Source of the DNA: Candidatus Omnitrophota bacterium | GTDB lineage: Bacteria > Omnitrophota > Gorgyraeia > Pluralincolimonadales > Pluralincolimonadaceae | NCBI GenBank assembly: GCA_003141835.1 | Contig: PLNR01000002.1 | Coordinates: 14,026 to 78,025 of the forward strand | Direction: 5' to 3' | Length of the DNA: 64,000 nucleotides | Shown here: in pieces, positions 1 through 64,000 of the stretch | Position numbering within the stretch: the first letter of the stretch is position 1 | Layout: every line of letters begins with the position of its first letter | The notes under the pieces: generated by a model | Told to the model about the DNA's origin: nothing | Databases searched by the model: none | What the model saw: the letters and a program-made list of their open reading frames with translations, nothing else | Program-made: the position numbers and the translations under genes

Positions 1-186
1 GCCTTTTGCGATAGCTTCTTTTACCCTGCCGTATACAGCGGTTTCTTTGTCATAATCCCTCTGTATCTCGTCCATGCTCCCGCCGACCTGCATAAGCGTC
101 CCAATGTTATAGGCGCGGCATGGTAGTTGTGGGTCAACTACCACCAAAAATACCGCCAAACCCAAAAGGATAAAATATCTTTTCAT
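1..186 (-). CDS. partial (C-terminal part beyond window start) secreted hypothetical protein; starts MKRYFILLGLAVFLVVV...
   Basis: Minus-strand ATG at 184-186 followed by a hydrophobic signal-peptide-like N-terminus. The ORF runs off the window start. It sits directly downstream of the Cache protein on the same strand. Confidence 0.35.
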   Translation of the reverse strand, partial: MKRYFILLGLAVFLVVVDPQLPCRAYNIGTLMQVGGSMDEIQRDYDKETAVYGRVKEAIAKG

Positions 187-189
187 GTC

Positions 190-1428
190 TTAGTCCGGAT
201 AATAGCCTGTGCCTACGACCCACCCGAAAGGCTTGAAGAGAAGGCTGTATCCCCTCTTTTTCAAGGGTTCGGCCGAGCCGGGCTTCGGGAACCAGTAATC
301 GGTATAACCGCCGCCCGGCTGCTTGCCGTGCGTGATTATCTCGCGGACATAATTTACGCCGTTTATGTTCGCGTCCAACCGGTTCTTGCCTTCGACTTTC
401 TTGTCACCGTACAAGACAACGTTGACGCCGGCGACCGTATCGGCCCAGAAATACCCCTTGCCGTCGTCGCCGTAGCGCATCTCCCTCAACAGGTTCGCGC
501 CCGTCTCCTTCGCCTGGTCAAGGGTCATGTTATCTTTTTTGGACCTGTCATATACCGCCTGGAGCGTGCTGACCGCCTGCTGCGTGGCGTTCTTTATGAC
601 CGCGTCCTGTTTATCGTTCGCCGAGAACTCTTTTGTCGCCACGACCAGCCGCCACTCGGTGCCGTGCAGGGCAATGGTAGTCCAGACTGCATTCTTCTTG
701 ACGGGTTTAGTGGTCCCCAGGTCGTAAAAATTGTACGAGCCCGAACCTGTCCTGTCCGCGGCGATCTTCCTGCCGAACGCTACCGTATCCGGGAACGGCT
801 CATAAAGAGGATCGCTGAATAACATCCTTCCTATCTGGTCCGGGTCCGGATCATAAAGAATGCGCCCGTCCTTCTGCATCACCCATACATACAGGGAGGA
901 GTCATTCGTCACCGACTTTATCACGGCCGAGAGCAGGTCTTCCGGCTTAAAAAGCAGGCTGACCGACCCGGCGAAATCTCCCCGGGCCGAAAAGACCGGC
1001 TCTTCTATGTCCGAGGCGTAAAAACCCTCGACCGACTTGAATGCGTCGCCCATGACAGGCCTGCGGGTCTTCTGGAGGCGGATCATCTGTTCCTGGCCGC
1101 TGACGTCCGAACCTTCGTATTTTTTGTATTCCCCCGGCTCGACGATCATCATTATCCCCTTGGCGTCGATGAACGAGCAATCGACCGTATAAGGGCTCGA
1201 TGCGGCGAGGCCGGCGATCGCCTTGCGCGCGTAATCGCCTCCGGCGCCTTCCTTCTGGACCTCCCTGACGGCGAAAAGGGCGTCGGAATCCATTTTAGCG
1301 AGGGTGTCGTTTATCTTGTCCTGGAGTTTCAGGATGATCTTCAGCGAAGCGTCATTTTCTGCGGCCTGCGCGGCGGCCAAAAGGAAGAATAAGAACACAA
1401 AACTGCACGCTAATATTGTCTTTTTCAT
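190..1428 (-). CDS. secreted single-Cache (sCache_2-like) ligand-binding protein with no output domain
   Basis: Signal peptide MKKTILACSFVFLFFLLAAAQA. The C-terminal block GYFWADT..NVVLYGD..GKN..D.NG..Y..EII..GKQPGGGYTDYWFPKPG...KRGYSLLFKPFGWVVGTGYY is typical of a Cache sensor fold. The likely start is the MKK codon at 1428 rather than the track start at 1479. Confidence 0.6.
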   Translation of the reverse strand: MKKTILACSFVFLFFLLAAAQAAENDASLKIILKLQDKINDTLAKMDSDALFAVREVQKEGAGGDYARKAIAGLAASSPYTVDCSFIDAKGIMMIVEPGEYKKYEGSDVSGQEQMIRLQKTRRPVMGDAFKSVEGFYASDIEEPVFSARGDFAGSVSLLFKPEDLLSAVIKSVTNDSSLYVWVMQKDGRILYDPDPDQIGRMLFSDPLYEPFPDTVAFGRKIAADRTGSGSYNFYDLGTTKPVKKNAVWTTIALHGTEWRLVVATKEFSANDKQDAVIKNATQQAVSTLQAVYDRSKKDNMTLDQAKETGANLLREMRYGDDGKGYFWADTVAGVNVVLYGDKKVEGKNRLDANINGVNYVREIITHGKQPGGGYTDYWFPKPGSAEPLKKRGYSLLFKPFGWVVGTGYYPD

Positions 1429-1501
1429 TTTTACCTCCGGGATATTAAGAAGTTTACCACCGTCGAAATGGATAGTCAATGGTAGAGCGGGATCTCTACC
1501 G

Positions 1502-1870
1502 CTAATAAGTGCCGGACCTTTTCATGTGCTCGTCCGAGATGCCGAAATAATGGGCGATCTCATGGATCACCGTGCGCCTGATAGCTTCTTTTATGTCGTC
1601 ATCGGTGCGGCAGGCGCGCTCGATGTTGTTCCTGAATATCGTTATCTTGTCGGGAAGGACGCTGCCGTAATAATGCGTCCTCTTCGATAGCGGGACGCCC
1701 TGGTACAGCCCCAGGAGGAATACGCTCTTCTTTTCGCCGGAACTCCTTATCTGCTCGATCGTCGGCTCTTCCTCTATGACTATGTCTATATTCTCGAGTT
1801 TTACCTGGAATTCCTCAGGCAGGCTCTCGGCCGCCTCGACGACAAGGGCCTCAAAGGATTTCGCGTCCAT
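1502..1870 (-). CDS. minimal zinc metallopeptidase-like protein (Zincin_1/DUF1025-type, HEIAHYFG motif)
   Basis: 122 aa with a single HExxH motif (VIHEIAHYFGISDEHM) in a small acidic protein. Confidence 0.55.
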   Translation of the reverse strand: MDAKSFEALVVEAAESLPEEFQVKLENIDIVIEEEPTIEQIRSSGEKKSVFLLGLYQGVPLSKRTHYYGSVLPDKITIFRNNIERACRTDDDIKEAIRRTVIHEIAHYFGISDEHMKRSGTY

Positions 1871-1873
1871 ATC

Positions 1874-2281
1874 TTACTTGCCGCTTTCCTTTTGGCTCAT
1901 TGCCTTCAACTCGTTCACTTCTTTCTTGAGCTCGTTGATCGATTCCGCGGTCTCCTTAGCGAGCTTATCGAGCGTTTCGGCCAGTTTAGCGATGCGCGCT
2001 TCCAATTCGTCAAATCTCCTCGCCGCATACGAATCCAATCCCTCGGTGATGACGGTCCCGTCCATCTTGTAGACCCTCATCCCCTGCGGCACCATCAGGT
2101 CCATCCCGCCGACCTTTATGTTCTGCATCCCCGGGTTGCCTGACGGAGCGCCGGTGATCGGATGCGACTGGTAAAAATCATAAGACCCTACGTGCTGGGA
2201 ATCGTAAGTTTCCTGGGCATAAATATGTCCCGCCGGTAAAACTAAAAATAAAACCGCGGCGAACGCGTATATTAGCTTCAT
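1874..2281 (-). CDS. small secreted protein with C-terminal coiled-coil (hypothetical)
   Basis: Only the C-terminal 135 aa of the track ORF 1874..2854 look genuine: signal peptide MKLIYAFAAVLFLVLPAGHIYAQ and a KLAETLDKLAKETAESINELKKEVNELK coiled-coil. The start ATG at 2279-2281 overlaps the upstream gene's TGA (ATGA). Confidence 0.5.
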   Translation of the reverse strand: MKLIYAFAAVLFLVLPAGHIYAQETYDSQHVGSYDFYQSHPITGAPSGNPGMQNIKVGGMDLMVPQGMRVYKMDGTVITEGLDSYAARRFDELEARIAKLAETLDKLAKETAESINELKKEVNELKAMSQKESGK

Positions 2282-2991
2282 TTGGCCTCTCCCTGCGGAT
2301 GCAGCTTCTTCCATCTGTCGAGGAACAGGAAGTATACGCCCGGGCCGAAGGAAAGGAGCATTACTGAGATCCCAAGCGCTATGCCTATGAAAGTCGAAAA
2401 TCCCGCGCAGCAGTAATCCCTGCTCCTGGCGATGATATGCGTCGGGACCGCGACGAGTAATTCGAGGATGCTCCCCTTGAACATAAGCCTGCATTTCCGC
2501 TCCACGAAATTCCCGGGTTCGTATTTCTTGCTCCACCTGTAAAAGACCGCACCCCAGAGAAACCATACGGCAATAAACGAGATTATATATATCTGGACCG
2601 GCAGTATGGTCATCCACTTTTTGGCCTCGGAAATGTTTAAGCCGAGGATGAGCCAGGAGTAACCCTCCGGGCCTTTCATCACGGTTTCGGCGATAGCCGC
2701 ATAAATGCCGACGGCAAGCCCGGTCATTACAAAACTTATCGCAATAATAGAATAGATCACGGAGCGTTTCCTTACCGGGCGGCCGCTCCCCGTCTCGATC
2801 GGGATGCCCAATAACGCCGCCTGGCAGATGAGCATTACCGCGAACAACACCCAATACCTCAAGGATTCGATCACCTCAACCGCATTATTATAGGTAAGCG
2901 CGGGATAAAAAGCCGCGAGGATGACCGGCACGGTCAGGATGAATAGGATAACGCCGTAAAGCAGGACAACGATGATCGCGAAACGCTTCAT
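2278..2991 (-). CDS. polytopic membrane protein (hypothetical)
   Basis: Multiple hydrophobic helices. The start MKRFAIIVVLLYG at 2989-2991 overlaps the SemiSWEET stop (ATGA). Confidence 0.55.
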   Translation of the reverse strand: MKRFAIIVVLLYGVILFILTVPVILAAFYPALTYNNAVEVIESLRYWVLFAVMLICQAALLGIPIETGSGRPVRKRSVIYSIIAISFVMTGLAVGIYAAIAETVMKGPEGYSWLILGLNISEAKKWMTILPVQIYIISFIAVWFLWGAVFYRWSKKYEPGNFVERKCRLMFKGSILELLVAVPTHIIARSRDYCCAGFSTFIGIALGISVMLLSFGPGVYFLFLDRWKKLHPQGEAK

Positions 2992-3254
2992 GTCTTGCCT
3001 CCTCTGTTTTTTACCATCACCGCCAGAATATATATGCAAAAAACAATGGTCACTGCGTTCGCGCAGATTATCGGGAGATTATTTATAATGATACCATAAA
3101 CCAGCCACAATAATATACCGATTGAAAATATCACATACATCGGCATCGACAGGTCGCGCGTATGGTGAGTCTTGTAGACCTTATACGCCTGCGGAAAGAA
3201 TGCGAATGTTGTGCACGCGGCGGCAGCGAGGCCGAGTATGGTTACGGTGTCCAT
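2988..3254 (-). CDS. SemiSWEET / PQ-loop sugar transporter (bacterial 3-TM half-SWEET)
   Basis: 88 aa with FFPQAYKVYKTHHTRDLS...MY...LWLVYGI...LPIICANAVT, matching the SemiSWEET PQ-loop signature and triple-helix-bundle size. Confidence 0.8.
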   Translation of the reverse strand: MDTVTILGLAAAACTTFAFFPQAYKVYKTHHTRDLSMPMYVIFSIGILLWLVYGIIINNLPIICANAVTIVFCIYILAVMVKNRGGKT

Positions 3255-3260
3255 AGATTC

Positions 3261-3920
3261 TTATTCCTGATTTTTGTTCCCCACTGCAAACCGAGCACCT
3301 ATCTTAAAGGCTTTTTGGCAATCTTTGGAAAATACTTCTTTCCGTCTTTTTAGCTTCGCTTCAGGGTCGAACCGCGTCGCGACATACTTGGAATAGTCGT
3401 CGAACTGGTAGGTGTCAAAGCTCAAGAGCGTCTCGCTTGAACCGAAGATCCTTGTTAGGAAGTTTTCCGTGATCGCGAAACGCTGTTTATAACCTACTTC
3501 GTTCATCACCTTTTCGGTAACGCCCATCGTATAAATGAACCCTGTAGGGATCTTTTTGGGAAAAAGTGACTGCGGGGGATTGGTATACGTCAGGTACGGA
3601 AAGACCAGCCGCTCCATGAATGACTGCATCTCTCCGGTAATGCTTCCCAGGTATATGGGCGAGCCGAAGATAACGGCATCGGACTCCTCGACCCTTTTGA
3701 AGACGGGCTTAAGGACGTCATTAATTACGCATCTGCCGTAGCTTTTCCCGCCCTTTTCTTTGCAGGCAAAACAACTGATGCAGCCCTTATAGTCCAGGTC
3801 GTAGAGATGTATGAGCTCGGTCCCGGCGCCTTTCGATGCCGCGCCCTCAAGCGCCTTCTTAAGCAAGGTCGCCGTGTTCCATTCTTTTCTCGGGCTGCCG
3901 TTAAATGCGATAATTTTCAT
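3261..3920 (-). CDS. flavodoxin-fold NAD(P)H-dependent FMN reductase-like protein with a compact Cys cluster (iron-sulfur flavoprotein-like)
   Basis: MKIIAFNGSPRKEWNT..., a flavodoxin-like N-terminus. Cys motif CISCFACKEKGGKSYGRC. The start is chosen at MKII (index 43 of the track ORF). Confidence 0.6.
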   Translation of the reverse strand: MKIIAFNGSPRKEWNTATLLKKALEGAASKGAGTELIHLYDLDYKGCISCFACKEKGGKSYGRCVINDVLKPVFKRVEESDAVIFGSPIYLGSITGEMQSFMERLVFPYLTYTNPPQSLFPKKIPTGFIYTMGVTEKVMNEVGYKQRFAITENFLTRIFGSSETLLSFDTYQFDDYSKYVATRFDPEAKLKRRKEVFSKDCQKAFKIGARFAVGNKNQE

Positions 3921-3928
3921 AGATATTA

Positions 3929-4144
3929 TTAGTCCCTCCAGAAATACAGCGCCGCGGTGAGGACGATACCGATAAGGTATGTGGCCAGCGATCCCGAGAA
4001 GAAATACGGATACGCCATTAGCGCGATCCCGATAGTCATTGTGCGCCACAGCGTATTCTTTTTGCCGTAAACGAACGCGACAAAACCTATCGCGCCGAAG
4101 ATAGAACAGGCGGCAATTTTGGCGAAATTAAAATCTCCGAACAT
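3929..4144 (-). CDS. small 2-TM membrane protein (hypothetical)
   Basis: 71-aa hydrophobic ORF immediately upstream of the flavoprotein gene on the same strand. Confidence 0.4.
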   Translation of the reverse strand: MFGDFNFAKIAACSIFGAIGFVAFVYGKKNTLWRTMTIGIALMAYPYFFSGSLATYLIGIVLTAALYFWRD

Positions 4145-4257
4145 AGCAATGCCTCTATCTCGTTCTACCTACATAACTTTAGCATCATCCTATAATTATA
4201 ATAGTACACTACTTACAGGATGGCATCTTTTAAGCCTCTAACTAATAGATTGAAAAA

Positions 4258-4968
4258 TTATATTGGCGTCGATACTTTCCAACGGCCATTAAACATTGCT
4301 AACATGCTCTGTCTAACGTCTTCTCCGAGCAACACTATAAAACTTTCTTTATTACCTAAAAAATTTAAACTATTTCCAGATAACCAAAAATGTTTCTCAT
4401 CAATTATATAACGATCATGCAATTCGCTACAATTATATATTTTGATTTCCACATTAAAACCCTCGGAATTAATATGGGCTAACTGTCTTTTAATTATCCC
4501 TGGAGGTTTATTATCGAGTCGCGCTGTAAGTAGTCTAATAGAGGCGGCCTTTTTAAAATTCCTGAAAATAACATCAAGTGTACCTATATCTACGTAAGGA
4601 TCGCATATAGAAACTTCTTTATACTTATCATCCAATATTTCTTTAATATTGTTTTTGGCAGAAAAAGGCTGATTGGCAGTAATAAATTGGATTTTCTTTT
4701 TTTGAATGACCTTTGCCAGTTCGTCTCTCCCCTTCTCCATTAATTTCCAACCGTCCTTATTCTTGTTACACATACCCTTATTTTTTTGAAGGACATAATC
4801 AACGGCCTGACGTGAAGTATCAAAATGAGCTTTTTCTATAAGGAAAGACGCGATTTCGGCAGATGAATATCTATCTTTTTTAGGGGTGGCTAAATACTCA
4901 ATAGCTTTATAAGCCTTCAGAGCTAACTCATCTATTCCATTAATTATACGTACTACATTATCTTCCAT
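4258..4968 (-). CDS. island protein: N-terminal winged-helix-like region + C-terminal domain with degenerate PLD/HKD-like motif (HDRYIIDEKHFWLSGNSLN); putative nuclease-like effector
   Basis: AT-rich coding sequence. The motif HxRxxxD(x6-7)G-N-S-x-N resembles the PLD-family HxKxxxxD...GSxN but is not canonical. There is one copy only, so it would need to dimerise. Confidence 0.5.
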   Translation of the reverse strand: MEDNVVRIINGIDELALKAYKAIEYLATPKKDRYSSAEIASFLIEKAHFDTSRQAVDYVLQKNKGMCNKNKDGWKLMEKGRDELAKVIQKKKIQFITANQPFSAKNNIKEILDDKYKEVSICDPYVDIGTLDVIFRNFKKAASIRLLTARLDNKPPGIIKRQLAHINSEGFNVEIKIYNCSELHDRYIIDEKHFWLSGNSLNFLGNKESFIVLLGEDVRQSMLAMFNGRWKVSTPI

Positions 4969-4998
4969 AGCTCTATTGATACCCCAATGTTCCTCTTA

Positions 4999-5370
4999 TT
5001 ATTTTAAATTGTTAATGACTTCCCGAATCTTTAGATTAGGAATTTCATATTTAACCTTACCTATAAGTAGCCCTCTGTCTCGAAGCTTCTTAAAAAGAGG
5101 ATCTATGGTCCCTTTTTTTATGCGCGTTGCTTCATGAAACTCCTGAGCAGTGATCATTTCATCCTTAATCAGATTTTTAGCCTTAAGGAGTTTTTTTGCT
5201 AATCCATAAACCAATATTTTCTGCTCCGCTGTTAACTTTGTATCCTTAAAATAAATACTATTGTTCGCCTTCTGAATAGTTATATGAGGCCGAAGCGCCT
5301 CAACCACCTCGGATTCACTAAAGGGACCGTTATCAGAGAATAAATCAGTTATCGTTAGTTTTTCAGCCAT
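4999..5370 (-). CDS. island small winged-helix-like protein, paralog 3 of 3
   Basis: Start MAEKLT is preceded by GGAGGAGG. The C-terminal ~85 aa align with the two neighbouring genes (LAKKLL...ITAQEFHEATRIKKGTIDPLFKKLRDRGLL). Confidence 0.6.
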   Translation of the reverse strand: MAEKLTITDLFSDNGPFSESEVVEALRPHITIQKANNSIYFKDTKLTAEQKILVYGLAKKLLKAKNLIKDEMITAQEFHEATRIKKGTIDPLFKKLRDRGLLIGKVKYEIPNLKIREVINNLK

Positions 5371-5473
5371 GACCTCCTCCTTAAATTTATTATTAATTTT
5401 TTCATATATCATTGCACTTAATCAACGCCATCCCATTTGCTATAGCCCTCTAATTAAAGAATTATCTTGCGAG

Positions 5474-5860
5474 CTATTCATTTATTTTTAGTAACTGTAT
5501 TGCTTTAGTTACTGCTTCTAAGGGAATAAAGTATTCTTTGCTATCTTTTAAAACAATATATTCCTTTCCCAGTGTCGTAAGCTGAGAAGCAACGGAAACC
5601 TGTTTTGCTGAAATCATCCTGGCTAATTCTTTATAATCAATAGTTTCTTTTTCTATGAGCCCCAAAATTAGGGAGGCTTTCTTGGCAAGCAAAGAGGCTA
5701 TTATTTTCTTTTTTATGTCTAACTTATTGCCTATTTCCGTCCATTGAATTCGACCTGTTTTTTCCTCAATTTGTAATAAGGGTTGAAGTGTCTTAGTCAA
5801 AAGCTCTTTATTCAAATCTTCTGTTTTTACTAAAAGTTTCTTTAAAGGCTCATTTTCCAT
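5474..5860 (-). CDS. island small winged-helix-like protein, paralog 2 of 3
   Basis: 128 aa. The conserved core LLAKKASLILGLIEKETIDYKELARMISAKQVSVASQLTTLGKEYIVL aligns with paralogs 1 and 3. Confidence 0.6.
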   Translation of the reverse strand: MENEPLKKLLVKTEDLNKELLTKTLQPLLQIEEKTGRIQWTEIGNKLDIKKKIIASLLAKKASLILGLIEKETIDYKELARMISAKQVSVASQLTTLGKEYIVLKDSKEYFIPLEAVTKAIQLLKINE

Positions 5861-5880
5861 TTCGATTTTCCTTTCATTAT

Positions 5881-6288
5881 TTAAATTTTTAATTTTCCTC
5901 TAATTGCTCTCACAAAATCTTGCATTTTCGCCAAACGGACTTTGTAAGAGCCGCGCGTCGTAGACTCTAATAATCCTTCATCTTTTAAAACAGAGGCATA
6001 GGCGGAAATTTTTTTAGCTTCAATTCCTAATCTTTTTTCCAATTCTTTCCAAGATACCTCAGAAGAAACATTCTCGTCAATATGCGCTAATAGAAATTGG
6101 CCTAGGCAATAAAGCGCTATTTGTTCTTTATCTGTTAATCTCGAGGTAAATTCGATTCGCACTTCTCTATTCTCCGGATCTATTTTTAGAACTCCCCGGC
6201 ATAGCTGTATTAGTTCTTTTGTAAGCGCCCCCCCTGTTTCCACTAAAGTAGACTCGATTAAATTCCTAATTTCATCTTTATTATCCAT
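5881..6288 (-). CDS. island small winged-helix-like protein, paralog 1 of 3
   Basis: Start MDNKDE is preceded by AGGGAG. Core LGQFLLAHIDENVSSEVSWKELEKRLGIEAKKISAYASVLKDEGLLE. Confidence 0.6.
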   Translation of the reverse strand: MDNKDEIRNLIESTLVETGGALTKELIQLCRGVLKIDPENREVRIEFTSRLTDKEQIALYCLGQFLLAHIDENVSSEVSWKELEKRLGIEAKKISAYASVLKDEGLLESTTRGSYKVRLAKMQDFVRAIRGKLKI

Positions 6289-6507
6289 TTTCCACTCCCT
6301 TTTAAAATTAACTATACCACATATAATCAATTTGTCAAGAAAATTTTTTAAAACTACTTTCTTCGACTAAGAGTTGTTAAATTGTAAGTTGAAAAAATTT
6401 ATACTAGGGTAACAAAAAATGCCCCTCAGAAATGGTTTAGTGCCGTCTTATTTGACATCCCCTCGTGATTAAAACGGGCTATCACCTTGCAGGATGCATA
6501 GCTATTT

Positions 6508-7104
6508 TTATTTCTTTCTCCTTTTCATAAAAGCATCGAATTTCTTACTCAAAACAAATACATAATCACAAATTGCATTTGTAAAATCCAGGAGATCGCG
6601 AGAGTCTTCTCGGGATATCTTCTCTTCGGTTGCATGCGCTCCTATGTTTCTATGCAATCTTAGGGCATCTGACCACTCAAAGATCTTCTTATCAATAATT
6701 CCTTTTTTAAGTAACTCCTTTAGTCCTCCATGCAGCGCTTTTTCTTTAGTTTTATATTCTGAGCATATACATTCTAACGCCCTGCCGCACATTACAGCAC
6801 AAGCATTATATGCCTTTGATTTATAGCATAGATTTGCTTCTTCTATGGCCGCCTGAACAGGACCAGGGATACTCCAATCTAAGTATTTTTTGGGATCTGG
6901 CCATACTCTAGTTGCATCATCCCACTCCCATTTTTCTGAACTGATCTGAACAAATTCTTGACAACCAATTAAAGAACGTTTACAAGCAGGACATTCTACA
7001 AATGATATTTTATATCGAAACTCATCTTGCGGATCAACTTCTTCGTGCTGAGCTAATATTTTTGCATCTACTTTTGCTTCGCAATAATTGCATTCTATAA
7101 TCAT
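6508..7104 (-). CDS. zinc-ribbon + DUF4145 (HEPN-superfamily-like, Rx4H motif) protein; putative RNase-type toxin/abortive-infection effector
   Basis: N-terminal CNYC...CPAC zinc ribbon. The C-terminal ...ALECICSEY...LRLHRNIGAHATEEK...NAICDYVF matches the DUF4145 pattern with R-N-I-G-A-H (Rx4H). The start MIIECNYC is preceded by GGAGGG, and a TATAAT-like -10 lies upstream. Confidence 0.6.
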   Translation of the reverse strand: MIIECNYCEAKVDAKILAQHEEVDPQDEFRYKISFVECPACKRSLIGCQEFVQISSEKWEWDDATRVWPDPKKYLDWSIPGPVQAAIEEANLCYKSKAYNACAVMCGRALECICSEYKTKEKALHGGLKELLKKGIIDKKIFEWSDALRLHRNIGAHATEEKISREDSRDLLDFTNAICDYVFVLSKKFDAFMKRRKK

Positions 7105-7122
7105 ATTTCCCTCCGTTACATT

Positions 7123-7151
7123 ATTATACTCTTTGTGCACTTATCTGCGAA
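7123..7151 (-). promoter_or_regulatory. candidate sigma70-type promoter for the DUF4145 gene (-35 TTCGCA, 17-nt spacer, -10 TATAAT)
   Basis: The minus-strand sequence TTCGCAgataagtgcacaaagagTATAATaatgtaacGGAGGGaaatATG was read directly. Confidence 0.3.
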
Positions 7152-7344
7152 TCGAGAATACGTTATTCTTCCCCATTTAAAGACAATAAAAAGCCATAAC
7201 TGATTATTTATCAAGTTATGGCTTCATCTGGTGCGTAACCAGTCGTTTTGATGCTTCATTCCTTGTCTAGACGCTCGAAATTAATATAATAATTTCGAGC
7301 AGACAAGGGATGATTCATTACTCCCTAAAATATTGAGGAATTCA

Positions 7345-7423
7345 TGGCGAGCCCGGAGGGATTTGAACCCTCGGTCTTCAGATCGACAATCTGACGTGCT
7401 AGACCAGACTGCACCACGGGCCC
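7345..7423 (-). tRNA. tRNA-Asp (anticodon GUC), CCA encoded
   Basis: The reverse complement folds as a cloverleaf: acceptor GGGCCCG/CGGGCUC (one G-U pair), D-stem GUGC/GCAC, anticodon stem UCAGA/UCUGA with loop UUGUCGA, T-arm GAGGG-UUCAAAU-CCCUC, discriminator G, then CCA. Confidence 0.8.
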
Positions 7424-7438
7424 GCGTATATTTCAGAA

Positions 7439-7515
7439 TGGTGGGCGCTAGAGGACTTGAACCTCTGACCTGTAGAATGTAAATCTACCGCTCTAACCAG
7501 CTGAGCCAAGCGCCC
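7439..7515 (-). tRNA. tRNA-Val (anticodon UAC), CCA encoded
   Basis: The reverse complement folds as acceptor GGGCGCU/AGCGCCC, D-arm GCUC-AGCUGGUUA-GAGC, anticodon stem GUAGA/UCUAC with loop UUUACAU, and T-arm AGAGG-UUCAAGU-CCUCU, then ACCA. Confidence 0.8.
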
Positions 7516-8185
7516 CTATATCCGACCACTTCTTCATGCCTTCGATCCAACCTTTTATCCTGCATTGAAGACGTGTATCGGAAATCACTATCTTAAATGT
7601 TCCTAGCGGCAGTGTATCTCTTTTGTTTTTGCTTGCCCTGCTGACGGCTAGATGCGCTTTATGAAATTGGTCTAAAGGTATGCCGCTGATTTGTGACCAA
7701 AATTTTTCGGCTTTTTCTTTATTTAAGTGCGGATGGATATGAACTCCACCGCGAAATTTAGCATCGTTTACTTTACAGATATCTTTAAAAAATTTCATCA
7801 TCAAGCGCACCATATGCGGGTCTGAATTAGTGAAAATTACCGTATTATTTCCTGCTTTCGACCCTTCTCCCCAATATAGCGCGCTGCCGACCGCTTTTAA
7901 GAGAGTATTCGAACATTCCGATGGGATTTCCTTGGTCGCGGAATTTTTAATATCTTTCCGGATTTTTCCCCACTTTTGCTTGGGGCTATTCGGGTGGTTC
8001 GCCGCAACTGCTCTTCCCTTATCCTGGTTCGATTTAAGCTTAGCTATCTGATCTTCGGTAAGGGGGATATCTTCAATCCACCTGCTGACAGCACCTTTCG
8101 AGCATTTGACGCGTTTCGTTATGGCTCGAAGCGACCAACCTTGCCTGCGAAGCTCTCTTGCAAGCTTTCTTTCTTCTGCTTTCAT
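7493..8185 (-). CDS. HTH-domain protein with LAGLIDADG-like motif (ALYWGEGSK); possible homing-endonuclease-like or DNA-binding protein
   Basis: N-terminal helix-turn-helix (LARELRRQGWSLRAITKRVKCSKGAVSRWI). The motif LLKAVGSALYWGEGSKAGNNTVIFTNSD resembles a LAGLIDADG block. The 3' end overlaps tRNA-Val by 23 nt. Confidence 0.4.
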   Translation of the reverse strand: MKAEERKLARELRRQGWSLRAITKRVKCSKGAVSRWIEDIPLTEDQIAKLKSNQDKGRAVAANHPNSPKQKWGKIRKDIKNSATKEIPSECSNTLLKAVGSALYWGEGSKAGNNTVIFTNSDPHMVRLMMKFFKDICKVNDAKFRGGVHIHPHLNKEKAEKFWSQISGIPLDQFHKAHLAVSRASKNKRDTLPLGTFKIVISDTRLQCRIKGWIEGMKKWSDIGALGSAG

Positions 8186-8343
8186 TAGCGAACCTCAATG
8201 TTTTGAACTAATTACCAACATTACACCGGTTCGCTATTGTCAAGGAGCTATCCGTCTGGAAAGCCAAGCGGTGAGTGTATAAATTACCATAATTCCCAGG
8301 GGGTGTCAACCCCGCACTTTTGACAAAGTGCGGGACTTCGGCG

Positions 8344-9480
8344 CTACGCGCCTTGCCGCAATATCTTGTATGATTCCGCCGCCTTCAAACGCTTGCCTAT
8401 CGGCGGGTGGTCGTAGAGGAATATCTCGATGAGCCGGTTCGGCTCCCTGTCGGCGAGGTTCTGGTCGCCGAGCTTGCCCATCATCGAGATGAAAGCATCC
8501 GGATTACCTATCATTTCGAGGGCAAAACGGTCCGCCTCCCGCTCGAATTTCCTGCTCAGGCCGTTCTGGACCGGCATCATTATTAGCGCGAAGAAGAAAA
8601 ATATCAGTAAAAGGAACGGGAACCCCGCCAGGTCGGATACCCCGCGCAGGTTCAGGCGCCACGAGAGGGCGTTGAAGACCAGGCTCGCTATATAGAACCC
8701 GATGAAGTTCGCCGCCGCGCCGAATACAAGCAGCTTCATTATATGGCCCTTCTTGTGGTGCCCCAGCTCGTGGGCGAGGACCGCTTCTATCTCGTCGTGG
8801 CTGTATTCCTTGAGCATCGTATCGCCCAAGAGTACCCTCCTCGTCTTCCCGAGGCCTGCCAAAGCCGCGTTCGCCTTGACCGTCTTCTTGCTCAGGTCTA
8901 TTTCGAAGACGCCGTTGACCTTCGAGCCGCATTTCTCCGCGAGGTTCATCAGGCGCGCGCGCAGGTCATCGTCGGCAAGCGGTTTTACCTTGAAAAAAAG
9001 CGGCAGGATGACGACCGGGGCTACCCTGCTCAAGACTATCGTGAAGATTATCCAGAAGATGGCGGTCCATATCCACCACGTCGCGGCGAAATTCCGCAGG
9101 AAGAGGTAAAGCACCTGGATGAGGATGAAGAATATCGTCCCGCCGACTAGCAATTTCTTGGAATAATCGAGGAGCCACCCGGAGAACGCCTGCGTCGAGA
9201 GCGAGAATTTTTTTTCCAGCGAGAAACCCTGGTACATATCAAGGGTGAACGTCACGGCCGCGTATACCGCCGCGAATACGAGGAAATAGACGGTAGTTTG
9301 GACCCACGGGTTGCGCGAGGAAGCCTCGGCAAAATTGCGTATCCACACGGACGGGCCCTGCGTGGCCATTATATAGAGGAACAAAAGCGTCAGGACCAGC
9401 TCGACGCCGAACAGGATGTTCTTTATCTGCGAGTATTTTTTCGCCTCGCCTGACCCGCTTCCTGAAAACCGTTCTATCAT
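8344..9480 (-). CDS. M48-family zinc metalloprotease (Ste24/HtpX-like membrane protease)
   Basis: Multi-TM N-terminus, HELGHH (HExxH), and a C-terminal EREADRFA region typical of M48. Confidence 0.75.
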   Translation of the reverse strand: MIERFSGSGSGEAKKYSQIKNILFGVELVLTLLFLYIMATQGPSVWIRNFAEASSRNPWVQTTVYFLVFAAVYAAVTFTLDMYQGFSLEKKFSLSTQAFSGWLLDYSKKLLVGGTIFFILIQVLYLFLRNFAATWWIWTAIFWIIFTIVLSRVAPVVILPLFFKVKPLADDDLRARLMNLAEKCGSKVNGVFEIDLSKKTVKANAALAGLGKTRRVLLGDTMLKEYSHDEIEAVLAHELGHHKKGHIMKLLVFGAAANFIGFYIASLVFNALSWRLNLRGVSDLAGFPFLLLIFFFFALIMMPVQNGLSRKFEREADRFALEMIGNPDAFISMMGKLGDQNLADREPNRLIEIFLYDHPPIGKRLKAAESYKILRQGA

Positions 9481-10007
9481 TTCGAATGCTGCAGGTATAT
9501 CTTGCGGATCTCGTTAAAGATGTCGACGTATTCCTTCGTCTGGTAATCGCGGTACGTCCATTCCCACGGCTGGAACGACCTGTCGATGAAGCGGAGGGTT
9601 ATCTCGGCGAAGACGCCTCCGTAGAGGTATACCCTGTGCGCGTTGTCCTTGGTCGTGGCGAGGATAAGTTTCGCGTCGGTGATGTATCCGGGGTCGATGT
9701 TTATCCTGCGCGACGGCTTGCCGCGCTCCCTGCTCTTCCCCAGCTCAAGCTTGTTCGTGTAATGTTTTATCTTCGGCAGGACCTCGGGATTGACGAGTTT
9801 CCTGAAGGAAATGAACTGCCTCTTCAAATTCTGCCCCATCTCAGGCGCGTAATAATCCGTATACGCGAAATCCAGCAATGAGGTCCTGAAATCTATCTTC
9901 CCGAATTTCCACTCCAGTGTCTTCTCCATCTTCATTATCAGGTCCGGGTCGTTCGATATCATCCCGATGATGAGCTTGACCGGCTTATGCTGCTTTGCTA
10001 CTCCCAT
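9477..10007 (-). CDS. conserved hypothetical protein (possibly DUF4416-like)
   Basis: 176-aa ORF overlapping the M48 start, with a GGAGG RBS. There are no recognisable catalytic motifs. The family assignment is from memory only. Confidence 0.4.
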   Translation of the reverse strand: MGVAKQHKPVKLIIGMISNDPDLIMKMEKTLEWKFGKIDFRTSLLDFAYTDYYAPEMGQNLKRQFISFRKLVNPEVLPKIKHYTNKLELGKSRERGKPSRRINIDPGYITDAKLILATTKDNAHRVYLYGGVFAEITLRFIDRSFQPWEWTYRDYQTKEYVDIFNEIRKIYLQHSK

Positions 10008-10051
10008 TTAATCCTCCTGAATTAGATTCCCGCTTGCGCGGGAATGACAAA

Positions 10052-10732
10052 TTATTTACCTTTGCACGTCTTTACGCAGATCCCGCAGATCGAATGGCCT
10101 ATTCCCGCCTTGTTGGCAAAGGCTTTCAACAGTTCGCGGCAGGCTTCCAGGTCCATATCTTTCGCGTCTTTTTTTATGGCTTTGGCCGGGCAGGCGGCGA
10201 CGCACGCGGCGCACTCGCCGCAGGTAATATCCACCGGCTTGTCTAATTTGAGGGGCATATCGGTGAGGACCGTCGCGTACCTTACCGCCGCGCCGTATTC
10301 CGGGTTGATGAGCAGGCCCGAGCGGCCTATGAACCCGTTCCCTGCAAGGCGGCCGATCTCCTTGTGCGAGAGCGCCCCGCGCATCATGCCCCAATCCTCG
10401 ACGTAGCTCGCCGGGATCGGCAGCGCGGAATAGCCGCCCTTCTGGATATGATTTGACAGCTTAAGGGCTATCTCGTCGACCAGCGAGTTGACCCTTTTGT
10501 AATGGAAGGCGTAGATCTTTGACGGCTTATTCGCGATAGTCTCGATTATCCTGCCTGCGAGGCGCACGCCTATCGAGACGCCGTAATCGAGCCCGCTAAG
10601 GACGGATTTCGGCTCGACAAAAAATCCGTCTTTTATCAACGACACGTCGGCAACGCCGAAGAGCGAAGCGCCTTCGGCCTCGGCGGCTGCTTTCAATTTT
10701 TCGTAATTACTTAAAGAGTCTGTTGCCTGCAT
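10052..10732 (-). CDS. short QueG-like (epoxyqueuosine reductase family) protein with two 4Fe-4S motifs
   Basis: HKEIGRLAGNGFIGRSGLLINPEYGAAVRYATVLTDMPL...CGECAACVAACPAKAI resembles the QueG core. There is a second Cys cluster, CGICVKTC. At about 225 aa it is shorter than canonical QueG. Confidence 0.45.
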   Translation of the reverse strand: MQATDSLSNYEKLKAAAEAEGASLFGVADVSLIKDGFFVEPKSVLSGLDYGVSIGVRLAGRIIETIANKPSKIYAFHYKRVNSLVDEIALKLSNHIQKGGYSALPIPASYVEDWGMMRGALSHKEIGRLAGNGFIGRSGLLINPEYGAAVRYATVLTDMPLKLDKPVDITCGECAACVAACPAKAIKKDAKDMDLEACRELLKAFANKAGIGHSICGICVKTCKGK

Positions 10733-11480
10733 CTGATAATATCTCAAGGTCCTTATAATCGGTCATGTCATAGTGCAGCGGCGTTATCGAGATGTAGCCG
10801 TCGCGGACCGCGACCGCGTCTACGAGCCCGTCGCCTTTTACCTGCGCCCTGTAACTGCACAGCCAGTAATACAGGTGCCCGTTCGGGTCCTCGCGCCTGT
10901 CGTAATCTTCCTTGTAAAAGGTAGACATCCCCTGCCGCGTTATCTTTACGCCCTTTATCTTCGCCTTCGGCAGCGCCGGGACGTTGACGTTGAGCAGCGT
11001 ATTGACCGGAAGCTTCTTTTCGAGCATGAGTTTTGCCAACTTATGCGAAAAATCGACCGCCGCCTCGAACTTCTCCCATCTAAACGACGCCAGCGACACG
11101 GCGAACGACGGCACGCCGAGTATCGCCCCCTCTGTCGCGCCTGAGACCGTCCCGGAATATAAGACGTTTATCCCGAGGTTAGGCCCGCGGTTGATGCCTG
11201 ATATGATGAGGTCCGGCTTTTTCTTCTTCATTATGTTCATCAGCCCGATCTTTACGCAGTCGGCAGGCGTACCGGATATTGCGTATCCGAAATATTTCCC
11301 GTCGCGGCGCGCCTCGTTCACTCGGAGCGGCACAGAGAGTGTTATCGCGTGCCCCTGCGCCGAGCGCTCGGCGTCAGGCGCCACGACAGTCACTTCAGCT
11401 ATCGACCTTAATTTCTTGTACAGGGCCGATATCCCGGCTGAATATGTCCCGTCATCGTTGGTAAGCAGTATTCTCTTCAT
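10707..11480 (-). CDS. surE: 5'/3'-nucleotidase SurE
   Basis: MKRILLTNDDGTYSAGI...ISGINRGPNLG...YSGTVSGA, hallmark SurE motifs. Confidence 0.85.
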   Translation of the reverse strand: MKRILLTNDDGTYSAGISALYKKLRSIAEVTVVAPDAERSAQGHAITLSVPLRVNEARRDGKYFGYAISGTPADCVKIGLMNIMKKKKPDLIISGINRGPNLGINVLYSGTVSGATEGAILGVPSFAVSLASFRWEKFEAAVDFSHKLAKLMLEKKLPVNTLLNVNVPALPKAKIKGVKITRQGMSTFYKEDYDRREDPNGHLYYWLCSYRAQVKGDGLVDAVAVRDGYISITPLHYDMTDYKDLEILSDAGNRLFK

Positions 11481-12550
11481 TTCATCTCTACCAATTCGTA
11501 ATCCATGCTCCCGAGGCCTATCTTCTTGCCGTACCTGAGCTGCGCCTCCCAATCGATATGCGGCCATATCTTTTTGAAAGCATCAGCTTTGAAGGCGCCG
11601 TTCACGACGTCGGCTGAGGCTTTGTCTATCGCGACCGGGTCTGTCGAGGCGAATATCCCGACGTCAGGCGCTACTGCCGGGTCGTCCTGGGCGAGGCAGT
11701 CGCATTCCTTCGTTATCTTCATCGCGTAACTCAGGAATAATATCTTCCCCTCTTTATCCTTCATCACGCCGAGCGCGAATTCGGCCATCTTCTCCTGCAC
11801 GTTATTGCTCGATTCGCCCCATGATATGTCGATGGCATCGCTTCTGCATGCCACGAGGCAGTCGGCGCAGCCGATGCATTTTTTTTCGTCTATATATGCG
11901 GTCCCGCCTTTCATCTCTATCGCCCCGGTCGGGCAATGGATGACGCACAATCCGCAGCCGATGCAGGCTTTCGCGTTGATAGTCGGCTTTATCGCAGAAT
12001 GCTGCATCAGTTTCCCGGCGCGCGTCGCGAAGCCCATTCCTATATTTTTCACCGCAGAGGCGAAACCCGTGACCATATGGCCCGTGACGTGCGAGAGGAC
12101 AACGACAGCGTCCGCGTCTGCGCACGCCTTCGCTATCTTCACGGATTTAAAATGTTTCCCGTTTATCTTCACCTCAAAATCTTCGCCCGACCTCAGCCCG
12201 TCCGCGATGACGACCGGCGCGCCGCAGATCTCCCGGGTATACCCGTGATCGAAAGCGATATTCGTGTGGTCGACCGCGTTCGACCTCGACCCTTTATACA
12301 GCGTATTCGAGTCGGTAAAGAACGGTTTGCCTTTGAGCGCCGATATCTCGTCGACGACAAACCTCGCGTGGCGCGCGTCGACGTGTCCGGTGTTGCCTTT
12401 GTCGCCGAAAGTCAATTTTATTGCGGTGAGCGCGTCTTTTTTGACTATATTCCTTAGGCCGGCCCTCTCCAGCAGCCAGCACGTCTTTTCGCGCATCGAA
12501 TCGAGCGGTTCGTCCCTTTTAGCTTTTACAAAAAATACCTTGGATTTCAC
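11477..12550 (-). CDS. DUF362-domain protein with two 4Fe-4S ferredoxin motifs
   Basis: CIGCGLCVIHCP and CIGCADCLVAC motifs. The overall layout is like DUF362/ferredoxin fusion proteins. Confidence 0.65.
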   Translation of the reverse strand: MKSKVFFVKAKRDEPLDSMREKTCWLLERAGLRNIVKKDALTAIKLTFGDKGNTGHVDARHARFVVDEISALKGKPFFTDSNTLYKGSRSNAVDHTNIAFDHGYTREICGAPVVIADGLRSGEDFEVKINGKHFKSVKIAKACADADAVVVLSHVTGHMVTGFASAVKNIGMGFATRAGKLMQHSAIKPTINAKACIGCGLCVIHCPTGAIEMKGGTAYIDEKKCIGCADCLVACRSDAIDISWGESSNNVQEKMAEFALGVMKDKEGKILFLSYAMKITKECDCLAQDDPAVAPDVGIFASTDPVAIDKASADVVNGAFKADAFKKIWPHIDWEAQLRYGKKIGLGSMDYELVEMK

Positions 12551-13038
12551 ACGAGCTCCACTATTTTCGCTTCCATCGTCTTCAAGTCTACTATCGCGAC
12601 CGTCGATTTGCCGGTCGTCCAGCCGCCGGTCTCGCCGGGGTTGACCAAAAGGGCGTTTCCTACCTTCTTTATCTCGGGCTTGTGCGTGTGGCCGTAGATA
12701 AGGAGATGCAATTCCTGGTTCTCTATCAGGCCCATGATACCGGGGACGTCCTCTATCTCATGGGTAATTATCATCTTTATGTTCGAAAGGTCATACCTGT
12801 AAGGATGGTCTACTATCAGGCCGTTCGACTTGATGGACAGGGCCTTTTTGTCGCCGTCGTTATTCCCGTAGACTCCCAGCCATTTGCATTTCAATTTGTC
12901 GAGTGGCGTGAGCGCGAACGGCGCGCAATAGTCGCCGGCATGGATGACCAGGTCGCATCCTTCCGCGTTGAATACCTCTACCGCCTTCCTCACCATAGGC
13001 ACGTTGTCATGCGAATCAGCCATCACTCCGAGCTTCAT
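12547..13038 (-). CDS. YfcE/MJ0936-family metallophosphoesterase
   Basis: MKLGVMADSHDN...HAGD...GNND...GHTH, calcineurin-like phosphoesterase motifs. Confidence 0.8.
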   Translation of the reverse strand: MKLGVMADSHDNVPMVRKAVEVFNAEGCDLVIHAGDYCAPFALTPLDKLKCKWLGVYGNNDGDKKALSIKSNGLIVDHPYRYDLSNIKMIITHEIEDVPGIMGLIENQELHLLIYGHTHKPEIKKVGNALLVNPGETGGWTTGKSTVAIVDLKTMEAKIVELV

Positions 13039-13051
13039 CCATTCCTCCGTA

Positions 13052-13714
13052 TTATTTTAACATTATCACCGAGAGCATCCTCCCGGCCTTTTCTTTTTCT
13101 TTCCTGAATGAGAAGAATTCGCCGTTCCTGCAGGCGGTGCATATCCCGCAGTCGAAAATATTTTTCGCGCTTATGCCGGCAGCTATAAGCTGCATGGCAT
13201 TCTCACCTACCAGGTCAAAATAATGCTTATGCGCCATTTTAACAACCGAATCGGGAAAATGCACCAAAAATTCGCTGTTCACTTCGTAACAGCACTGCCT
13301 GAGCGCCGGCCCCATCCCGACAAGCAGCCTTGACGGGGCTGACTTGTAATTCGCCTTCATCGCTTCGACGACGTTATTGGATATCCTCTCCTTCGTGCTC
13401 TTCCATCCCGCGTGTGCGATGCCACAGCAATGGTGCTCGGGGTCGTAGAAGAGTATCGGCAGGCAATCCGCCGTCCTGACGGACAACGCTATCCCTTTCA
13501 CGTTCGTTATCGCCCCGTCGGCCCCGGCGATCTCCCCTGACAAGTCGGTCTTTGCGTCTATCTTCACGACCTTCCCGCCGTGCACCTGTTCAAGGCGCGC
13601 GAGTCCCTCGGGGACGATCCCCAGCCTCTTGAGGAAATCCCCATGGCTTATCTTCCGGTCGGAGATGCCGTGCAAGACAGGAAAATTTTCCAGTTCCTTA
13701 AGCGCTATTATCAT
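13052..13714 (-). CDS. pgeF: PgeF/YfiH family (laccase-domain, purine nucleoside phosphorylase-like) protein
   Basis: VRTADCLPILFYDP...CCGIAHAGW...GPALRQCCYEV motifs of DUF152/YfiH. Confidence 0.75.
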   Translation of the reverse strand: MIIALKELENFPVLHGISDRKISHGDFLKRLGIVPEGLARLEQVHGGKVVKIDAKTDLSGEIAGADGAITNVKGIALSVRTADCLPILFYDPEHHCCGIAHAGWKSTKERISNNVVEAMKANYKSAPSRLLVGMGPALRQCCYEVNSEFLVHFPDSVVKMAHKHYFDLVGENAMQLIAAGISAKNIFDCGICTACRNGEFFSFRKEKEKAGRMLSVIMLK

Positions 13715-15672
13715 CAGAACGGCAGTCCCACGTCGAACATGAATCTCGGCACCTGGCTCTCCTTGTTCGTATTAAGCGGATAGGCGAGGTCGAAGCGCAG
13801 GACGGTCCATTTCGTCCTGAAGCGGATCCCGCCGCCGATGGAATTCTGGAGCTCGGCCGGGAAGCGCACTTTGTTAAAGCTTCTCCAATCCCCGCCCACA
13901 TCATAAAATATTGCGCCGTTGAACCATCTGTATATTGGGAACCTCATCTCCGCGTTGCCCAGCAGCATCACCGTGCCCCACAACGGCCTGTTGTCAGCGT
14001 CCTTGGGCCCTATTGAGTTGACTTTATACCCGCGCACCGTATCTATGCCTCCCAGCATGAACCTTTCGAAGAACGGGACGTCTTTCGCTTCGCCGTACGT
14101 GTCCATCCATCCGCCCATGCCCCTGAGCGCGAAAGTTATCTTCGGGTAAGGCAGGGTGAAATACCATCTCCCCTCGCCTGTGGCCCTCATGAAATTATAA
14201 TCGCCTCCGAGGCCCTTCGCTGCGACGCCGAAGCCGGCGTGGTAATACGAGCCGTCCGTAGGGTAGAGCTTATCGTCAAATGTATTCCTCTCCCAATGGA
14301 AAGAGAGCGTCGATACGCTGCTTTTGCCTTTGTTGAGCTGGAATTCCTGGGGAGCCGAAACAGGCACCTCATCGACATTCACGGCCTCGTATGTATATTT
14401 TAGGAACCCGTGGGTATGCTCGGTAATGCGGCCCCCGAATATGATGTCCCCGCCGGCATCGCGCATGCGGTGGCGGTCATCCTCGGATGCGCGCCAGAGC
14501 GCCTCGGCCCCGCCGAAATATCCCGTGCCGAGAAGGTCTTCCCTGATGACGCCTGCGCTGATGTCCCTGTACCTGTTGTTAGTGCCGACCTTTATCTTGT
14601 AGTTTGTCTCATTGCCGATGTATTTCCCCGCGTCTATCGAAAAATTCGATACCGGGGATTCGGGATAGTACGACGGCCCGATCCTTTTGGCTTTTTCCCT
14701 GTCTACCAGCTCGGCGTAAAAGAATTGGAATGTCTTTATTTTAGCGTAGCCCATCGTGAAGAGCGAAGTGAAATGGCCCGACGGTATCCAGATTATCTCC
14801 GGTTTGTTAAGCGCCTGCCACAACTGGTCGGTGCTCTCGCGCGGGATCGCGGTATCGAAATACGCGTTCACCATCAGGACGGGCTTTCCCTTGCACCTGT
14901 CCGCGAAAGCCAGCGGGTCTATTATCCATAACCTCTTCTCCAGTTCCTGCTCTGAAGCTATTCCTTCCTCTTCCAGGCATTTCTTGAAAGTCTTTGTCGT
15001 GAAGCTGTTCCATACTATCTTGCCCATATTGCCGCCGCCGAGGATTATGGCCATCGAGCACGGCCTTTGGTCCACCCCTGTGACGATCGGCACCATTATC
15101 CCGCCCAGGCTCAGGCCCATTATGCCGATCTTGTCCTTTTCCACTTTGGGTTGCGCCTCAAGCCAGTCTATCCCGCGCCGCGCCTCGATGACTATCTGCC
15201 GGAATAGCTGGACTATCGCGTCCGAGCCGCATTGTTTGATATTCGCGTCGAGCCATTCGCGGCTGAATTTATAATCCTTCTGATACGCGGTCTGGACCAG
15301 CAATACCGCTATGCCGTTGGAGGCGAGGTCGCGGCAAAAATCCCCTTCGATCTGCGGCACTCCCCCGGCTATATGGCTCAGGAATATTACCGCCGGATAT
15401 TTTTCCTTGCCCTTCGGCTCATAAAAATCCAGGTATACCGTATTGTTAGGGTAATCGGTCTGCAGGGCCGAGGGATAACTGAAAGAGTAATGCTCGTATT
15501 CGCCGGTCTTCTCTTTCGATTCGAGCGTGCAAACAGGTACGCCTTTTGGATAATCGTAGAATTTGGCCGGATCAGCCTCTTCTCCGCGTGCCGGGGTGGA
15601 AAAAACCGGGCTCCCGGTGAAAAACATCACGAGAAAGAACGCGAACCGCCATTTCATCTTTTTTTCATCCAC
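13714..15672 (-). CDS. secreted alpha/beta-hydrolase (GLSLGG) fused to C-terminal Omp85/BamA-type (Bac_surface_Ag) beta-barrel
   Basis: Signal peptide. Dienelactone-hydrolase/esterase-like N-terminal half with GxSxG. The C-terminus has ERFMLGGIDTVRGY, GAIFYDVGG, GGGIRFRT..LRFDLAYPL and a terminal F, as in Omp85 barrels. Confidence 0.7.
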   Translation of the reverse strand: MDEKKMKWRFAFFLVMFFTGSPVFSTPARGEEADPAKFYDYPKGVPVCTLESKEKTGEYEHYSFSYPSALQTDYPNNTVYLDFYEPKGKEKYPAVIFLSHIAGGVPQIEGDFCRDLASNGIAVLLVQTAYQKDYKFSREWLDANIKQCGSDAIVQLFRQIVIEARRGIDWLEAQPKVEKDKIGIMGLSLGGIMVPIVTGVDQRPCSMAIILGGGNMGKIVWNSFTTKTFKKCLEEEGIASEQELEKRLWIIDPLAFADRCKGKPVLMVNAYFDTAIPRESTDQLWQALNKPEIIWIPSGHFTSLFTMGYAKIKTFQFFYAELVDREKAKRIGPSYYPESPVSNFSIDAGKYIGNETNYKIKVGTNNRYRDISAGVIREDLLGTGYFGGAEALWRASEDDRHRMRDAGGDIIFGGRITEHTHGFLKYTYEAVNVDEVPVSAPQEFQLNKGKSSVSTLSFHWERNTFDDKLYPTDGSYYHAGFGVAAKGLGGDYNFMRATGEGRWYFTLPYPKITFALRGMGGWMDTYGEAKDVPFFERFMLGGIDTVRGYKVNSIGPKDADNRPLWGTVMLLGNAEMRFPIYRWFNGAIFYDVGGDWRSFNKVRFPAELQNSIGGGIRFRTKWTVLRFDLAYPLNTNKESQVPRFMFDVGLPF

Positions 15673-16448
15673 TTACTGTCTTTTGAGGCGCCCCATTTAG
15701 TACTTTCATTCCGGTCCGGCGCGGCCTCCTTCGTCTCCGACGGCATATCGCCCAGGACCGGCGTGACAAGCGTCGCGGCTATATCGTAGCTGTTGCCCTT
15801 CGGGGTCTTGGTCAGCACGATCAGCTTCTTCCCCCAGTATTCGCGGAGCGGCATAATTATCCTGCCGTTCGGCAGGAGTTGGTTGACCGCCTGCTGCGGC
15901 GCGAAATCTATCGGATTGGTTATAACGATGACATCATAAGGCGCGAATTCCGCCCACCCGGCATCTATCCTGCCGGTCTTTACCTTTATGTTCTTATAAC
16001 CGAGCGCCTTAAGCCTTTCTTCGGCCTGCAGGGCGACCCCTTGCGACGGCTCGACGCAATATACTTCCTTGGAGAGTTCCGCCAGGACAGCGGCCTGGTA
16101 ACCGGATTCTACGCCCAATTCCAGGACCCTCTCTCCCCCTTTAAGCCCGGCCAGTTGGGCGACCAGCGAGACGAAATACGCCGGCGGGACCGCCTCGTCT
16201 CCGCCTATGGGCAGCGATATGTCATCGTAGGCGTATTGCCTCATGCCTTCCGGGACGAACTGGTGCCGCTCTATCCTGCCTATGACATCGAGGATCTTTT
16301 TGTCCTTGATACCGCGCGCTGCGACCTGGGAATCGACCATCATCTGCCGTTGGCGGGCATAATCGGTCCCTTCCGCGGCGCAAACGGAGGACGATACCAG
16401 AAAAACAGAAAGGAAGAACGCGCAGGGCCTTGGCAAACTCATCTTCAC
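15654..16448 (-). CDS. pcm: protein-L-isoaspartate O-methyltransferase with predicted signal peptide
   Basis: VLELGVESGYQAAVLAEL (AdoMet motif I) and AYDDISLPIGGDEAV, in the PCMT family. The N-terminus MKMSLPRPCAFFLSVFLVSSSVCAA is signal-like. Confidence 0.8.
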   Translation of the reverse strand: MKMSLPRPCAFFLSVFLVSSSVCAAEGTDYARQRQMMVDSQVAARGIKDKKILDVIGRIERHQFVPEGMRQYAYDDISLPIGGDEAVPPAYFVSLVAQLAGLKGGERVLELGVESGYQAAVLAELSKEVYCVEPSQGVALQAEERLKALGYKNIKVKTGRIDAGWAEFAPYDVIVITNPIDFAPQQAVNQLLPNGRIIMPLREYWGKKLIVLTKTPKGNSYDIAATLVTPVLGDMPSETKEAAPDRNESTKWGASKDSKWMKKR

Positions 16449-17272
16449 GCCCTCTTGGCTATCCAGTCGAGGATGTAATCCGTTATCTCATGCCTCTTCG
16501 TCTCGCGCAATAACTCGTGATAGAGGCCGTCGTACAATTTGATCTCTTTGTCCGCGAAAGTAACTTTTTGAAAAAATTCTTTTGCCCCGGAAGGCGCCAC
16601 GACTTTATCGTCCGTGCCTTGCAGCAACAGGAGCGGCACTTTTACCGCCGCCGCGTTCTCGAGGACATACGCCGAGGCCCTTTTCGATTCACTGAAGAGC
16701 CTGAAAGATATCACCCTCTGGGAGTGCTTGTCGTCCTTCGTCTTGCTGATCAGCTCCCTGTCATGCGAGAGGTATTCGAAAGGCACGTGGTTCGGCGTCG
16801 TGATCTTAGGGCACAAAAATGACAATATCTCGGCTATGCCGGTCACTATACCGCTGGGCGGGCTTGCGAAACGCAGCGCCGGCGCGCAGACGGCCGTGCC
16901 TTTTATCATGCCGCCGTACTTTAAGGAAAAAAGCAGCGAGGTCAACCCTCCCATGCTGAGTCCCACGATAAAGGCCTCATCGCATAATGATCCTATCTTG
17001 GCTATCTCGACAAATTGGCGCAGGTCTTCCACGAAATCGTCGAAGGCGTCGACATGGCACCTGGGGCCGTCGGAGTGGCCGTGTCCGCGCTGGTCATGCG
17101 CGAAGAAAGCCATCCCTCTCTTGAAAATATCGTCGCCGAAATGGCTGTATTTTGCAGAATGTTCCCCGAGCCCGTGGACGAGGATCACGGCGGCCTTCGG
17201 TTTTTCCGGGATGAACGCCCTGTAGAATATGTTTTGGGCGTCTTTATTCTTGAACGAACCTTCCGTCTTCAT
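16445..17272 (-). CDS. alpha/beta hydrolase (lysophospholipase / monoacylglycerol-lipase-like)
   Basis: HGLGEHS...GHGHSDG...VGLSMGG nucleophile elbow; the C-terminal histidine region is consistent. Confidence 0.7.
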   Translation of the reverse strand: MKTEGSFKNKDAQNIFYRAFIPEKPKAAVILVHGLGEHSAKYSHFGDDIFKRGMAFFAHDQRGHGHSDGPRCHVDAFDDFVEDLRQFVEIAKIGSLCDEAFIVGLSMGGLTSLLFSLKYGGMIKGTAVCAPALRFASPPSGIVTGIAEILSFLCPKITTPNHVPFEYLSHDRELISKTKDDKHSQRVISFRLFSESKRASAYVLENAAAVKVPLLLLQGTDDKVVAPSGAKEFFQKVTFADKEIKLYDGLYHELLRETKRHEITDYILDWIAKRA

Positions 17273-17281
17273 GGCACCGCC

Positions 17282-19078
17282 TTAAGATTGGTACATCCCG
17301 TCGAAAATGCTCTTGTACTTCTCCGCGACGACCTTACGCTTGACCTTCAACGTCGGCGTTATCTCGCCGCCCTCTATCGTCAGCTTATTTTCCAGCAGGG
17401 TGAACTTCTTGATCTTCTCGTAACTGGACAGGTCCTTCTGCCTTTGCTCTATCCTCTCAGTGATGAATTCCAGCACGCGCGGATGCCTGACCAGCTCCTC
17501 GGGCTTTATATACGGTATGCCCTGCCTCATCGCCAGGCCTTTAAGCGCGTCGAAGTTCGGGACTATGAGGGCTGTCAGGTAAGGCCTCCTGTCGCCGTGC
17601 AGGATGACTTCGAGTATATAGGAATCGGCCTTGATAAGGTTCTCTATGTTCTGCGGCGCGATATTCTTGCCGCCGGCGGTTATTATGATATCCTTCTTGC
17701 GGTCGGTAATATAGAGGAACCCTTCCTCGTCGAGATAACCGATATCCCCGGTGCGGAACCGCCCGTCGGCGTCAAAGGCCTCTTTTGTCGCGTCCTCTTT
17801 TCTGTAATATTCCTTCATCACGCCGGGGCCGCTGACAAGTATCTCCCCATCCGGGGCTATCACGACCTCTGTATTATGGATGGGCTTGCCTACCGAACCG
17901 AACTTGAACGCCTTAAAAGTATTGACGGTGACGACCGGTGAGGTCTCGGTCAGGCCGTATCCCTCGAATATGAGTATGCCGACGGAATAGAAAAATTCCC
18001 CGAGTTCTTTCGAAAGCGGCGCGCCGCCGGATATGAAAAATTTTATCCTGCCTCCGACAGCGTTCCTGAGTTTCGATAAGATGAAGGCCTTCATCAATTG
18101 GTACCTGAGCCAGATGACCGGCCCGACGTCGAGCTTGTTCAGCCTGGCATCGGCATATCTTTTTGCCAGCGTGACGGACCTTTCCAGGATCTTTTTCTTG
18201 ATTTCGGAGCTGTGCGCTATCGAATCCGTTATTGTCTCCTGCATCTTTTCGTAAAACCGCGGTACGGCGCAGGCGTAAGTCGGCCTTATCTCCTTGAGGT
18301 CCTGCGCCACGGATTCGATGCTGTCCGCATAGGCGATCGTCCCGCCGATAAACATCGTAAAATAATAACTGGCCATCCTCTCGAAGACGTGCGAAAGCGG
18401 AAGGAACGAGAGGCATGTGTCGTCTTCCCCGAGAGGCAGCAGGTCGACCGAAGACCTGCAGTTAGAAAGGAAATTGTCGTGCGTCAGGCATACGCCCTTC
18501 GCAGGGCCGGTCGTGCCTGACGTGTAGATTATCGAGGCTAGATCATCCTTGCCCGCGGAATTGAGCCGCGATTCGAATTCGGCCCTTGTCTCCGCGGCTT
18601 TATCCGCTCCGGTTTTCAGGACAGATTCGAATGAAATGACATCGGCGCCTTTTATCTTCCCGGGCGGGTCCATGATTATTATCTTCCTTAACGCCGGAAG
18701 TTTCGGTTTTATCGAGATTATTTTGTCCAGCTGCTCCTGCGTCGAGACTATCACCATCGCGGAACCGGAATCCTGGAGGATATATTCCATCTGGTGCGGG
18801 ACGTCGGTGGGATAAAGCGGGACATCGGCGCATCCTAAGGAAAGGACGGCGAGGTCTGAATAGGCCCATTCAGGGCGGTTCTCCGAAAGCAGGCCGACCC
18901 TCTCTCCCGGCTTAAGCCCGAGCGATATAAGCCCGGAAGCGAGGTCTTTTACCCTGCCTTCGGCCTCGGCCCAGCTTATGTCGCGATATTTTCCTCCGGA
19001 CTTAGCCCTGAGGGCGCACTTTCCGCCGTACTTGTTCGCCCTTGAGAAAAACATTAAAGGAACAGTCTCTTCGCGCAT
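17282..19078 (-). CDS. long-chain fatty-acid--CoA ligase (AMP-binding enzyme)
   Basis: YTSGTTGPAKGV AMP-binding motif. About 600 aa, with ...GYGLTETSP... and a C-terminal GEITPTLKVKR. Confidence 0.85.
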   Translation of the reverse strand: MREETVPLMFFSRANKYGGKCALRAKSGGKYRDISWAEAEGRVKDLASGLISLGLKPGERVGLLSENRPEWAYSDLAVLSLGCADVPLYPTDVPHQMEYILQDSGSAMVIVSTQEQLDKIISIKPKLPALRKIIIMDPPGKIKGADVISFESVLKTGADKAAETRAEFESRLNSAGKDDLASIIYTSGTTGPAKGVCLTHDNFLSNCRSSVDLLPLGEDDTCLSFLPLSHVFERMASYYFTMFIGGTIAYADSIESVAQDLKEIRPTYACAVPRFYEKMQETITDSIAHSSEIKKKILERSVTLAKRYADARLNKLDVGPVIWLRYQLMKAFILSKLRNAVGGRIKFFISGGAPLSKELGEFFYSVGILIFEGYGLTETSPVVTVNTFKAFKFGSVGKPIHNTEVVIAPDGEILVSGPGVMKEYYRKEDATKEAFDADGRFRTGDIGYLDEEGFLYITDRKKDIIITAGGKNIAPQNIENLIKADSYILEVILHGDRRPYLTALIVPNFDALKGLAMRQGIPYIKPEELVRHPRVLEFITERIEQRQKDLSSYEKIKKFTLLENKLTIEGGEITPTLKVKRKVVAEKYKSIFDGMYQS

Positions 19079-19090
19079 TAAAATATCTTT

Positions 19091-20401
19091 CTAGAACATC
19101 ACTTTGCGCGCGCGATTCATCCCGATAGCCAGCTTGAGGAGATTCACCCTCTTGAGGCCCTTCCCTATCACAGCCATCCTCGACTTGCCTTTCGGCGTCT
19201 CGGATACGGTGAAGAAGTCCTCGGCCAGTTCCACCAGCAGCTCCGGATATTCCTTGAAAAATTCGGGATGCTTCGTCGCGAAATTTGAAATGCCCTTGTA
19301 ACGCTTCAGGTCCTTGAATACGAAAGAATTTTCCAGGCGCTCGCGGTATCCCGCAAGCCCTTTCTCGGAGAAATCGTTATTCTTCTTCGCATCTATTATC
19401 GCCTCGGCCGCGTACAGGCCCGACGCCATCGCCAGGTTGGAACCCTCATGGAACATCGGGTTCATGTTGACGAAACCGGCCGCGTCGCCGGCGATCAAAA
19501 GCCCGTCCATCGTGAGCTTCGGGAGATGGTCGTAACCGAACTCCGGTATCAAATGCGCCGCATATTCCAGGAGCTTGCCGCCTTTTACCAGGCGCCTTAT
19601 CGACGGGTGTTCCTTGAAATTCTCGATGAGGTCGTTCGGCGTCAATTTGTTGTATTTGAGGTCCCTGGTCGAGACGCCGATGCCGACGGAGAGCGTATCC
19701 TTATTGGTATAGATAAAGGCTGAGCCGACCATCCCCTTTACCGAGCCCCCGAAATATTCCAGCGAGACGCCTTCTTCGCCTTCGAGGTTGAACCTCTCCT
19801 CGATGACTTCCTTCGGCAGCGAGATCACTTCCTTGCAGCAGGTGACCATATGCTCCGGGACGTGCCTTTCCCTTAATCCAAGCCTTTCGGACAGGAGCGA
19901 ACCGACCCCTTCCGCTATGACGATAGTGTCCGCGAAGAGGTCCCCGTCCTCGAGGCGCGTCTTTACCCCGACCGCCTTTTTGCCTTCGGTGATCACCTTA
20001 TCCACGACAGCCTGGTTCAATACCATTACGCCCGCTTCTTCCGCCTTCTTGGCGTACCAGGCGTCGAATTTCCCGCGCAGGACCGTGAAAGTGTTATTGA
20101 ACGGCGGTTTATTGAAACCTTCGAACCTCATGCCCATCTGCAATTCCGAATCGGCGGACAATACGGAAAATACTTTTTTCACGACGCGCCGTTCCACAGG
20201 CGCCTCTTCCCAGAAATTCGGTATGACCTTATTGAGTATCGTCGAATATAATATCCCGCCCATCACGTTCTTCGAGCCGGGCGCTTCCCCGCGCTCGAGC
20301 AATACGACGCTCAGGCCCGCCTTCGCCAGCGTATACGCGCACGTCGTCCCTGCCGGGCCGGCGCCCACTACAATACAATCGAACTTCTCGCCGCTTGCCA
20401 T
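19091..20401 (-). CDS. fixC: FixC-family FAD-dependent oxidoreductase (ETF-quinone oxidoreductase-like)
   Basis: FDCIVVGAGPAGTTCAYTLAKAG...SKNVMGG...VLRGKFDAW...IAGDAAGFVNM. Strong overall resemblance to FixC. Confidence 0.75.
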   Translation of the reverse strand: MASGEKFDCIVVGAGPAGTTCAYTLAKAGLSVVLLERGEAPGSKNVMGGILYSTILNKVIPNFWEEAPVERRVVKKVFSVLSADSELQMGMRFEGFNKPPFNNTFTVLRGKFDAWYAKKAEEAGVMVLNQAVVDKVITEGKKAVGVKTRLEDGDLFADTIVIAEGVGSLLSERLGLRERHVPEHMVTCCKEVISLPKEVIEERFNLEGEEGVSLEYFGGSVKGMVGSAFIYTNKDTLSVGIGVSTRDLKYNKLTPNDLIENFKEHPSIRRLVKGGKLLEYAAHLIPEFGYDHLPKLTMDGLLIAGDAAGFVNMNPMFHEGSNLAMASGLYAAEAIIDAKKNNDFSEKGLAGYRERLENSFVFKDLKRYKGISNFATKHPEFFKEYPELLVELAEDFFTVSETPKGKSRMAVIGKGLKRVNLLKLAIGMNRARKVMF

Positions 20402-20425
20402 CAGTTCATCTCCTTGTCCGGATCA

Positions 20426-22531
20426 TTATTCCTCTATCAATGCCTTTATCTGCGGGAGCATCCTCTCGGTTTCCTGCTCCCCGCGCCTTATCAGCGCCTC
20501 TACCTTATACAATTCGAACCACGCCGCGTTCGGCAGGACCGGGTGTATGACGCAATCCGCGTCCTTGGACGAGGCCTCGGCGAATACATACTGCATCGCC
20601 AGCGAGGTGCTCATTATCACGTCGAATACGTTAGGCGCGAATGTCCGGCGGGCCCATCTGCGGAATTTATAGGCGAGCCGCGAAAATACCGTGCGCTGCG
20701 ACAGCCTTATCTCTTCGCTCCTTCGCATCTCCTCGAATTCCTTGAAAGCCTTCATCATCTCTTCCTGGCTGGGCAGGCAATTTACGGCTATTATCTTCTT
20801 TGCGCCGTATTTCGCCAGGACGTCTATCGGGACAGGGTCGAGGGTGCCGCCGTCTATGAGGAAGTCATCCCCGTATCTTACGGGTTTTATAAATGCCGGG
20901 ATAGAACATGAAGCCCTGAGCGCGTCGACAAGGCTGCCCTCCTCAAGAATTATGTTCTCGCGGGAACGGAGCGTATTCGCGACGATCTTTAGCGGTATAT
21001 GCGTATCGTGGAATGTTTTCCTGCCGAGGTATTCGCGGAAAAACCTCTTGAAGTTATTACCGTTCATGAAGCCGCGCAGCGGCAGGAGCGAGAAATCCGC
21101 CAGCGAAAAGACCACGTCTTTCCTCTTGAACCTTAGCGCTATCTTTTCGAGCTCCTCGGCCTCTATTCCGGTCACCCAGAAAGCGGCGACGACAGCGCCG
21201 ATCGACGTGCCGGCGATAAAATCTATCGGAATCTTCTCCCTCTCAAGGACCTTCAGCACGCCGATATGCACCAGCCCGAGGGCCGCTCCTGAGCCGAGCG
21301 CGAGGCCGACGAGGATCTTCCCGATCTCGCGGGCGATCCTCCTTACCGACCTCGAATAGAGGCTCTCCGGTACGGCCAATACCGGCGGCAATCCCGCGGA
21401 CATCATCCCGGCCAATAACCCCAGGTCCGGCAGGACCGCGTAAGCCTTGTGGCCCAGCAATTTGACCTCTTCTTCGAAAGTATCGGTCTGCACGAATTCG
21501 TTTATTATCGCCTTGACCGTGTTGTCGGGATCCGGCACCACTTTTTTGAGTTCGTTGATCAGTTTACCGGTGGCTTTCAGGTTATGCGCATTGCAGTCGC
21601 TGACGACATGTATGAGGTCGGACTGCGCGAGAAGCGAATAGGTCGGTTTGTCTATCTCCGGCGGCATGTCGACAACGATATAATTGAACTCCGACGCCAG
21701 GGAACTCAGGAATGAGATGATGTGCGCGGGTTCGATCTTGCTGTGGTCGTCGCAGCCCAGGTTAAGCAGGTATATGCCCCCGGCTTCGTATTTCGTTATG
21801 AGGGGCTTGGCCTCTTCGTAATTCATGCTGTGGCGCTTCAGGTCGATGCATTTGAGCTCTCCCATCTGCAGCATCGCGGAACATTCGTTCCCTGAGTGGC
21901 TCATATCGAGGAGTATGACCTTCTTGCGCGTCTCGTAGGAGAGCGCTATCGCAAGGTTGACCGCGTACATCGTCCGCCCGGATTTCTTGGCGAGCCCGAA
22001 GACGGATATTATCGAGGACTCGAAGATCGTCCTCTGTTTCGACTGTTCCTTCTGCAGGCGGCGCGAGAGGGCCTCGGTGAGCTTCAAGGCAAGCTGCGGC
22101 ACTTCCTTGAGCAGGCTATCGAAATTCTTTTTGTCTATGCGGAGGATAAGCGAATCGTTTATTATGCGGACAGATGCGGAATGCGGCTCGTTGGTAAGAA
22201 GCGAGATTATGCCTACGTAATCGCCGCGGTGCAGGTGGACAAGCGTCTTCTCTTCCCCGGACGGCGTCCTGACGAATACCTTCGCCCTGCCGGTTATCAT
22301 GCAATAAAAAGAATCTCCCTTCGCGCCTTCGCGGTAGAGGATATGGTTCTTCCTATATTCGGCCACGTAGGAATTATCCTCTATCAGCTTTTGGGCCGCG
22401 CCGGGGAGGCCCGAGAAGATAGGTATCCTTCTTATTATAGACGCTTTATCGATGCTTGGGTTGGCAGGGTTCATCCCTTGTATTATATAGACTTGGGATG
22501 AAAAAGTCAAAAAAAACGCCAACGGCTCCAA
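20426..22531 (-). CDS. tri-domain protein: cyclic-nucleotide-binding domain + ParA/MinD-like domain with degenerate Walker A + patatin-like phospholipase
   Basis: cNMP-binding beta-barrel (GDSFYCMITGRAKV...GDYVGIISLL). Middle domain VFGLAKKSGRTMYAVNLAIAL in place of KGGVGKT. C-terminus has GLALGSGAALGLVHIGVL (Gly-rich), GTSIGA (GxSxG) and DGG. The true start is probably MNPANPSID (~22474). Confidence 0.7.
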   Translation of the reverse strand: MEPLAFFLTFSSQVYIIQGMNPANPSIDKASIIRRIPIFSGLPGAAQKLIEDNSYVAEYRKNHILYREGAKGDSFYCMITGRAKVFVRTPSGEEKTLVHLHRGDYVGIISLLTNEPHSASVRIINDSLILRIDKKNFDSLLKEVPQLALKLTEALSRRLQKEQSKQRTIFESSIISVFGLAKKSGRTMYAVNLAIALSYETRKKVILLDMSHSGNECSAMLQMGELKCIDLKRHSMNYEEAKPLITKYEAGGIYLLNLGCDDHSKIEPAHIISFLSSLASEFNYIVVDMPPEIDKPTYSLLAQSDLIHVVSDCNAHNLKATGKLINELKKVVPDPDNTVKAIINEFVQTDTFEEEVKLLGHKAYAVLPDLGLLAGMMSAGLPPVLAVPESLYSRSVRRIAREIGKILVGLALGSGAALGLVHIGVLKVLEREKIPIDFIAGTSIGAVVAAFWVTGIEAEELEKIALRFKRKDVVFSLADFSLLPLRGFMNGNNFKRFFREYLGRKTFHDTHIPLKIVANTLRSRENIILEEGSLVDALRASCSIPAFIKPVRYGDDFLIDGGTLDPVPIDVLAKYGAKKIIAVNCLPSQEEMMKAFKEFEEMRRSEEIRLSQRTVFSRLAYKFRRWARRTFAPNVFDVIMSTSLAMQYVFAEASSKDADCVIHPVLPNAAWFELYKVEALIRRGEQETERMLPQIKALIEE

Positions 22532-22864
22532 ACCATTTCACTGCTGCTTGCTGCGGTGCTGCCGCTTGTTTCTCGGATCCAACTAGCCGTTGGCAATCAT
22601 TATCAGTTGACCGATAAGGGGGCAACCTACGCCTTTGACCTTTTCTCCAGTTTCGGCAACCTGTCGGCCTTGTCCCATGACCTCGGGATTTAGGCTTGAG
22701 GTTTTGCGTCCCGCCCTTTCGGTGCCGACTGATGCGGCATCAGTGTGCTTTGGCTTATTCACACTGAGCGGCTTTGCCCTCTTCGGTCGATTGAAGTATG
22801 CCATATTCCGGGTAAAATACAAGGGGCAAAATTACGCATGGATAGCGCCGATGCGCTACCATTG

Positions 22865-23761
22865 TTACGCATAGCCGAGCATTTTCAGCGCATTCGGGTC
22901 CTTGCGCCAGTTCTCATGGACCTTGACCCACAGCTCGATGTAGGCGTGGCGGTTCAGGAATTTCTGGATGTCCCTTCTCGCGGATTCGCCGATGGATTTC
23001 AGCATCTGGCCCCTATGGCCGACCAGTATCTTCTTCTGCGAATGGCGCTCGACGTATATCACCGCCCTTATATAGACAAGTTTCTTCGGGCGGTCGGTAA
23101 ATTCCTCTATAAGCACAGCCAGGGAATGCGGCACCTCCTCATGCGTCAGCTCGAGGGCCTTCTCGCGGATCATTTCTGCGACCATGAACTTTTCGGTCTT
23201 GTCGGTAAATTGGCTGTCGGGGAAATGCTTCGGCCCTTCGGGAAGGTACTCGATGACCTTCTTAAGCAGGGCGTCCATGTTGTCGCCGTTTGACGCGGAC
23301 GTCGGTATTATATCCCTGAAAGCGTAGAGCCTGGCCCCCTCTTCGATAAGCGGCAGGGCGAGCGACTTGCTCCTTAGGTCTATCTTGTTTATCAATAATA
23401 TGGCCGGCTTGTTCGCGGCCTTCACCAGGTTGAATATCAGCATGTCTTCGTGGGTTATGCCTTTTGTCACGTCCAGGACGAACACGATAAGGTCCACTTC
23501 AAGCAGGACGTCCTTCGCGACCTGGGTTATCTGTTTCCCGAGCAGGTTCTTGGGCTTATGTATCCCGGGCGTGTCGACGAATACCACCTGGGCGTCGTCG
23601 CGCGTCAGGATGCCCTGGATCTTGTTGCGGGTGGTCTCGGGTTTTTGCGTCACGATGGCGACCTTCTCGCCGACAAGGCGGTTGAGGACCGTCGACTTGC
23701 CGACGTTCGGCCTGCCTATTATCGCCACAAACCCGGATTTGAATGTTTTTTTATCCGCCAT
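22865..23761 (-). CDS. era: GTPase Era
   Basis: GFVAIIGRPNVGKSTVLN (G1), DTPG (G3), NKID (G4), and a C-terminal KH domain. Confidence 0.9.
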   Translation of the reverse strand: MADKKTFKSGFVAIIGRPNVGKSTVLNRLVGEKVAIVTQKPETTRNKIQGILTRDDAQVVFVDTPGIHKPKNLLGKQITQVAKDVLLEVDLIVFVLDVTKGITHEDMLIFNLVKAANKPAILLINKIDLRSKSLALPLIEEGARLYAFRDIIPTSASNGDNMDALLKKVIEYLPEGPKHFPDSQFTDKTEKFMVAEMIREKALELTHEEVPHSLAVLIEEFTDRPKKLVYIRAVIYVERHSQKKILVGHRGQMLKSIGESARRDIQKFLNRHAYIELWVKVHENWRKDPNALKMLGYA

Positions 23762-23762
23762 A

Positions 23763-24932
23763 TCAGTAGAGGCTGCCTTTATTTAATTCGCTGAGCCAGC
23801 GTTTTTCGAATTCTTTCATGGATACGTTAAATTTCCTTTTCATGACCTGCTCGAACGTTTCCCCCTCGCCGATGTCTTTCAGTATCTCGCGGATAGTGTA
23901 TTTGTTATACCTCTTCATCATGTAAGCCCCGATGGTATACGACTCCTCGCACGCGAGCCAGTATTGGTTCTGGCCGCCGGACGACTGCAGCACCGGATCG
24001 ATGCCGTCGAGCGGTATCAATCGGTTCTTATTTACCGCGGCCTTCAGCAAACCCATATTCTTCTTCATATACCTGAATCCTTCGTAATATGCAAGACCTT
24101 CGTTCAGCCATGCCGGCGCCCTCCCCTTCGAAAGGTCCTCCACCAGCAGGTGCGTATATTCATGCCAGACGATCCCGCGTATATGGTCAGGCGTGTAATC
24201 CGCGCCTATGAGCGGAAGCCGTATCTTGCCGTCGTATACCCCCTGCGTCCCGGCCGGCCATTTGTCCAGCGAGTCGAACTGCTCCCTGTTGGATATCAGC
24301 ACGACCATCTTGTAATCCGGGCGGCAATCGAAATCCTGCCCGAGCAGCCTGTAGGCTTCCTGCAGGTAATACCTTACATTATAGCTTAACCTCGCCCCCT
24401 CGTGCGCGTATTTTATCTCGAACCGGTCCATCCCCGTCGAGCCGTAATCATCCTCGAACTTCGCTTCCTTGTTCAGTTTCGCTATTTTTCCCTCGATGTC
24501 CTTTTTATATTCATAATCCGGGGCTACCGCCAGCACTTTTTCCCAAAGCGATTTCGCTTCAGCCATCTTTTGCGACAGGTATTTAATATCGCCCAGCAGG
24601 ACGAGCGAATTCAGGTTATCCGGATCGAGCTTAAGCGCCGCCTCGAAATACCCCTCCGCGCCGGAAAGGTCTTTCTTGTTGTAACTTATCTCGCCCTGTT
24701 TAGCATAAGCGGCGGCAAGATTCTTCTTGATCACCTTATCCGAGGGGTTAAGGTTATAAGCCTCTTCGAGGTAGGATATCGAGGCTGCCATCGCGCTGTC
24801 ATTATAGGCCTTGACGCCCATCTCGTTATACATCGCGGCACCCGTGGGGTCGTTCCTCGCGCTGCAATGCGCCGGCGCCGCCGCGGTGATGACTAAAATG
24901 GCCACAAAAATTTTGAGGATCTTCGATTTCAT
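23763..24932 (-). CDS. secreted TPR-repeat protein with C-terminal peptidase-MA-like domain (HEYTH ... NEGLA)
   Basis: Signal peptide MKSKILKIFVAILVITAAAPA. TPR-like repeats (AYNLNP, ALKLDPDN, VLAVAPD). HExxH plus a downstream NEGLAYYEG. Confidence 0.6.
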   Translation of the reverse strand: MKSKILKIFVAILVITAAAPAHCSARNDPTGAAMYNEMGVKAYNDSAMAASISYLEEAYNLNPSDKVIKKNLAAAYAKQGEISYNKKDLSGAEGYFEAALKLDPDNLNSLVLLGDIKYLSQKMAEAKSLWEKVLAVAPDYEYKKDIEGKIAKLNKEAKFEDDYGSTGMDRFEIKYAHEGARLSYNVRYYLQEAYRLLGQDFDCRPDYKMVVLISNREQFDSLDKWPAGTQGVYDGKIRLPLIGADYTPDHIRGIVWHEYTHLLVEDLSKGRAPAWLNEGLAYYEGFRYMKKNMGLLKAAVNKNRLIPLDGIDPVLQSSGGQNQYWLACEESYTIGAYMMKRYNKYTIREILKDIGEGETFEQVMKRKFNVSMKEFEKRWLSELNKGSLY

Positions 24933-24971
24933 GTTATAATCAGTATACCTTAACCGGAAACGCATGTCCAT

Positions 24972-25742
24972 ATGAGCATAAAATCATTCGAAAAACTTGT
25001 CGGGATAATGGCGCGCCTGCGCGCAAAGGACGGCTGTCCGTGGGACAAAGCACAGACGCACGCCTCTTTGAAAAAACACATCATCGAGGAGGCTTACGAG
25101 CTTTGCGACGCGATAGATTCCAGGGACCCTGAAAAATTAAAGGACGAGCTCGGGGATTTCCTCTTCCAGGTCATCTTCCAGGCCCAGATCGCGAAAGAAC
25201 GCGGAGCCTTCGACATCGACGATGTCCTGCGTACGTCTGCGAAAAAGATGCTCAACCGCCATCCTCACGTCTTCGGGAAACACAGGGCCAAGGACGAGGA
25301 CGACGCATATAAGCACTGGCAGTCGCGCAAAGAACGGGAAAAGTCCTATAAGGACAGGAAGAGCATCTTAGACGGCGTCCCGAAAACCCTTCCGGCTCTG
25401 ATAAAAGCCCAGAAGGTCTCTAAGCGGGCGGCCCACCGGGGATTTGACTGGCCGGACGTGAAATTCGTCGTAGATAAGGTCCACGAAGAGCTTGAAGAAG
25501 TGAAAGCGGAGATAAAAAGCGGCAACAAGCGCCGCCTCGCCGAGGAGATCGGCGATCTTTTGTTCGTTATCGTGATACTCTCCCGCTTCGGCGGCATCGA
25601 CGCCGAGGAATCTCTCCATAACGCCACCAAAAAATTCGCCAAGCGGTTCGGGAATATGGAGCGCGCGTTAAAAAAGCGGAATAAAAAATTTACTGAATGC
25701 ACTTTCGAAGAACTATACAGGTTGTGGCGGAAAAACCGTTAA
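24972..25742 (+). CDS. mazG: nucleoside triphosphate pyrophosphohydrolase MazG
   Basis: RLRAKDGCPWDKAQTHASLKKHIIEEAYEL...ELGDFLFQV and a duplicated EEIGDLLFVIV motif. Confidence 0.85.
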   Translation: MSIKSFEKLVGIMARLRAKDGCPWDKAQTHASLKKHIIEEAYELCDAIDSRDPEKLKDELGDFLFQVIFQAQIAKERGAFDIDDVLRTSAKKMLNRHPHVFGKHRAKDEDDAYKHWQSRKEREKSYKDRKSILDGVPKTLPALIKAQKVSKRAAHRGFDWPDVKFVVDKVHEELEEVKAEIKSGNKRRLAEEIGDLLFVIVILSRFGGIDAEESLHNATKKFAKRFGNMERALKKRNKKFTECTFEELYRLWRKNR

Positions 25743-26851
25743 TATTTATAGCGTTGCGGTTTAAATACGAATAGAAGAACCAGCCCGGCGATCCACAAGA
25801 TGACAAGGAACGGCGTAGATCCGGCCAGTGAGTCTAAGTAATTAGGGATCCGGCTTTCAGCGGGGTGGAATTTCGCCGCTAGCAACACCGCCTGCGAAAC
25901 TCCTATCCCGAACAACATCCCGAATATTCCGGCAATGTTTATGATGTTGCCTTGTCCTGCCTTCCAAAGGCTTCCGATAAAACACCCGTCTGCAAAGATA
26001 AAACCGAAACCCATTAAAAATGACCCGGCCATCAGATAACCCGCCCCGGAGATATTTTTTTCGACTTCGATCGGGCCGAACAGGGACATCTTCATCCCTA
26101 TCTGGTAGAATAAAGCGAGGCACATGACGGTAAATAAAACGCTGCGCCAGACATACGAGGAACGCGAGATGAACCATTCCTTAAGCATGCTCGACATGCA
26201 TATCGTCCCTCTTTCAGCGACCGCGCCGAATACGAGAAGGAATAATACGGCGAAAACAAAACTTATCTTTCCCTGTGCGCCCAATTTTGAGAATGCCAGT
26301 ATCGCGGCGACAAAAAAAGCGAATAACCCTAAAGCCGCGTAAAAAACGGCCCTTTGGACGCCCTTATCCGCCAGCTCTCCGGGAATGAAAAAATCCTTCT
26401 TTACCATTGCCGTCTTCAAGGTGAGGAATTTCAACAGTTTTGACCCGAAAAATCCGCCCATCACCATGAAAACGGCGTATATCCAGCCCTTTGTTATCAT
26501 GAACGCCGTCAGGTTGAATATCCCGGCGAGGTTGAACAGCACGATCGAATAGACCGACATCGCGGCGACGGTCGCCCCGACGCCCATTATGAGCCCTCCG
26601 GCCAGCCCGTATATCAACGGCTCATAGGTAAGCGGCGTCTTTATCCCGAATTCGCCGAAGATAAAAGCGCTTACGAACGCGCCGAGAATGACAAACCCGA
26701 ATGTCAGGATCGGGTTTTCCAGCAATAAAACGACTGCGCTTTTCTTGTCGGCCAGGTAACTCTGGTTGAAATACCAGAAGACGATAAGCAATACCGCCAA
26801 TACGGGCCCGGTTATTGCATACGGCCAATGCCTAGCGTGATTTTTTCTCAT
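25739..26851 (-). CDS. YeeE/YedE-family membrane protein (thiosulfate/sulfur-compound transporter-like)
   Basis: Two internal repeats, each with a conserved Cys in a Gly-rich loop (AERGTICMSS; FADGCFIGSLWKAG). About 10 TM. Confidence 0.6.
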   Translation of the reverse strand: MRKNHARHWPYAITGPVLAVLLIVFWYFNQSYLADKKSAVVLLLENPILTFGFVILGAFVSAFIFGEFGIKTPLTYEPLIYGLAGGLIMGVGATVAAMSVYSIVLFNLAGIFNLTAFMITKGWIYAVFMVMGGFFGSKLLKFLTLKTAMVKKDFFIPGELADKGVQRAVFYAALGLFAFFVAAILAFSKLGAQGKISFVFAVLFLLVFGAVAERGTICMSSMLKEWFISRSSYVWRSVLFTVMCLALFYQIGMKMSLFGPIEVEKNISGAGYLMAGSFLMGFGFIFADGCFIGSLWKAGQGNIINIAGIFGMLFGIGVSQAVLLAAKFHPAESRIPNYLDSLAGSTPFLVILWIAGLVLLFVFKPQRYKY

Positions 26852-27686
26852 ATTCCTCTACGGCCTCCGGAATGGCCTTTATGAATTCCGAGATCTGGGT
26901 AGCCGGCGTACACCCGATCCTCTCCCCGATAAGGCGGTTGATCGTAAGCGCCTTAAGATCAGCGTCCGGGTCGCCTTTAAACCTCAGGGCCGAGAGCATC
27001 CCTGTTATGGTATCGCCTGTCCCGCCTATCGCTTCCATTGCCGGTATGTTAGGGCCGGTAACTTCATTTACCTTCGCGCCATCGCGATAAATGTAATCAA
27101 TGGCCCCTTTTATCACAGTCGTCTTTGCGGTATTTTTGTTATTATACGCCAGTCCGGCCAGTGATGCGACCGTCAAATTCTTATTTGCGATCTCTTCCCT
27201 TACGTAAAGCGGGTGGGGAGCCATTTCATCCGCGAGAAAATACAATTCACCCTGGTCCGGGGTAAATACGTCGAACTTATCCGCCAGTTTCGTGGTCTTC
27301 ATCAAATACATCCCGCCGGCATCGGCGATAAGCTGCGGCCTCTTCTTAAGCGAGTCGACTTTGGCAATAAACGGCCCGCCGTATCCCACTTTCGGGAACA
27401 TATAATGCAGGGTCACGACATCCGGGTCGTACTTATCGAGATTTTCGAAGACCTCATGGAACATCATGTTGGTGCCGACGCCATCTCCCGAATCCGCGCC
27501 GAATATGCATAGCGGCTTTTGGAGGCCGTAGAATTCGCATATCATGGCTGCAGATGCAGCCATCGCGGCCGTCCCTCTTTCTACGGGAAACTCAGTATCC
27601 CCTATCTTCAGGTTACCGCCGACGGCAGACGCGCTGCCGATATGCAGGCCTGATTTATTAGGTACGGTGCCGATGAGGACGAGCAT
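26832..27686 (-). CDS. YjeF_C-like carbohydrate-kinase-fold protein (NAD(P)HX-dehydratase family-like)
   Basis: VFTPDQGELYFL (compare TPHxGE) and KGAIDYIY.DG...AIGGTGDTITGMLSAL (compare GGSGDvLtG). Confidence 0.45.
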   Translation of the reverse strand: MLVLIGTVPNKSGLHIGSASAVGGNLKIGDTEFPVERGTAAMAASAAMICEFYGLQKPLCIFGADSGDGVGTNMMFHEVFENLDKYDPDVVTLHYMFPKVGYGGPFIAKVDSLKKRPQLIADAGGMYLMKTTKLADKFDVFTPDQGELYFLADEMAPHPLYVREEIANKNLTVASLAGLAYNNKNTAKTTVIKGAIDYIYRDGAKVNEVTGPNIPAMEAIGGTGDTITGMLSALRFKGDPDADLKALTINRLIGERIGCTPATQISEFIKAIPEAVEEYEKKSR

Positions 27687-28226
27687 CTATCCTTTTACCT
27701 TATTTTTTAACGCGTCGAAAGATATCTGAAGCATGTAAGAACAAAGGCTGTTGCCTAATTTTATCGGGTCTTCCGCCTCTTCGATCCTCCGGCCGTAGAG
27801 CTTTTCGGCCACATATGGGATATCAGGGCATCCCCCGCCCGAGATATTGACGATCTTGTGGCCCTTCTTCTCTATGGTTATCTTCATGTTGCCGGCCTTG
27901 CACATTACATATCCGTCGATTTCCGTAAAAGTCGACCTCTTCAGGATATCCGGCAGCATCTCTTTCGCGGAAACGATATTGTAATTCTGCGCTACAGGCT
28001 GCACTTTTATCGTGTTCTCGACCGCCTCCTGTTCGATAAGGTCGAACTCGACGGCGAGGTCGCAGCCTATCCTGAATTCCGGCGGCGGGGCGACAAGCCT
28101 GACAAGGAATCCTTTATCTTCGAGCATCTTATGGGTCTGGATGACCGCCTGGACGCTCCCGTAAAGGATGATCCCCTTAGGCTTGACGTAATTGGGTTCA
28201 AATATTTTTTTCAGCCAATTTGCCAT
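27687..28226 (-). CDS. DUF3343-domain (putative S/Se carrier-like) protein with C-terminal extension
   Basis: GIILYGSVQAVIQTHKMLEDKGFLVRLVAPPPEFRIGCDLAVEF resembles DUF3343. The pairing with YeeE is typical of this family. Confidence 0.5.
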   Translation of the reverse strand: MANWLKKIFEPNYVKPKGIILYGSVQAVIQTHKMLEDKGFLVRLVAPPPEFRIGCDLAVEFDLIEQEAVENTIKVQPVAQNYNIVSAKEMLPDILKRSTFTEIDGYVMCKAGNMKITIEKKGHKIVNISGGGCPDIPYVAEKLYGRRIEEAEDPIKLGNSLCSYMLQISFDALKNKVKG

Positions 28227-28228
28227 AT

Positions 28229-29089
28229 TTACCTGACCAGGTTAAAACCGAGACCTATTATACAATAAGCCAGGAAGGTATACCCCAGATAATAAAGGTA
28301 AAGCCTCCGCTTCAGGATCCTGTTTAATACCAACGCCGAAGGAAAACTTATCCCAGCGCCGGACATCATGAACGTCATCACGACCGCGCTGTTCATTCCC
28401 TTATCCGCCAGCGAGAAGCATATCGGCGCCAGGACGAGTATGTTCGAATATAACGGGAACCCGATAAGCGCGACCAGGGGTATCGCCAGCCATACGGGAA
28501 ACCCGTTGAAGCGCTCAATGAATTTTACCGGTACATAATTATGGATAAAACCGGCGATCACTGCGCCTAATACAAGCGGGACTATCAGGTTCTTCAATAA
28601 AGTGACGGAAAATTTCGCGGCATCCTTGCAGGCATTGCCGCTTTCGAGGCTGCCTTCTTTTGCCTTCTCCCTTATCCCGTCCTCCATCCCCAGCTTCGGG
28701 ACCAGGATGCCCCCCAACGTAGCGGCGAACAGTATCGAGGCCGTAAAATACACGGCGAATTTCCACCCGAAGAGAAAATATATCAATATTACCGCCGAAA
28801 TGTTGAGCAGGGGCGACGAAAAAAGGAACGCCATGGCCGGCCCGGTCTTGAGGCCCGTCTGTACCATGCCGGTAAAGACCGGTATCGTCGTGCAGACGCA
28901 GAAAGGCGTCACCGCCCCGATGACCGCCGAAATGAAATTGCTCACGACCGTCCCGCTCCCCTGCAGCCTGATAAATAACCTGTCCAGCGGCATCTTTCTC
29001 ATCGCGATCCGCGAGACGAACGAGACCGCGAAGAACATCACCACCAGGACCGCGAGAAACTCTATCATATTCTTCAGGATGCTGCTCAT
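28229..29089 (-). CDS. ArsP/DUF318-type permease (TPFCxC motif)
   Basis: GAVTPFCVCTTIP motif. About 8 TM. A two-repeat permease architecture. Confidence 0.55.
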   Translation of the reverse strand: MSSILKNMIEFLAVLVVMFFAVSFVSRIAMRKMPLDRLFIRLQGSGTVVSNFISAVIGAVTPFCVCTTIPVFTGMVQTGLKTGPAMAFLFSSPLLNISAVILIYFLFGWKFAVYFTASILFAATLGGILVPKLGMEDGIREKAKEGSLESGNACKDAAKFSVTLLKNLIVPLVLGAVIAGFIHNYVPVKFIERFNGFPVWLAIPLVALIGFPLYSNILVLAPICFSLADKGMNSAVVMTFMMSGAGISFPSALVLNRILKRRLYLYYLGYTFLAYCIIGLGFNLVR

Positions 29090-30471
29090 TTGCGCCTGTC
29101 CCGGTATATATTATTATAAACGCAGAAAGGGATAAGCTTGCCGTCGGGCTGTATGACGTGTATGCAGCACTTCATCGCCCTTTTTACGTCGAAAGTATAA
29201 GCGTCCATGAACGGTTTTACGACGATCCTGAAGACGTTGTCCTTGAGATGTTCAAGGGCGTCTTTATTGAACGGTATCCCGCAGACGCAGACAAAGTCCT
29301 TTAAGACGCTTGCCGAGTTAAAAGTCGCCGATGCCGACCACAGGCCTTCCAGGGCTTTCCTTAAAACAGGCGCCGGCGTGGTGATCAGCGTATTGCTGAA
29401 ATAATCCAGGTATTTTTCTATGTCAACCTTCCTTGTTATCGGCGTGACTCTACCGTCTTTTATAAATGCGTAGGTCAGGCTGCAGCACGTCGGATAAGGG
29501 CACGGCAGCGGTATGAAATCTGATACTTTAAAGAGCGACTTCGTCTGCTTATCTATCTCCTTGATGACATCCGGCAGCGTCAACCTGTCCATCGGGTCGA
29601 ATTCGATCTTTTCGTTCACGTATATCATCGGCTGGAATGTCACGCCCTTGACGAACTTGTTTTTCAGGCCGTAATTTATTATCTCCCCGACCTGGTTTTC
29701 GTTCAATCCCTTGGCGAGCGTCGCGACAAGCGTCGTCGGGATATTGTATTTTGAAATGTTCTCCAGGGCGCGCTGTTTCAACTTAAAGACTTCCTTGCTG
29801 CCGCGCAGGACCTCGTATATGCGCGGCTCAAAACCGTCAAATTGGAAATAAAGTTCAACGTTGCAATCGGCCAGTCTCCTTGCCAGATCCTCATCTTCGG
29901 CCAGCCTCACTCCGTTAGTGTTGATCATGAGGTGCTTTATCTTCTTGGAATGGGCCATCTCGATTATCTTGAACAGGTCGGGGTGGAGCGTCGGCTCTCC
30001 GCCGCTTATCTGCAGGACCTCAGGGCTCCCCTCGCACCTGACATAGCTATCGAGCATGAAATCTATCGTTTTCAGGTCGAGGTATTTGCTTCCGGTCGCT
30101 TTAGCGAAACAGGATGTGCAGCAGAGGTTGCAGCCGTCGGTTATCTCGAGAAGCGCCACGCAGGTATGCTGCTGGTGGTCCGGGCAGAGCCCGCAATCCT
30201 CAGGACAACCGTGCTTTACTTCGGAACCGTATTCGAGCGGCACCCTTCCCGGCTTATTGAATGCCAGGCTGTGCCTGTACATATTGACGTCGGAAGATAT
30301 CAACCCCTCGAACTCTCCGTGCTCGGCGCAGCGCTTGAACATATACACCTTCTCACCCCTGACCCTCACCTGCGCGTCCACGGTCTTCTTGCATACCGGG
30401 CAGATGCTCCGCGTCAGCTCGAGGAAGATGTAATCTTTTTCAAGTCGGCTTGTTTTCAGAAAATTTTTCAT
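29086..30471 (-). CDS. radical SAM protein with N-terminal zinc-ribbon and Cys-rich C-terminal (auxiliary-cluster-like) extension
   Basis: CNLCCTSC (CxxxCxxC), ISGGEPTLHPD and NTNG. N-terminal CPVCKK...C..HG. C-terminal PCPYPTCC, CVCG and CCIHV cysteines. Confidence 0.7.
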   Translation of the reverse strand: MKNFLKTSRLEKDYIFLELTRSICPVCKKTVDAQVRVRGEKVYMFKRCAEHGEFEGLISSDVNMYRHSLAFNKPGRVPLEYGSEVKHGCPEDCGLCPDHQQHTCVALLEITDGCNLCCTSCFAKATGSKYLDLKTIDFMLDSYVRCEGSPEVLQISGGEPTLHPDLFKIIEMAHSKKIKHLMINTNGVRLAEDEDLARRLADCNVELYFQFDGFEPRIYEVLRGSKEVFKLKQRALENISKYNIPTTLVATLAKGLNENQVGEIINYGLKNKFVKGVTFQPMIYVNEKIEFDPMDRLTLPDVIKEIDKQTKSLFKVSDFIPLPCPYPTCCSLTYAFIKDGRVTPITRKVDIEKYLDYFSNTLITTPAPVLRKALEGLWSASATFNSASVLKDFVCVCGIPFNKDALEHLKDNVFRIVVKPFMDAYTFDVKRAMKCCIHVIQPDGKLIPFCVYNNIYRDRRK

Positions 30472-30758
30472 TATCTAAAAAACATTCCTCTTAGTTGCAT
30501 GCCGAAAGCCGTTAACCCGCAGCCTCCGAAGACAGAAACCGGTATCAGGACTATAATCAATAAAAGGGCTATCATGACCCCTTTCAGCCCTTTGCCCCTG
30601 GCGGACCTAACGACCATGACAAGCCCTATCAGGAAGAATGCGCCGACAGATAACCACGAAAGAAGCATGGCGGCGCTTGAGTTCAAAAATCCGACAATGA
30701 ACGCAAATATCATAAAAATTGGGGCAATCTTTAAAACGAAGTTTTTGTCCATCTCCAT
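30471..30758 (-). CDS. small membrane protein (hypothetical)
   Basis: 95-aa ORF with three hydrophobic helices, wedged between the ICMT-like and radical SAM genes. Confidence 0.4.
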   Translation of the reverse strand: MEMDKNFVLKIAPIFMIFAFIVGFLNSSAAMLLSWLSVGAFFLIGLVMVVRSARGKGLKGVMIALLLIIVLIPVSVFGGCGLTAFGMQLRGMFFR

Positions 30759-30766
30759 CCTCCTTT

Positions 30767-31324
30767 TTAGAATATCCCCGGTACCAGCATTTTTACGCTT
30801 TTTATGTAACCGATATATTGCGGGAATTCTTCCTCCAACATCTCCTCTTCCTTCTTCGCCCTGAAATAATACGCAATGCCTACAACGGGTGAAAACAGCA
30901 GTATCATGTAATTAGATATAAGAAGTCCGGAGCCGACCAGGACGAGCATCATGAAGAAATACATCGGATGCCTGACGAACCTGTAAGGGCCGTTCATGAC
31001 CAGGGTGTGCCCCTCTTTTATCTCCGCCGAAATGGACCAGTTGCGCCGGAGAGTGAGCAAAGCCCATACATAGCCCGCGACCCCGGTAAACATGAGGATC
31101 GCACCGGCAGTTTCGCTGATGGCATTACCCTCGTACGTCCCTATGCGGCCCCTTACAAAGAACCACCCTAAGGCCACGGCGAAAGCCGCGATGACAAATA
31201 TGTTGTTGCCCGGGCCCGCCTTCTTCTTCGCTTTCCCGGAAAAAATTATCTGCGCCAATACGGCGGCGCCGAGGAGGAAACCCCAGCAAAATTCAAATAT
31301 CATTAACGGTATTTTGTTTGCCAT
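30767..31324 (-). CDS. ICMT/PEMT-family membrane methyltransferase
   Basis: The C-terminal region with RHPMY and a following E-rich segment is typical of the isoprenylcysteine carboxyl / phospholipid methyltransferase family. Confidence 0.6.
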   Translation of the reverse strand: MANKIPLMIFEFCWGFLLGAAVLAQIIFSGKAKKKAGPGNNIFVIAAFAVALGWFFVRGRIGTYEGNAISETAGAILMFTGVAGYVWALLTLRRNWSISAEIKEGHTLVMNGPYRFVRHPMYFFMMLVLVGSGLLISNYMILLFSPVVGIAYYFRAKKEEEMLEEEFPQYIGYIKSVKMLVPGIF

Positions 31325-31401
31325 GATATTTAATTAATGGATCACACCTTTTAATACCAAAATGCACGCGCCGAATAACAACAAGCCGGCTATGGGGATC
31401 G

Positions 31402-31725
31402 CTAGTGCGGTAAAAGTAAACCGCATGCTCCCATAATTAACAATATGGGTATTCCGATCGTGCCGATTATGCCGGAAGCGGCCGCCAACCCGGTAGCAAT
31501 AAATGCCCGCCTTTTACCCGCGTAGACCAGGATCAAGGCGTCGATCACGATCATTACTATTGCGATCACCGCTATGACCATTATTTTATTCCAAAAAGCG
31601 AAATACCAATCCATGGTGATCTTGAGCAAGAACGCAATAAGGGCGATCGCAGCCGGTATGGCTATGAAGCCTATTAGGAAATCTGCGGCTTTTTCTTTCC
31701 AGCTATTATAAATTTTCTTTTCCAT
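31402..31725 (-). CDS. small membrane protein (hypothetical)
   Basis: 107-aa hydrophobic ORF. Confidence 0.4.
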   Translation of the reverse strand: MEKKIYNSWKEKAADFLIGFIAIPAAIALIAFLLKITMDWYFAFWNKIMVIAVIAIVMIVIDALILVYAGKRRAFIATGLAAASGIIGTIGIPILLIMGACGLLLPH

Positions 31726-31798
31726 GTATACACCCTTTCAAATGATACGGCAGCTTCCCAGGATAACAATAAACTCAATAATTTTTCTTATTCCTGAT

Positions 31799-32476
31799 TT
31801 ATGGGTTCCGTTGCTCATCTCTAATAAACCTCCTTTTTAAAAGATATACCGCAACCCAACCAAAAACAACCGCCGATATGATCTGCGCCGAGTCGAGGCC
31901 AAAATAACCGCCCGTAGCGTCGGCGCGGAAAAACTCTATCCAGAACCTGAAGAACGTGTACGCCAGCAAGAAAATCCTGAATAAATCCCCTTCCGTTTTA
32001 ATGCCTGCCCGGATAGACCACAGGTAAAGAAAAAGTCCGAAACAAAACGCCGACTCAATCAACTGCGTCGGAAGGCCGTTTATCCCGTAGCAGCAGCCGT
32101 TAAAATAACAGCCTATCCTCCCTATCGCGATGCCAATAGCCAGGGCCGGGGCAAAGAGGTCACCTGTCGAACGGGTAAACTTAATTATCCTCTTGGTTAT
32201 CACTACTCCGAGATAACCGCCTATCAAGCCGCCGACAAGCGTCTTCCCGCCGATCTGGGGTATGAAAATATGGGACAGGTGCTTGGAAAAATAATCCCAA
32301 TACACAAAAAATACCGAACCCAGCTTGCTGCCTATCAACCCGCCGACAAGCGCCCCGAAGAAGATATAAAGGAGCGGCTCGAGGGATACCTTCTTCCGCC
32401 TTATCTCAAGAAAATACAGGCACAGTCCTGTCGCATACGCTATCGCGCTGAATAAACTATACGCCGGTAGATGCAT
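31799..32476 (-). CDS. Lgt-family (prolipoprotein diacylglyceryl transferase-like) membrane protein
   Basis: LAIGIAIGRIGCYFNGCCYG resembles the Lgt GRIGNFINGELWG signature but with Cys substitutions. 225 aa, polytopic. Confidence 0.5.
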   Translation of the reverse strand: MHLPAYSLFSAIAYATGLCLYFLEIRRKKVSLEPLLYIFFGALVGGLIGSKLGSVFFVYWDYFSKHLSHIFIPQIGGKTLVGGLIGGYLGVVITKRIIKFTRSTGDLFAPALAIGIAIGRIGCYFNGCCYGINGLPTQLIESAFCFGLFLYLWSIRAGIKTEGDLFRIFLLAYTFFRFWIEFFRADATGGYFGLDSAQIISAVVFGWVAVYLLKRRFIRDEQRNP

Positions 32477-34175
32477 CGCCTGTCAGCTCCTTGACCGCAT
32501 TCCTCTTTATCTTCCTCGTCGACGTCTTCGGCAGCTCGTCGAAATAAAGCATAAAATCCGGGATCTTCTTGTATTCGGCCAGGTCGTTACCCAGGCGGCT
32601 GAGTTCCGCCCCGATTTTTTTCTTAATAAGCTCTTTGTCCTTCTTCTCTTCCCCTTCAAACCGCTCGAGGTTTGGGACTATCACTGCAAACACTTCCTCA
32701 GTCCCGGCCTTAAGCCCCTCGGTCGCCTTCTTGCCGAGCACGCAGATCTCTTTAATGTACGGGCTGGCCGACATCACCTCTTCTATCTCCTCGGGAAAAA
32801 CCTTCTTGCCCCCGCCGAGGACTATCAGGTTCCTGATGCGGCCGGTAATATACAAAAACCCGTCTTTATCAAGCCTCCCGATGTCGCCCGTGTGCAGCCA
32901 CCCGTTTTTTATCATTTCGGACGTCTTCCCGGGATTTTTGTAGTATCCTTTCATGATGTGGTCACCGCGGGTCACTATCTCTCCTTCGTCCGTGGAAAAA
33001 GTCCCGTCCGGTTTCATGAGTTTTACTTCCACTCCGGGCAGCGGTTTGCCGACCGAGCCGTATTTGAGTTCTTCTAAAGTGTTTACCGTGATGACCGGGG
33101 ACGTCTCCGTGAGCCCGTAACCCTGGAGGATGTTAAATCCCATTGCGTTGAAATCTATCTCTACCGCCGGGTCGAGCGGCGCCCCGCCCGAGACAAAACC
33201 CCTGAGCATTCCCCCGAACTGGTCGTGCACTTTCCGGAAAAATAATTTCCCCGCCTTGATCTTGAACCGGAGCAAAAACCTGCACAGGTGGAGCATCCCG
33301 AAGAAGAGCTGTTTCCCCGGGAACGGCAATGATTGCGCTTTCTTTATTATCCCGCCGTGGAATATCTTCAGCACGAGCGGCACGGTTATCACGACTGTGG
33401 TGCGCGTTTCGTTCATGAGGGCCATGATATTTGCCGGCTTAAGGCTGTCGCAATAAGTGACCGTGGCGCCGACATAAAGCGGGGAAAGGAGCCCGCCGGT
33501 CATCTCGAGCATGTGGTTCAGCGGCAGCATCGAAAGGAAATTGTCCTCCTCGGAATAATGAACGATCCTGTTCAGCTCCTTCGCCTGGAATATGAGGTTT
33601 TTGTAAGTCAGTTCCACGCCTTTAGCTATGCCGGTCGTGCCCGACGTATACACGATAAGCGCGGTGTCCTCGAGGCCGATGGGAAGATATTTTTTATCCC
33701 CGTACCTTATCTTAAGGTCTTTAAGCTTTATTACGTCTTTACGGTCGGCATCATCCAGGAGAAATATGTGTTTTAGGCCGGGCAGTTTAGGTTTAATAGC
33801 GTCTATGACAGGCAGGTGTTTTTCCGAAACAAATATGAATTTTGCGCCGCTGTCGCTTAGTATGAATTCTATCTCCTTCTCGCTTAGTTTCGCGTCCATC
33901 GGCACCACTATCCCGCCGCATGAGATCACCCCAAAAAGCGCGATCGCCCATTCAGGCCTCGACTCCGAAAGTATCGCGGCCCTGTCACTCTTTTCGATCC
34001 CGAGCTTCAAAAGCGTCGACGAGACATCTACCGCCCTCTCGCCGAGCGGTACATACGACAGGCTGTTCCACCCATCCTTGGTCTTTATCTGGAGGGCGGT
34101 CTTCGAGAACCATCTCCTGTTTATGGATTCCATTATTTCATGTATGGAAAGATCTTCGAAATTAGGTCTGGGCAT
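32457..34175 (-). CDS. second long-chain acyl-CoA ligase (AMP-binding enzyme)
   Basis: YTSGTTGIAKGV, GYGLTETSP and a C-terminal PKTSTRKIKR. Confidence 0.85.
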   Translation of the reverse strand: MPRPNFEDLSIHEIMESINRRWFSKTALQIKTKDGWNSLSYVPLGERAVDVSSTLLKLGIEKSDRAAILSESRPEWAIALFGVISCGGIVVPMDAKLSEKEIEFILSDSGAKFIFVSEKHLPVIDAIKPKLPGLKHIFLLDDADRKDVIKLKDLKIRYGDKKYLPIGLEDTALIVYTSGTTGIAKGVELTYKNLIFQAKELNRIVHYSEEDNFLSMLPLNHMLEMTGGLLSPLYVGATVTYCDSLKPANIMALMNETRTTVVITVPLVLKIFHGGIIKKAQSLPFPGKQLFFGMLHLCRFLLRFKIKAGKLFFRKVHDQFGGMLRGFVSGGAPLDPAVEIDFNAMGFNILQGYGLTETSPVITVNTLEELKYGSVGKPLPGVEVKLMKPDGTFSTDEGEIVTRGDHIMKGYYKNPGKTSEMIKNGWLHTGDIGRLDKDGFLYITGRIRNLIVLGGGKKVFPEEIEEVMSASPYIKEICVLGKKATEGLKAGTEEVFAVIVPNLERFEGEEKKDKELIKKKIGAELSRLGNDLAEYKKIPDFMLYFDELPKTSTRKIKRNAVKELTGDASTGV

Positions 34176-34902
34176 CTTCTTTCGCCTCTTTATGCCTGTT
34201 CCTCACCGATTCCGCCGGTATGCCGTAATATATGTCGCGCGGCTCTACTTTAGTCCCTTTTCTCAATACGGCGCTCGCCCCGATTATGGCACTATCCCCG
34301 ATCTCGCATCCCGGCATTATGGTCGAATGGGAGCCTATGGTAACGTTCTTGCCTATCTTCACTTTCCTTAATTTCAATACTCCACGCTCGACGATGTGGC
34401 CGATGATTATCGCCCCTCCCCCGATTACTGTATTGTCCCCGATCTCAAGAAGGGTAGCGTCGAAAACAAATTTCGAATTTATCTGGACATTCTTGCCCAG
34501 TTTTGCGCCGAGCAGCCGCAAAAAAATGTTCGAGAAAGGCGTGAGGAGGATGAAATCTATGAAAGTAAAATTAACGAGAAGGTAGAGCGCGCTGACGAAC
34601 GCCCATTTGAAAGCCTCGGCTGAAAATAGCGGGTAATTGCCTTCCTTTAGCCGGATAAAAAATACCGTGCGGAAAAGCCCGACCAATAAAATAAGCGTCA
34701 ACCCGAAAAGGAAATATCCGCCGGCCAGAGAAAGTCCCAACAGCAAGTATTTGACGGCCAAGGGCATATTCTGGGCGAATGACCAGGTCTTAAAGAACAG
34801 CGCGATCCCGGGAATAAGCGCTAAACCAAAAAAAACAGTGCCTATCAAATACATTACGACTGAACTCAGCAGTTGGACCAATGACACAAACAACCATTTC
34901 AT
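34162..34902 (-). CDS. membrane-anchored hexapeptide-repeat (left-handed beta-helix) acyl/acetyltransferase
   Basis: N-terminal TM helices. C-terminal IGDNTVIGGGAIIIGHIV...IGKNVTIGSHSTIMPGCEIGDSAIIGASAV hexapeptide repeats. Confidence 0.7.
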   Translation of the reverse strand: MKWLFVSLVQLLSSVVMYLIGTVFFGLALIPGIALFFKTWSFAQNMPLAVKYLLLGLSLAGGYFLFGLTLILLVGLFRTVFFIRLKEGNYPLFSAEAFKWAFVSALYLLVNFTFIDFILLTPFSNIFLRLLGAKLGKNVQINSKFVFDATLLEIGDNTVIGGGAIIIGHIVERGVLKLRKVKIGKNVTIGSHSTIMPGCEIGDSAIIGASAVLRKGTKVEPRDIYYGIPAESVRNRHKEAKEDAQT

Positions 34903-34915
34903 AGGCGATCTCCTT

Positions 34916-35659
34916 TTACAGGGTCTCTTTAAACCAATTCGAGACCAGCTCTTTCATCCTCTCCGGGTACTCCTCGATAAGCCGTTCTGCGTGAAGGCCT
35001 TTGGGAATTATGGCCAGCTTCTTGTCCTTGGCCGTCGCGGCATCATAAAGTTTTTTTGAATGGTAATCCTTTATGACCCAGTCCCTGTCGCCGTGTATGA
35101 ATAACATGGGCACTTTAATACCGGCGATGCGGTCTATCGGCCTGACCTTAGGCAAAAAGATGCTGCCGGGCCTCACGCCTTTGCCTTCCCACTTGCATTC
35201 TAAATTAGCTTTAAGGTCGGAAAGCATGCCGGGTTCCCAAAAATTATAATCCATCCTCCAAAAACCGGTCGGCGCGCTGACAAGTACCAGGCTTTTTACC
35301 TCCGGCCGCCTGGCCGCGATGATTATCGATATCGCCGCGCCTAACGAAAACCCCATCAGGCCGATCTTTTTATACCCCTGGCTTACCGCATAATCCAGTA
35401 CCGCTTCGAGATCTAACGGCTCTTTCGCCGTCCAGGCGAATTTACCGCCGCTCTCGCCGTGCCCGCGGAAATCGAAGATCATCACGTCATGCGAATCCGC
35501 GACAAGCCCGATCGACAGCCTTATGGCGCTGTTACTCTTGCTGTTGAAAAATCCCGGGCAGATGATAACGAGTGAATCGCGGCCGTTCTTGAAATGCTCG
35601 TAGGCGATTTCCACGCCGTCGACCGTAGTCAGCCTGCCGGATAATACGTGGTTCGTCAT
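34916..35659 (-). CDS. alpha/beta hydrolase (GFSLGA nucleophile elbow)
   Basis: RGHGESGG...GFSLGAAISI...HGDRD. Start overlaps the upstream stop (ATGA). Confidence 0.7.
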   Translation of the reverse strand: MTNHVLSGRLTTVDGVEIAYEHFKNGRDSLVIICPGFFNSKSNSAIRLSIGLVADSHDVMIFDFRGHGESGGKFAWTAKEPLDLEAVLDYAVSQGYKKIGLMGFSLGAAISIIIAARRPEVKSLVLVSAPTGFWRMDYNFWEPGMLSDLKANLECKWEGKGVRPGSIFLPKVRPIDRIAGIKVPMLFIHGDRDWVIKDYHSKKLYDAATAKDKKLAIIPKGLHAERLIEEYPERMKELVSNWFKETL

Positions 35660-38469
35660 TTGTCTTTACCTACGTTGTACTTATTATAAAGGAACGAGGT
35701 GACCAGGAATATCGCGCCCAGCGCCATGAAGCTTATGATCTTATAAATTACCGCGACATGCGCCATATCAACCAATATGATCCTGGCAAGGGTGAGGCCG
35801 AAGACCGAGAACCCGCCGATCCTGAAGACTTTATCCTTAGCCGCAATTCCTATCGCGAACATCACCGCGCCTTCGGCGCCCAGGGCAAGGCTGATGAAGT
35901 TCCTGCCGACTTCCCTGAAAAGGATGAACGTTGCGACAAAAGCCGCGATGGCGAAAATGAACGGCGGGATGAGCTTCTCGGATTCCGGCGCTTCTTCCAG
36001 GCCCTTGTACATGAAATATAAGGCCGCGAATAACGCCGTTTCGACGCCGAAAACAAGCCAGTTCGCCGTATCGAAACCCCAGTTTGCGTCGATAAATACC
36101 ATCCGGACCGAGACCATCACCAGCAGGACAAGCGAATAGGCGCGGAAATACACGTCCTTTACCGCGCGGCCCGCAAAGAATAACGCGGCCATCTCAAAAG
36201 CCCACGCCAGGCTGAGCCAGCGCAGCGGTACGCAGTCCCAGAGGAAGAGGGTAAGATACGCGGCCCCTAACGCAGAATAAGCCTTGGCCAGCGAATATTC
36301 ACCGGGGAACTCATCCTTTCCCTTGAGGCGCCTGTTAAAATAATCGCATAGGAACATGGCGGCGAGGCCGGCAAACAGGATTATCCTCTTCCATGTTATC
36401 GTGCTCTCGAAAAACGTTACCGTGTAATAAAGATGGTAATCGAATACCATGGCCTTGATGAATATGACGGCGCTTCCTATAAGCGCGATTATGCGGACCG
36501 GCCTTATCTTATAACCCAGGCCCAGGACCAGTAATACCGGCAGCTGCGCCATGACCCAGATGAAATTGTGGCCGTTCTGCGTAAATACCAAGGCGAACGA
36601 GGCGACGGCCAAAAGTATGTACGAGTATATGCGGAAAGCCGTGTCCTTAAGCCAGAACGCAATAAAAGCGAGGATGAAGACCTCCTCAAAGAGCGCCACC
36701 CCGAGCCACTCTTCCGAGGCCACGCTCCACAGGAACGTGGTCAGGTATATTGTTCCGAAAAACGAATAGGCGTTCGTAAGTAATCTTTCTCCTTCGAACC
36801 GCGCACCGTCGTTTATCCTCCTGGCGATGAGGACCGATAAGAACGAGGAGGCAGCCCCGATGAAGAACATGATATCCTTCCACGCGAAGTAATGGCCGAA
36901 GACCGTAACAACCCTGAAAGTGGAGAAGTCTATCGTTACCATCCTCACGAAAACTACGGCCGCCAGTATAAGGCCGAAGACCCTGAAAGACTTCTTGCCG
37001 AAACGCTGGCCTATATAAATTATGCACGGAAGCTCGACCAGCCATATGACCGTCGTGCTTAACGGGAAGGTCCTGAGCGGCACGGCAAATGTGATAAGCG
37101 AAAGCGCTATGAGCGTATTTACGGTGGATAATACCCCGTTCTTCATCCGTGATGAGACGAGGGCCAGCACGGCATATATGACGCCGAGGCCGAGGACGAA
37201 CGGGAACTTGAAGCCGGGATATTGCGCATATATCCTCGAATAAGCCAGCACGAAGAACAGGAGGAAATTGGAAAAGTTCGCTACTGCGAGCTGTTTCTTT
37301 TCATTCTCGTTCTGGTCCTTGATCAAATATATAGATACGGTGAAGACAAGCCAGTAGAGCGCGACAAAACCGTTATCCAGCCAGAACTGGACCTGCCCCA
37401 CGTCCAGGGCCCCTGCCGGGACGAAAGAAGCGTGCACCTGTTTCACTACCCAGAATATATGCGTAAGGTACGTCAGGGCAATGCCGACGAATATCATCCT
37501 GAGCCACCGCATCCTGTAGACGAGCACCATCGATATGACCGCCAGGAAGAGGCAGCTGGCCAGCGTGAAATAATTGATGTCGCCGAGCGTCGCGGTGAAA
37601 TATCCCACGAAAAGAGCCACCGACGAGACCTCCTGCGACTTGTACTTCAGCGTGTGCACCAGTATCGCTACCGCAACCGCCGCAAGCAATACCAGGTCTA
37701 CGAGCTGGCTCTGGATGATCCGGGATGCCTGGAAATGGTACATCGCGTAAGTGGTAAAATACGTTATCGCCCATCCACCACCCAAAAGGCTGCGCCCGTA
37801 ATAAGTGAGCCCTGCTTTCTTTTCCAGTTTGACGCCTAAGACAAGCAAGCCGGCGCCTATGATATAGCCGGTGAGTATTTTCGCGAACGGGCCAAAATAC
37901 TTAAACGTATAACTTATAAGGAAGGTAACGCCCATAGCCAGGACCAGAATGCCGATTTTATTAAGCCAGTATTTACCCATTTTCTGTTCGAGCCCGACGG
38001 ATCTTTCTGGCGGAACTTCTAGAGCAGGATGCGCGATCAATGGGGCGGGTACCGGCGCTGCCGGCGCCTCTTCCGGTTCAGCGGCTCTTTCCGGCTCAAC
38101 AGGCGCTTCCGGAGGCGCTGCAGGTTCTTGGACGGAAGATTCTTTTAGCATATTTTCTAGGGTTTTTATCCGATAGATGAGATCCGAATAGAGAGTCTTG
38201 ATGCGGTCTAGCTCTATTTTTATCTCCTCTAGCGATAGCGGGCTGCCCGTGATCCGGGCCGAAGGCGCTTCGCTTTTATTGGCCTCGACTTTCGGTAATA
38301 ATGAAATAACGAGCAGGGCGACCGGTCCTCCGATGCATCCCAGGAGGATCCACACTATCGCGCTCCTGTTTTTGGCGGTAGCGGCGATGATAGGACAGGC
38401 AATTATCGAAACTACCCACAAAAAAGAGAATAGTTTAAAGATCGTTTCGATCGTATCAAAGTAATACAT
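35656..38469 (-). CDS. large (937 aa) polytopic membrane protein with N-terminal coiled-coil and Pro/Ala/Glu-rich linker (DUF2339-like)
   Basis: More than 20 hydrophobic segments. EAPVEPERAAEPEEAPAAPVPAP low-complexity linker. Co-operonic with marR. Confidence 0.65.
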   Translation of the reverse strand: MYYFDTIETIFKLFSFLWVVSIIACPIIAATAKNRSAIVWILLGCIGGPVALLVISLLPKVEANKSEAPSARITGSPLSLEEIKIELDRIKTLYSDLIYRIKTLENMLKESSVQEPAAPPEAPVEPERAAEPEEAPAAPVPAPLIAHPALEVPPERSVGLEQKMGKYWLNKIGILVLAMGVTFLISYTFKYFGPFAKILTGYIIGAGLLVLGVKLEKKAGLTYYGRSLLGGGWAITYFTTYAMYHFQASRIIQSQLVDLVLLAAVAVAILVHTLKYKSQEVSSVALFVGYFTATLGDINYFTLASCLFLAVISMVLVYRMRWLRMIFVGIALTYLTHIFWVVKQVHASFVPAGALDVGQVQFWLDNGFVALYWLVFTVSIYLIKDQNENEKKQLAVANFSNFLLFFVLAYSRIYAQYPGFKFPFVLGLGVIYAVLALVSSRMKNGVLSTVNTLIALSLITFAVPLRTFPLSTTVIWLVELPCIIYIGQRFGKKSFRVFGLILAAVVFVRMVTIDFSTFRVVTVFGHYFAWKDIMFFIGAASSFLSVLIARRINDGARFEGERLLTNAYSFFGTIYLTTFLWSVASEEWLGVALFEEVFILAFIAFWLKDTAFRIYSYILLAVASFALVFTQNGHNFIWVMAQLPVLLVLGLGYKIRPVRIIALIGSAVIFIKAMVFDYHLYYTVTFFESTITWKRIILFAGLAAMFLCDYFNRRLKGKDEFPGEYSLAKAYSALGAAYLTLFLWDCVPLRWLSLAWAFEMAALFFAGRAVKDVYFRAYSLVLLVMVSVRMVFIDANWGFDTANWLVFGVETALFAALYFMYKGLEEAPESEKLIPPFIFAIAAFVATFILFREVGRNFISLALGAEGAVMFAIGIAAKDKVFRIGGFSVFGLTLARIILVDMAHVAVIYKIISFMALGAIFLVTSFLYNKYNVGKDK

Positions 38470-38914
38470 CTTCGGCCCTCCTTAAGCCCTTTTCGATCCT
38501 GCTTATTATTTCGGTGAGGTCGCCCTTATCCTTTTCATCCAGGAACCATACGAGCTGCTTGAGGTTATCGAAATATTTCTCCTCGACCCTCTTAATGAGA
38601 TCCTTCCCCTTCTGCGTTATGGCGATGTACTTTACCCTGCGGTCGTCGGTACTGCCTTCCCTTTTCACGAGCCCGAGTTTCTCGAGCCTGTCGATAATGC
38701 CGGTAATGTTCGAGCGGGAAACGACGCGATGGCCGCCCAGGTCGCTCTGCGTCAACCTCTTTTCCGAATACTTAAGTATGACCAGGACGTCGTATTGGGC
38801 GGTCGTGACGCCGTATTTGCTGAAAAACCTGTCGCCTGCCTTGACAAGCGCTTCGGAAATACGCACCACTTTCAGCATAGTGTCGTTATTTAGCATGTCC
38901 AGTTCGGTAGCCAT
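38456..38914 (-). CDS. MarR-family transcriptional regulator
   Basis: LTTAQYDVLVIL...LTQSDLGGHRVVSRSNITGIIDRLEKLGLVKRE...DRR, a MarR wHTH. The start is chosen at MATELD, 7 nt after GGAG. Confidence 0.8.
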   Translation of the reverse strand: MATELDMLNNDTMLKVVRISEALVKAGDRFFSKYGVTTAQYDVLVILKYSEKRLTQSDLGGHRVVSRSNITGIIDRLEKLGLVKREGSTDDRRVKYIAITQKGKDLIKRVEEKYFDNLKQLVWFLDEKDKGDLTEIISRIEKGLRRAEDVLL

Positions 38915-38941
38915 GACCATCTCCTCACATTTGTTATTATG

Positions 38942-38967
38942 ATAATAGTTTATACCATAACTATTAT
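38942..38967 (-). promoter_or_regulatory. palindromic candidate MarR operator (ATAATAGTT-N8-AACTATTAT) overlapping a TTGACA-N17-TAAACT promoter
   Basis: Perfect 9-bp inverted repeat immediately upstream of marR. On the minus strand the -35 and -10 elements bracket it. Confidence 0.35.
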
Positions 38968-39010
38968 GTTGTCAAGTATATTTTTAAAAAAATTTGGTTA
39001 GTTAAAACGG

Positions 39011-39388
39011 CTACTCTATCTTGTATTCCACCGGGCGGGTAAATGCCTTCTTAAAATCAAAAACGTCCTTAAAGTCTCCTATCGAATCCGCCTCTGTCTT
39101 GGCAAGGAGCTTCACTTCTATGAGGTTAAATACGATATTGCCGAAGTCCCCTGTCTTGGTGATGCCCCAGTGTTCGAGGACGTCTTTGGCCATTGGGCCG
39201 AACTGCTCTACCGCGTAAAGCCGCATCCCGTCGGAAAGCTCCTGCCCGGTCACGTGCCGCGGTTTGTCGAGTTTGGCCACCGTAAAATTAAGCCCCCTGA
39301 GGACGAAGAAATACGCCTCCTCGGGATACCCGGGGTCTTTTTTCGCCAGGTCCTCTATTATCCGGATCAGGTTGAATTCGTCTTTCAT
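39011..39388 (-). CDS. hypothetical protein
   Basis: 125-aa ORF overlapping the nudix stop. No motif recognised. Confidence 0.45.
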   Translation of the reverse strand: MKDEFNLIRIIEDLAKKDPGYPEEAYFFVLRGLNFTVAKLDKPRHVTGQELSDGMRLYAVEQFGPMAKDVLEHWGITKTGDFGNIVFNLIEVKLLAKTEADSIGDFKDVFDFKKAFTRPVEYKIE

Positions 39389-39909
39389 CTCTTGCCCGTA
39401 ACAAGCAGGAGCGCGATTATCGTCTTCGCGTCCTTTATCTTGCCTTCCTTTATATACCTTAACGCGTCCGGGAGCTTGACCACCTTTACTTTTATATCTT
39501 CGTCAAAATCAGCCGCAAGCTTTGAAGGCCTGAGGCCCGTCGCCTTGTAGATATCCACGAATTCATCGGTAACGCCGGGCGAAGGATAAAATATGCTGAT
39601 TTTTTCGAATTTCCCGGCGGCGTAACCTATCTCTTCCCGTATCTCCCTCTTCGCGGCAGAGAGCGGCGCTTCGCCTTTGTGCAGCGTGCCGGCAGGTATC
39701 TCAAGGAGCCTTTCGCCGACAGCGTAACGGAATTGCTCGACCAGCACGACCTTGTCTTTAGTGAGGAACGGGATGATCCCGACCGAGCCGATATGGTGGA
39801 CCACCTCCCACCTCGCCTTGCGGCCCCTTATCAGCCCGTCGCTTACTACGAGCCGGACTATCCTGCCGTCGTAGACGAGCGTCTTCTTCTGGAGTTTGAA
39901 TCTTGCCAT
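39385..39909 (-). CDS. NUDIX hydrolase (ADP-ribose pyrophosphatase-like)
   Basis: Nudix box GTLHKGEAPLSAAKREIREEIGY. Confidence 0.8.
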   Translation of the reverse strand: MARFKLQKKTLVYDGRIVRLVVSDGLIRGRKARWEVVHHIGSVGIIPFLTKDKVVLVEQFRYAVGERLLEIPAGTLHKGEAPLSAAKREIREEIGYAAGKFEKISIFYPSPGVTDEFVDIYKATGLRPSKLAADFDEDIKVKVVKLPDALRYIKEGKIKDAKTIIALLLVTGKR

Positions 39910-39949
39910 GGCCGTATTCTACACGTTTATCGGGCAAAAAACAACCCCC

Positions 39950-39993
39950 GGCAATAAGAAAAGGGGCATCTCACTTTTCAGTAAGATGCCCCC
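39950..39993 (-). terminator. candidate intrinsic terminator downstream of cspA
   Basis: On the minus strand, GGGGCATCT-(14-nt loop)-AGATGCCCC is followed by TTTTTCTTATT. Confidence 0.5.
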
Positions 39994-40015
39994 AATTCTT
40001 CTGGTTTCTCTAGGA

Positions 40016-40216
40016 TTAGAGCTTTACTACTTTCGTAGCCTGCTCACCCTTGGGACCTTTTTCGATCTCGAACTCGACTTCCTGTCCCTCGGTTAAAGAT
40101 TTATAACCTTCACCCTGGATCGAGCTGTGATGTACGAATACATCCTTGCCGTTCTCAGGAGTAATGAATCCGTAACCTTTCTGGTCGCTGAACCACTTAA
40201 CTTTACCTTTTGCCAT
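40016..40216 (-). CDS. cspA: cold-shock protein (CspA family)
   Basis: [34 protein letters not shown]1/RNP2 motifs. 66 aa. Confidence 0.9.
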
Positions 40217-40338
40217 TATTTACTAACCTCCTTTCCTCTTGGATTATAGTAAATAATGACAGAAAAAACCCGCAAGGCTAGAATTATCATCAACCGTTGC
40301 GGTATAGGATTTCTAATCTTTTATTTACTACGGAGTTA

Positions 40339-40366
40339 AGTATAACATATATCCGCTTCTTGTCAA
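40339..40366 (-). promoter_or_regulatory. candidate cspA promoter (TTGACA-N16-TATACT) with ~115-nt 5'UTR
   Basis: Read on the minus strand. The long 5'UTR with internal stem-loops is typical of csp genes. Confidence 0.35.
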
Positions 40367-40400
40367 GAATTATTTATGGTTGTTACCAGTATTTATACCT

Positions 40401-40430
40401 TTGACATCTTGGCCATGTATTTTGTATAAT
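40401..40430 (+). promoter_or_regulatory. candidate sigma70 promoter of the nuo operon (TTGACA-N18-TATAAT, TG immediately upstream of -10)
   Basis: tttgacatcttggccatgtattttgTATAAT lies ~60 nt upstream of nuoA. It is divergent from the cspA promoter. Confidence 0.5.
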
Positions 40431-40488
40431 CATACAAGCCAACCATTATCATGGCCAGCAAGACAGTCCAGGAGCCTAAGACCAAATT

Positions 40489-40845
40489 ATGATAGCGGAT
40501 TACGGATACGTAGGGTTATTCCTCCTCTTCGGGATCGCTTTTGTGGCCGGGGCATTTGTCGTATCCTGGTTCCTGCGCCCGCGCGACCCCAATCCCGCCA
40601 AAAAATCATGTTACGAGTGCGGCGAAGTGGTAAAGGGCAGTTCGTGGATACAGTTTAACGTCCGGTACTACCTTATAGCCCTTATATTCGTCGTCTTCGA
40701 CGTCGAAGTCCTCTTCCTCGTGCCCTGGGCGGTCGTCCTCCGCGAGCTGGGGATCGTCGCCTTCGTTGAGATGATTGTCTTCATAGCCATCCTTATGGCC
40801 GGCCTAGCATACGCCTGGAAGAAAGGAGCCCTCGAATGGCAGTGA
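40489..40845 (+). CDS. nuoA: NADH-quinone oxidoreductase subunit A
   Basis: 118-aa 3-TM protein with a CYECG motif, at the head of the nuo cluster. Confidence 0.8.
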
Positions 40846-41348
40846 TCGAGAAGATCCCGGCTTCGGGGCTTATCGAGAAGTTCCCGGGCGGCGGGATCAT
40901 CCTAACTACCGGGGAGAGCGTCCTTAAATGGAGCAAGGCCTCCTCGCTCTGGCCGCTTACCTTCGGCCTCGCCTGCTGCGCCATCGAGATGATAAGCACG
41001 GGCGCCCCCAGGTTCGACATAGACAGGTTCGGCGCAGGGGTATTCCGCGCCTCCCCGAGGCAATGCGACGTGATGATCGTTGCCGGGACTATCTGCGTCA
41101 AGATGGGCGATTGCATGAAACGCCTCTACGCTCAGATGCCCGAGCCGAAATACGTCATCGCGATGGGCAATTGCGCTGTCTCAGGCGGGATCTTCTACCA
41201 TGATACCTATTCTGTCGTCAAAGGCACCGAGGCGCTCGGGATACCGGTCGATGTCCATATACCGGGCTGCCCGCCGCGTCCCGAGAATCTCCTCTTCGGC
41301 CTGATGAAACTCCAGGAAAAAATAAGGAACGAAAAACGTGGCAGTTGA
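40836..41348 (+). CDS. nuoB: NADH-quinone oxidoreductase subunit B
   Basis: LACCAIEM...GTICVKMG...PGCPP, the N2-cluster Cys motifs. Confidence 0.9.
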
Positions 41349-41736
41349 CGCTCCCGAAAAACAGGTAGAGATACAAAAAGAAGCCCTGTTGGAGGCGGCG
41401 CGCCGCCTTTTTAGCGAAGGATTCGATAACCTCCATTGCGTTACCGCGGTAGATAAGAACGATAGCATCGAGCTTGTCTACATCTTCTATTCTATGGGCA
41501 GTCGCGCCTGCACGATATTAAAGACACGGCTTGCGCTTAACGACCTTGCCGTAGAGAGCCTGGCAAATATCTGGAGATCAGCAGACTGGCTCGAGCGCGA
41601 AGTATACGACCTCTTCGGAGTGAAATTCCTGAACCACCCGAATTTAAAAAGAATATTAAATCCGGACGATTGGGACGTCCATCCGCTAAGAAAGAGCTTC
41701 GAGAGGCCGGATATCGTAAAGAAGACGAGATATTGA
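41338..41736 (+). CDS. nuoC: NADH-quinone oxidoreductase subunit C (30-kDa subunit), GTG start
   Basis: ERE.YDLFG..F..HP.L.R.L motif. 132 aa. Confidence 0.8.
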
Positions 41737-41737
41737 T

Positions 41738-42856
41738 ATGGAAGCCGTAAAAGAAAACCTGCAAACCGAAGAATTCTGGGTTAATATGGGCCCGCAGCAT
41801 CCGTCGACGCACGGCGTCCTCTACCTTGAGGTCAAGCTGAGCGGCGAGACTGTCGTCGACCTTATCACCCACATCGGATACCTCCATCGCGGCATGGAGA
41901 AGATCGCCGAGAACCGCACATATACGCAGTTCATACCTTTTACCGACAGGCTGGATTATATCGCCTCTATGGGAAATAACCTCGGCTATGTCCTCGCGGT
42001 CGAAAAATTAATGAAAACTGAAGTTAACGACCGCGCGAAATACATCCGCGTGATAATCGCCGAGCTGCAGAGGGTCGCAAGCCATCTCGTAGGCATCACG
42101 ACCTTCGCGCAGGACCTCGGCGCGTTCGCGACTCCCCTATTTTACGGGTTCCGCGAGCGCGAGAAGATAGTCGAGCTCTTTGACGAGATATGCGGCAACC
42201 GGCTTACCTATAATTACATGAGGATAGGCGGCCTGCAGTTCGACCTTCCGAAAGGCGCGGACGAAAAGATCAGGGCTATAGTCAAATATATGAGGCCGAA
42301 GATAGACGACCTGGAGAGCTTATTCAGCTCGAACGTGATATTTACCGCAAGGACAAAGGGCGTCGGAGTCCTCACTAAAGAAAAAGCAATAAATTACAGT
42401 GTGACCGGCCCGAACCTGCGCGCCTCAGGCGTCAAATGGGACCTGCGCAAGGATGAACCATACCTCTGTTATGACAGGTTCAATTTCGATATCCCGACAG
42501 GCGCCAACGGCGACTCTTGGGACAGGTATAAGGTGAGGATCGAGGAGATGAGGCAAAGTTTGCGCATCGTGGAACAGGCGATAGGCGGCCTGCCGGATGG
42601 CGATCCGACGGTCAAGATAGGCCGTATCATCAAGCCGGAGGCTGGTGCATCATATATGAGAACCGAAGCACCGCGCGGAGAATTAGGCTTCTACATCGTA
42701 AGCGACGGGTCGGCGTATCCTTACCGGATGAAGATCCGCTCCCCTTCTTTTTCAAACCTCGCGGTACTTTCGGAGCTGTCGAAAGGGATAAAGGTCGCCG
42801 ATGTCGTCTGCGTTCTCGGCAGCCTCGATATAGTCATGGGAGACATAGACAGGTGA
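41738..42856 (+). CDS. nuoD: NADH-quinone oxidoreductase subunit D (49-kDa subunit)
   Basis: MGPQHPSTHGVL...RPKIDDLE, ending in ...GSLDIVMGDIDR. Confidence 0.9.
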   Translation: MEAVKENLQTEEFWVNMGPQHPSTHGVLYLEVKLSGETVVDLITHIGYLHRGMEKIAENRTYTQFIPFTDRLDYIASMGNNLGYVLAVEKLMKTEVNDRAKYIRVIIAELQRVASHLVGITTFAQDLGAFATPLFYGFREREKIVELFDEICGNRLTYNYMRIGGLQFDLPKGADEKIRAIVKYMRPKIDDLESLFSSNVIFTARTKGVGVLTKEKAINYSVTGPNLRASGVKWDLRKDEPYLCYDRFNFDIPTGANGDSWDRYKVRIEEMRQSLRIVEQAIGGLPDGDPTVKIGRIIKPEAGASYMRTEAPRGELGFYIVSDGSAYPYRMKIRSPSFSNLAVLSELSKGIKVADVVCVLGSLDIVMGDIDR

Positions 42857-43830
42857 TGGTCTCTATCCTTACTTTCATAGTCATGATAGTCGTCGGCGCG
42901 GTAGTCCTCGGGTTTATCGCGGTATCGGCGATGTTCCTTATATGGTGGGAGCGGAAGGTATCGGCCCATATCCAGACCAGGTACGGCCCGATGCGAGTGG
43001 GCTGGCATGGCGTGCTCCAGTCGGTAGCGGATGTCGTGAAATTGCTCCTTAAGGAAAATATCACCCCGGAGGGGGTAGATAAGCCGGTCTGGTGGCTTGC
43101 GCCGTTCTTCGCCGTCGTCCCGTCGGTCATGGTCTTCGTCTGCATCCCGTTCGGAAACTTGTTCGGGATCAATTTAATAGCGCGCGACCTGAACATCGGC
43201 ATCCTTTATATAATGGCTCTTACCTCTATCTGCGTCCTGGGGATATTCATGGCCGGATGGGGCTCGAATAACAAATATTCGCTGCTCGGCGGCATGCGTT
43301 CGGCCGCGCAGATAGTCAGCTACGAAGTGCCGTTGATAATTTCGATGGTGACCGCGGCCATGTTCGCCGGCACCCTTTCCATGCAGAAGATCGTAGAGGC
43401 GCAAAAGGGAATGTGGTTCGTATTCCAGCCGAATATGGCGCTGGCATTCGTCATATTCGTCATCTCGGCGACGGCGGAGATAAACCGCACGCCGTTCGAT
43501 ATCCCTGAGGCCGAGTCGGAGCTGGTCGCCGGGTTCCATACGGAATATTCCGGGATGAAATTCGCGATGTTCTTCCTCGGAGAATATACGAATCTTTTTA
43601 TTGTATCCGCGTTAGCGGCGACATTATTCTTAGGCGGCTGGCAGGGGCCGTTCTTGTCGCCGGTATTATGGTTTTTGATAAAGACGTACGGCATCATAAC
43701 CGTGCTGATGTGGGTGAGGTGGACTTTCCCGAGGGTGCGCGTAGACCAGTTGATGGGCTTCGCCTGGAAAGTTCTCACGCCGATAGCGTTCGCGAACCTC
43801 GTTGTTGCGGGATGGGTACTACTAAGATGA
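42853..43830 (+). CDS. nuoH: NADH-quinone oxidoreductase subunit H (start GTG 42853 or ATG 42856)
   Basis: WWERKVSAHIQTRYGP... and ...EAESELVAGFHTEYSG motifs. nuoH directly follows nuoD, with no nuoE/F/G between them. Confidence 0.9.
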   Translation: MMVSILTFIVMIVVGAVVLGFIAVSAMFLIWWERKVSAHIQTRYGPMRVGWHGVLQSVADVVKLLLKENITPEGVDKPVWWLAPFFAVVPSVMVFVCIPFGNLFGINLIARDLNIGILYIMALTSICVLGIFMAGWGSNNKYSLLGGMRSAAQIVSYEVPLIISMVTAAMFAGTLSMQKIVEAQKGMWFVFQPNMALAFVIFVISATAEINRTPFDIPEAESELVAGFHTEYSGMKFAMFFLGEYTNLFIVSALAATLFLGGWQGPFLSPVLWFLIKTYGIITVLMWVRWTFPRVRVDQLMGFAWKVLTPIAFANLVVAGWVLLR

Positions 43831-44270
43831 TAAGATACTTTAAAGACATAATCACCGGCGCCTGGAGCCTGATAAAGGGACTCTTCGTCACATTCAAGAA
43901 TTTGTTCTCAAAAGCGGTGACCATACAATACCCGACGCAGAAATTACAGATGACCGAGAGGTATCGCGGCCTCGCGGACCTGCGCGTCGAGAAATGCATC
44001 AAATGTTACATGTGCGTCAAGATATGCCCGACCGGATGCCTGTCGCTGGCGCACAAGGAGAACGCCGAGAAGAAAAAGGAGTTCGAGCATTTCAAGTACA
44101 ACATGGAGCTCTGCTGTTTCTGCGGCATGTGCGAACAGGTATGCCCGACGCAGGCGATATATATGAACAAGATATACGAGATAGCGGTATACGACCGCGA
44201 TAAGATAACGCACATAGACCTTTTAAATGCGGGGAAGTATGATGAGTGGGCCCATCCAACTGTTAAATAA
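43827..44270 (+). CDS. nuoI: NADH-quinone oxidoreductase subunit I (2x[4Fe-4S])
   Basis: CIKCYMCVKICP and CCFCGMCEQVCP. The start ATG at 43827 overlaps the nuoH stop (ATGA). Confidence 0.85.
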   Translation: MIRYFKDIITGAWSLIKGLFVTFKNLFSKAVTIQYPTQKLQMTERYRGLADLRVEKCIKCYMCVKICPTGCLSLAHKENAEKKKEFEHFKYNMELCCFCGMCEQVCPTQAIYMNKIYEIAVYDRDKITHIDLLNAGKYDEWAHPTVK

Positions 44271-44796
44271 CCTGCTTAATAATTACGGGATGCCGCAGGG
44301 CTTCATCGTCCAGGCGTCGTTCTATGTAATCGCGGCGTTCGCGGTCATATCCGCGCTCGGCGTCGTGGTTTCGCGTAATATCTTCCATTGCGCCATATTT
44401 CTGGCCCTCTCCCTCTTCTGTGTCGCCGGTATCTATTTATTCCTTAGCGCGGAATTCCTGGCAGTTGTCCAGGTCCTTATATACGTAGGCGCGATAGTGA
44501 CCCTGTTCCTCTTCGCGATAATGCTGACAGCGAACATCGGCGACAGGTCGATCAGGCACACGAACAGGCAGGTCCTGGCAGGCGGCGTGGTCGCGATAAT
44601 AATATCTATCTTCTTCATATTCGTGATAATAGGCGAGCCGTGGAAGAAAGCGCTCGTACAGGCCCGGCCGTTGACCCTCCAGGAGATCGGCAAGTCGCTC
44701 ATGTCGGCGTACGCGTTGCCGTTCGAGGTCATATCGCTTATCCTGCTAGCCGCCCTCGTCGGGGCGATAGTGATAGGAAAGGTGAGGAAAGAATGA
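44227..44796 (+). CDS. nuoJ: NADH-quinone oxidoreductase subunit J
   Basis: Hydrophobic, about 180 aa, in the position between I and K. Confidence 0.75.
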   Translation: MRGSMMSGPIQLLNNLLNNYGMPQGFIVQASFYVIAAFAVISALGVVVSRNIFHCAIFLALSLFCVAGIYLFLSAEFLAVVQVLIYVGAIVTLFLFAIMLTANIGDRSIRHTNRQVLAGGVVAIIISIFFIFVIIGEPWKKALVQARPLTLQEIGKSLMSAYALPFEVISLILLAALVGAIVIGKVRKE

Positions 44797-45101
44797 TACC
44801 CCAGAGCCATTTTCTTATATTGGGCGCCGTACTCTTCGCGATAGGGCTTTACGGCGCGCTGACCCGCAGGACCGCCATCGGCATACTGATGTCGATCGAG
44901 CTCATCCTTAACGCGGCGAACATAAACCTTATCACCTTCAATAAATTCCTGGGCAGCCCCGACGGGCTCGGCCAGATATTCGCGTTATTCGTCATCGCTA
45001 TTGCCGCCGCATCGGCCGTGGTCGGCCTTGTGCTCGTCATAGCCGTATACAGGAACATGAAGACAATATTCACCGAAAAGATGAACATGCTCAAATGGTA
45101 A
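44793..45101 (+). CDS. nuoK: NADH-quinone oxidoreductase subunit K
   Basis: MIPQSHFLILGAVLFAIGLYGALTRR...SIELILNAANINL. 102 aa. Confidence 0.85.
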   Translation: MIPQSHFLILGAVLFAIGLYGALTRRTAIGILMSIELILNAANINLITFNKFLGSPDGLGQIFALFVIAIAAASAVVGLVLVIAVYRNMKTIFTEKMNMLKW

Positions 45102-46975
45102 AATACGCGCACCTTATACCGCTATTCCCGTTCATGGCTTTCGCCATAAACATCTTCTTCGGGCGCAGGCTCAAAAAGGCGAGCGCGTTCGTTTCCATAG
45201 CCGCTTCCTCTATTGCCCTGCTTATTGCGGCCGTAACCTTCATCGGGAATTCAAACGGCGAGGGCTCATACAGCGTAGTGAAATGGGTATTCTTAAACGG
45301 CGTCCCGCTCGATTTCGGGGTCACGATAGATCCGCTCACCTGCATGATGCTGCTGGTCGTCACTATCGTAGGGACGCTGATACAGATATATTCCATGGGG
45401 TATATGCATGACGACGCGAGGTTCTCGAGGTTCTTCGCGTACATGTCGCTCTTTATGGGCTCGATGCTCGGCTTATTGCTGGCCGATAATTTCGTCATGC
45501 TCTATATATTCTGGGAGGGCGTCGGCCTTTGCTCATATCTTTTGATATCGTTCTGGTTCGAGAAGCCGGCGGCAGCGAAGGCCGGCATGAAAGCGTTCAT
45601 AACGACCAGGATAGGCGACACCGGGCTCCTGATAGGCATACTGCTCCTCTTCTTCTCGACAAAAACCCTGTATTTCAGGGACTTGGCAGGCCTCGCGATA
45701 AACGATACCACGATCACGGCCGTCGGCATCCTCATATTCTGCGGCGCAATAGGAAAATCTGCGCAATTCCCCCTGCATGTCTGGCTGCCTGACGCGATGG
45801 AAGGCCCGACGCCGGTCTCGGCGTTGATACACGCGGCTACGATGGTCGCGGCAGGCGTATACCTTATCGCGCGCTGCTACGGGCTGTTCATCTCCCACCA
45901 CGCCGCCCTTGTTACGGTCGCCTATGTCGGCGCGATAACCGCATTCATGGCCGCCTCGATCGCATTGGTAAACAACGACATAAAACGCATACTCGCTTAC
46001 TCGACGATAAGCCAATTAGGGCTCATGATGCTGGGCCTCGGCGTCGGCGGTCTCGAGGCAGGCACTTTCCATCTAATGACGCACGCGTTCTTCAAGGCCC
46101 TGCTCTTCCTTTGCGCCGGAAGCATCATACATTCGATACACGTGGATGATGACCCGGCGATACATACCCAGGACATACGCAAGATGGGCGGGCTCTTCCC
46201 GAAAATGAGGATAACGGGCACGACGTTTATAATCGCCGGCCTGGCTATCGCAGGAATACCTCCGTTATCCGGCTTCTGGTCTAAGGATGAACTCCTCTCC
46301 GAGATAATAAATACCGGCCATCCGGTGTTGTTTGCCGTCGCATCGCTTACAAGCCTGATGACGGCGTTCTATATCTTCCGCCTTATCTTCCTCGTCCTCT
46401 TCGGTAAGATGAGGCCCGGCGTGCGCGTCCATGAATCGCCGTATGTGATGACGGTCCCCTTAAGCGTCCTCGCGGTATTTTCCGTGGTTGCCGGATTTTT
46501 CAGGCCGATGCGCCCTGACTTCCTCACTATGGGAGTATCAACGGCGGTAGCCGTCATCGGGATAGGCCTCGCCTATTCTTTTTACATACTCAACAACAAG
46601 ATACTCTCGGCCGACATACGCTCCAGGTTCGCTTTCCTTTACAGGCTGCTCTCTAATAAATATTATATAGACGAGATATACGAGGCGGTATTCATAAAAC
46701 CCTGCTTCCGGATCGCGGAGTCGGCCGCCAGGTTCGACCTGGGCGTGGTGGACGGGGCGGTGAACCTCACGGCGCGCATCTCCGTCGTCGCGAGCAAGAT
46801 ACAGTCCTGGTTCGACCTCTATATCGTCGACGGGATAGTGAACATGATCGCGAATATCACGTGGCTCTGCTCCGCAATATTCCGCAGGCTCCAGACCGGC
46901 CTCGTGCAAAATTACATACTGATAGCGTTCTTCGGACTGGCAATAATAATACTGATAAAATTGATAGGAGGTTAG
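45095..46975 (+). CDS. nuoL: NADH-quinone oxidoreductase subunit L
   Basis: 626 aa, antiporter-like, with a C-terminal amphipathic arm. Confidence 0.85.
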   Translation: MVKYAHLIPLFPFMAFAINIFFGRRLKKASAFVSIAASSIALLIAAVTFIGNSNGEGSYSVVKWVFLNGVPLDFGVTIDPLTCMMLLVVTIVGTLIQIYSMGYMHDDARFSRFFAYMSLFMGSMLGLLLADNFVMLYIFWEGVGLCSYLLISFWFEKPAAAKAGMKAFITTRIGDTGLLIGILLLFFSTKTLYFRDLAGLAINDTTITAVGILIFCGAIGKSAQFPLHVWLPDAMEGPTPVSALIHAATMVAAGVYLIARCYGLFISHHAALVTVAYVGAITAFMAASIALVNNDIKRILAYSTISQLGLMMLGLGVGGLEAGTFHLMTHAFFKALLFLCAGSIIHSIHVDDDPAIHTQDIRKMGGLFPKMRITGTTFIIAGLAIAGIPPLSGFWSKDELLSEIINTGHPVLFAVASLTSLMTAFYIFRLIFLVLFGKMRPGVRVHESPYVMTVPLSVLAVFSVVAGFFRPMRPDFLTMGVSTAVAVIGIGLAYSFYILNNKILSADIRSRFAFLYRLLSNKYYIDEIYEAVFIKPCFRIAESAARFDLGVVDGAVNLTARISVVASKIQSWFDLYIVDGIVNMIANITWLCSAIFRRLQTGLVQNYILIAFFGLAIIILIKLIGG

Positions 46976-46976
46976 A

Positions 46977-48461
46977 ATGCCCTTTCCCTTATTGACGTCG
47001 ATAATCTTCCTGCCGCTCCTCGGCGGCCTGCTCATACTATTTACGCCGAAAGAGAGGACCGGGACGATCAAGGCGATAGCCACGGCTGCCACGGGACTGG
47101 CCCTGCTTTTGGCCGTTGCCCTGGTCCTGAAATTCGATTGCGGGAATACGGCTATGCAGTTTTCCGAGAAGATGCCATGGATAAATGCTGGACAGATGAA
47201 CGTAAATTACCACCTCGGCGTCGACGGGATAAGCATCGGCCTTGTATTCCTGTCCGCGCTCCTGGGTTTCTTCGCCTGCATCGGCTCCTACGGGATAAAA
47301 GAACGCCAGAAGGAATACTATTTCCTGTACCTCCTGCTGAATACCGGCCTGCTCGGGACGTTTTTGGCGCTCGACCTCTTCCTCTTCTATGTATTCTGGG
47401 AGATAGTCCTGGTGCCGATGTATTTCCTGATAGGGATATGGGGAGGGCCGAGGAAAGAATACGCGGCGATCAAGTTCTTCATATATACCCTGGCCGGTTC
47501 GGTATTCATGCTCCTTTCGATACTGGCGCTTTATTTCACGTCGAACCCCCACACATTCAGCATGCTCGAGCTCGCAAATAGCGGAAGTACGCTGGCAAGG
47601 GGTTTCCAGATAGCGTTATTCGTCGGATTTTACCTGGCTTTTGCCATCAAGGTCCCGGTCTTCCCGTTCCATACGTGGTTGCCTGACGCGCATGTCGAGG
47701 CGCCTACGCCGATAAGCGTACTGCTTGCCGGCGTCCTCCTTAAGATGGGCGGGTACGGCTTTTTCAGGATAAGCTTCCCGATATTAAAGGACGCGGCGAT
47801 ATACTTCGCGCTTCCCTTTGCAATACTCGGGCTGATAAATATCGTTTACGGCGCGTTCGTGGCCATGGCGCAGACGGATTTCAAGAAGATGGTCGCGTAT
47901 TCGTCGGTAAGCCACATGGGTTTCGTGATGCTCGGCCTCGCAAGCATGACCGTTACCGGGTTTAACGGCGCGCTGATGCAGATGTTCAACCACGGCGTGA
48001 TAACCGGCGGCATGTTCCTCCTCGTCGGCGTCCTCTACGACCGGGCGCACACCAGGGACCTCGACAAGTTCGGCGGGCTAGGCGTAAAAATGCCGGTCTA
48101 CGCGGGCATCCTTACGGTCTTTACGCTCGCCTCGCTCGGCCTGCCCGGGTTGAGCGGTTTCGTGAGCGAGTTCATGTCGTTGATGGGCGGCTTCGCCGCG
48201 TTCAGGCTGATAACCATAATATCGGTCCTCGGGATGGTAATAACCGCCGGATATTTCCTCTATATGATACAGCGCGTATTATTGGGGCCGTTTAACCAGA
48301 AATGGTCGAATATAACCGACATAAGCAGGCGCGAGGTATTCACGCTCGCCCCGCTGATGACCTTGATGATAGCTATCGGCGTATATCCCCTGCTGATACT
48401 TAACTTCCAGTCCCCGGCGATAATCAATCTGATACAGCATATCGGAGGAAAGTTATTTTGA
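46977..48461 (+). CDS. nuoM: NADH-quinone oxidoreductase subunit M
   Basis: 494 aa, antiporter-like (FPFHTWLPDAH). Confidence 0.85.
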   Translation: MPFPLLTSIIFLPLLGGLLILFTPKERTGTIKAIATAATGLALLLAVALVLKFDCGNTAMQFSEKMPWINAGQMNVNYHLGVDGISIGLVFLSALLGFFACIGSYGIKERQKEYYFLYLLLNTGLLGTFLALDLFLFYVFWEIVLVPMYFLIGIWGGPRKEYAAIKFFIYTLAGSVFMLLSILALYFTSNPHTFSMLELANSGSTLARGFQIALFVGFYLAFAIKVPVFPFHTWLPDAHVEAPTPISVLLAGVLLKMGGYGFFRISFPILKDAAIYFALPFAILGLINIVYGAFVAMAQTDFKKMVAYSSVSHMGFVMLGLASMTVTGFNGALMQMFNHGVITGGMFLLVGVLYDRAHTRDLDKFGGLGVKMPVYAGILTVFTLASLGLPGLSGFVSEFMSLMGGFAAFRLITIISVLGMVITAGYFLYMIQRVLLGPFNQKWSNITDISRREVFTLAPLMTLMIAIGVYPLLILNFQSPAIINLIQHIGGKLF

Positions 48462-49903
48462 GCGTGTTACTCAGCGTAAAATATTTTTTGCCTGAAATAG
48501 CGTTGACCGGGTTCGCTGTCGCTGTCCTCCTCCTGGGTCTTTTTATAAAAAAGAGGATGGTCCTCGGCCCGTTCTGCCTGCTCGGGATATTGTGCGCGGT
48601 CCTGCTCATGCCGCAAAGCTACAAGGCGACATCGCCTCTCTTCTCAGGCATGCTCATCAACGACTCGTTCTCCGAGTTCTTCAAGGAGATCGTATTTCTC
48701 GTCGCCGGCCTCGTCATCCTCGTCTCGATGGGGTACAGGGTGTTTTCCGACGAGGACGCCGGAGAGTACTATTTCCTCCTCCTCGCCGTATCCGTGGCGA
48801 TGATGATAGCCGCCTCGTCGAATAACCTCATGATGATATATATCGCCCTCGAAGCGGTCTCGCTCATATCTTATATCCTCGTCGGCTTCCTGAAGAGGGA
48901 CCGGCATTCGAGCGAAGCGGGCCTGAAATATTTCCTCTTCGGCGCTCTCGCGACCGGCGTGATGCTTTACGGCATATCTTTCATATACGGCCTCTTCGGC
49001 ACGACCGACCTAGCGGTCATAAGCCAGCTCCTGGCAGCAGGAAATGTTAATATTTTCGCTTCGACGATATCTTTACTGTTGATACTCGCGGGGTTGAGTT
49101 TCAAATGCGCCCTCGTGCCGTTCCATATGTGGGTGCCGGACGCTTATCAGGGCGCGCCGACGCCCATAACCGCGTTCATATCAGCCGGGCCGAAGGCGAT
49201 AGGTTTCGCGATACTCATACGCGTATTCCTCAAGAATTTTTTCCCGCTATTCCCGGCATGGTCCGAGTTGGTCTCCGTCATCGCGATAATAACGATGACC
49301 GCGGGAAATATCCTCGCAATAAACCAGGAGGATATAAAGAGGATGCTGGCGTACTCGTCCATAGCCCAGGCCGGATACATATTGATCGGGTTTGTCGTCG
49401 GGACGGCTCTCGGCATACAGGGCATGATGTTCTACATACTCGCTTACGTATTGATGAACATCGGCGCGTTCGGCTGCGTGGTACTCATATCGAACGGCCT
49501 AAAGAGCGACCGTATCGAAGAATACTCCGGCCTCTCGAAACGGGAACCGGTCCTGGCATTCCTCCTGGCCGTCTTCCTCCTCTCGCTTGCAGGGATCCCG
49601 CCGCTGGCGGGCTTCTTCGGGAAATTCCTCGTTTTTGCGGCCGCGATACAATCCAGGTATTACATCCTGGCAATAGCGGCCGTGGCAAACAGCGTCCTGG
49701 CGGTCTATTATTACGTCAAAGTCATCAAATTCATGTATCTCGATGAGCCGCGCGCGGGAACACCCGTATCTGCACGGCCTGTTTTCGGCGCAACCGGGTC
49801 CATGGCCGTAAAACTCGCCCTGATAATAGCCCTTGCCGGGATACTTGTCGCAGGCCTATTCCCCGGCCTTTTCATCGGATGGATATCAGCGTCGTTACTT
49901 TAG
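48458..49903 (+). CDS. nuoN: NADH-quinone oxidoreductase subunit N (TTG/GTG start)
   Basis: 481 aa, antiporter-like (VPFHMWVPDAYQG). Confidence 0.8.
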   Translation: MSVLLSVKYFLPEIALTGFAVAVLLLGLFIKKRMVLGPFCLLGILCAVLLMPQSYKATSPLFSGMLINDSFSEFFKEIVFLVAGLVILVSMGYRVFSDEDAGEYYFLLLAVSVAMMIAASSNNLMMIYIALEAVSLISYILVGFLKRDRHSSEAGLKYFLFGALATGVMLYGISFIYGLFGTTDLAVISQLLAAGNVNIFASTISLLLILAGLSFKCALVPFHMWVPDAYQGAPTPITAFISAGPKAIGFAILIRVFLKNFFPLFPAWSELVSVIAIITMTAGNILAINQEDIKRMLAYSSIAQAGYILIGFVVGTALGIQGMMFYILAYVLMNIGAFGCVVLISNGLKSDRIEEYSGLSKREPVLAFLLAVFLLSLAGIPPLAGFFGKFLVFAAAIQSRYYILAIAAVANSVLAVYYYVKVIKFMYLDEPRAGTPVSARPVFGATGSMAVKLALIIALAGILVAGLFPGLFIGWISASLL

Positions 49904-49911
49904 GAGATGCA

Positions 49912-51042
49912 ATGAAGAAAGCGTGCCTTTTTGTCCTCCTTCTTCTCGCTACGGCCTGGCTTCCCCTGCCTGCGGGCGCGGATACCGTTAAACTTAAGAA
50001 AGACGGTAATCTCACCGGCATTATCAAGCAGGAAGACGAGACCTCGATCACCCTGCAAATAGGCATGGGCACGATGAGGATACAAAAAAGCGAAATAGAG
50101 TCTATCCATAAAGCCGGTGAAAAAGAGAACGATATCCTGGAAGGCTCCTTCAGGAAGGCCGCCATAGAAAGGGGGACTTTCGTGCCGCAGGGGCTGGAGG
50201 CAATGGCGGAAAAATTAAAGGATATAGCCGGCAACAGGAGGAGTGTCGACGGCGCCAAGTCCAGGCTCGAGTCCCTGAGGCAAAAGCTCGACGACGATAC
50301 CGATAAATTCAGGTCGCTCAGGGCCGATTTCGACAAAAAGAATGCGGAAGTGCACGGGATGGACCCGAAAAGCGACGTCACGCAGTATAACGGCCTTATT
50401 ACCGAGCTTAACATGGCGAGCGTCAGGATCTCTGCGCTCTCGGAAGAGCTGAACAAGATAAACCCGAAGGTCTCGGAATACCAGGCTGCATACTGGAAGG
50501 CGATAACCGAGTACGGCAACGAGATCGGGGACCTCGAAATATACATCGATAAGACGGATGAAACCCTCAAAAAGCGCGGGATGGCCGACGACGAATCCCT
50601 TTACATCGAAACCGTGAGGAAATCGCTCGCTGACCTGCAGAGGACCTTGAACAGGGACACGGTCGCGGTCTCAAAAACCGACCACGGCATGACGGTAAAA
50701 GCGGTGCTTAACGGCGAGGTCACGTGCCTTTTGGCCGTCGATACAGGCGCGGCCGTAGTTGTGATAACTAAATCGCTCGCAGACAGGCTTGAGATAAATC
50801 CCAACGATTCGCAGGAAGACGTGCAATTCATGCTTGCCGACGGCAGTATCATAAAAAGCAAGGTTGTCAAGATAAAGAGCGTAAGGGTCGGTAACTCCAC
50901 GATACATGATGTCGCGGCGGCTGTCACGGATAAGGCGCCCGGCGCGGGAGTGGACGGGCTCTTGGGCATGTCCTTCCTGGGCAACTTCAACATCAAGATG
51001 GATGTCGCGAACGGGCAGCTGGTGCTGGAAACGATAAAATAA
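49912..51042 (+). CDS. secreted protein with C-terminal retropepsin-like (clan AA, DTG) aspartyl protease domain
   Basis: Signal peptide MKKACLFVLLLLATAWLPLPAGA. A central coiled-coil. The C-terminus has LLAVDTGAAVVVI...GVDGLLGMSFLGNFNIKMD. Confidence 0.65.
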   Translation: MKKACLFVLLLLATAWLPLPAGADTVKLKKDGNLTGIIKQEDETSITLQIGMGTMRIQKSEIESIHKAGEKENDILEGSFRKAAIERGTFVPQGLEAMAEKLKDIAGNRRSVDGAKSRLESLRQKLDDDTDKFRSLRADFDKKNAEVHGMDPKSDVTQYNGLITELNMASVRISALSEELNKINPKVSEYQAAYWKAITEYGNEIGDLEIYIDKTDETLKKRGMADDESLYIETVRKSLADLQRTLNRDTVAVSKTDHGMTVKAVLNGEVTCLLAVDTGAAVVVITKSLADRLEINPNDSQEDVQFMLADGSIIKSKVVKIKSVRVGNSTIHDVAAAVTDKAPGAGVDGLLGMSFLGNFNIKMDVANGQLVLETIK

Positions 51043-51079
51043 CCGTCGGTTGAAAATGTCCTTTCCAATGTGATATAAT

Positions 51080-51346
51080 ATGCATACTGAAGACAGGAAA
51101 AAGGCGGATTTTTACAAGTGGACGAAGATATGGGGGCTTATTTCCTTTGTGCCCGTCGTCCTGGCCGCAGGACCTCTCGCAGGATACTTCCTGGGTGACT
51201 ATTTAGAGAAGAAGATCGGGCACGCGCCTTACCTGTCCCTCGTCTGCTTGGCGCTCGGTTTTTTCACGAGCATAAGGGAGATAATAAAAATATTGAAGCT
51301 CGTCCAGAAGACGGACGCGAAGCCGGATAAACCCGAAAAACCGTAA
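51080..51346 (+). CDS. atpZ: AtpZ/AtpI-like small membrane protein preceding the ATP synthase operon
   Basis: 88-aa, two-TM protein immediately upstream of atpB. Confidence 0.55.
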   Translation: MHTEDRKKADFYKWTKIWGLISFVPVVLAAGPLAGYFLGDYLEKKIGHAPYLSLVCLALGFFTSIREIIKILKLVQKTDAKPDKPEKP

Positions 51347-52098
51347 TGATAGAGACGCACGCAGCACAACCCGAACTGCAAAACTTCATCGGCCTTCTCG
51401 CGGAGAAGCTCGAGGGCACCCCTTTTGCGCATTTCCTCCTTATCTGGGAGAATGTGATATTCTCGCTGATAATAGTGGCGATCATATCCCTGCTCGCCTA
51501 TTTCGCCTCGAGAAAGAGCTCGATGATCCCGGGCAGGCTGCAGCTCTTCATGGAATTGCTCGTAGGCGGGCTCGATGATTTTGTCTGCGGAATACTCGGC
51601 CCCGACGGGAAAAGGTTCACCCCGTTCATCGGGACATTGTTTATATATATCCTCTTCATGAACCTCTTCGGGCTCATCCCGTTCTTCAAATCGTCGACGG
51701 CAAACCTTTCGACGACGGTCGCGCTCGCGCTCTGCGTATTCCTCTACGTCCAATATACCGCGGTAAAAGAGAACGGCGTGCTCGGGTATATAGACCACCT
51801 TATGGGCAACCCGCGCGGGATAATCGCCTTTACCGTCTTCATACCGGTGCTCCTCTTCTTTATTCATATAATATCCGAACTTGTAAAACCCTTGAGCCTG
51901 GCGTTACGTCTCCGCAGCAATATCTGGGCAGAGGATATGCTGCTTGCCGTATCGGCGCAATTCGGGATCGGCGGGGTGCCGTTATTCCTGTTCAACATGC
52001 TCTTAGTCATATTAAGCGGTATCATGCAGGCGGTAGTCTTCAGCCTCCTGACCACCGTTTATTTCGCGTTAGTACTGCCGCACCACGAAGAAACATAA
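51346..52098 (+). CDS. atpB: F0F1 ATP synthase subunit a
   Basis: ...LSLALRLRSNIWAEDML..., a conserved Arg-containing helix. 250 aa. Confidence 0.8.
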   Translation: MIETHAAQPELQNFIGLLAEKLEGTPFAHFLLIWENVIFSLIIVAIISLLAYFASRKSSMIPGRLQLFMELLVGGLDDFVCGILGPDGKRFTPFIGTLFIYILFMNLFGLIPFFKSSTANLSTTVALALCVFLYVQYTAVKENGVLGYIDHLMGNPRGIIAFTVFIPVLLFFIHIISELVKPLSLALRLRSNIWAEDMLLAVSAQFGIGGVPLFLFNMLLVILSGIMQAVVFSLLTTVYFALVLPHHEET

Positions 52099-52120
52099 TA
52101 CCTAAACAAGGAGGAAACAA

Positions 52121-52351
52121 ATGGACTACAAGGCAATGCTTTCGATCTCGGTCCCGATAGGGCTGGCGATCGCGGCATTCGGTTCCGCCATCGCGCTCGG
52201 AAGGGCCGTAGCTGCGGCCATGGAAGCGACTGCGAGGCAACCTGAGGCGTCGATGAAGATACTCATCAACATGATCGCGGGTTGCGCGCTTATAGAGGCC
52301 CTCACGATCTACGCTTTAGTGCTCTCTTTCTCTCTTCTCGGAAAGATATGA
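52121..52351 (+). CDS. atpE: F0F1 ATP synthase subunit c
   Basis: 76-aa hairpin with ...ALGRAVAAAMEATARQPE... and the carboxylate in MIAGCALIEALTIYAL. Confidence 0.85.
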   Translation: MDYKAMLSISVPIGLAIAAFGSAIALGRAVAAAMEATARQPEASMKILINMIAGCALIEALTIYALVLSFSLLGKI

Positions 52352-52362
52352 TAGATTAAGAG

Positions 52363-52872
52363 ATGGACCTACTAAAGCTGCTCACGACCAATGAGATAGT
52401 CGCGCAGATAATAAGCTTCCTTCTGCTTATGGCCCTTTTGCGCGTATTCGCCTGGAAGAAGCTCCTTAACCTGCTCGACGAAAGGCGGGCCAGGATAGCC
52501 TCGGAATTCAAGAAGATCGAGGATGCCCAGGCTGCGATCGAGCGGATGAGGGTTGACTACGACAAGAAACTCGCCGGTATCGAGGCTGAGTCCCGCGCCA
52601 GGATACAGGAGGCGATCAACGAGGGGAAACAGGTCTCGCAGGAGATCAGGGAGAACGCGCGGCAGGAAGCCCGCTCCATCCTCGATAAGGCGCAGGAGAA
52701 CATAGAGAACGAGCTCACCAAGGCCAAGCATGAGCTGAAACAAAGGGTCGTCGAACTGACTCTCGGCACGACCGAAAAACTCCTCAAAGAGAAGATATCC
52801 GGAGATAAGGACAAGCAGCTCGCCTCTGATTTCCTCGATGAGCTGGAGAAGGTCAAAGGAGGCGAAGGATGA
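52363..52872 (+). CDS. atpF: F0F1 ATP synthase subunit b
   Basis: N-terminal TM followed by a long charged helix. Confidence 0.75.
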   Translation: MDLLKLLTTNEIVAQIISFLLLMALLRVFAWKKLLNLLDERRARIASEFKKIEDAQAAIERMRVDYDKKLAGIEAESRARIQEAINEGKQVSQEIRENARQEARSILDKAQENIENELTKAKHELKQRVVELTLGTTEKLLKEKISGDKDKQLASDFLDELEKVKGGEG

Positions 52873-53417
52873 GCGACAGGGCCGTCGCGAGAAGATATGC
52901 CGAAGGGTTCCTGGCCTTCTCAAAAGAGACGATTGGCACGAAAAAAGGCCTCGAGGAGATAATCTCTTTCGGCGAGGCCCTGGATAAAAACCCGGAGCTT
53001 TTGAGGTTCATGGAGAATCCGGAGATAACCTATGCCGAAAAATCCGGGTTCGTGGATGCGGCCTTCAAGTCCATCCTCTCTGACGAGACGCGGGGATTCA
53101 TAAAATTGATAATCGAGAAACGCCGCAGCGAAGAAGCGCCCGACATCACGGATGAGGCGAAGATGCTGTACCGCCGCGAAATGGGGATAGAAAAGGCTAT
53201 CATAAAAAGCGCGAAACCGCTGCCGCAGGATATCCTGAAGATGATCAAGGATAAGCTCGAAAGCAAATCGGGCAAGAAGCTCGAATTCGAGATAGCGATA
53301 GACCCCGGCCTCCTCGGCGGCGTGCAGGCGACCGTAGGAAATGTCGTCATAGACGGCTCGGTAAAGAGGAAACTTTCGGAATTGAAGGAATATCTAATGG
53401 AGAGCAAGGTAGACTAA
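52869..53417 (+). CDS. atpH: F0F1 ATP synthase subunit delta (OSCP)
   Basis: Position and size (182 aa). OSCP-like C-terminus. Confidence 0.7.
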
Positions 53418-53418
53418 T

Positions 53419-54954
53419 ATGGCGCTGAGACCCGAAGAAGTCGCTTCAGTTATCAAACAGGAATTGGAAAAATTCAAGTCGAAGATGAAGATGGAGTCTG
53501 TCGGCACGGTCCTCCAGGTCGGCGACGGCATCGCCCGCGTATACGGCCTCGACGACGTGATGGCTGGCGAGCTCGTCGAGCTGCCCGGCGGGATCATGGG
53601 TATGGTCCTAAACCTCGAGGAAGAGAGCGTCGGCATGGTCATCTTCGGCTCGGACGAGAACATAAAGGACGGCGACACGGTCAAGAGGACCGGGAAGATC
53701 GTGCAGGTGCCGGTAGGCAAGGCCCTTATCGGGCGCGTCGTCGACGCATTGGGAAACCCCATAGACGATAAAGGCCCTGTCGTGACAGATAAATTCAGGC
53801 CCGTAGAAGGGCATTCCCCAAACGTCATCCAGCGCCAGCCGGTCAAGGAACCCCTGCAGACTGGGATAAAAGCCATCGATTCGATGATACCCATAGGCCG
53901 CGGCCAGCGCGAACTTATAATCGGAGACAGGCAGATCGGCAAGACCGCGATCGCCATCGATACGATAATCAACCAGAAGGGCAAGGACGTATACTGCATA
54001 TACGTCGCCATAGGGCAAAAGCTTTCCACTATAGTTTCGGTGGCTGAGACACTGGCTAAATACGGTGCCATGGATTATACGGTTATCGTAAGCGCGCCGG
54101 CCGAAGCCCCTGCCCCGCTGCAATACCTGGCCCCGTACGCCGGATGCGCGATGGGCGAGGAGTTCATGTATAATGGCAAACACGCGCTCGTGATATATGA
54201 CGACCTTTCAAAGCACGCGCAGGCGTACAGGCAGCTCTCGCTTTTGTTGAGGCGCCCGCCGGGCCGCGAGGCGTATCCCGGCGACATCTTCTACCTCCAC
54301 TCAAGGCTGCTCGAGCGCGCGGCAAAACTTTCGGATGAACTCGGCGGCGGTTCGCTTACGGCCCTGCCGTTCATCGAGACGCAGGCCGGAGACATAACCA
54401 GCTATATCCCGACGAACGTCATCTCCATCACCGACGGACAGATCTACCTTGAGACCGACCTCTTCTACGCCGGAGTAAGGCCTGCCATAAACGTCGGGCT
54501 TTCGGTATCGCGCGTCGGAGGCAAGGCGCAAACGAAGGCGATGAAAGGCGTCGCCGGAAGGCTGAGGATAGACCTCGCGCAATACCGCGAACTCGTGGCG
54601 TTCGCCCAGTTCGGCTCGGAACTCGACAAGGTGACCCAGGCGCAGCTCACGCGCGGGGAAAGGATGACCGAGATCCTGAAGCAGGGCCAGTACGAGCCCC
54701 TCCCCTTATCAAAGCAGGTCATGATAATCTACGCGGGGACAAAAGGCTATTTCGACGAGATGCCGCTCGACTGGCTGAAGAAATTCGAATCGGATTTCTA
54801 TAAGTTCATGGAACAGAAATACCCTGACGTCGAGCATGAGATAGAGACCAAGAAGGAACTTAGCGACGCGCTGACGAAAAAACTCGATAAGGCAATAATA
54901 GAGTTCAAGAACGAGTTCGTCGAGCCGCTGGTAAAAAATGATACTGTCACTTAG
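53419..54954 (+). CDS. atpA: F0F1 ATP synthase subunit alpha
   Basis: [16 protein letters not shown]-loop. 511 aa. Confidence 0.95.
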
Positions 54955-55843
54955 GCAGATAAAAAGACGGATAAAGAGCGTCGAGAGCACCAAGAAGATA
55001 ACGCGCGCGATGCAGATGGTCTCCACGGCCAAATTCAAGCGCAGTGAGGACGTGCTCTATGTCGGCAGGCCATATTACCTTAAGCTCGATTCGATACTCA
55101 AAAGGCTCATAACCAGCCTTAATCCGGAAGAGCTGAGCATGCATCCGCTCCTCGAGGAAAGGGCCGAGAAGAAAAATATCGCCGTCTGCGTCATAACATC
55201 GGACAGCGGGCTGTGCAGCGTATACAATAATAACATTATCCGCTTAACCGAAGATTTCATAGCGCAGCACGGGAAGGAAAAGGTAAAACTCGTCGCCATC
55301 GGGCGCAAGGGTTTCGCGTATTTCGCCAAACGGGGGGTGAAGATCGCGAAGAGTTACGTCGGGCTCCACGGCCGGTACTCCCCGGAGACCGCCGACGAGA
55401 TCGCCGACGCCCTCGTCGGGATGTTCCTGAGCGGCGAAATTGATGAGATATACATCGCGCATACGCATTTCGGCGCAACGATGAGGTATTACACGAGGGT
55501 GAGGAAATTCCTGAATATAGTCCCAGCCCCCGCCGGAGTCAGGACGGTGGAACCGAAGGAGCCCTCCGAAAAAGAAGGCGGCGTAGAGTTCATCGCCGAG
55601 CCGAGCATAGAAAGAATATTAAAAGACCTCATACCCCGGTATATTTCAGTCAAGATGAGGTTGATACTTCTCGACGCTTTTACTTCCGAGCATTCGGCGA
55701 GGATGATGGCCATGCAGACGGCGACCGATAATGCCGTCGAATTGATCGACAGCCTAACCATGCTGAGGAACAAGGCGCGGCAGGCCTCAATAACCGGCGA
55801 AGTTCTGCAGGTCGCCACGACAGCTGAAGCCTTGAAAGGCTGA
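54938..55843 (+). CDS. atpG: F0F1 ATP synthase subunit gamma
   Basis: [27 protein letters not shown]-terminal helix. Confidence 0.85.
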
Positions 55844-57274
<1,431 letters not shown>

Positions 57275-57280
57275 CGACCG

Positions 57281-57547
57281 ATGGCCGAAAGATTATTTAA
57301 AATAAGCATATCTACGCCTGAAAAAACGATATTCGAAGGCGAGATATCGTCGCTTGTGGCGCCGGGCGAGGAGGGTTATTTCGGGGTGCTGGTCGACCAC
57401 GCCCCGCTCATCGCTAACTTAGTACCCGGAAAGATAACTATCAAGGACGGGGGACTTCCTACTATATTCAAGTGTAAAAGTACCGGCATACTCGAAGTCC
57501 TCAAGAACAACGTCAATATCCTGGTGGATTCCGCGGAGCGCGCATGA
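57281..57547 (+). CDS. atpC: F0F1 ATP synthase subunit epsilon, short form (88 aa; beta-sandwich only)
   Basis: The N-terminal beta-sandwich motif is present, but the ORF ends after ~88 aa at a TGA that overlaps the next ATG. Confidence 0.75.
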   Translation: MAERLFKISISTPEKTIFEGEISSLVAPGEEGYFGVLVDHAPLIANLVPGKITIKDGGLPTIFKCKSTGILEVLKNNVNILVDSAERA

Positions 57548-58776
57548 ATACATTACTCCAACTATTCCTGGTTTTAAGCATTATAGTCGCTGTGGCGAAA
57601 ATAGCCGGACACCTGAGCACAAAGATCGGCCAGCCGCCGGTATTCGGAAAGATCCTCGCCGGGCTTATTTTGGGGCCGAGCCTCCTGAATATGCTCGGAT
57701 GGCCGGTATTCCGATCTTCCCAGGCAGAAACAGCCCTTTTATTACCTGAATTGGTCCATTATCTCGCCGAGATAGGCGTAATACTTCTTATGTTTATCGC
57801 AGGGCTCGAGACCGACATAAAAGGGATTATCAAGGTCGGTAATAACGCTTTCTGGGCCGCGGCAGGCGGCGTTATCCTCCCTATGGGCATCGGCACCTGG
57901 TTCTCGCGAAGCATGGGATTCTCGCTAAACGAATCCTTGTTCATAGGAACTATACTCACCGCGACATCGGTTTCTATAACCGCGCAGACGCTGATGGAGA
58001 TCGGGGCGCTTAAATCAAAAGAAGGCTCGACTATACTCGGCGCGGCCGTTATAGACGACGTGATGGGAATAATAGCCCTCTCCCTGGTAGTCGCCTTCTC
58101 CTTGAATCCGGCCTCGGGCCCGTCTTCTCAGTCCGGCTTCTCTTCCATAGGCCTGCTGCTTGTCCGGATAGCCGCATTTTTCGCGGTTTCGGTAATAATG
58201 GGTATCAAATTCTTTGAGCCGATCCTTAAATACGCCGAAAAACTCTCTACGACAAAGGCGGTGTTCGCGGCCGCGCTTGTAGTATGCTTCATCTACGCAT
58301 GGGCTGCCGAATACTTCGGAAAGGTCGCGGCGATAACCGGCTCTTACATGGCGGGCGTGCTTTTTACGAGGACGTCCTTTTTTAAAAAGATAGGGGAATC
58401 GGCAAAGACATTCGCTTACTCTTTTTTTGTCCCCATATTCCTCCTCGACATCGGATTAAGGGCGAATGCGCGCGAGCTCGGCGGCAATATTACGTTTACC
58501 GTAATAATAATTGCCATCGCGGTCCTGGCCAAGGTTGGAGGATGTCTGCTGGGTTCGCTGGCTACCGGCTTTAATATGAAAGAATCTGTCCGCGTAGGTA
58601 TCGGGATGATATCGCGGGGAGAGGTAGGATTGATAGTCGCTAGCTACGGGCTTACACATGCGATCATCAAAAGGGATATTTTTTCCGCAATGGTGCTCAT
58701 GGTCCTGGTCACTACCCTCATCACCCCGGTGCTCCTCCGTTTCGTATTTCCCAAGAAACATCTCATCGAAACTTAA
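57544..58776 (+). CDS. CPA2-family cation/proton antiporter (Kef/NapA-like)
   Basis: 410 aa, ~12 TM. The N-terminus is Na+/H+-exchanger-like. Translationally coupled to atpC (ATGA). Confidence 0.7.
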   Translation: MNTLLQLFLVLSIIVAVAKIAGHLSTKIGQPPVFGKILAGLILGPSLLNMLGWPVFRSSQAETALLLPELVHYLAEIGVILLMFIAGLETDIKGIIKVGNNAFWAAAGGVILPMGIGTWFSRSMGFSLNESLFIGTILTATSVSITAQTLMEIGALKSKEGSTILGAAVIDDVMGIIALSLVVAFSLNPASGPSSQSGFSSIGLLLVRIAAFFAVSVIMGIKFFEPILKYAEKLSTTKAVFAAALVVCFIYAWAAEYFGKVAAITGSYMAGVLFTRTSFFKKIGESAKTFAYSFFVPIFLLDIGLRANARELGGNITFTVIIIAIAVLAKVGGCLLGSLATGFNMKESVRVGIGMISRGEVGLIVASYGLTHAIIKRDIFSAMVLMVLVTTLITPVLLRFVFPKKHLIET

Positions 58777-58781
58777 AATAA

Positions 58782-59351
58782 TTATTTTTTGCTTCCCGGC
58801 TTGATGATGGGCTTTCCGGCCTTGCAGAGCGGGCAGTCTTCCGGCTGGAATGTCTCGATCTCCAATTGGGCGAGGGATTCGAAGGGTACGCTGAATTTTG
58901 CCTTGCCGCCTGACCTGTCTATTATCGCGCCGACCCCTATTATTTCCGCGCCGAGACTTTTCGCGAGGTCGACGACTTCCTGCGCAGAGCCGCCGGTAGT
59001 GGTGACATCTTCTATGACCAGGACTTTTTCTCCGGGCTCAAGTTTGAACCCGCGCCTCAATATCATCTTCCCGTCTTCCCTTTCGGAAAATATGCCCCTG
59101 GCGCCGAGGGCGCGCGCGACTTCGTAGGCCGCGGTGATCCCGCCGACCGCGGGCCCGATCACGACATCTATCTTTTCGCCCTTGAACTTGCCGCCAAGTT
59201 CTTTGCATAATATTGCGGCAATCTTTGGGTCGGCCAGGACGAGCGCGCACTGCAGGTAATATTCGCTGTGGAGCCCGCTGGATAGCTTGAAATGGCCTTT
59301 GTGGAACGCGCCCTGTTCCTCGAATATCTTCATTACCGATCCCTGGTTCAA
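58782..59351 (-). CDS. pyrE: orotate phosphoribosyltransferase
   Basis: PRPP-binding VLVIEDVTTTGGS motif. Confidence 0.9.
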   Translation of the reverse strand: MNQGSVMKIFEEQGAFHKGHFKLSSGLHSEYYLQCALVLADPKIAAILCKELGGKFKGEKIDVVIGPAVGGITAAYEVARALGARGIFSEREDGKMILRRGFKLEPGEKVLVIEDVTTTGGSAQEVVDLAKSLGAEIIGVGAIIDRSGGKAKFSVPFESLAQLEIETFQPEDCPLCKAGKPIIKPGSKK

Positions 59352-60058
59352 GCTTCCATCTCCTTTATTATCTTTTTCGCCGCCGCGAGCGGGTCTTTTG
59401 TCTCGGTTATAGGGCGGCCGACTACGATATAATCGGCCCCGGTCCTGACGGCATCTGCCGGGGTCATCACCCTCTTCTGGTCGCCCTTTTCCGCGCCTGC
59501 CGGGCGTATCCCCGGCGTCACGATGATGAAATCTTTTCCGAGATTTTTCCTTATAAGGCCGGTTTCGTTAGGCGAAACTACGACCCCGTCAAGTCCGGAC
59601 TCTTTTCCGAGACGCGCAAGCGTGACGACTTCTTCCTCTATCTTCTTTTCTATACCGACTTCTCCTATCGAAGATTGGTCCATGCTCGTAAGCACCGTAA
59701 CGCCCAGGAGTTTCGGTTTCTTATCCGATTCCCGCGCCGCCTCGACCGCTCTCATCATCATCTCCGAGCCGCCGAGCGCGTGCACATTCATCATGAATAC
59801 GCCCAGTTTCGCGGCCGACCTTACTGCGTGCGCGACCGTATTCGGGATGTCGTGGAATTTAAGGTCGAGGAATACCTTCGCGCCGTTGTCGTGGACGAGC
59901 TTTACCGCGTCAGGGCCGCACAGGGTGAAGAGGCCTATCCCGACCTTGAATATCCGCACCTCCGGGCTTAATTTCCTGACCATTTCTTTGGCGTCTGAAA
60001 ATGTTTTTATATCCAACGCCACTATAAGTCTTTCGGCCGCTTTTATGTCCTGAGGCAT
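59348..60058 (-). CDS. pyrF: orotidine-5'-phosphate decarboxylase
   Basis: LIVALD...FLDLKFHDIPNTV, OMPdecase motifs. Confidence 0.9.
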   Translation of the reverse strand: MPQDIKAAERLIVALDIKTFSDAKEMVRKLSPEVRIFKVGIGLFTLCGPDAVKLVHDNGAKVFLDLKFHDIPNTVAHAVRSAAKLGVFMMNVHALGGSEMMMRAVEAARESDKKPKLLGVTVLTSMDQSSIGEVGIEKKIEEEVVTLARLGKESGLDGVVVSPNETGLIRKNLGKDFIIVTPGIRPAGAEKGDQKRVMTPADAVRTGADYIVVGRPITETKDPLAAAKKIIKEMEA

Positions 60059-60957
60059 CCGGTGAGTTCCTTTATATTTTTTATCTTCTCCTGCAGCATA
60101 TATTTTTCTATTCCGGCGATAATATCCGCCGCGGCTTTCGGATTTACGAAATTTGCGGTCCCGATCTCGACGGCAGATGCGCCGGCTATAATAAATTCCA
60201 GGGCATCCTCATAGCCCATAATGCCGCCCATGCCGATAACCGGTATCTTGATTTTCTTAGCAGTCTCCCATACCATGCGCAGGGCGATCGGCTTGATCGC
60301 CGGTCCGCTCAGGCCTCCGACGATATTGCCCAGGACCGGCCGCTTCGCGCATATATCTATCGCCATCCCGGTAAAGGTATTGACGAGCGAGACCGCATCC
60401 GAGCCGGCGTCTTCCGCAGCCATGGCTATTTCGGTTATATCTTTTACGTTGGGGGATAATTTCGTTATTAACGGCTTCTTAGAGGCCGCCCTGACCTTCG
60501 CGACCACTGCGGCCGCAGACCCCGGCTCCCTGGCGAACTCAAGCCCGCCTTTTACGTTGGGGCAGGATATATTTATCTCTATCGCATCGACCTTTTTTAT
60601 CCTATCGAGCTTTCCGGCGATCTCCGCATAATCATTAACGCTGTGCGCGGCTATCGAAACAATGACTGCCGTCTTGACTTTGCTTAAGAACGGCATTTTA
60701 TCTTTTATAAAGGCGTCTACTCCGTCATTCTGCAGCCCGATGGAGTTGAGCATGCCTGACGGGGTCTCGACGACGCGCGGAGGCGGATTTCCCTCACTTG
60801 GCCTCAGGGTTACCGACTTGGTCACGATGGCCCCGAGGCTGCCAAGGTCTGTGAGATCCTTGTATTCCTCGCCTGAGCCGAACGTCCCGGAGGCAGCGAT
60901 CACGGGATTCCTCAGTTCGAGCCCGCCTATCTTCACTTTAAGGTTTGGTTTTACCAT
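60043..60957 (-). CDS. pyrD: dihydroorotate dehydrogenase catalytic subunit (class 1B)
   Basis: Start MVKPNLKVKIGGLELRNPVIAASGTFG. Paired with pyrK. Confidence 0.85.
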   Translation of the reverse strand: MVKPNLKVKIGGLELRNPVIAASGTFGSGEEYKDLTDLGSLGAIVTKSVTLRPSEGNPPPRVVETPSGMLNSIGLQNDGVDAFIKDKMPFLSKVKTAVIVSIAAHSVNDYAEIAGKLDRIKKVDAIEINISCPNVKGGLEFAREPGSAAAVVAKVRAASKKPLITKLSPNVKDITEIAMAAEDAGSDAVSLVNTFTGMAIDICAKRPVLGNIVGGLSGPAIKPIALRMVWETAKKIKIPVIGMGGIMGYEDALEFIIAGASAVEIGTANFVNPKAAADIIAGIEKYMLQEKIKNIKELTGCLRT

Positions 60958-61724
60958 ATTATCTCTTTTGCGTTGAATACGGGTCCGTCCTTGCAGACGA
61001 GCTTGTATCCCGACCTCGTCTTTATCGCGCATCCCAGGCACGCGCCGACCCCGCAGGCAATATTCTCCTCTAAAGAGACATGACATTCAAGCCCGCGTTT
61101 CTTCGAGATATGCGCGGCCGCCTTTAACATCGGCCCTGGCCCGCAGGCGAATATGACCGGACGCAACCGCTGTTTTGCCTCTAAAAAATCATTTAGAACA
61201 TCGGTTGCGAAGCACTTCTTCCCGCAGGTGCCGTCGTCGGTGGCGACGAGTGTCCTGATGCCGATATTTTTGAAGTGGCCTTCGCAGAGGAGGGCCTTTT
61301 CGCTCCTTGCGCCTATTATAGCGCAGACTTCCGCTTTCTTTATTCTTACCAGGGATTCGGCCAGGGATGCGAGCGGCGCCACGCCCATGCCGCCGGCTAA
61401 TATTACAAAATCCTTCTTCCCTCTGGGGATCGCGAACCCGTTGCCGAGCGGACCGAGGACGTCAATCTCATCACCGGGCTTCAACCCCGACAGGAAGGCC
61501 GTGCCTTTGCCTATCCTTTCGTATAAGATCTCGAACCCGGAAGCGCTTATCCTGTGGAAACCGAATGGTCTTCTAAGCAAAGGCGTCGTACCATTACCAC
61601 ACCTGATCGTCAGGAACTGCCCGGGTTTCGCTTTTTTCGCGACGGCCGGGCACTTCACCGCCATAAGGTAATAGCCGGGCTTGACACTCCTGTTGGATAT
61701 TACCTTTCCCGCGCTCTGTATCAT
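60951..61724 (-). CDS. pyrK: dihydroorotate dehydrogenase electron-transfer subunit (FAD/[2Fe-2S])
   Basis: Ferredoxin-reductase-like fold. C-terminal CGVGACLGC cluster motif. Confidence 0.8.
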   Translation of the reverse strand: MIQSAGKVISNRSVKPGYYLMAVKCPAVAKKAKPGQFLTIRCGNGTTPLLRRPFGFHRISASGFEILYERIGKGTAFLSGLKPGDEIDVLGPLGNGFAIPRGKKDFVILAGGMGVAPLASLAESLVRIKKAEVCAIIGARSEKALLCEGHFKNIGIRTLVATDDGTCGKKCFATDVLNDFLEAKQRLRPVIFACGPGPMLKAAAHISKKRGLECHVSLEENIACGVGACLGCAIKTRSGYKLVCKDGPVFNAKEIIW

Positions 61725-64000
61725 ATGGCGGCGTGCCATTCCTTTAATGGCCTGACCCCGATAGAATGTTTTTTTATCGCCTCTATCCCCTTGGTCGCGG
61801 CGTCCGCGCCCGGTATAGTCGTGACGCACGGGACGCCCAGCGAGACGGCCAGCGACCTTATCTTTATCTCGTCCTCCCTCGGCTTCTTGCCGGAAGGGGT
61901 GTTTATGATAAATTTAATCTTTCCTTCCCTCATGTGGTCGAGTATATTCGGCGTCCCTTCGCTTATCCTGTGGATGCCGGTAGCCGCGATCCCTGCTTCT
62001 TTGAGTATCATAGCGGTGCCTGCCGTGGCAATTATCTCGAACCCCAATTCCGTGAGTTTTTTCGCTATCGGGACTATTTTCGCCTTATGCGCGTCCTGGA
62101 CGCTCACGAAGACCGTGCCTTCGGTCGGGAGGGCGCTGTTTGCCGCCATCTGCGACTTCGCGAACGCGCGTCCGAAATCGACGTCTATACCCATCACCTC
62201 GCCGGTCGACCTCATCTCAGGCCCGAGGATTATGTCTATTCCCGGGAATTTTACGAACGGGAATACGGATTCCTTAACCGATATCTGCGGAGGAGTTATC
62301 TCTTTCGTGAAACCGAGGTCTTTTAATTTCTTCCCGGCCATGACTTTTGCCGCGAGCTTCGCGAGCGGCACCCCGATCGCCTTGCTGACGAACGGTATCG
62401 TCCTCGAGGCGCGCGGGTTTACCTCCAATATATAAACGACCCCTTTCTGGACGGCAAATTGCACGTTCATAAGGCCGATAACGTTCAGGTCCTTCGCCAT
62501 GGCGAACGTCGTCTGCCTGATCTCATCTATGACCTTCTTGTCCAACGTATGCGGGGGAAGGACCATCGCGGCGTCACCGGAATGGACCCCTGCCTCCTCT
62601 ATATGCTCCATTATCCCGCCTATCACGAACGTCTCGCCGTCGCCTATCATATCGACGTCGACCTCGATCGCGTCCTCGAGAAACTTATCTATCAACACGG
62701 GGAATTCCGGGGAGGCCTTGACCGCATGCGTCATATAATATTCGAGGGATTCGTCGTCATAGACTATCTCCATCGCGCGCCCGCCCAGCACATAAGAAGG
62801 CCTGACCATGATCGGGTAGCCTATCCGCTTCGATACTGCCACCGCACCTTTTACATCTATGGCAGTACCATTTATGGGCTGCCTCAACCCCAATCTCTCA
62901 ACAAGGAGTTTGAACTTCTCCCTGTCCTCGGCTATATCTATCGCCTCAGGGGTCGTCCCGATTATTTTAAGCCCGGCTTTCTTTAGCGCTACGGCAAGAT
63001 TTAAAGGCGTCTGGCCTCCGAACTGGACTATCGTGCCGTCAGGTTTCTCTTTATCGGCTATATTAAGGACGTCCTCTATGGTAAGCGGCTCGAAATATAA
63101 CTTGTCCGAGGTGTCGTAATCCGTAGAAACTGTCTCGGGGTTGGAATTCACCATTATCGTCTCGTAGCCGATCTCTTTGAGCGCGAAAGCTGCGTGGACA
63201 CAGCAATAATCGAATTCTATGCCCTGGCCTATCCTGTTCGGGCCGCCGCCGAGTATCATTATCTTCTTCCTGCCCGAGGACCTGGTCTCGTCCTCCTCTT
63301 CGTATGTCGAGTAGAAATAAGGCGTATACGCCTCGAATTCCGCGGCGCAGGTGTCGACCAGCTTATAGACTGCGCTTGTCCCGTCTTTTATCCTCGACTT
63401 CCTTACTCCCATCTCGTCGGACTTGCGCAGAAATGAGATCTGTTTATCCGAGAACCCGTACTGTTTGGCTTTCAGGAGGAGCCCGGCCGTCATCTCGGAG
63501 CTCCTTATCTCGTCCTCGACCGCGATTATCTCCTTTATGTTCTGGAGGAACCACGGGTCTATCTTCGTCAACTCATATATCTTCTCTATCGTAAATCCTT
63601 CTTTCAGGGCATACCTGATATAAAAGAGCCTGTCCTGGTTCGGCGTCCTTAATTTCTCGGTTATCTCCTCTTTGAAATCGGGGCTCTTCGACCTTGCCTC
63701 GTATTCATCCTTCGGGTCAGAGCCGAGGCCGAACCTCCCTATCTCAAGCGACCTTATCCCTTTCTGCAGCGCCTCTTTGAATGTCCTGCCTATCGCCATC
63801 GTCTCGCCGACCGATTTCATCTGTATGGTCAGCCTCTGGTCGGCCTTCGGGAATTTCTCGAAAGCCCACCTCGGTATCTTCACTACGCAATAATCTATCG
63901 TCGGCTCGAATGAGGCCGGGGTCTCTTTGGTTATGTCGTTGGGTATCTCATCGAGCGAGTAGCCGACCGCGAGTTTTGCCGCGATCTTGGCTATCGGGAA
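61721..64000 (-). CDS. carB: carbamoyl-phosphate synthase large subunit (partial; N-terminus beyond window end)
   Basis: ATP-grasp and MGS-like domain motifs. The ORF continues past position 64000. Confidence 0.9.
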   Translation of the reverse strand, partial: FPIAKIAAKLAVGYSLDEIPNDITKETPASFEPTIDYCVVKIPRWAFEKFPKADQRLTIQMKSVGETMAIGRTFKEALQKGIRSLEIGRFGLGSDPKDEYEARSKSPDFKEEITEKLRTPNQDRLFYIRYALKEGFTIEKIYELTKIDPWFLQNIKEIIAVEDEIRSSEMTAGLLLKAKQYGFSDKQISFLRKSDEMGVRKSRIKDGTSAVYKLVDTCAAEFEAYTPYFYSTYEEEDETRSSGRKKIMILGGGPNRIGQGIEFDYCCVHAAFALKEIGYETIMVNSNPETVSTDYDTSDKLYFEPLTIEDVLNIADKEKPDGTIVQFGGQTPLNLAVALKKAGLKIIGTTPEAIDIAEDREKFKLLVERLGLRQPINGTAIDVKGAVAVSKRIGYPIMVRPSYVLGGRAMEIVYDDESLEYYMTHAVKASPEFPVLIDKFLEDAIEVDVDMIGDGETFVIGGIMEHIEEAGVHSGDAAMVLPPHTLDKKVIDEIRQTTFAMAKDLNVIGLMNVQFAVQKGVVYILEVNPRASRTIPFVSKAIGVPLAKLAAKVMAGKKLKDLGFTKEITPPQISVKESVFPFVKFPGIDIILGPEMRSTGEVMGIDVDFGRAFAKSQMAANSALPTEGTVFVSVQDAHKAKIVPIAKKLTELGFEIIATAGTAMILKEAGIAATGIHRISEGTPNILDHMREGKIKFIINTPSGKKPREDEIKIRSLAVSLGVPCVTTIPGADAATKGIEAIKKHSIGVRPLKEWHAAI

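Follow-up and report, generated by a model that had tools for sequence, protein, structure and literature searches.

A zinc-ribbon-DUF4145/HEPN protein encoded on an Omnitrophota chromosome as a remote relative of the ring-activated RNase RAZR (PD-T7-4)

The window analysed here, a stretch of 64,000 nucleotides from the core chromosome of an uncultured Omnitrophota bacterium which also carries a DUF4416 gene and an Omp85-family gene, contains a minus-strand gene whose product joins an N-terminal zinc ribbon to a C-terminal DUF4145 domain (Table 1). What does such a protein do, and is the pairing of its two domains new? The original prediction, which placed DUF4145 within the HEPN superfamily and tied it to restriction and abortive-infection contexts, agrees with the published classification of this domain (Anantharaman et al. 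2013, PMC3710099). The same prediction regarded the zinc ribbon as a non-standard partner, which is contradicted by the literature and by the abundance of the architecture. "Zinc Ribbon" is already among the fusion partners listed for DUF4145 (PMC3710099), and PD-T7-4, a defence gene isolated from E. coli UMB1727, was published with the annotation "Zn finger-HEPN" (Vassallo et al. 2022, PMC9519451) and later renamed RAZR, for ring-activated zinc-finger RNase, in a work providing its structure and biochemistry (Zhang et al., Nature 2026, PMC13017515). The profile of the clade to which the window protein belongs (A1, hereafter the window clade) retrieves 379 cluster representatives at E<=1e-30, where clusters are formed at 50% identity, and 3906 at E<=1e-3.

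RAZR-Ec (RRL46918.1; PDB 9Y9C/9Y6U) functions as a single gene (PMC9519451, PMC13017515). Its Cys4 zinc-ribbon domain, which is the most variable region of RAZR and determines phage specificity, binds phage ring assemblies, either the 24-mer Gp77 of SECphi27 or the portals of T3, T7 and SECphi18, which are dodecamers; 24 protomers polymerise round ring proteins about 170 Å wide, and the DUF4145/HEPN domains thus assembled cut ssRNA non-specifically, leading to a translation block and aborted infection (PMC13017515). Two residues, H154 and R146 (eight residues before it), are essential for defence and RNA cleavage, R146A and H154A each abolishing defence, while residues 66-79 form the linker, and V21, D179, D180 and R184 have been proposed to form the dimer-dimer interface on which higher-order oligomers depend (PMC13017515).

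The open reading frame extends from an ATG at 7104 to a TAA at 6508-6510 and encodes 198 amino acids, while an alternative GTG at 7140 (table 11) would give a 210-aa form. The ATG is assigned as the start because M1 is kept in 96% of 118 full-length sequences, the homologues opening with M-I-I-E-C, and because the GGAGGG ribosome-binding site of the original prediction is indeed found 4 nt ahead of it. A 100% identical protein (P0001) occurs in public assemblies. The promoter-like element proposed for this gene also exists and is sensibly placed, but such matches show no enrichment in the region (13 found against 12.6 expected from shuffled sequence), so that the match alone is not evidence; it gains credibility from its position just after the strong hairpin terminator of the upstream tRNA genes, which ends these genes and parts them from the transcription unit of the zinc-ribbon-HEPN gene. 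The only Rfam matches in the region are tRNA-Asp and tRNA-Val.

Table 1. Features of the zinc-ribbon-HEPN locus (positions in the window; arrows give the reading direction of minus-strand elements).
Feature	Position	Strand	Remarks
Zinc-ribbon + DUF4145/HEPN CDS (RAZR/PD-T7-4-like)	6508..7104	-	198 aa plus stop
N-terminal zinc-ribbon domain, aa 1-61	6922..7104	-	C5, C8, C38, C41 invariant
Zinc-ribbon Cys codons	7090-7092, 7081-7083, 6991-6993, 6982-6984	-	C5, C8, C38, C41
Interdomain linker, aa 62-80	6865..6921	-	R66, W68, P69, P80 conserved
C-terminal DUF4145/HEPN helical domain, aa 81-198	6511..6864	-	PF13643, AF2 helices, Foldseek
Predicted active-site motif R149-L-H-R152-N153-I-G-A-H157	6634..6660	-	Conservation and RAZR-Ec alignment
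Shine-Dalgarno GGAGGG	7110..7115 (7115->7110)	-	4 nt before ATG
Promoter-like TTCGCA-17-TATAAT	7123..7151 (7151->7123)	-	10/12 matches
Intrinsic terminator, hairpin and U-run	7190..7228 (7228->7190)	-	-19.9 kcal/mol, z=-4.8
tRNA-Asp	7345-7423	-	Immediately upstream of the islet
tRNA-Val	7439-7515	-	With tRNA-Asp, forms the upstream tRNA pair 7345..7515
Low-GC islet	4150..7340	.	34-38% GC against 51-57% in the flanks; five genes

The original assignment of the C-terminal domain to DUF4145 was borne out by Pfam (PF13643), whose match to residues 89-175 (E=5.6e-20) scores 71.6 bits against a cut-off of 23.1. The N-terminal domain contains the C4 zinc ribbon C5-x2-C8-x29-C38-x2-C41, whose four cysteines are invariant across all aligned homologues, and in the linker conservation reaches at least 99% at R66, W68, P69 and P80. 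In the DUF4145 domain, the motif R-N-I-G-A-H is found at residues 152-157 (nt 6634-6651), where all 42 aligned homologues share R152, N153, G155, A156 and H157, each of which is also at least 96% conserved among 118 sequences; R149 is kept in 39 of the 42. The conservation of the Rx4H residues R152 and H157 in homologues, a point on which the original prediction could have failed, is thus confirmed. The conservation of the cysteine ligands and of the R-N-I-G-A-H residues is far beyond chance. Within the clade, no other part of the protein varies as much as the zinc-ribbon domain, whose mean pairwise identity is 51% (38-46% in its sub-regions outside the two CxxC pairs) against 63-65% for the HEPN domain, a sensor/effector pattern also reported for RAZR (PMC13017515).

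The AF2 model, built with the 42 homologues (mean pLDDT 88.5), predicts a beta-rich N-domain (aa 1-68; strands 2-5, 10-13, 15-23, 30-37, 44-53 and 59-61) followed by a C-domain of five helices (aa 81-197; helices 81-95, 99-116, 124-133, 139-152 and 165-197), while at aa 156-158, the active-site loop, the pLDDT of this monomer model drops under 50. The best real Foldseek matches in the PDB are HEPN proteins (2hsb, 1o3u, 7ae6, 7bxo, 6m6w, 1wol and 1ylm) with probabilities up to 1.00, target-length TM-scores of about 0.5-0.65 and weak E-values (~1e-2); those to 2hsb and 1o3u have a probability of 1.00, a TM-score of 0.64-0.65 and E ~1e-2, and 7ae6 is the HEPN comparator chosen in the RAZR paper (PMC13017515). 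These matches are in line with the HEPN-like character first predicted, and the model supports a HEPN-type helical fold for the C-terminal domain. A comparison with predicted viral structures pairs the protein as a whole with a phage protein of 310 aa (E=2e-11, query-length TM-score 0.68).

Direct comparison with RAZR gives weak or null results. The PADLOC PD-T7-4 model matches the window protein with E=1.5e-5 and 22.5 bits (aa 4-192 against positions 15-191 of 211 in the model), and at E<=0.01 it matches 11 of the 42 members of the window clade, leaving 31 without a match. The profile of the window clade did not recover RAZR-Ec (9y9c) among PDB sequences, hhalign of this profile against 9y9c gave E=0.043, and 9y9c is absent from the top 50 Foldseek matches in the PDB. 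Matches of the window protein or its clade profile to HPV E7 and Hpy99I in PDB sequences are spurious and concern zinc binding only.

The connection is made through intermediate sequences. PHROG 1305 covers the window protein from end to end (E=9e-22) and is part of this chain. The Bacillota clade (A3), 32 of whose 32 members match PD-T7-4 (best 6e-14), aligns with the window clade in hhalign with a probability of 99.5% and E=4.3e-23; the 215 aligned columns take in both domains and both CxxC pairs. Virgibacillus phage Mimir87 ORF17 (QBP06950.1) matches PD-T7-4 with E=5e-12 and the window clade in hhalign with E=1.8e-12; it was found by tblastn against phage genomes at E<=10, a search which gave nothing at E<=1e-3. 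Another intermediate group (A4) comprises relatives with glycine at position -5, where positions are counted back from the motif histidine (0), so that R152 is -5 and R149 is -8. Among the best 150 cluster representatives retrieved by the window-clade profile, all with E<1e-42, 44 are full-length and carry this glycine, and 38 of these 44 match PD-T7-4. Their profile reaches chain OA of 9y9c with E=2.6e-6 across both domains, and that of the Bacillota clade reaches 9y9c with E=7.3e-8. Chain OA is named "DUF4145 domain-containing protein" (219 aa; 24 chains in the structure), and its alignments show all the residues quoted in the paper (V21, A68-G69-N70, Q140, R146, H154, D179, D180 and R184); since these residue numbers all match, the chain is identified as RAZR-Ec. 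The window protein is therefore, as judged from the profile alignments, a remote yet demonstrable homologue of RAZR-Ec, linked to it via intermediate sequences, with about 16% identity over 176 aligned positions in a joint MAFFT alignment.

In this MAFFT alignment, C16, C19, C49 and C52 of RAZR-Ec correspond to C5, C8, C38 and C41 of the window protein with the same x2/x29/x2 spacing, and W58, P66, P79 and A89 correspond to W61, P69, P80 and A90. R146, N150 and H154 align with R149, N153 and H157, the arginine-histidine pair being also in register in hhalign, while G149 is replaced by R152, which gives the window protein a canonical Rx4H beside the Rx7H. The Rx4H motif of the original prediction is thus invariant here as far as R152 and H157 are concerned, but the essential arginine of RAZR-Ec aligns with R149 and not with R152. 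The helix bearing the proposed interface residues could be aligned with family profiles as an anchor, and there D179 is kept as D180, whereas D180 and R184 are replaced by Y181 and L185, so that two of the three proposed salt-bridge residues are hydrophobic; V21 is replaced by A10. The zinc ribbon of the window protein has an extra beta-hairpin of ~13 residues after the second CxxC, which is absent from RAZR-Ec, and at its two termini the window protein is shorter by 21 residues.

The protein might alternatively be a non-catalytic nucleic-acid-binding or regulatory protein, as PHROG 1305, its best-matching phage family, carries the label 'DNA binding protein', zinc ribbons often bind nucleic acids, and the N-domain alone finds its structural match in NrdR-type zinc ribbons. 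The PHROG label, however, is an untested annotation, R152, N153 and H157 do not vary at all from phylum to phylum and R149 hardly does, and the aligned arginine and histidine are essential for both defence and RNA cleavage by RAZR (PMC13017515), which makes a non-catalytic role highly improbable.

A different possibility concerns the mode of activation. The window protein may be a HEPN RNase of the same family which is activated otherwise than RAZR-Ec. A simple dimer using the canonical Rx4H pair R152/H157, for instance, might respond to a nucleic acid, or to a phage protein that forms no ring, bound to the enlarged zinc ribbon. This would suit the invariance of R152 where RAZR-Ec has G149, the loss of the oligomer-interface residues D180 and R184, the additional zinc-ribbon hairpin and the low identity between the two proteins. 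On the other hand, of 136 representatives with the motif, 89 have R at position -5 and 46 have G there, and relatives more than 40% identical to the clade carry the glycine in an otherwise near-identical motif, as in P0128, which reads L-R-I-H-G-N-I-G-A-H; the switch between R and G therefore occurs within one family. On these alignments R152, the Rx4H arginine, is a feature of a sub-clade in which both arginines are conserved. The conserved linker and the domain order are also as in RAZR, and Y181 and L185 could still pack helix on helix and form an alternative, hydrophobic interface. A separate mode of activation is for these reasons considered unlikely. The prediction of an RNase stands despite the differences, while it is less certain that ring-templated assembly carries over unchanged.

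Homologues with 40-64% identity are distributed over more than 15 phyla, among which archaea and CPR bacteria are represented. They are found in Omnitrophota, Bacillota, Chloroflexota, Nitrospirota, Verrucomicrobiota, Acidobacteriota, Planctomycetota, Actinomycetota, Bacteroidota and CPR lineages, as well as in Pseudomonadota (Pseudomonas and Vibrio) and Methanobacterium, a patchy spread which a horizontally moving single-gene module would be expected to show. Clade-specific patterns identified three relatives on IMG/VR viral contigs, and tblastn of plasmids at E<=1e-3 gave a single match, a DUF4145 gene of Azospirillum. The genes beside the homologues include mobile ones (integrases, Rep_trans and a transposase) and a range of defence types (TIR, Mrr, R-M, DNA methylases, SLFN/AlbA, ResIII, NACHT/STAND, PifA, MzaA, DRT and KAP NTPase), while some homologues adjoin ordinary metabolic or housekeeping genes.

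The window gene itself lies in an islet of about 35% GC within a core chromosome of 54% GC; the islet starts directly after the tRNA-Asp and tRNA-Val genes, on their downstream side. The islet contains five minus-strand genes, namely the zinc-ribbon-HEPN gene and four unrelated ones. Three of the latter (5881-6330, 5474-5860 and 4999-5412) encode weakly paralogous proteins of ~125-135 aa with faint winged-helix matches, and the fourth encodes a 236-aa PLD-like protein matching the PADLOC candidate PDC-S05 (5e-14) and NCBIfam VPA1262_N (2e-16). The islet is flanked by core genes for an M48 peptidase, SurE and an FMN reductase, with nuo and ATP synthase genes further along, and no integrase and no directly repeated tRNA 3' end of the att type was found at its bounds. 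The region at 40-58 kb, considered as a prophage and a possible source of a portal trigger, consists of the nuo and ATP synthase operons and was rejected. The position of the gene in a low-GC islet beside tRNA genes, together with the neighbours of its homologues, fits the residence of RAZR on mobile elements and in defence islands.

The small genes of the islet raise the question of a partner, as the zinc-ribbon-HEPN protein might be the toxin of a toxin-antitoxin or other two-component module in which one of the adjacent winged-helix-like proteins is the antitoxin or regulator. HEPN domains are frequent among such toxins, HepT-MntA is among the Foldseek matches, and the three small paralogous genes with their weak wHTH-type matches follow next on the same strand, with no clear terminator 3' of the zinc-ribbon-HEPN gene. 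This arrangement is nevertheless very unlikely to represent a functional pair, because the islet neighbours recur at none of 74 homologue loci, because no cluster of the 215 proteins that flank homologues at 62 non-redundant loci has more than 2 members, which offers no conserved partner or antitoxin, because the downstream genes have a strong promoter-like site of their own (TTGACA-16-TATAGT with an extended TG, 6338->6311), and because RAZR-Ec acts as a single gene. The zinc-ribbon-HEPN gene is solitary, with no conserved neighbour, as would be expected of a gene that needs no obligate partner.

Taken together, the protein is provisionally identified as a stand-alone, horizontally acquired abortive-infection RNase of the RAZR/PD-T7-4 type, a reading to which we give a probability of roughly 0.7. 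The architecture, the invariant metal ligands and catalytic-type residues, the HEPN fold, the chain of homology, the solitary gene and its islet of foreign composition are results of the analysis, while RNase activity, a defence phenotype, oligomerisation and both the identity and the ring shape of the trigger are inferred by homology with RAZR-Ec. The variable Cys4 zinc ribbon would act as the infection sensor by binding a phage-made protein assembly, and this binding would change the oligomeric geometry of the DUF4145/HEPN domains and create composite active sites between protomers, built of H157 with R149 and/or R152. The activated enzyme would then cut ssRNA (mRNA, tRNA and rRNA) without sequence specificity, so that translation would stop and the infection would be aborted, with the infected cell sacrificed.

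The discovery value of this protein is small, as its architecture, HEPN assignment, defence role and mechanism are already in the literature, and it is a distant relative with a modest twist in the active site and interface. It nevertheless extends the reach of RAZR-type proteins beyond Enterobacteria and Bacillota to Omnitrophota, Planctomycetota, Acidobacteriota, CPR bacteria and methanogens, and indicates that the PADLOC PD-T7-4 model under-detects the sub-clade with R at -5. The natural alternation of R and G at this position and the divergent interface provide ready variants for questions about the catalytic arginine and about ring-templated assembly. It is conceivable, though rather unlikely, that the window protein represents a large, phylum-spanning RAZR-like sub-clade, mostly missed by defence-finder models, which has regained the canonical HEPN arginine at -5 beside the RAZR-type R at -8, has an enlarged zinc ribbon and lacks the salt-bridge interface of RAZR-Ec, and which could therefore depart from the ring-scaffold mechanism of RAZR-Ec in the geometry of its activation or in the kind of trigger.

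Among the known systems, RAZR-Ec and the window protein are alike in being the products of single genes, about 200-220 aa in length, with an N-terminal Cys4 ribbon and a C-terminal DUF4145/HEPN domain; in both cases variability is greater in the zinc ribbon than in the HEPN domain, the linker W...P is conserved, and the genes occur at mobile or variable loci. The PD-T7-4-like proteins of Bacillota and their phages (Mimir87 ORF17 and homologues of Bacillus cereus and Priestia) match the window clade over their full length in profile comparison, sharing both CxxC pairs, the linker prolines, N..AH and the C-terminal helix DYV(F/Y)xL. They differ in carrying G at -5 (32 of 32) with R or K at -8, whereas the window clade has R at -5, and they are longer (about 235-250 aa), the Mimir87 protein having an extra N-terminal extension of 100 aa; all of the Bacillota-clade proteins match the PADLOC PD-T7-4 model, while most members of the window clade do not.

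The minimal HEPN proteins and toxins, namely HepT/MntA (7ae6, 7bxo and 6m6w), AF_0298 (2hsb) and TM0613 (1o3u), have in common with the window protein the helical core (TM 0.53-0.65) and a motif of the Rx4-6H type (R152-x4-H157), but share 9-15% identity with it, and the window protein differs in having an N-terminal zinc ribbon and no MNT antitoxin partner. The same Pfam domain is found fused to type I restriction enzymes and in other DUF4145 defence candidates (PADLOC PDC-M16A, PDC-M05B and REase_I), to whose models some members of the window clade give weak matches. These systems are large and multidomain or multigene, whereas the DUF4145 domain of the window protein is fused to a zinc ribbon only and stands alone.

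The small islet that carries the zinc-ribbon-HEPN gene contains five genes, all on the - strand, and has a GC content of 34–38%, as against 51–57% in the surrounding core chromosome, with tRNA-Asp and tRNA-Val situated directly upstream. Searches of the islet for an integrase and for an att-type repeat returned neither. Between tRNA-Asp and the terminator hairpin of the tRNA pair, the sequence can fold into another long hairpin that is nearly perfect, with some 19 bp in its stem (-31.7 kcal/mol, z = -7.3). This hairpin could be the remnant of a recombination site, or an additional termination or processing structure at the islet junction; its sole match in Rfam is a miRNA precursor model, below threshold. 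An ORF of intermediate GC (~40–43%), which shares 23 nt with the start of tRNA-Val, may be a further acquired gene, placed across the tRNA pair from the islet.

Features of the islet and its boundary, and homologues in other genomes
Feature	Coordinates	Strand	Length	Remark
Low-GC islet	4150-7340			
Junction hairpin	7257-7309			
ORF	7493-8185	-	230 aa	weak HTH_23/HTH_38 match, N-terminal
Promoter-like site	6338->6311			
Small protein	5881-6330	-	~125-135 aa	first of three in succession
Small protein	5474-5860	-	~125-135 aa	second
Small protein	4999-5412	-	~125-135 aa	third
PLD/HKD-like protein	4258-4968	-	236 aa	likeness in C-terminal part
Homologue, Anaerolineales MAG	L010 6001-6654 (JABFSL010000080.1)			
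Zinc-ribbon-DUF4145 protein, Virgibacillus phage Mimir87	L076 2692-3624 = MK560763.1 13532-14464		310 aa	

The PLD/HKD-like protein matches the PADLOC candidate PDC-S05 (5e-14) and the NCBIfam VPA1262 N-terminal domain (2e-16), and weakly matches NsnC and DrmC; it is probably a second defence candidate in the islet, independent of the zinc-ribbon-HEPN gene. The three small proteins share weak mutual similarity (BLASTP E 0.006–0.08) and show faint winged-helix matches (CARF-associated wHTH, AbiEi and ArsR), and none matched a Pfam family. Upstream of the first of their genes, TTGACA-16-TATAGT forms a strong match to a promoter and includes an extended TG.

The homologue in the Anaerolineales MAG is a lone inserted gene, with AMP-binding, PP-binding and MBOAT genes on one side and a second MBOAT/ALGX pair on the other. 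Its surroundings contain no mobile or defence genes, and thus not every copy lies in a recognisable defence island. The Mimir87 protein, which carries an N-terminal extension of 100 aa, is encoded within the tail module, where the genes on either side specify the distal tail protein and another tail protein, and matches PD-T7-4 (RAZR, the single-gene anti-phage zinc-finger-HEPN RNase of E. coli) at 5e-12. Its gene looks like a phage-borne RAZR-like moron. The PADLOC PD-T7-4 model detects all 32 Bacillota-type relatives and 38 of the 44 with glycine at -5 from the motif histidine, but at E<=0.01 no more than 11/42 members of the clade with R(-5), to which the zinc-ribbon-HEPN protein of the islet belongs; this sub-clade is probably under-counted by defence annotation pipelines.

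Follow-up and report, generated by a model that had tools for sequence, protein, structure and literature searches.

The open reading frame at 13714-15672 of the window (the whole 64,000-nucleotide stretch of Candidatus Omnitrophota DNA analysed here) is one real gene, whose product carries an α/β-hydrolase in front of an Omp85-type β-barrel. We give an even chance to the reading of this protein as a catalytically competent Ser-Asp-His hydrolase of the carboxylesterase/lipase type, facing the periplasm and anchored in the outer membrane by its barrel. Such an α/β hydrolase-Omp85 fusion is rare and undescribed, and literature searches for Omp85 fusions with an α/β hydrolase or a dienelactone hydrolase found none.

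Table 1. Features of the fusion gene and its two neighbours (positions are those of the window; residues are counted from the GTG start).
Feature	Positions	Strand	Remarks
Whole ORF	13714..15672	minus	652 codons plus stop (13714-13716); GTG start as called
Sec-type signal peptide, residues 6 to ~25-30, MKWRFAFFLVMFFTGSPVFSTPARG	15583..15657	minus	Read from sequence
α/β-hydrolase domain, DLH/esterase-like, residues 34-328, helical cap ~216-262	14689..15573	minus	
Catalytic nucleophile Ser188 in G-L-S-L-G	15109..15111	minus	Invariant in alignments
Catalytic acid Asp273	14854..14856	minus	Invariant in alignments
Catalytic base His300	14773..14775	minus	Invariant in alignments
Junction/seam, residues 329-355, KRIGPSYYPESPVSNFSIDAGKYIGNE	14608..14688	minus	Proline-rich, highly conserved; in the place of Omp85 strands 1-2 and turn 1
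Omp85 β-barrel, residues 356-652	13717..14607	minus	14 confidently modelled strands, equivalent to BamA strands 3-16
Loop 6 VRGY, residues 546-549	14026..14037	minus	R547, G548 and Y549 invariant (29 sequences)
Strand 13 FxDxG (FYDVGG), residues 589-594	13891..13908	minus	F589, D591 and G593 invariant (29 sequences)
C-terminal β-signal-like strand ending GLPF	13717..13740	minus	G649, P651 and F652 invariant; protein ends ...FDVGLPF
Upstream PCMT-type protein-isoaspartate methyltransferase, signal-peptide-like N-terminus	15654..16448	minus	Pfam PCMT, E 1e-36
Downstream overlapping YfiH/PgeF-type gene (Cu-oxidase_4)	13052..13714	minus	Pfam, E 5e-58

The reading frame is single and uninterrupted and lies on the minus strand. 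Translation probably starts at the ATG at 15657, giving a product of 647 aa; a database protein of this length (P0001) was found by protein search to be 100% identical to the window product. This ATG overlaps the stop codon of the upstream PCMT gene as ATGA, and the stop of the fusion gene overlaps the start of the downstream YfiH gene as TGATG, overlaps which suggest translational coupling with both neighbours. Inspection of the signal peptide revealed no lipobox cysteine, and an equivalent hydrophobic N-terminus is present in all family members in a 29-sequence alignment. The protein has six native Cys residues. Residues 1-32 have pLDDT values below 50 in both AlphaFold models. The signal peptide is followed in turn by the hydrolase, the junction and the barrel.

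The N-terminal half of the protein was analysed through Pfam, and the DLH family (PF01738) matched residues 84-195 at 33.5 bits (cutoff 21); ABHD18 and Peptidase_S9 also matched this half. With a profile score above threshold and the corresponding fold, the domain is a DLH-like α/β-hydrolase. The nucleophile elbow, GxSxG (G186-L-S188-L-G190), falls within the GLSLGG of the original prediction (residues 186-191) and is followed by the acid and the histidine in the canonical order. All 29 fusion proteins, which share 50-85% identity with the query, have Ser188, Asp273 and His300, and the triad is likewise invariant in a 12-sequence alignment that includes barrel-less relatives. The α/β-hydrolase N-terminus proposed at the outset is thus borne out by the Pfam match, the elbow and the conserved triad, and the proposed absence of a patatin passenger also stands, with no match to patatin (PF01734) in the window protein by Pfam. 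The nearest solved structure to the domain, PDB 4Z8Z, is of an uncharacterised protein, and a PDB profile search gave acetyl xylan esterases and cephalosporin C deacetylase among its matches. Among the weak family matches are those to lactone hydrolases (RcgR, UilS) and to acetyl esterases.

The Omp85 family (PF01103) matches residues 359-652 with 157.2 bits (cutoff 24; E 1e-45), and the match takes in positions 10-325 of the 325 in the profile. Loop 6 of Omp85 proteins has (V/I)RG(F/Y) as its hallmark, and in the ‘lid-lock’ the arginine of this loop is paired with the FxDxG of strand 13 (PMC11358297); both motifs are present here. The Bac_surface_Ag motif ERFMLGGIDTVRGY was located at residues 536-549, and the terminal aromatic residue, which had also been picked out beforehand, is Phe652. 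Membership of the Omp85 superfamily, as first proposed for the C-terminal half, is supported by the PF01103 score, the loop 6 and strand 13 motifs and this C-terminal aromatic residue; the POTRA expected of the superfamily is lacking. The score for the BamA equivalog (TIGR03303) is 155.8, where the cutoff is 297.15, and that for the TamA equivalog (NF047950) is 80.2, where it is 625.

The two-domain structure was modelled in two AlphaFold runs (pTM 0.71-0.76). Both gave 14 regular strands, against the 16 originally expected, with strands 1-2 unformed, and these remained unformed in the second run, which used a deeper and more diverse alignment and was aimed at them. Homology to strand 2 of BamA and to strand 1 of distant relatives argues for a barrel of the 16-strand type with an irregular seam.

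The place of the two unformed strands is taken by the junction, which lies between the end of the last hydrolase helix at residue 328 and the beginning of strand 3 at residue 356. Y335, P340 and F344 vary little or not at all, and 28 of 29 sequences have P337. The junction aligns to the BamA segment ‘SISQNNFLGTG’, which in the E. coli BamA structure we take to be strand 2 and turn 1, and also to a canonical-looking strand 1 in P0046, P0047 and P0049. In the AlphaFold models it has a single bridge residue (344), with pLDDT values of 62-76. The alignment to BamA leaves essentially no free linker, and little or nothing to thread the barrel lumen. Profile searches of Pfam and NCBIfam returned no POTRA family even at E ≤ 1, and the AlphaFold models contain no β-α-α-β-β unit between the hydrolase and strand 3, where there are 27 residues. 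The original view that the linker is too short for a full POTRA therefore holds as regards the POTRA, but the ‘linker’ is a conserved, BamA-like segment and not merely a short one; barrel and junction together come to ~324 aa, rather than the ~280 aa first assigned to the C-terminal part.

A survey of the fusion in other genomes, suggested with the original prediction, found the same architecture in 29 protein clusters at 90% identity and in 15 of 185,579 species genomes; about 5 clusters among 1.84 billion protein representatives carry it. The record titles mostly read Candidatus Omnitrophota or Omnitrophica, with five ‘uncultured Planctomycetia’, and the family appears to be restricted to Omnitrophota. 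Its members are labelled in databases either ‘BamA/TamA family outer membrane protein’ or ‘dienelactone hydrolase’, and one half of the protein is hidden by either label. An assembly or frameshift error that merged two adjacent genes is so improbable that it can be set aside: the 29 clusters come from independent assemblies, the junction itself is strongly conserved, and no evidence favouring such a merger was found. A conserved junction and an uninterrupted architecture across assemblies indicate that the protein is not a chimera or a chance ORF.

A word-index search with the hydrolase only (477 candidates) returned one irrelevant fragment, and relatives of this domain were taken instead from an exhaustive search of protein representatives. 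The barrel-less relatives carry signal peptides, and two have a possible lipobox (LAGC in P0062 and a weaker CGC in P0051), so that some of them may be anchored by another route. Longer fusion relatives have ~600 aa of folded N-terminal domains before the barrel. The close long-form relatives have a degenerate C45 (AAT) domain, and the window protein has none. These proteins form a series in which a soluble C45(AAT)+hydrolase protein gained a barrel, after which the C45 domain decayed and was then lost, as in the window.

The PCMT gene directly upstream and the YfiH gene directly downstream flank the fusion gene in L001-L004 also. Within the close clade the fusion belongs to one co-directional string of overlapping genes, with the order cNMP-patatin (a phospholipase), FixC-like, long-chain acyl-CoA ligase, Hydrolase_4 (lysophospholipase-like), (M23, M48), PCMT, fusion, YfiH, metallophosphoesterase, DUF362 and SurE. 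The lipid genes in this string give weak support to a lipid-related role. They are confined to the close clade and absent around the distant three-domain relatives, for which reason the neighbourhood was downgraded to weak functional evidence; it may represent inherited gene order rather than function. Neither of two large ORFs in the window is a canonical BamA, that at 61721-63883 being CarB and that at 35656-38469 DUF2339.

According to the reading that we prefer, the protein would first be exported by Sec, and the BAM machinery would then insert the barrel into the outer membrane. The hydrolase, joined to strand 1 of an Omp85-type barrel without a POTRA and without a free linker, would be held in the periplasm directly beneath the strand 1/strand 16 seam, with the barrel acting as a membrane anchor and positioning device and not as a secretion pore. 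The enzyme would most likely cleave esters in a substrate that is associated with the envelope and probably lipidic, paralleling the proposal for PlpD. The case for the periplasmic orientation is indirect but reasonably strong, as the hydrolase runs directly into the BamA-like junction and this into strand 3, and as the signal peptides of the barrel-less relatives, together with the two possible lipoboxes, are what envelope-resident enzymes would be expected to carry. Surface exposure would moreover entail the export of all folded N-terminal domains of the longer relatives, and there is a precedent in PlpD, whose patatin domain was found in 2024 to stay in the periplasm, where it is linked to outer-membrane lipid homeostasis (PMC11116518). 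For a lipid or ester substrate, and for the physiological role, the case is weak.

The original prediction was of a type Vd-like secretion architecture. On such a reading the barrel would export the hydrolase to the cell surface or release it, for attack on host or prey membranes or for lipid scavenging by an ultra-small, possibly predatory cell. What survives of this is the arrangement, a lipolytic-type enzyme N-terminal to an Omp85-type (not TpsB-type) barrel, like PlpD and FplA as first described (PMC4104836). Omnitrophota have been proposed to be host-dependent or predatory (PMC10066038), the nearby genes for fatty-acid activation and lysolipids would fit scavenging, and the seam is irregular in the models, with a strand parity that is not proven. 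However, the patatin and the POTRA of type Vd proteins are both missing, and the junction gives little room for a lumen-spanning linker. The lumen-plugging motifs of loop 6 (VRGY) and strand 13 (FxDxG) are invariant, and it is the ‘lid-lock’ residues in these two elements that keep Omp85 barrels plugged. The longer relatives would have to pass ~600 folded residues through the membrane, and the PlpD paradigm has itself been overturned (PMC11116518). Autotransport of the hydrolase is thus, in our view, distinctly improbable. A similarly low probability attaches to a barrel that still works as a BamA/TamA-like insertase or translocase, with the hydrolase in place of the POTRA handling or processing clients, for example by deacylating or trimming an exported substrate. 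Every conserved Omp85 motif is kept, Sam50 works without its POTRA, and noNterm Omp85 proteins are suspected of a part in biogenesis (PMC4104836). Against this, the scores are far under the equivalog cutoffs (156 against 297 for BamA and 80 against 625 for TamA), the models show no strand at the segment in the place of the templating strand 1, where there are invariant prolines, no partner or client gene is common to the close (L001-L004) and distant members, and a family confined to one clade cannot be a general insertase.

A periplasmic enzyme anchored in the outer membrane could also act on a non-lipid substrate, such as lactones, among them acyl-homoserine lactones (quorum quenching), or acetyl esters on peptidoglycan or polysaccharide, with the ancestral C45 (AAT) domain cleaving the matching amide. 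In NCBIfam the domain family comes closest to RcgR, matched by 11 of 12 members at a best E of 2e-32, and to the AHL lactonase UilS, matched by 4 of 12; the best Pfam match is DLH, with AXE1 weak and below its cutoff, alongside the esterases and the deacetylase of the PDB profile search. In the ancestral architecture the hydrolase is partnered by a C45 acyl-amide hydrolase or transferase, and the flanking YfiH/PgeF gene and, in relatives, the M23 peptidase are envelope- or peptidoglycan-related. Nevertheless, matches of the RcgR, UilS and AXE1 type are all below their family cutoffs, and RcgR (NF047337, ‘putative quorum lactone hydrolase’) was dropped as a substrate clue, since its match is far below the cutoff (42-45 bits against 182) and the RcgR literature checked mentions no hydrolase activity, let alone demonstrates one. 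A small, diffusible substrate moreover offers no obvious reason for welding the enzyme to the seam. We consider a non-lipid substrate unlikely.

The preferred reading, a periplasmic hydrolase on an Omp85-type anchor, can be extended into a more specific one, which we offer tentatively and hold to be possible though rather doubtful. The family would be a second independent recruitment of the Omp85 scaffold after PlpD, giving a self-contained outer-membrane device for processing lipids in which the invariant, proline-rich replacement of strand 1 would keep the seam permanently irregular, disorder or thin the inner leaflet and feed acyl esters to the hydrolase beneath. If this were true, ‘enzyme under the Omp85 seam’ would be a general design principle and not a peculiarity of PlpD, and Omnitrophota would gain a lineage-specific route for remodelling or recycling the lipids of their outer membrane.

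For a long time Omp85 proteins were seen solely as POTRA-bearing protein insertases or translocases. The 2024 work on PlpD suggested that the barrel can also scaffold periplasmic enzymes, and the window family would be a second, independent case, with a different enzyme fold, no POTRA and an unusually constrained, proline-rich seam. The readable series from soluble C45+hydrolase proteins through barrel fusion to decay and loss of C45 shows how such fusions arise. Confirmation of the orientation and of a lipid substrate would support the Omp85 seam as an access to membrane lipids, and would provide a function for one among many unannotated envelope proteins of the uncultured, possibly host-dependent Omnitrophota.

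Compared with BamA and TamA, the window protein has the VRGY and FxDxG motifs and the terminal aromatic residue in common, but it has no POTRA, falls below the equivalog cutoffs and carries a proline-rich segment in place of strand 1. The PL-Omp85 proteins (PlpD of Pseudomonas aeruginosa and FplA of Fusobacterium nucleatum, formerly ‘type Vd secretion’) share with it a signal peptide, an N-terminal serine hydrolase of lipolytic type and a C-terminal Omp85-type barrel, which in both is nearer to BamA/TamA than to TpsB proteins. In PlpD the enzyme is periplasmic and near the barrel seam (PMC11116518), as is probably the case in the window protein. The enzymes belong to unrelated fold classes, however, the one being a patatin with a Ser-Asp dyad and the other a DLH-like α/β hydrolase with a Ser-Asp-His triad; a single POTRA lies between enzyme and barrel in PL-Omp85 and none in the window protein, whose family, unlike PL-Omp85, appears to be restricted to Omnitrophota.

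Other Omp85 proteins resemble the window protein in different respects. The ‘metallo’ and ‘WD40’ subfamilies (Heinz & Lithgow 2014, PMC4104836) have a non-POTRA N-terminal domain, as it does, and are known from sequence surveys only, over a taxonomic range that is likewise narrow, although in a different lineage. The N-terminal enzyme of the ‘metallo’ type is PF00149, to which the window protein has no Pfam match, and an α/β hydrolase is not among the ten Omp85 subfamilies described there. Barrels of the ‘metallo’ and ‘WD40’ types resemble those of noNterm proteins (PMC4104836), and it is with noNterm proteins that the window barrel is most fully alignable in sequence; the alignment with the barrel-only P0067, P0073 and P0079 (328-355 aa) extends across the entire barrel and takes in the junction motif. 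The noNterm Omp85 proteins (e.g., Leptospira LIC12252/12254/12258, PMC11358297) likewise lack a POTRA and have the loop 6 and strand 13 motifs. They have only ~20-45 aa of periplasmic stretch before the barrel, where the window protein has a hydrolase of ~300 aa, and the Leptospira proteins have 16 strands in their AlphaFold models, against the 14 regular ones of the window protein; Pfam gave no DUF5982-type match in the window protein. On the enzyme side, the soluble or lipoprotein C45(AAT)+hydrolase proteins and single-domain relatives (P0050, P0055, P0204; PDB 4Z8Z) have no barrel, and most C45(AAT)+hydrolase relatives retain an intact C45 with its Cys nucleophile, but their hydrolase is homologous to that of the window protein, at 30-39% identity and with an identical triad.

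The fusion gene forms a single unbroken open reading frame of 652 codons, and its longest reading starts with GTG at 15672. An ATG at 15657, overlapping the stop of the upstream gene as ATGA, is probably the true start, since its 647-residue product exactly matches the public-assembly protein P0001 (100% identity). At the other end, the stop and the following gene's start overlap as TGATG, which points to a place within a tightly coupled operon, and the neighbouring genes all lie on the same strand.

The N-terminal half of the protein (numbered in the 652-residue reading) matched DLH (PF01738), ABHD18 and Peptidase_S9 above the Pfam thresholds, and residues 359–652 matched the Omp85 family (PF01103) with an E-value of 1e-45 and nearly the entire profile covered. 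With NCBIfam, residues 343–652 aligned to the BamA barrel region (profile positions 415–741), with a score well below the equivalog cutoffs of both BamA and TamA. No POTRA model from Pfam or NCBIfam matched the protein, even at permissive thresholds. Residues 6 to ~30, read from the sequence, resemble a Sec signal peptide lacking a lipobox. Two AlphaFold2 runs, one on 43 and one on 55 aligned sequences, gave a mean pLDDT of 83.7 and 85.6 and a pTM of 0.71 and 0.76, respectively. Both runs produced a confident alpha/beta-hydrolase domain at residues 34–328, with a helical insertion at ~216–262, and 14 long strands at residues 356–648. The top Foldseek matches of the barrel in the PDB were BamA, TamA and Sam50 only (TM 0.76–0.78, normalised to barrel-only TamA). 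The fold neighbours of the hydrolase were carboxyl-ester hydrolases almost without exception; 4Z8Z, its nearest solved structure, was also its best PDB match by sequence profile (E 6e-20). These data bear out the original prediction of an alpha/beta hydrolase joined to an Omp85-type half with no full POTRA domain, and its motifs are all present (GLSLGG at 186–191, ERFMLGGIDTVRGY at 536–549 and the terminal Phe).

Across 29 aligned fusion proteins (50–85% identity to the window protein), D273, H300 and the nucleophile-elbow residues G186, S188 and G190 were invariant, and these positions remained so when barrel-less relatives (30–36% identity) were added. An invariant triad in the Ser-acid-His order that is canonical for alpha/beta hydrolases makes it very probable that the domain is active as a serine hydrolase. 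In the barrel of the same 29 proteins, invariance extended to the C-terminal G649, P651 and F652, the loop 6 motif (R547, G548, Y549) and the strand 13 motif (F589, D591, G593), the latter two constituting the 'lid-lock' pair of Omp85 barrels (PMC11358297).

Set against a count of 16 strands fixed beforehand, the AlphaFold models show 14 regular strands, and the seam segment 329–355 has lower confidence in both runs (pLDDT 62–76) with a single beta-bridge residue. The register is anchored by a short helix at 442–445 (BamA loop 4) and by the 42-residue VRGY loop (loop 6), and we take the modelled strands to be strands 3–16 of BamA, as numbered in the E. coli structure. The family profile aligns residues ~341–355 with BamA 'SISQNNFLGTG', presumably strand 2 and turn 1. 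The preceding residues in the distant fusion members P0046, P0047 and P0049 resemble an ordinary strand 1 (GFNIEA, VIYFAS and ELKISA, respectively); the window clade has PSYYPES at this position. We read the barrel as probably of the 16-strand type, with irregular, proline-rich seam strands. Judged by its conservation, the junction is a constrained segment and not a floppy linker, because Y335, P340 and F344 show little or no variation across the 29 sequences, 28 of which have P337. The first barrel strands are less conserved than the junction motif, (I/M)G(L/V)xY(Y/T)PxxPxxxF(R/S)(I/F), whose F-x-I/F core resembles a beta-signal-like triplet and recalls the Ile-Ser-Phe lid motif of the patatin-Omp85 protein PlpD, which binds strand 1 (PMC11116518).

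Strand 1 is entered from the periplasm, and the C-terminus lies in the periplasm, in all characterised Omp85 proteins (PMC11116518, PMC4104836). The last hydrolase helix ends at 328 and strand 3 begins at 356; the hydrolase would thus be attached at the periplasmic rim, adjoining the strand 1/strand 16 seam, because residues 329–355 fill the place of strands 1–2 directly after it. PlpD is the only enzyme-Omp85 fusion studied, and experiments showed that it dimerises, affects phospholipid levels and keeps its enzyme in the periplasm (PMC11116518). From the sequence, the models and this analogy, we infer that the hydrolase resides in the periplasm. Surface exposure would require an odd number of strands or a junction threading the lumen, but the lumen is normally filled by the loop 6/strand 13 lock, which is invariant here. 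Hence, the architecture originally proposed stands, but the type Vd-like secretion attached to it is unsupported: the hydrolase end abuts the strand 1–2 segment, the lid-lock is invariant and the PlpD enzyme is itself periplasmic. The barrel-less relatives carry signal peptides. Possible lipoprotein signals occur in two of them, LAGC in P0062 and, less clearly, CGC in P0051, consistent with an enzyme that works tethered in the envelope.

In our favoured reading, the fusion protein would be a serine esterase or lipase that is anchored in the outer membrane, faces the periplasm and acts on envelope lipid. On sequence and models, we give this location, with general esterase or lipase chemistry, roughly even odds, and hold any specific substrate to be considerably less probable. 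Lactones, including AHLs, or acetyl esters are suggested as alternative substrates, the sole pointer to them being family matches that are all sub-threshold.

The gene belongs to a co-directional, overlapping string conserved between the window and relatives with as little as 52% identity. The string is compatible with lipid turnover, a signal that we treat as weak because the string is absent around the distant three-domain members. In relatives too, the PCMT (protein-L-isoaspartate O-methyltransferase) gene directly precedes the fusion gene, and the signal-peptide-like segment at its N-terminus, MKMSLPRPCAFFLSVFLVSSSVCAAEG, suggests an exported protein-repair enzyme. The YfiH/PgeF, YfcE-like, DUF362 and SurE genes downstream of the fusion gene, together with PCMT and, in relatives, M23, resemble an expanded form of surE-pcm-nlpD, the classical E. 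coli stationary-phase cluster. Elsewhere in the window, a low-GC stretch adjoining two tRNA genes looks like a foreign island inserted beside them.

Features of the window, with the gene string numbered 1–11
Feature	Position	Strand	Remarks
1. cNMP-binding patatin phospholipase	20426-22531	-	701 aa; cyclic-nucleotide-binding, AAA_31 and patatin domains
2. FixC-like flavoprotein
3. Long-chain acyl-CoA ligase
4. Hydrolase_4			lysophospholipase or monoacylglycerol-lipase type
5. M23 and M48 peptidases			some relatives only
6. Exported PCMT	15654-16448	-	directly upstream of fusion gene
7. Fusion gene	13714..15672	-
8. YfiH/PgeF	13052-13714	-	downstream of fusion gene
9. YfcE-like (metallo)phosphoesterase	12547-13038	-
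10. DUF362 Fe-S protein	11477-12550	-
11. SurE	10707-11567	-
Junction motif	14608-14688	-	residues 329-355
Best sigma-70-like promoter of region	22510-22482		TTGACT-17-TATAAT, before patatin gene
Low-GC stretch	4000-7520		35-39% GC vs ~54% elsewhere
Four ORFs of low-GC stretch	4258-4968, 4999-5412, 5474-5860, 5881-6330		no Pfam match above threshold
DUF4145 ORF	6508-7140		within low-GC stretch
tRNA-Asp	7345-7423	-
tRNA-Val	7439-7515	-
Predicted membrane protein	35656-38469	-	937 aa; DUF2339 family

When 1.84 billion representatives of 50% identity clusters were scanned exhaustively with HMMER, only about five full-length fusions (P0013, P0019, P0046, P0047 and P0049) and a fragment emerged, against thousands of relatives with the hydrolase or the barrel alone. 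Scanning one genome per species (185,579 species) with two conserved peptide patterns, which divergent members could escape, gave 15 full-length loci, their record titles mostly Candidatus Omnitrophota/Omnitrophica, with five 'uncultured Planctomycetia'. P0047 (37% identity) is also from Omnitrophota. Source annotations read 'BamA/TamA family outer membrane protein' or 'dienelactone hydrolase / cephalosporin-C deacetylase-like esterase'.

Pfam scans and further searching resolved the relatives into single-domain hydrolases (soluble or lipoprotein); the hydrolase preceded by an N-terminal C45/AAT Ntn-hydrolase domain (~680–810 aa; P0050, P0055, P0059, P0204); AAT, hydrolase and Omp85 barrel (~1000 aa; P0046, P0049, P0196-P0202); and the hydrolase-barrel form of the window. 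N-terminal alignment with P0046, P0049, P0050 and P0055 showed that two parts of the AAT domain are deleted from the 900-residue proteins nearest to the window protein (P0016-P0028), namely a 27-residue stretch with the Cys nucleophile (C[TS]NF...H[GA]RNL) and the final ~100 residues. The entire domain is absent from the window protein. As read from these stepwise deletions, the AAT domain decays and then vanishes while the hydrolase-barrel unit is conserved, and this unit is the selected core.

A literature search found no description of an Omp85 fusion with such a hydrolase, and a 2014 census of Omp85 subfamilies includes N-terminal domains of the patatin, metallophosphoesterase ('Metallo') and WD40 types but no alpha/beta hydrolase (PMC4104836). 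The fusion protein is not an orthologue of BamA or TamA, and it falls outside PL-Omp85 (formerly type Vd) because it has neither the patatin nor the POTRA domain of that class. Within the known class of Omp85 barrels with a non-POTRA N-terminal enzyme, it represents a new form restricted to its lineage; it would widen the emerging view of these barrels as enzyme scaffolds, and it offers a putative seam-plus-enzyme design.

Follow-up and report, generated by a model that had tools for sequence, protein, structure and literature searches.

Several described systems stand close to the patatin lipase considered here. NTE/PNPLA6 (Swiss cheese) combines a membrane anchor with three CNB domains and has no domain of the MinD/ParA fold; enzymes of the NTE type deacylate phosphatidylcholine to glycerophosphocholine, their product being a glycerophosphodiester. 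RssA/YchK is a patatin protein without regulatory domains. CapV and CapE of CBASS bind a dinucleotide directly, lack both CNB and MinD-like domains, and are encoded beside a CD-NTase in defence operons, while PlpD of Pseudomonas aeruginosa (type Vd) is exported as a passenger joined to a barrel of the POTRA/Omp85 kind. The gene under study lies in a 64,000-nt stretch of Omnitrophota DNA, the whole of which is called the window below (Table 1). An earlier note had read its product as a fusion of a cNMP-binding domain, a ParA/MinD-like domain and a patatin lipase, and the domain profiles agree: cNMP_binding (PF00027, residues 58-143, 78.1 bits against a gathering threshold, GA, of 27.5), AAA_31 (residues 184-332, 36.7 against 27) and Patatin (PF01734, residues 410-572, 123.2 against 27.7; all in 701-aa numbering) each exceed the Pfam GA, with weaker CbiA/ParA matches. 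The reading favoured here, at a probability of about 60%, is that the protein would be a regulated cytoplasmic acyl-hydrolase of phospholipase A/lysophospholipase type and the entry enzyme of an Omnitrophota-typical glycerophospholipid/fatty-acid catabolic operon.

Table 1. Features of the lipase locus in window coordinates
Feature	Position	Strand	Details
Hydrolase_4 alpha/beta hydrolase (lysophospholipase/monoacylglycerol-lipase-like)	16445..17272	-	PF12146 232.7 bits; best NCBIfam lysophospholipase L2
Long-chain-type fatty-acid--CoA ligase	17282..19078	-	AMP-binding 275 bits; best NCBIfam FadD11, long-chain ligases
FixC-type (ETF-quinone-oxidoreductase-like) flavoprotein	19091..20401	-	25 nt downstream of lipase gene; Pfam DAO + ETFQO_UQ-bd; NCBIfam FixC-type 358 bits
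Three-domain protein CDS	20426..22474	-	682 aa from ATG 22474; stop codon 20426-20428
RssA/PlpD-type patatin acyl-hydrolase domain	20429..21319	-	Residues 386-682; PF01734, RssA alignment, PlpD fold
Catalytic Asp541 (predicted), motif DGG	20852..20854	-	194/194 invariant
Catalytic Ser424 (predicted), motif GTSIG	21203..21205	-	194/194 invariant
MinD/ParA-fold domain, probable pseudo-ATPase	21320..22027	-	Residues 150-385; AAA_31, PDB and Foldseek matches
Degenerate Walker A GLAKKSGRT	21971..21997	-	Residues 160-168; aligns to xKGGxGKT of Soj/ParA
CNB-fold (cNMP-binding-like) sensor domain	22043..22447	-	Residues 10-144, long C-terminal helix included; PF00027
Non-canonical phosphate-binding cassette GIISLLTNEPHS	22178..22213	-	Residues 88-99; aligns to ...GE..L....PR[ST]A of PKG/PKA
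Near-consensus sigma-70 promoter	22482..22510	-	TTGACT-17-TATAAT; 11/12 match
Terminator-like hairpin of expression platform	22509..22595	-	UGCCAACGGCU ... AGCCGUUGGCG then U8; MFE + centroid fold
c-di-GMP-I (GEMM-I) riboswitch aptamer	22648..22794	-	Rfam RF01051, custom model, covariation, model-based alignment
Candidate promoter of riboswitch transcript	22795..22822	-	-35 TTGTAT, TGG, -10 CATACT; inference only
era	22865-23761		Upstream of lipase gene

An uninterrupted open reading frame occupies 20426..22531 of the minus strand and encodes 701 aa when counted from TTG 22531. The true start is most likely not this TTG but ATG 22474, because full-length relatives are mostly 676-689 aa long and their alignments begin there, and because the 19 extra codons hold a near-consensus promoter. 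Inspection by eye revealed no signal peptide, membrane segment or hydrophobic N-terminus, and the protein is therefore taken as cytoplasmic. Its structure, predicted as a single chain, is confident (pLDDT 86.2, pTM 0.84). The phylogenetic spread of the tri-domain fusion, which the earlier note had proposed to chart, is that of a conserved family: 194 distinct sequences entered this analysis, relatives occur in 301 species-representative genomes, and there are more than 120 full-length relatives at 38-91% identity. Nearly all named records come from Omnitrophota, and the best 80 of the species-representative matches are mostly labelled Omnitrophota or Omnitrophica. No description of the family was found in the literature searched, within which the protein is a previously undescribed form of regulated patatin lipase.

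The patatin chemistry appears intact, and the Ser-Asp dyad is predicted to be catalytic. The nucleophile elbow GxSxG reads G422-T-S424-I-G426, with Gly, Ser and Gly each kept in 194/194 relatives; D541-G542, which places the catalytic Asp in a DG[AG] motif, is equally invariant, as are G390 and G396 of the Gly-rich oxyanion loop G390-LAL-GSG-AALG. The lipase call of the earlier note is thus upheld by both residues. In structure the domain comes closest to PlpD 5fya (TM 0.86, 29% identity), and a basic helical insertion sits at about residues 570-636. The NCBIfam RssA model aligns over 3-297 of its 301 positions. This end-to-end alignment, together with the name “NTE family protein” that JGI gives to relatives, speaks for a rival role in membrane-lipid homeostasis, in which the protein would be not a catabolic entry enzyme but an NTE/RssA-like lysophospholipase for remodelling or detoxifying endogenous lipids, and its neighbours would recycle the fatty acids released. 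The protein nevertheless misses the RssA equivalog cut-off (131.7 versus 272 bits), and the gene neighbourhood, discussed below, also bears on this role.

Sequence matches of the CNB domain in the PDB are to PKG, PKA-R and CRP, and fold matches and the secondary structure of the model agree. In cNMP binders the cassette Arg contacts the cyclic phosphate. Here the Arg position of PKG/PKA is occupied by His98 (22181-22183), a His in 194/194 relatives, and the Glu position by Ile89; this Glu is kept in only 34/194 relatives and is mostly Ile, Met, Thr or Val. Gly88 (194/194) and Ser91 (193/194) are conserved. By these alignments, the pocket is strongly conserved yet lacks the cNMP-binding Arg and Glu. 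Cyclic-nucleotide sensing is therefore not to be taken as given, and the nucleotide sensor of the earlier note, in which the invariant His and the loss of the ribose-binding Glu had gone unremarked, was an assumption. Could the protein still be a canonical lipase activated by cAMP or cGMP (or cCMP/cUMP), with its cyclase elsewhere and cNMP binding as the main switch? The PF00027 score is good, the best solved CNB relatives (PKG, PKA-R, Epac, CRP) are true cNMP binders, a minority of relatives retain the Glu, and the extreme conservation of Gly88, Ser91, Thr94, His98 and Ser99 implies a real ligand. Against these points stand the two cassette substitutions, the lack of an adjoining cyclase, both in the window and in the three relatives' loci inspected (L001, L003 and L005), and a comparative signal that is c-di-GMP, through a riboswitch or PilZ, and not cNMP; the canonical switch is accordingly judged unlikely. 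The regulatory subunits of trypanosomatid PKA, which bind nucleosides, likewise have a CNB fold whose cassette is without Arg, and the cAMP-independent T. brucei PKA-R (6h4g) is among the fold matches, but sequence kinship with them ends at the fold.

The middle region matches P-loop NTPase families, just as the patatin half has its Ser and Asp. On its own it finds ParA, Soj and MinD chains in the PDB (E = 1.6e-6 to 1e-3; over full length for archaeal MinD 1g3q), and the predicted domain superposes on ParA 3ea0 and MinD 1hyq in Foldseek (TM 0.77-0.81). The string GLAKKSGRT, which the earlier note took for a replaced Walker A, is present, with Arg167 at the P-loop Lys. Of the 194 relatives, 138 have R here, 21 have K, 10 have C and 25 have another residue (Q, T and V among them), and across the family the signature-Lys and Gly-Gly positions of the deviant Walker A, xKGGxGK[ST], are variable; the Walker B Asp, D269, is present in 184/194. 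With its P-loop decayed the domain is probably a pseudo-ATPase, and at the level of sequence the suspicion that it is non-catalytic looks borne out. Lys-to-Arg variants of Walker A exist in the superfamily, for example the “KGGVGR-motif variant AAA ATPase” family NF047398, which the lipase protein did not match in the NCBIfam profile search. The nearest outgroup of the domain consists of receiver+MinD-type proteins, which with NF047398 are its closest relatives outside the family (E = 1e-12 to 1e-8). CpaE/TadZ-like receiver + MinD/ParA ATPases similarly place a sensor domain (~130-150 aa) before the MinD fold, but their sensor is a receiver, where the lipase protein has a CNB fold and an attached lipase, and they keep the KGG core, as NF047398 proteins do, whereas the lipase protein has neither the signature Lys nor the two glycines.

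The genes of the window operon lie 9-25 nt apart or overlap. FixC was correctly placed downstream by the earlier note, but it is not the unrelated neighbour implied there, since it belongs to a conserved lipid-catabolic operon. Among 55 loci whose downstream sequence extends for 4 kb or more, in which same-strand genes within 9 kb were counted, 42 have at least two lipid-catabolic genes downstream of the lipase gene and 13 have no lipid genes there. ACS (37 loci), Hydrolase_4 (30), 3HCDH (29) and ECH (29) are the more frequent, and thiolase (17), FixC (10) and ACAD (5) the rarer. The order is lipase-thiolase-3HCDH-ECH-ACS-Hydrolase_4 in L062 and lipase-thiolase-3HCDH-ECH-ACAD-ETF-FixC-ACS in L016, where FixC follows ACAD and EtfBA; L003 shows the same pattern. 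A glycerophosphodiesterase (GDPD) gene lies directly upstream in six loci, of which L048, L062 and L081 have weaker homologues than L076, L084 and L086. By gene content and order, the lipase gene heads what is predicted to be a conserved phospholipid/fatty-acid catabolic operon, of which the FixC-ACS-hydrolase trio of the window appears as a trimmed version; neither the window operon nor the 64 kb as a whole contains the beta-oxidation core (thiolase, 3HCDH, ECH, ACAD, ETF). A separate alpha/beta-hydrolase-Omp85 fusion is encoded five genes downstream in the window.

This neighbourhood bears on two other functions. For lipid homeostasis, the missing core would leave an acyl-CoA ligase that alone could serve re-acylation, and the glycerophosphocholine released by NTE-type enzymes fits a GDPD neighbour. 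The complete beta-oxidation and ETF/FixC sets that are co-linear in many lineages are, however, degradative and not those of recycling, and homeostasis is an improbable main role. The second function is that of a CBASS/Pycsar-type abortive-infection or anti-phage effector, a membrane-destroying patatin switched on by a nucleotide. Weak PADLOC matches (CNB against Pycsar TIR effectors, 9e-12; patatin against CBASS phospholipases, 6e-8), Foldseek matches to CapE and an NCBIfam CBASS_lipase hit (E = 5e-4) are what recommend it. These matches are partial and confined to single domains, CBASS_lipase reaching 19.4 bits against a cut-off of 200; the absence of an adjacent cyclase gene, already remarked in the earlier note, holds for the window neighbours, and neither a CD-NTase nor a Pycsar cyclase was found there or in L001, L003 and L005. 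Defence genes are usually sporadic and located in islands, whereas this family spans a phylum and belongs to a stable metabolic operon beside era. A defence effector is therefore rejected as highly improbable, in keeping with the earlier preference for a housekeeping signalling lipase.

Upstream, the gap between era and the lipase gene measures 390 nt (22475-22864) counted from ATG 22474; the earlier note was right about era, but its figure of 330 nt falls short, and what it took for merely non-coding sequence holds a c-di-GMP-I riboswitch aptamer and a terminator. The window aptamer scores 31.8 bits against RF01051 (E = 2e-4), below the GA of 35, and a custom covariance model built from relatives' aptamers without the window copy matches it over its full length (43.5 bits, E = 1.9e-9). 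A gathering-threshold Rfam scan can thus miss a real but divergent riboswitch. The window copy, with its score below GA, about 50 nt inserted in P2 and three mismatches in mid-P3, diverges further than any other of the set, and it may be decaying. The alignment places the ligand-contact positions at G20 (22778), A47 (22705) and C92 (22656), whose role in c-di-GMP-I riboswitches has been described (PMC7288161). Eleven related loci have an aptamer above the Rfam GA, nine of them scored by name: with RF01051, L014 (56.6 bits), L016 (53.9), L046 (40.4) and L017 (35.6), and with RF03167, L024 (74.3), L032 (71.1), L029 (71.0), L003 (66.9) and L035 (61.4). In 20 of 84 sources the aptamer lies directly upstream of the lipase gene. 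In an alignment fitted to the riboswitch model, which leans towards structure, 90.6% of cells are paired, against at most 53% when slid; double changes occur in 15 of the 20 pairs, and none of 500 shuffles attains the observed value.

The Omnitrophota aptamers share P1, P1b, P2 with its GAAA loop and P3 with the RF01051 and RF03167 riboswitches, and as in GEMM-I they lie on the same strand 5' of the gene and are followed by a terminator. They score best on RF03167 yet carry A47, where the consensus of this “GGC” variant has G47; the window copy further departs from GEMM-I in its large P2 insertion and the strong promoter that follows. Relatives have compact terminator equivalents (GGCAAGCG-TTATCA-CGCTTGCC and a T-run), and the order aptamer-terminator-gene persists in two protein clades that are only about 40% identical to each other. 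The putative promoter of the riboswitch transcript was not picked up by the consensus promoter scan; a TGGCAT motif occurs about 25-30 nt upstream of the aptamers of L003, L032, L035 and L046, and TGGTAG in L024. No c-di-GMP-I riboswitch joined to a patatin gene or lipid-catabolic operon was found in the literature searched.

The near-consensus sigma-70 promoter overlaps the U-tract of the terminator, and its -10 ends 7 nt before ATG 22474, so that a leaderless mRNA is predicted. In both clades, whether the riboswitch is present or absent, TATAAT or TGnTATCAT/TATGAT precedes the ATG by 7-9 nt. Because this strong promoter lies between terminator and ATG, the lipase gene may be controlled chiefly by something other than the riboswitch. 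A second c-di-GMP sensor appears in another clade, where a PilZ gene lies immediately upstream of the lipase gene in 13 other loci; PilZ occurs within 2.6 kb in six more. All seven adjacent-upstream proteins tested score 38-51 bits on PF07238 (cut-off 22.5), two more-distant ones also pass, and the RxxxR and NxSxxG motifs are intact (RRRSVR and NISxxG are visible). The window has no PilZ ORF of this upstream-gene type, and in about half of the loci both riboswitch and PilZ are missing from the available sequence. Since some riboswitch-less relatives have a PilZ gene where others have the riboswitch, the link is to c-di-GMP at the level of the operon, not to a neighbouring cyclase, and two unrelated sensors, RNA and PilZ, at the same position in different lineages are strong comparative evidence that c-di-GMP controls lipid catabolism.

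In the window itself, the element could instead be a relic, or a small RNA that binds c-di-GMP on its own and ends at the terminator; it would then have no part in regulating the lipase operon, which would be run by the proximal promoter through a leaderless mRNA. The sub-threshold score, the damage to P2 and P3, the promoter that directly follows the terminator and its equivalent in riboswitch-less relatives are what one would expect of this. The order conserved across two divergent clades and the intact G20, A47 and C92 argue otherwise, as does the PilZ gene at the equivalent position in a third clade, which therefore suggests a functional c-di-GMP link and not chance synteny. A relic or small RNA is a minority view, to be taken seriously.

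Under the favoured reading, that of a regulated catabolic acyl-hydrolase, the patatin domain would deacylate (lyso)phospholipids, the Hydrolase_4 enzyme would take off the remaining chain, and GDPD, where encoded, would cleave the head-group diester; the ligase would then activate the fatty acids for beta-oxidation, with electrons leaving via ETF/FixC. The pseudo-ATPase domain may be a rigid scaffold, or a dimerisation or docking module, that couples the lipase to the CNB sensor, whose putative ligand may be something other than a cyclic mononucleotide. Where a PilZ gene is present, the same domain may in addition connect PilZ-c-di-GMP with the lipase, and in the lineage of the window c-di-GMP would act on transcription through the aptamer-terminator unit. 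A more speculative extension, which we hold to be rather unlikely, is a hitherto undescribed lipolysis switch with two second-messenger layers: operon-level c-di-GMP, sensed by a GEMM-I riboswitch or, in other lineages, by a dedicated PilZ protein of one domain docking on the pseudo-ParA, and an orphan-ligand His-type CNB, no binder of cNMP, that gates the patatin via the same scaffold. It would turn on the use of membrane phospholipids, the host's or the cell's own, at a change of life stage.

Omnitrophota are widespread, uncultured and little-known; according to one proposal they are ultra-small and depend on hosts (PMC10066038). Phylum-level Omnitrophota genome papers searched by keyword make no mention of lipids, phospholipases or beta-oxidation, and c-di-GMP control of lipid catabolism was not found in the literature searched. 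A phylum-typical operon under a regulated phospholipase would make membrane lipids a concrete, testable idea for a carbon and energy source. Two questions become tractable: what binds a CNB pocket with an invariant His for the phosphate-clamping Arg, and what role is left to a MinD/ParA fold after P-loop decay.

How does the protein compare with the lipases named at the outset? With NTE/PNPLA6 it shares a CNB-fold element N-terminal to an RssA/NTE-type patatin, and the glycerophosphodiester product of NTE suits the GDPD neighbour of the six loci; its single CNB with a His-type cassette and its pseudo-ATPase insert are, however, not the NTE architecture. Its patatin half aligns across the whole RssA model, but it adds two regulatory domains. 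Like CapV and CapE (CapE TM about 0.6) it would be a patatin lipase under a nucleotide second messenger, although here either an RNA aptamer or a PilZ gene provides the dinucleotide link, in a catabolic setting that seems to be inherited vertically. Unlike PlpD, it has no barrel and, by eye, no signal peptide.

The earlier note had described the window's lipase gene as a fusion of a cyclic-nucleotide-binding (CNB) domain, a degenerate ParA/MinD-type ATPase and a patatin, and Pfam, sequence matches to PDB chains and superpositions of an AlphaFold2 model all agree on that architecture. The three domains score above their curated cut-offs (cNMP_binding 78.1 bits, AAA_31 36.7, Patatin 123.2), with weaker CbiA and ParA matches. 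Queried alone, the middle 236 residues matched solved ParA, Soj and MinD chains (E 1.6e-6 to 1e-3), archaeal MinD 1g3q over the full length of the domain, which together with AAA_31 places the region in a P-loop NTPase family, as supposed. The model is confident (pLDDT 86.2, pTM 0.84; 103 sequences in the alignment), and its patatin part superposes on PlpD with a TM of 0.86, its middle part on ParA 3ea0 and MinD 1hyq with 0.77-0.81 and its CNB part on the CNB domains of CRP and PKA-R with 0.7-0.78. The whole NCBIfam RssA model is aligned by the C-terminal 295 residues, at 131.7 bits against an equivalog cut-off of 272. Full-length relatives are mostly 676-689 aa, their alignment begins at MNPAN, and a near-consensus promoter lies inside the 19 extra codons of the TTG-started ORF; the ATG at 22474 was therefore taken as the start, giving 682 aa.

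Conservation differs among the three domains. Across 194 distinct sequences of the family, the patatin glycine-rich loop, GxSxG serine (Ser424) and DG aspartate (Asp541) are invariant, so the catalytic pair expected of a patatin is present and the enzyme is almost certainly active, judging from its residues. The CNB phosphate-binding cassette reads G88-x-x-S91-L-L-T94-x-x-P-H98-S99; in alignments to PKG and PKA, His98 lines up with the cyclic-phosphate-clamping Arg, and Ile89 with the ribose-binding Glu. His98 is invariant and the cassette Glu occurs in just 34 of the 194 sequences; the pocket is strongly selected, yet it is no canonical cNMP pocket. A stand-in for the cassette Arg, the invariant Arg63, was considered and dropped: it presumably corresponds to Ser46 of E. 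coli CRP, which we take to lie outside the pocket.

The middle domain has lost the signature Lys of KGGxGK[ST] and its two glycines, as seen by alignment to solved ParA, Soj and MinD. The family Walker A reads [S/G]-x-x-[K/R/P]-[G/K/E]-x-G-[R]-T, and the P-loop Lys position holds Arg in 138 sequences, Lys in 21, Cys in 10 and other residues in 25; the Walker B Asp is retained in 184/194. Because R, K, C, Q, T and V all occur at the catalytic position, selection for catalysis appears to be absent and a pseudo-ATPase is the best reading. Lys-to-Arg P-loops are known in the superfamily, since NCBIfam has a "KGGVGR-motif variant" family, although the lipase protein does not match that model. A full HMMER pass of the domain over 1.8 billion protein representatives gave 940 matches at E <= 1e-3 (61 at E <= 1e-10); the search carried no taxonomy or context and served solely to find the nearest outgroup architecture. 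The best matches from outside the family are proteins of about 400 aa whose MinD-type domain begins near residue 130-150, and by Pfam and NCBIfam they combine a receiver domain with a MinD/ParA-type ATPase, CpaE/TadZ-like. Given this outgroup, the N-terminal two-thirds of the lipase protein looks like a sensor-plus-MinD module with a CNB fold in the receiver's place.

More than 120 full-length three-domain relatives (38-91% identity) were returned by a word-indexed search, and those with a named taxon were all Omnitrophota/Omnitrophica except one labelled Thermoproteota. The closest are Omnitrophota MAGs at 89-91% identity. When a single genome per species was scanned, 301 genomes proved to contain relatives; among the best 80 of these loci most are labelled Omnitrophota, one Eisenbacteria, and some third-party assemblies "uncultured Planctomycetia" (the same PVC group), these being deposited labels only. 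Literature searches on Omnitrophota with patatin or beta-oxidation, on YchK, on c-di-GMP-I-GGC and on GEMM with phospholipase found neither the protein nor its riboswitch association.

The neighbouring genes point to lipid breakdown. Three same-strand genes follow the lipase gene in the window at gaps of 9-25 nt (Table), and of the 55 loci that extend 4 kb or more past the lipase gene, 42 have at least two same-strand lipid-catabolic genes within 9 kb. The window has FixC by itself; in the related L016 locus, thiolase, 3HCDH, ECH, ACAD and ETF genes precede it. By comparison with such operons, the window FixC is the tail of a beta-oxidation/ETF block. Given that none of those genes occurs anywhere in the 64-kb window, the window's sub-clade has either lost the block or relocated it. 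Some loci carry a glycerophosphodiester phosphodiesterase (GDPD) gene directly upstream of the lipase gene; the enzyme works on the head-group product that remains once both acyl chains are gone, and this neighbour points to glycerophospholipids as the substrate.

Other features lie nearby. The L084 and L086 clusters additionally hold HIT, PilZ, a second Hydrolase_4 and a SAM hydroxide adenosyltransferase. A second acyl-CoA ligase in the window, 33% identical to the operon ligase, sits beside a 246-aa membrane-like ORF, a 247-aa alpha/beta-hydrolase-looking ORF and a 937-aa ORF, and the region may be a further lipid-related cluster. A further gene, five positions downstream of the lipase gene and on its strand, is conserved in the window's clade; its 652-aa product joins a signal-peptide-like start and a DLH-like alpha/beta-hydrolase to an Omp85 barrel at the C-terminus and is reminiscent of type Vd autotransporters (PlpD), but with a different lipase/esterase-type passenger. 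Several short ORFs lie in a stretch of low GC (35-39% against ~53%), which adjoins two tRNA genes and may be an integrated element.

Features of the window and of loci in other genomes that carry relatives of the lipase gene (L numbers)
Locus	Feature	Coordinates	Strand	Details
Window	Three-domain lipase ORF	22531 (TTG) to 20426	minus	ORF call
Window	First gene 3' of lipase gene	19091-20401	minus	FixC-type flavoprotein
Window	Second gene 3' of lipase gene		minus	fatty-acid--CoA ligase, long-chain-type
Window	Third gene 3' of lipase gene		minus	Hydrolase_4; best NCBIfam match lysophospholipase L2
Window	Aptamer, permissive Rfam scan	22759-22652	minus	31.8 bits, E = 2e-4; gathering score 35
Window	Aptamer, custom covariance model	22794-22648	minus	43.5 bits, E = 1.9e-9 in 1.27 Mb
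Window	Aptamer 5' strand, GAGGGCAAAGCCGCUC	about 22782-22766	minus
Window	Terminator	22595-22509	minus	11-bp stem then U8 (RNA folding)
Window	Promoter TTGACT-17-TATAAT	22482-22510	minus
Window	Omp85-fusion gene	13714-15672	minus	652 aa
Window	Low-GC stretch	about 4000-8200
Window	tRNA genes	7348-7423; 7442-7515	minus
Window	Second acyl-CoA-ligase region	32457-38469	minus
L003 (41% identity)	Operon			lipase-3HCDH-ECH-ligase-Hydrolase_4
L062 (Candidatus Omnitrophus fodinae)	Operon			lipase-thiolase-3HCDH-ECH-ligase-Hydrolase_4
L016 (63% identity)	Operon	12077-20749		lipase-thiolase-3HCDH-ECH-ACAD-ETF subunits-FixC-ligase
L076; L084; L086	GDPD directly upstream	9246-9974; 4354-5106; 9234-9995		Pfam 150-174 bits
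L048, L062, L081	GDPD homologue directly upstream			33-35% identity, weaker
L014, L016, L046, L017	RF01051 above threshold, equivalent gap position			56.6, 53.9, 40.4, 35.6
L024, L032, L029, L003, L035	RF03167 ("GGC" variant model) above threshold, equivalent gap position			74.3, 71.1, 71.0, 66.9, 61.4
L007, L020, L010	Sub-threshold Rfam match, equivalent gap position
L007-L017, L021-L035, L063	Sigma-70/extended -10 promoter equivalents			-10 ends 7-9 nt before lipase ATG
L043, L045, L047, L053, L054, L055, L058, L060, L065, L069, L071, L080, L082	Adjacent single-domain PilZ			13 loci, profile census
L036, L066, L075, L076, L084, L086	Related PilZ 1.7-2.6 kb upstream			6 loci
L036; L043; L045; L050	Same riboswitch class 3' of lipid operon	17586-17671; 11525-11628; 12127-12226; 5818-5924
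L058; L069; L071	Same riboswitch class 3' of lipid operon	10846-10942; 19630-19724; 15900-16003
L075	Stand-alone receiver-domain protein	9545-9970
L003	PilZ gene	15602-16105

What controls this operon? The gap between the lipase gene and era, which the earlier note had called non-coding, turns out to hold a c-di-GMP-I aptamer on the gene's strand. Rfam in gathering mode reported two tRNAs only for the whole window and missed it; a permissive E-value scan of the gap recovered it at full length, below the gathering score. The low score is explained by a P2 insertion of ~50 nt, which splits the true 5' strand from the remainder, and by three unpaired positions in mid-P3. The gap DNA is conserved in relatives, several of which exceed Rfam thresholds at the equivalent position; well-formed examples are those at 2484-2621 in L014 and at 9721-9826 in L024. 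A MAFFT alignment of 16 aptamers (A3) misplaced the 5' strand in copies with the P2 insertion, and a nine-sequence alignment with a hand-written structure (A4) was used instead; the custom covariance model built from nine related aptamers, the window left out, recovers the window aptamer at full length and detects an aptamer immediately 5' of the lipase gene in 20 of 84 sources. In the model-fitted alignment 90.6% of cells pair, against at most 53% with slid partners, and 15 of the 20 base pairs have compensatory changes, values matched by 0 of 500 shuffles.

The window aptamer and its relatives carry G20, A47 and C92, the identities for c-di-GMP; specificity roles of these positions, including cGAMP binding by G20A, have been described (PMC7288161). 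The consensus of RF03167 has G47, whereas the Omnitrophota lipase-gene aptamers have A47. Five of them (L003, L024, L029, L032 and L035) match best to this "c-di-GMP-I-GGC" model, yet have A for the consensus G (GACGCAAA versus GACGCGAA), and combine a variant-class scaffold with the canonical c-di-GMP contact nucleotide. The gap riboswitch appears to be a divergent representative of a known class, set in a genetic context that is new.

A terminator-like stem and U-run lie 3' of the window aptamer, relatives have a compact hairpin and T-run at the equivalent position, and the promoter comes directly after and overlaps the terminator, its TATAAT -10, at 22487-22482, ending 7 nt 5' of the lipase ATG. 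Throughout the two clades, riboswitch-free relatives included, TATAAT or TGnTATCAT/TATGAT stands 7-9 nt 5' of the ATG, and from this spacing the proximal promoter is predicted to give a leaderless lipase mRNA. The riboswitch could be a source of additional read-through transcripts, could disturb the proximal promoter or could finish as a small RNA of its own. c-di-GMP may turn expression on or off: among possible alternative pairings of the aptamer 3' strand with the arms of the terminator, complementarity of just 5-6 bp is confined to the L017 group, and the window has no clear pairing of this kind. A conserved TGGCAT upstream of the aptamers was tried as a sigma-54 promoter and rejected for its wrong spacing to any TTGC-like element; an extended -10 would be the better fit.

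A second type of c-di-GMP sensor occupies the same position elsewhere. In a clade at 35-38% identity, an upstream same-strand ORF of ~120 aa stops 9-52 nt short of the lipase gene, and all seven such proteins tested are PilZ by Pfam (38-51 bits, cut-off 22.5) with intact RxxxR (RRRSVR) and (D/N)xSxxG (NISxxG) motifs; the L071 member is encoded at 9587-9949, and the window has no PilZ ORF of that kind. Riboswitch-bearing and PilZ-adjacent loci do not overlap, and together riboswitch and PilZ loci make up ~39 of 84 sources, several others having too little upstream sequence to judge. That different lineages have two unrelated c-di-GMP sensors in one and the same place is strong comparative evidence for control of the operon or the enzyme by c-di-GMP. 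Seven loci also carry the same riboswitch class 3' of the lipid operon, five of them PilZ-adjacent. In most of them the riboswitch sits against, or close to, the start codon of a protein of 530-650 aa whose N-terminus resembles a signal peptide, an arrangement suggestive of a translational switch; L036 has just a small ORF after it, and the L058 sequence stops before any gene there. A regex scan, a crude test, found no GGDEF among the window ORFs. In L075 a stand-alone receiver-domain protein takes the place of PilZ directly upstream of the lipase gene; L003 has a PilZ gene 5.5 kb downstream, flanked by two M48 peptidase genes.

These elements could be arranged in one pathway. A cytoplasmic patatin acyl-hydrolase would strip (lyso)phospholipids of fatty acids, Hydrolase_4 and GDPD would complete deacylation and head-group cleavage, and the ligase with the beta-oxidation, ETF and FixC enzymes would burn the fatty acids; the lipids may belong to the cell itself or to a host. 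The CNB domain would bind a small molecule, the pseudo-ATPase domain would relay its signal and may offer a dimerisation or PilZ surface, and c-di-GMP would set the expression level through the riboswitch.

CapV/CapE and NTE are the nearest known concepts. A defence effector of the CBASS/Pycsar type can be rejected, in keeping with the earlier preference for a housekeeping lipase: the protein has no CD-NTase partner among its gene neighbours and no full-length match to a defence model, and is thus not a member of the CapV/CapE group. Nor is it a member of NTE, whose architecture it does not have. By every sequence test it is a patatin-family enzyme, carrying CNB and MinD folds, both of which fail their functional motifs. 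Its proposed physiological role is well supported, and it would work like a patatin lipase under second-messenger control.
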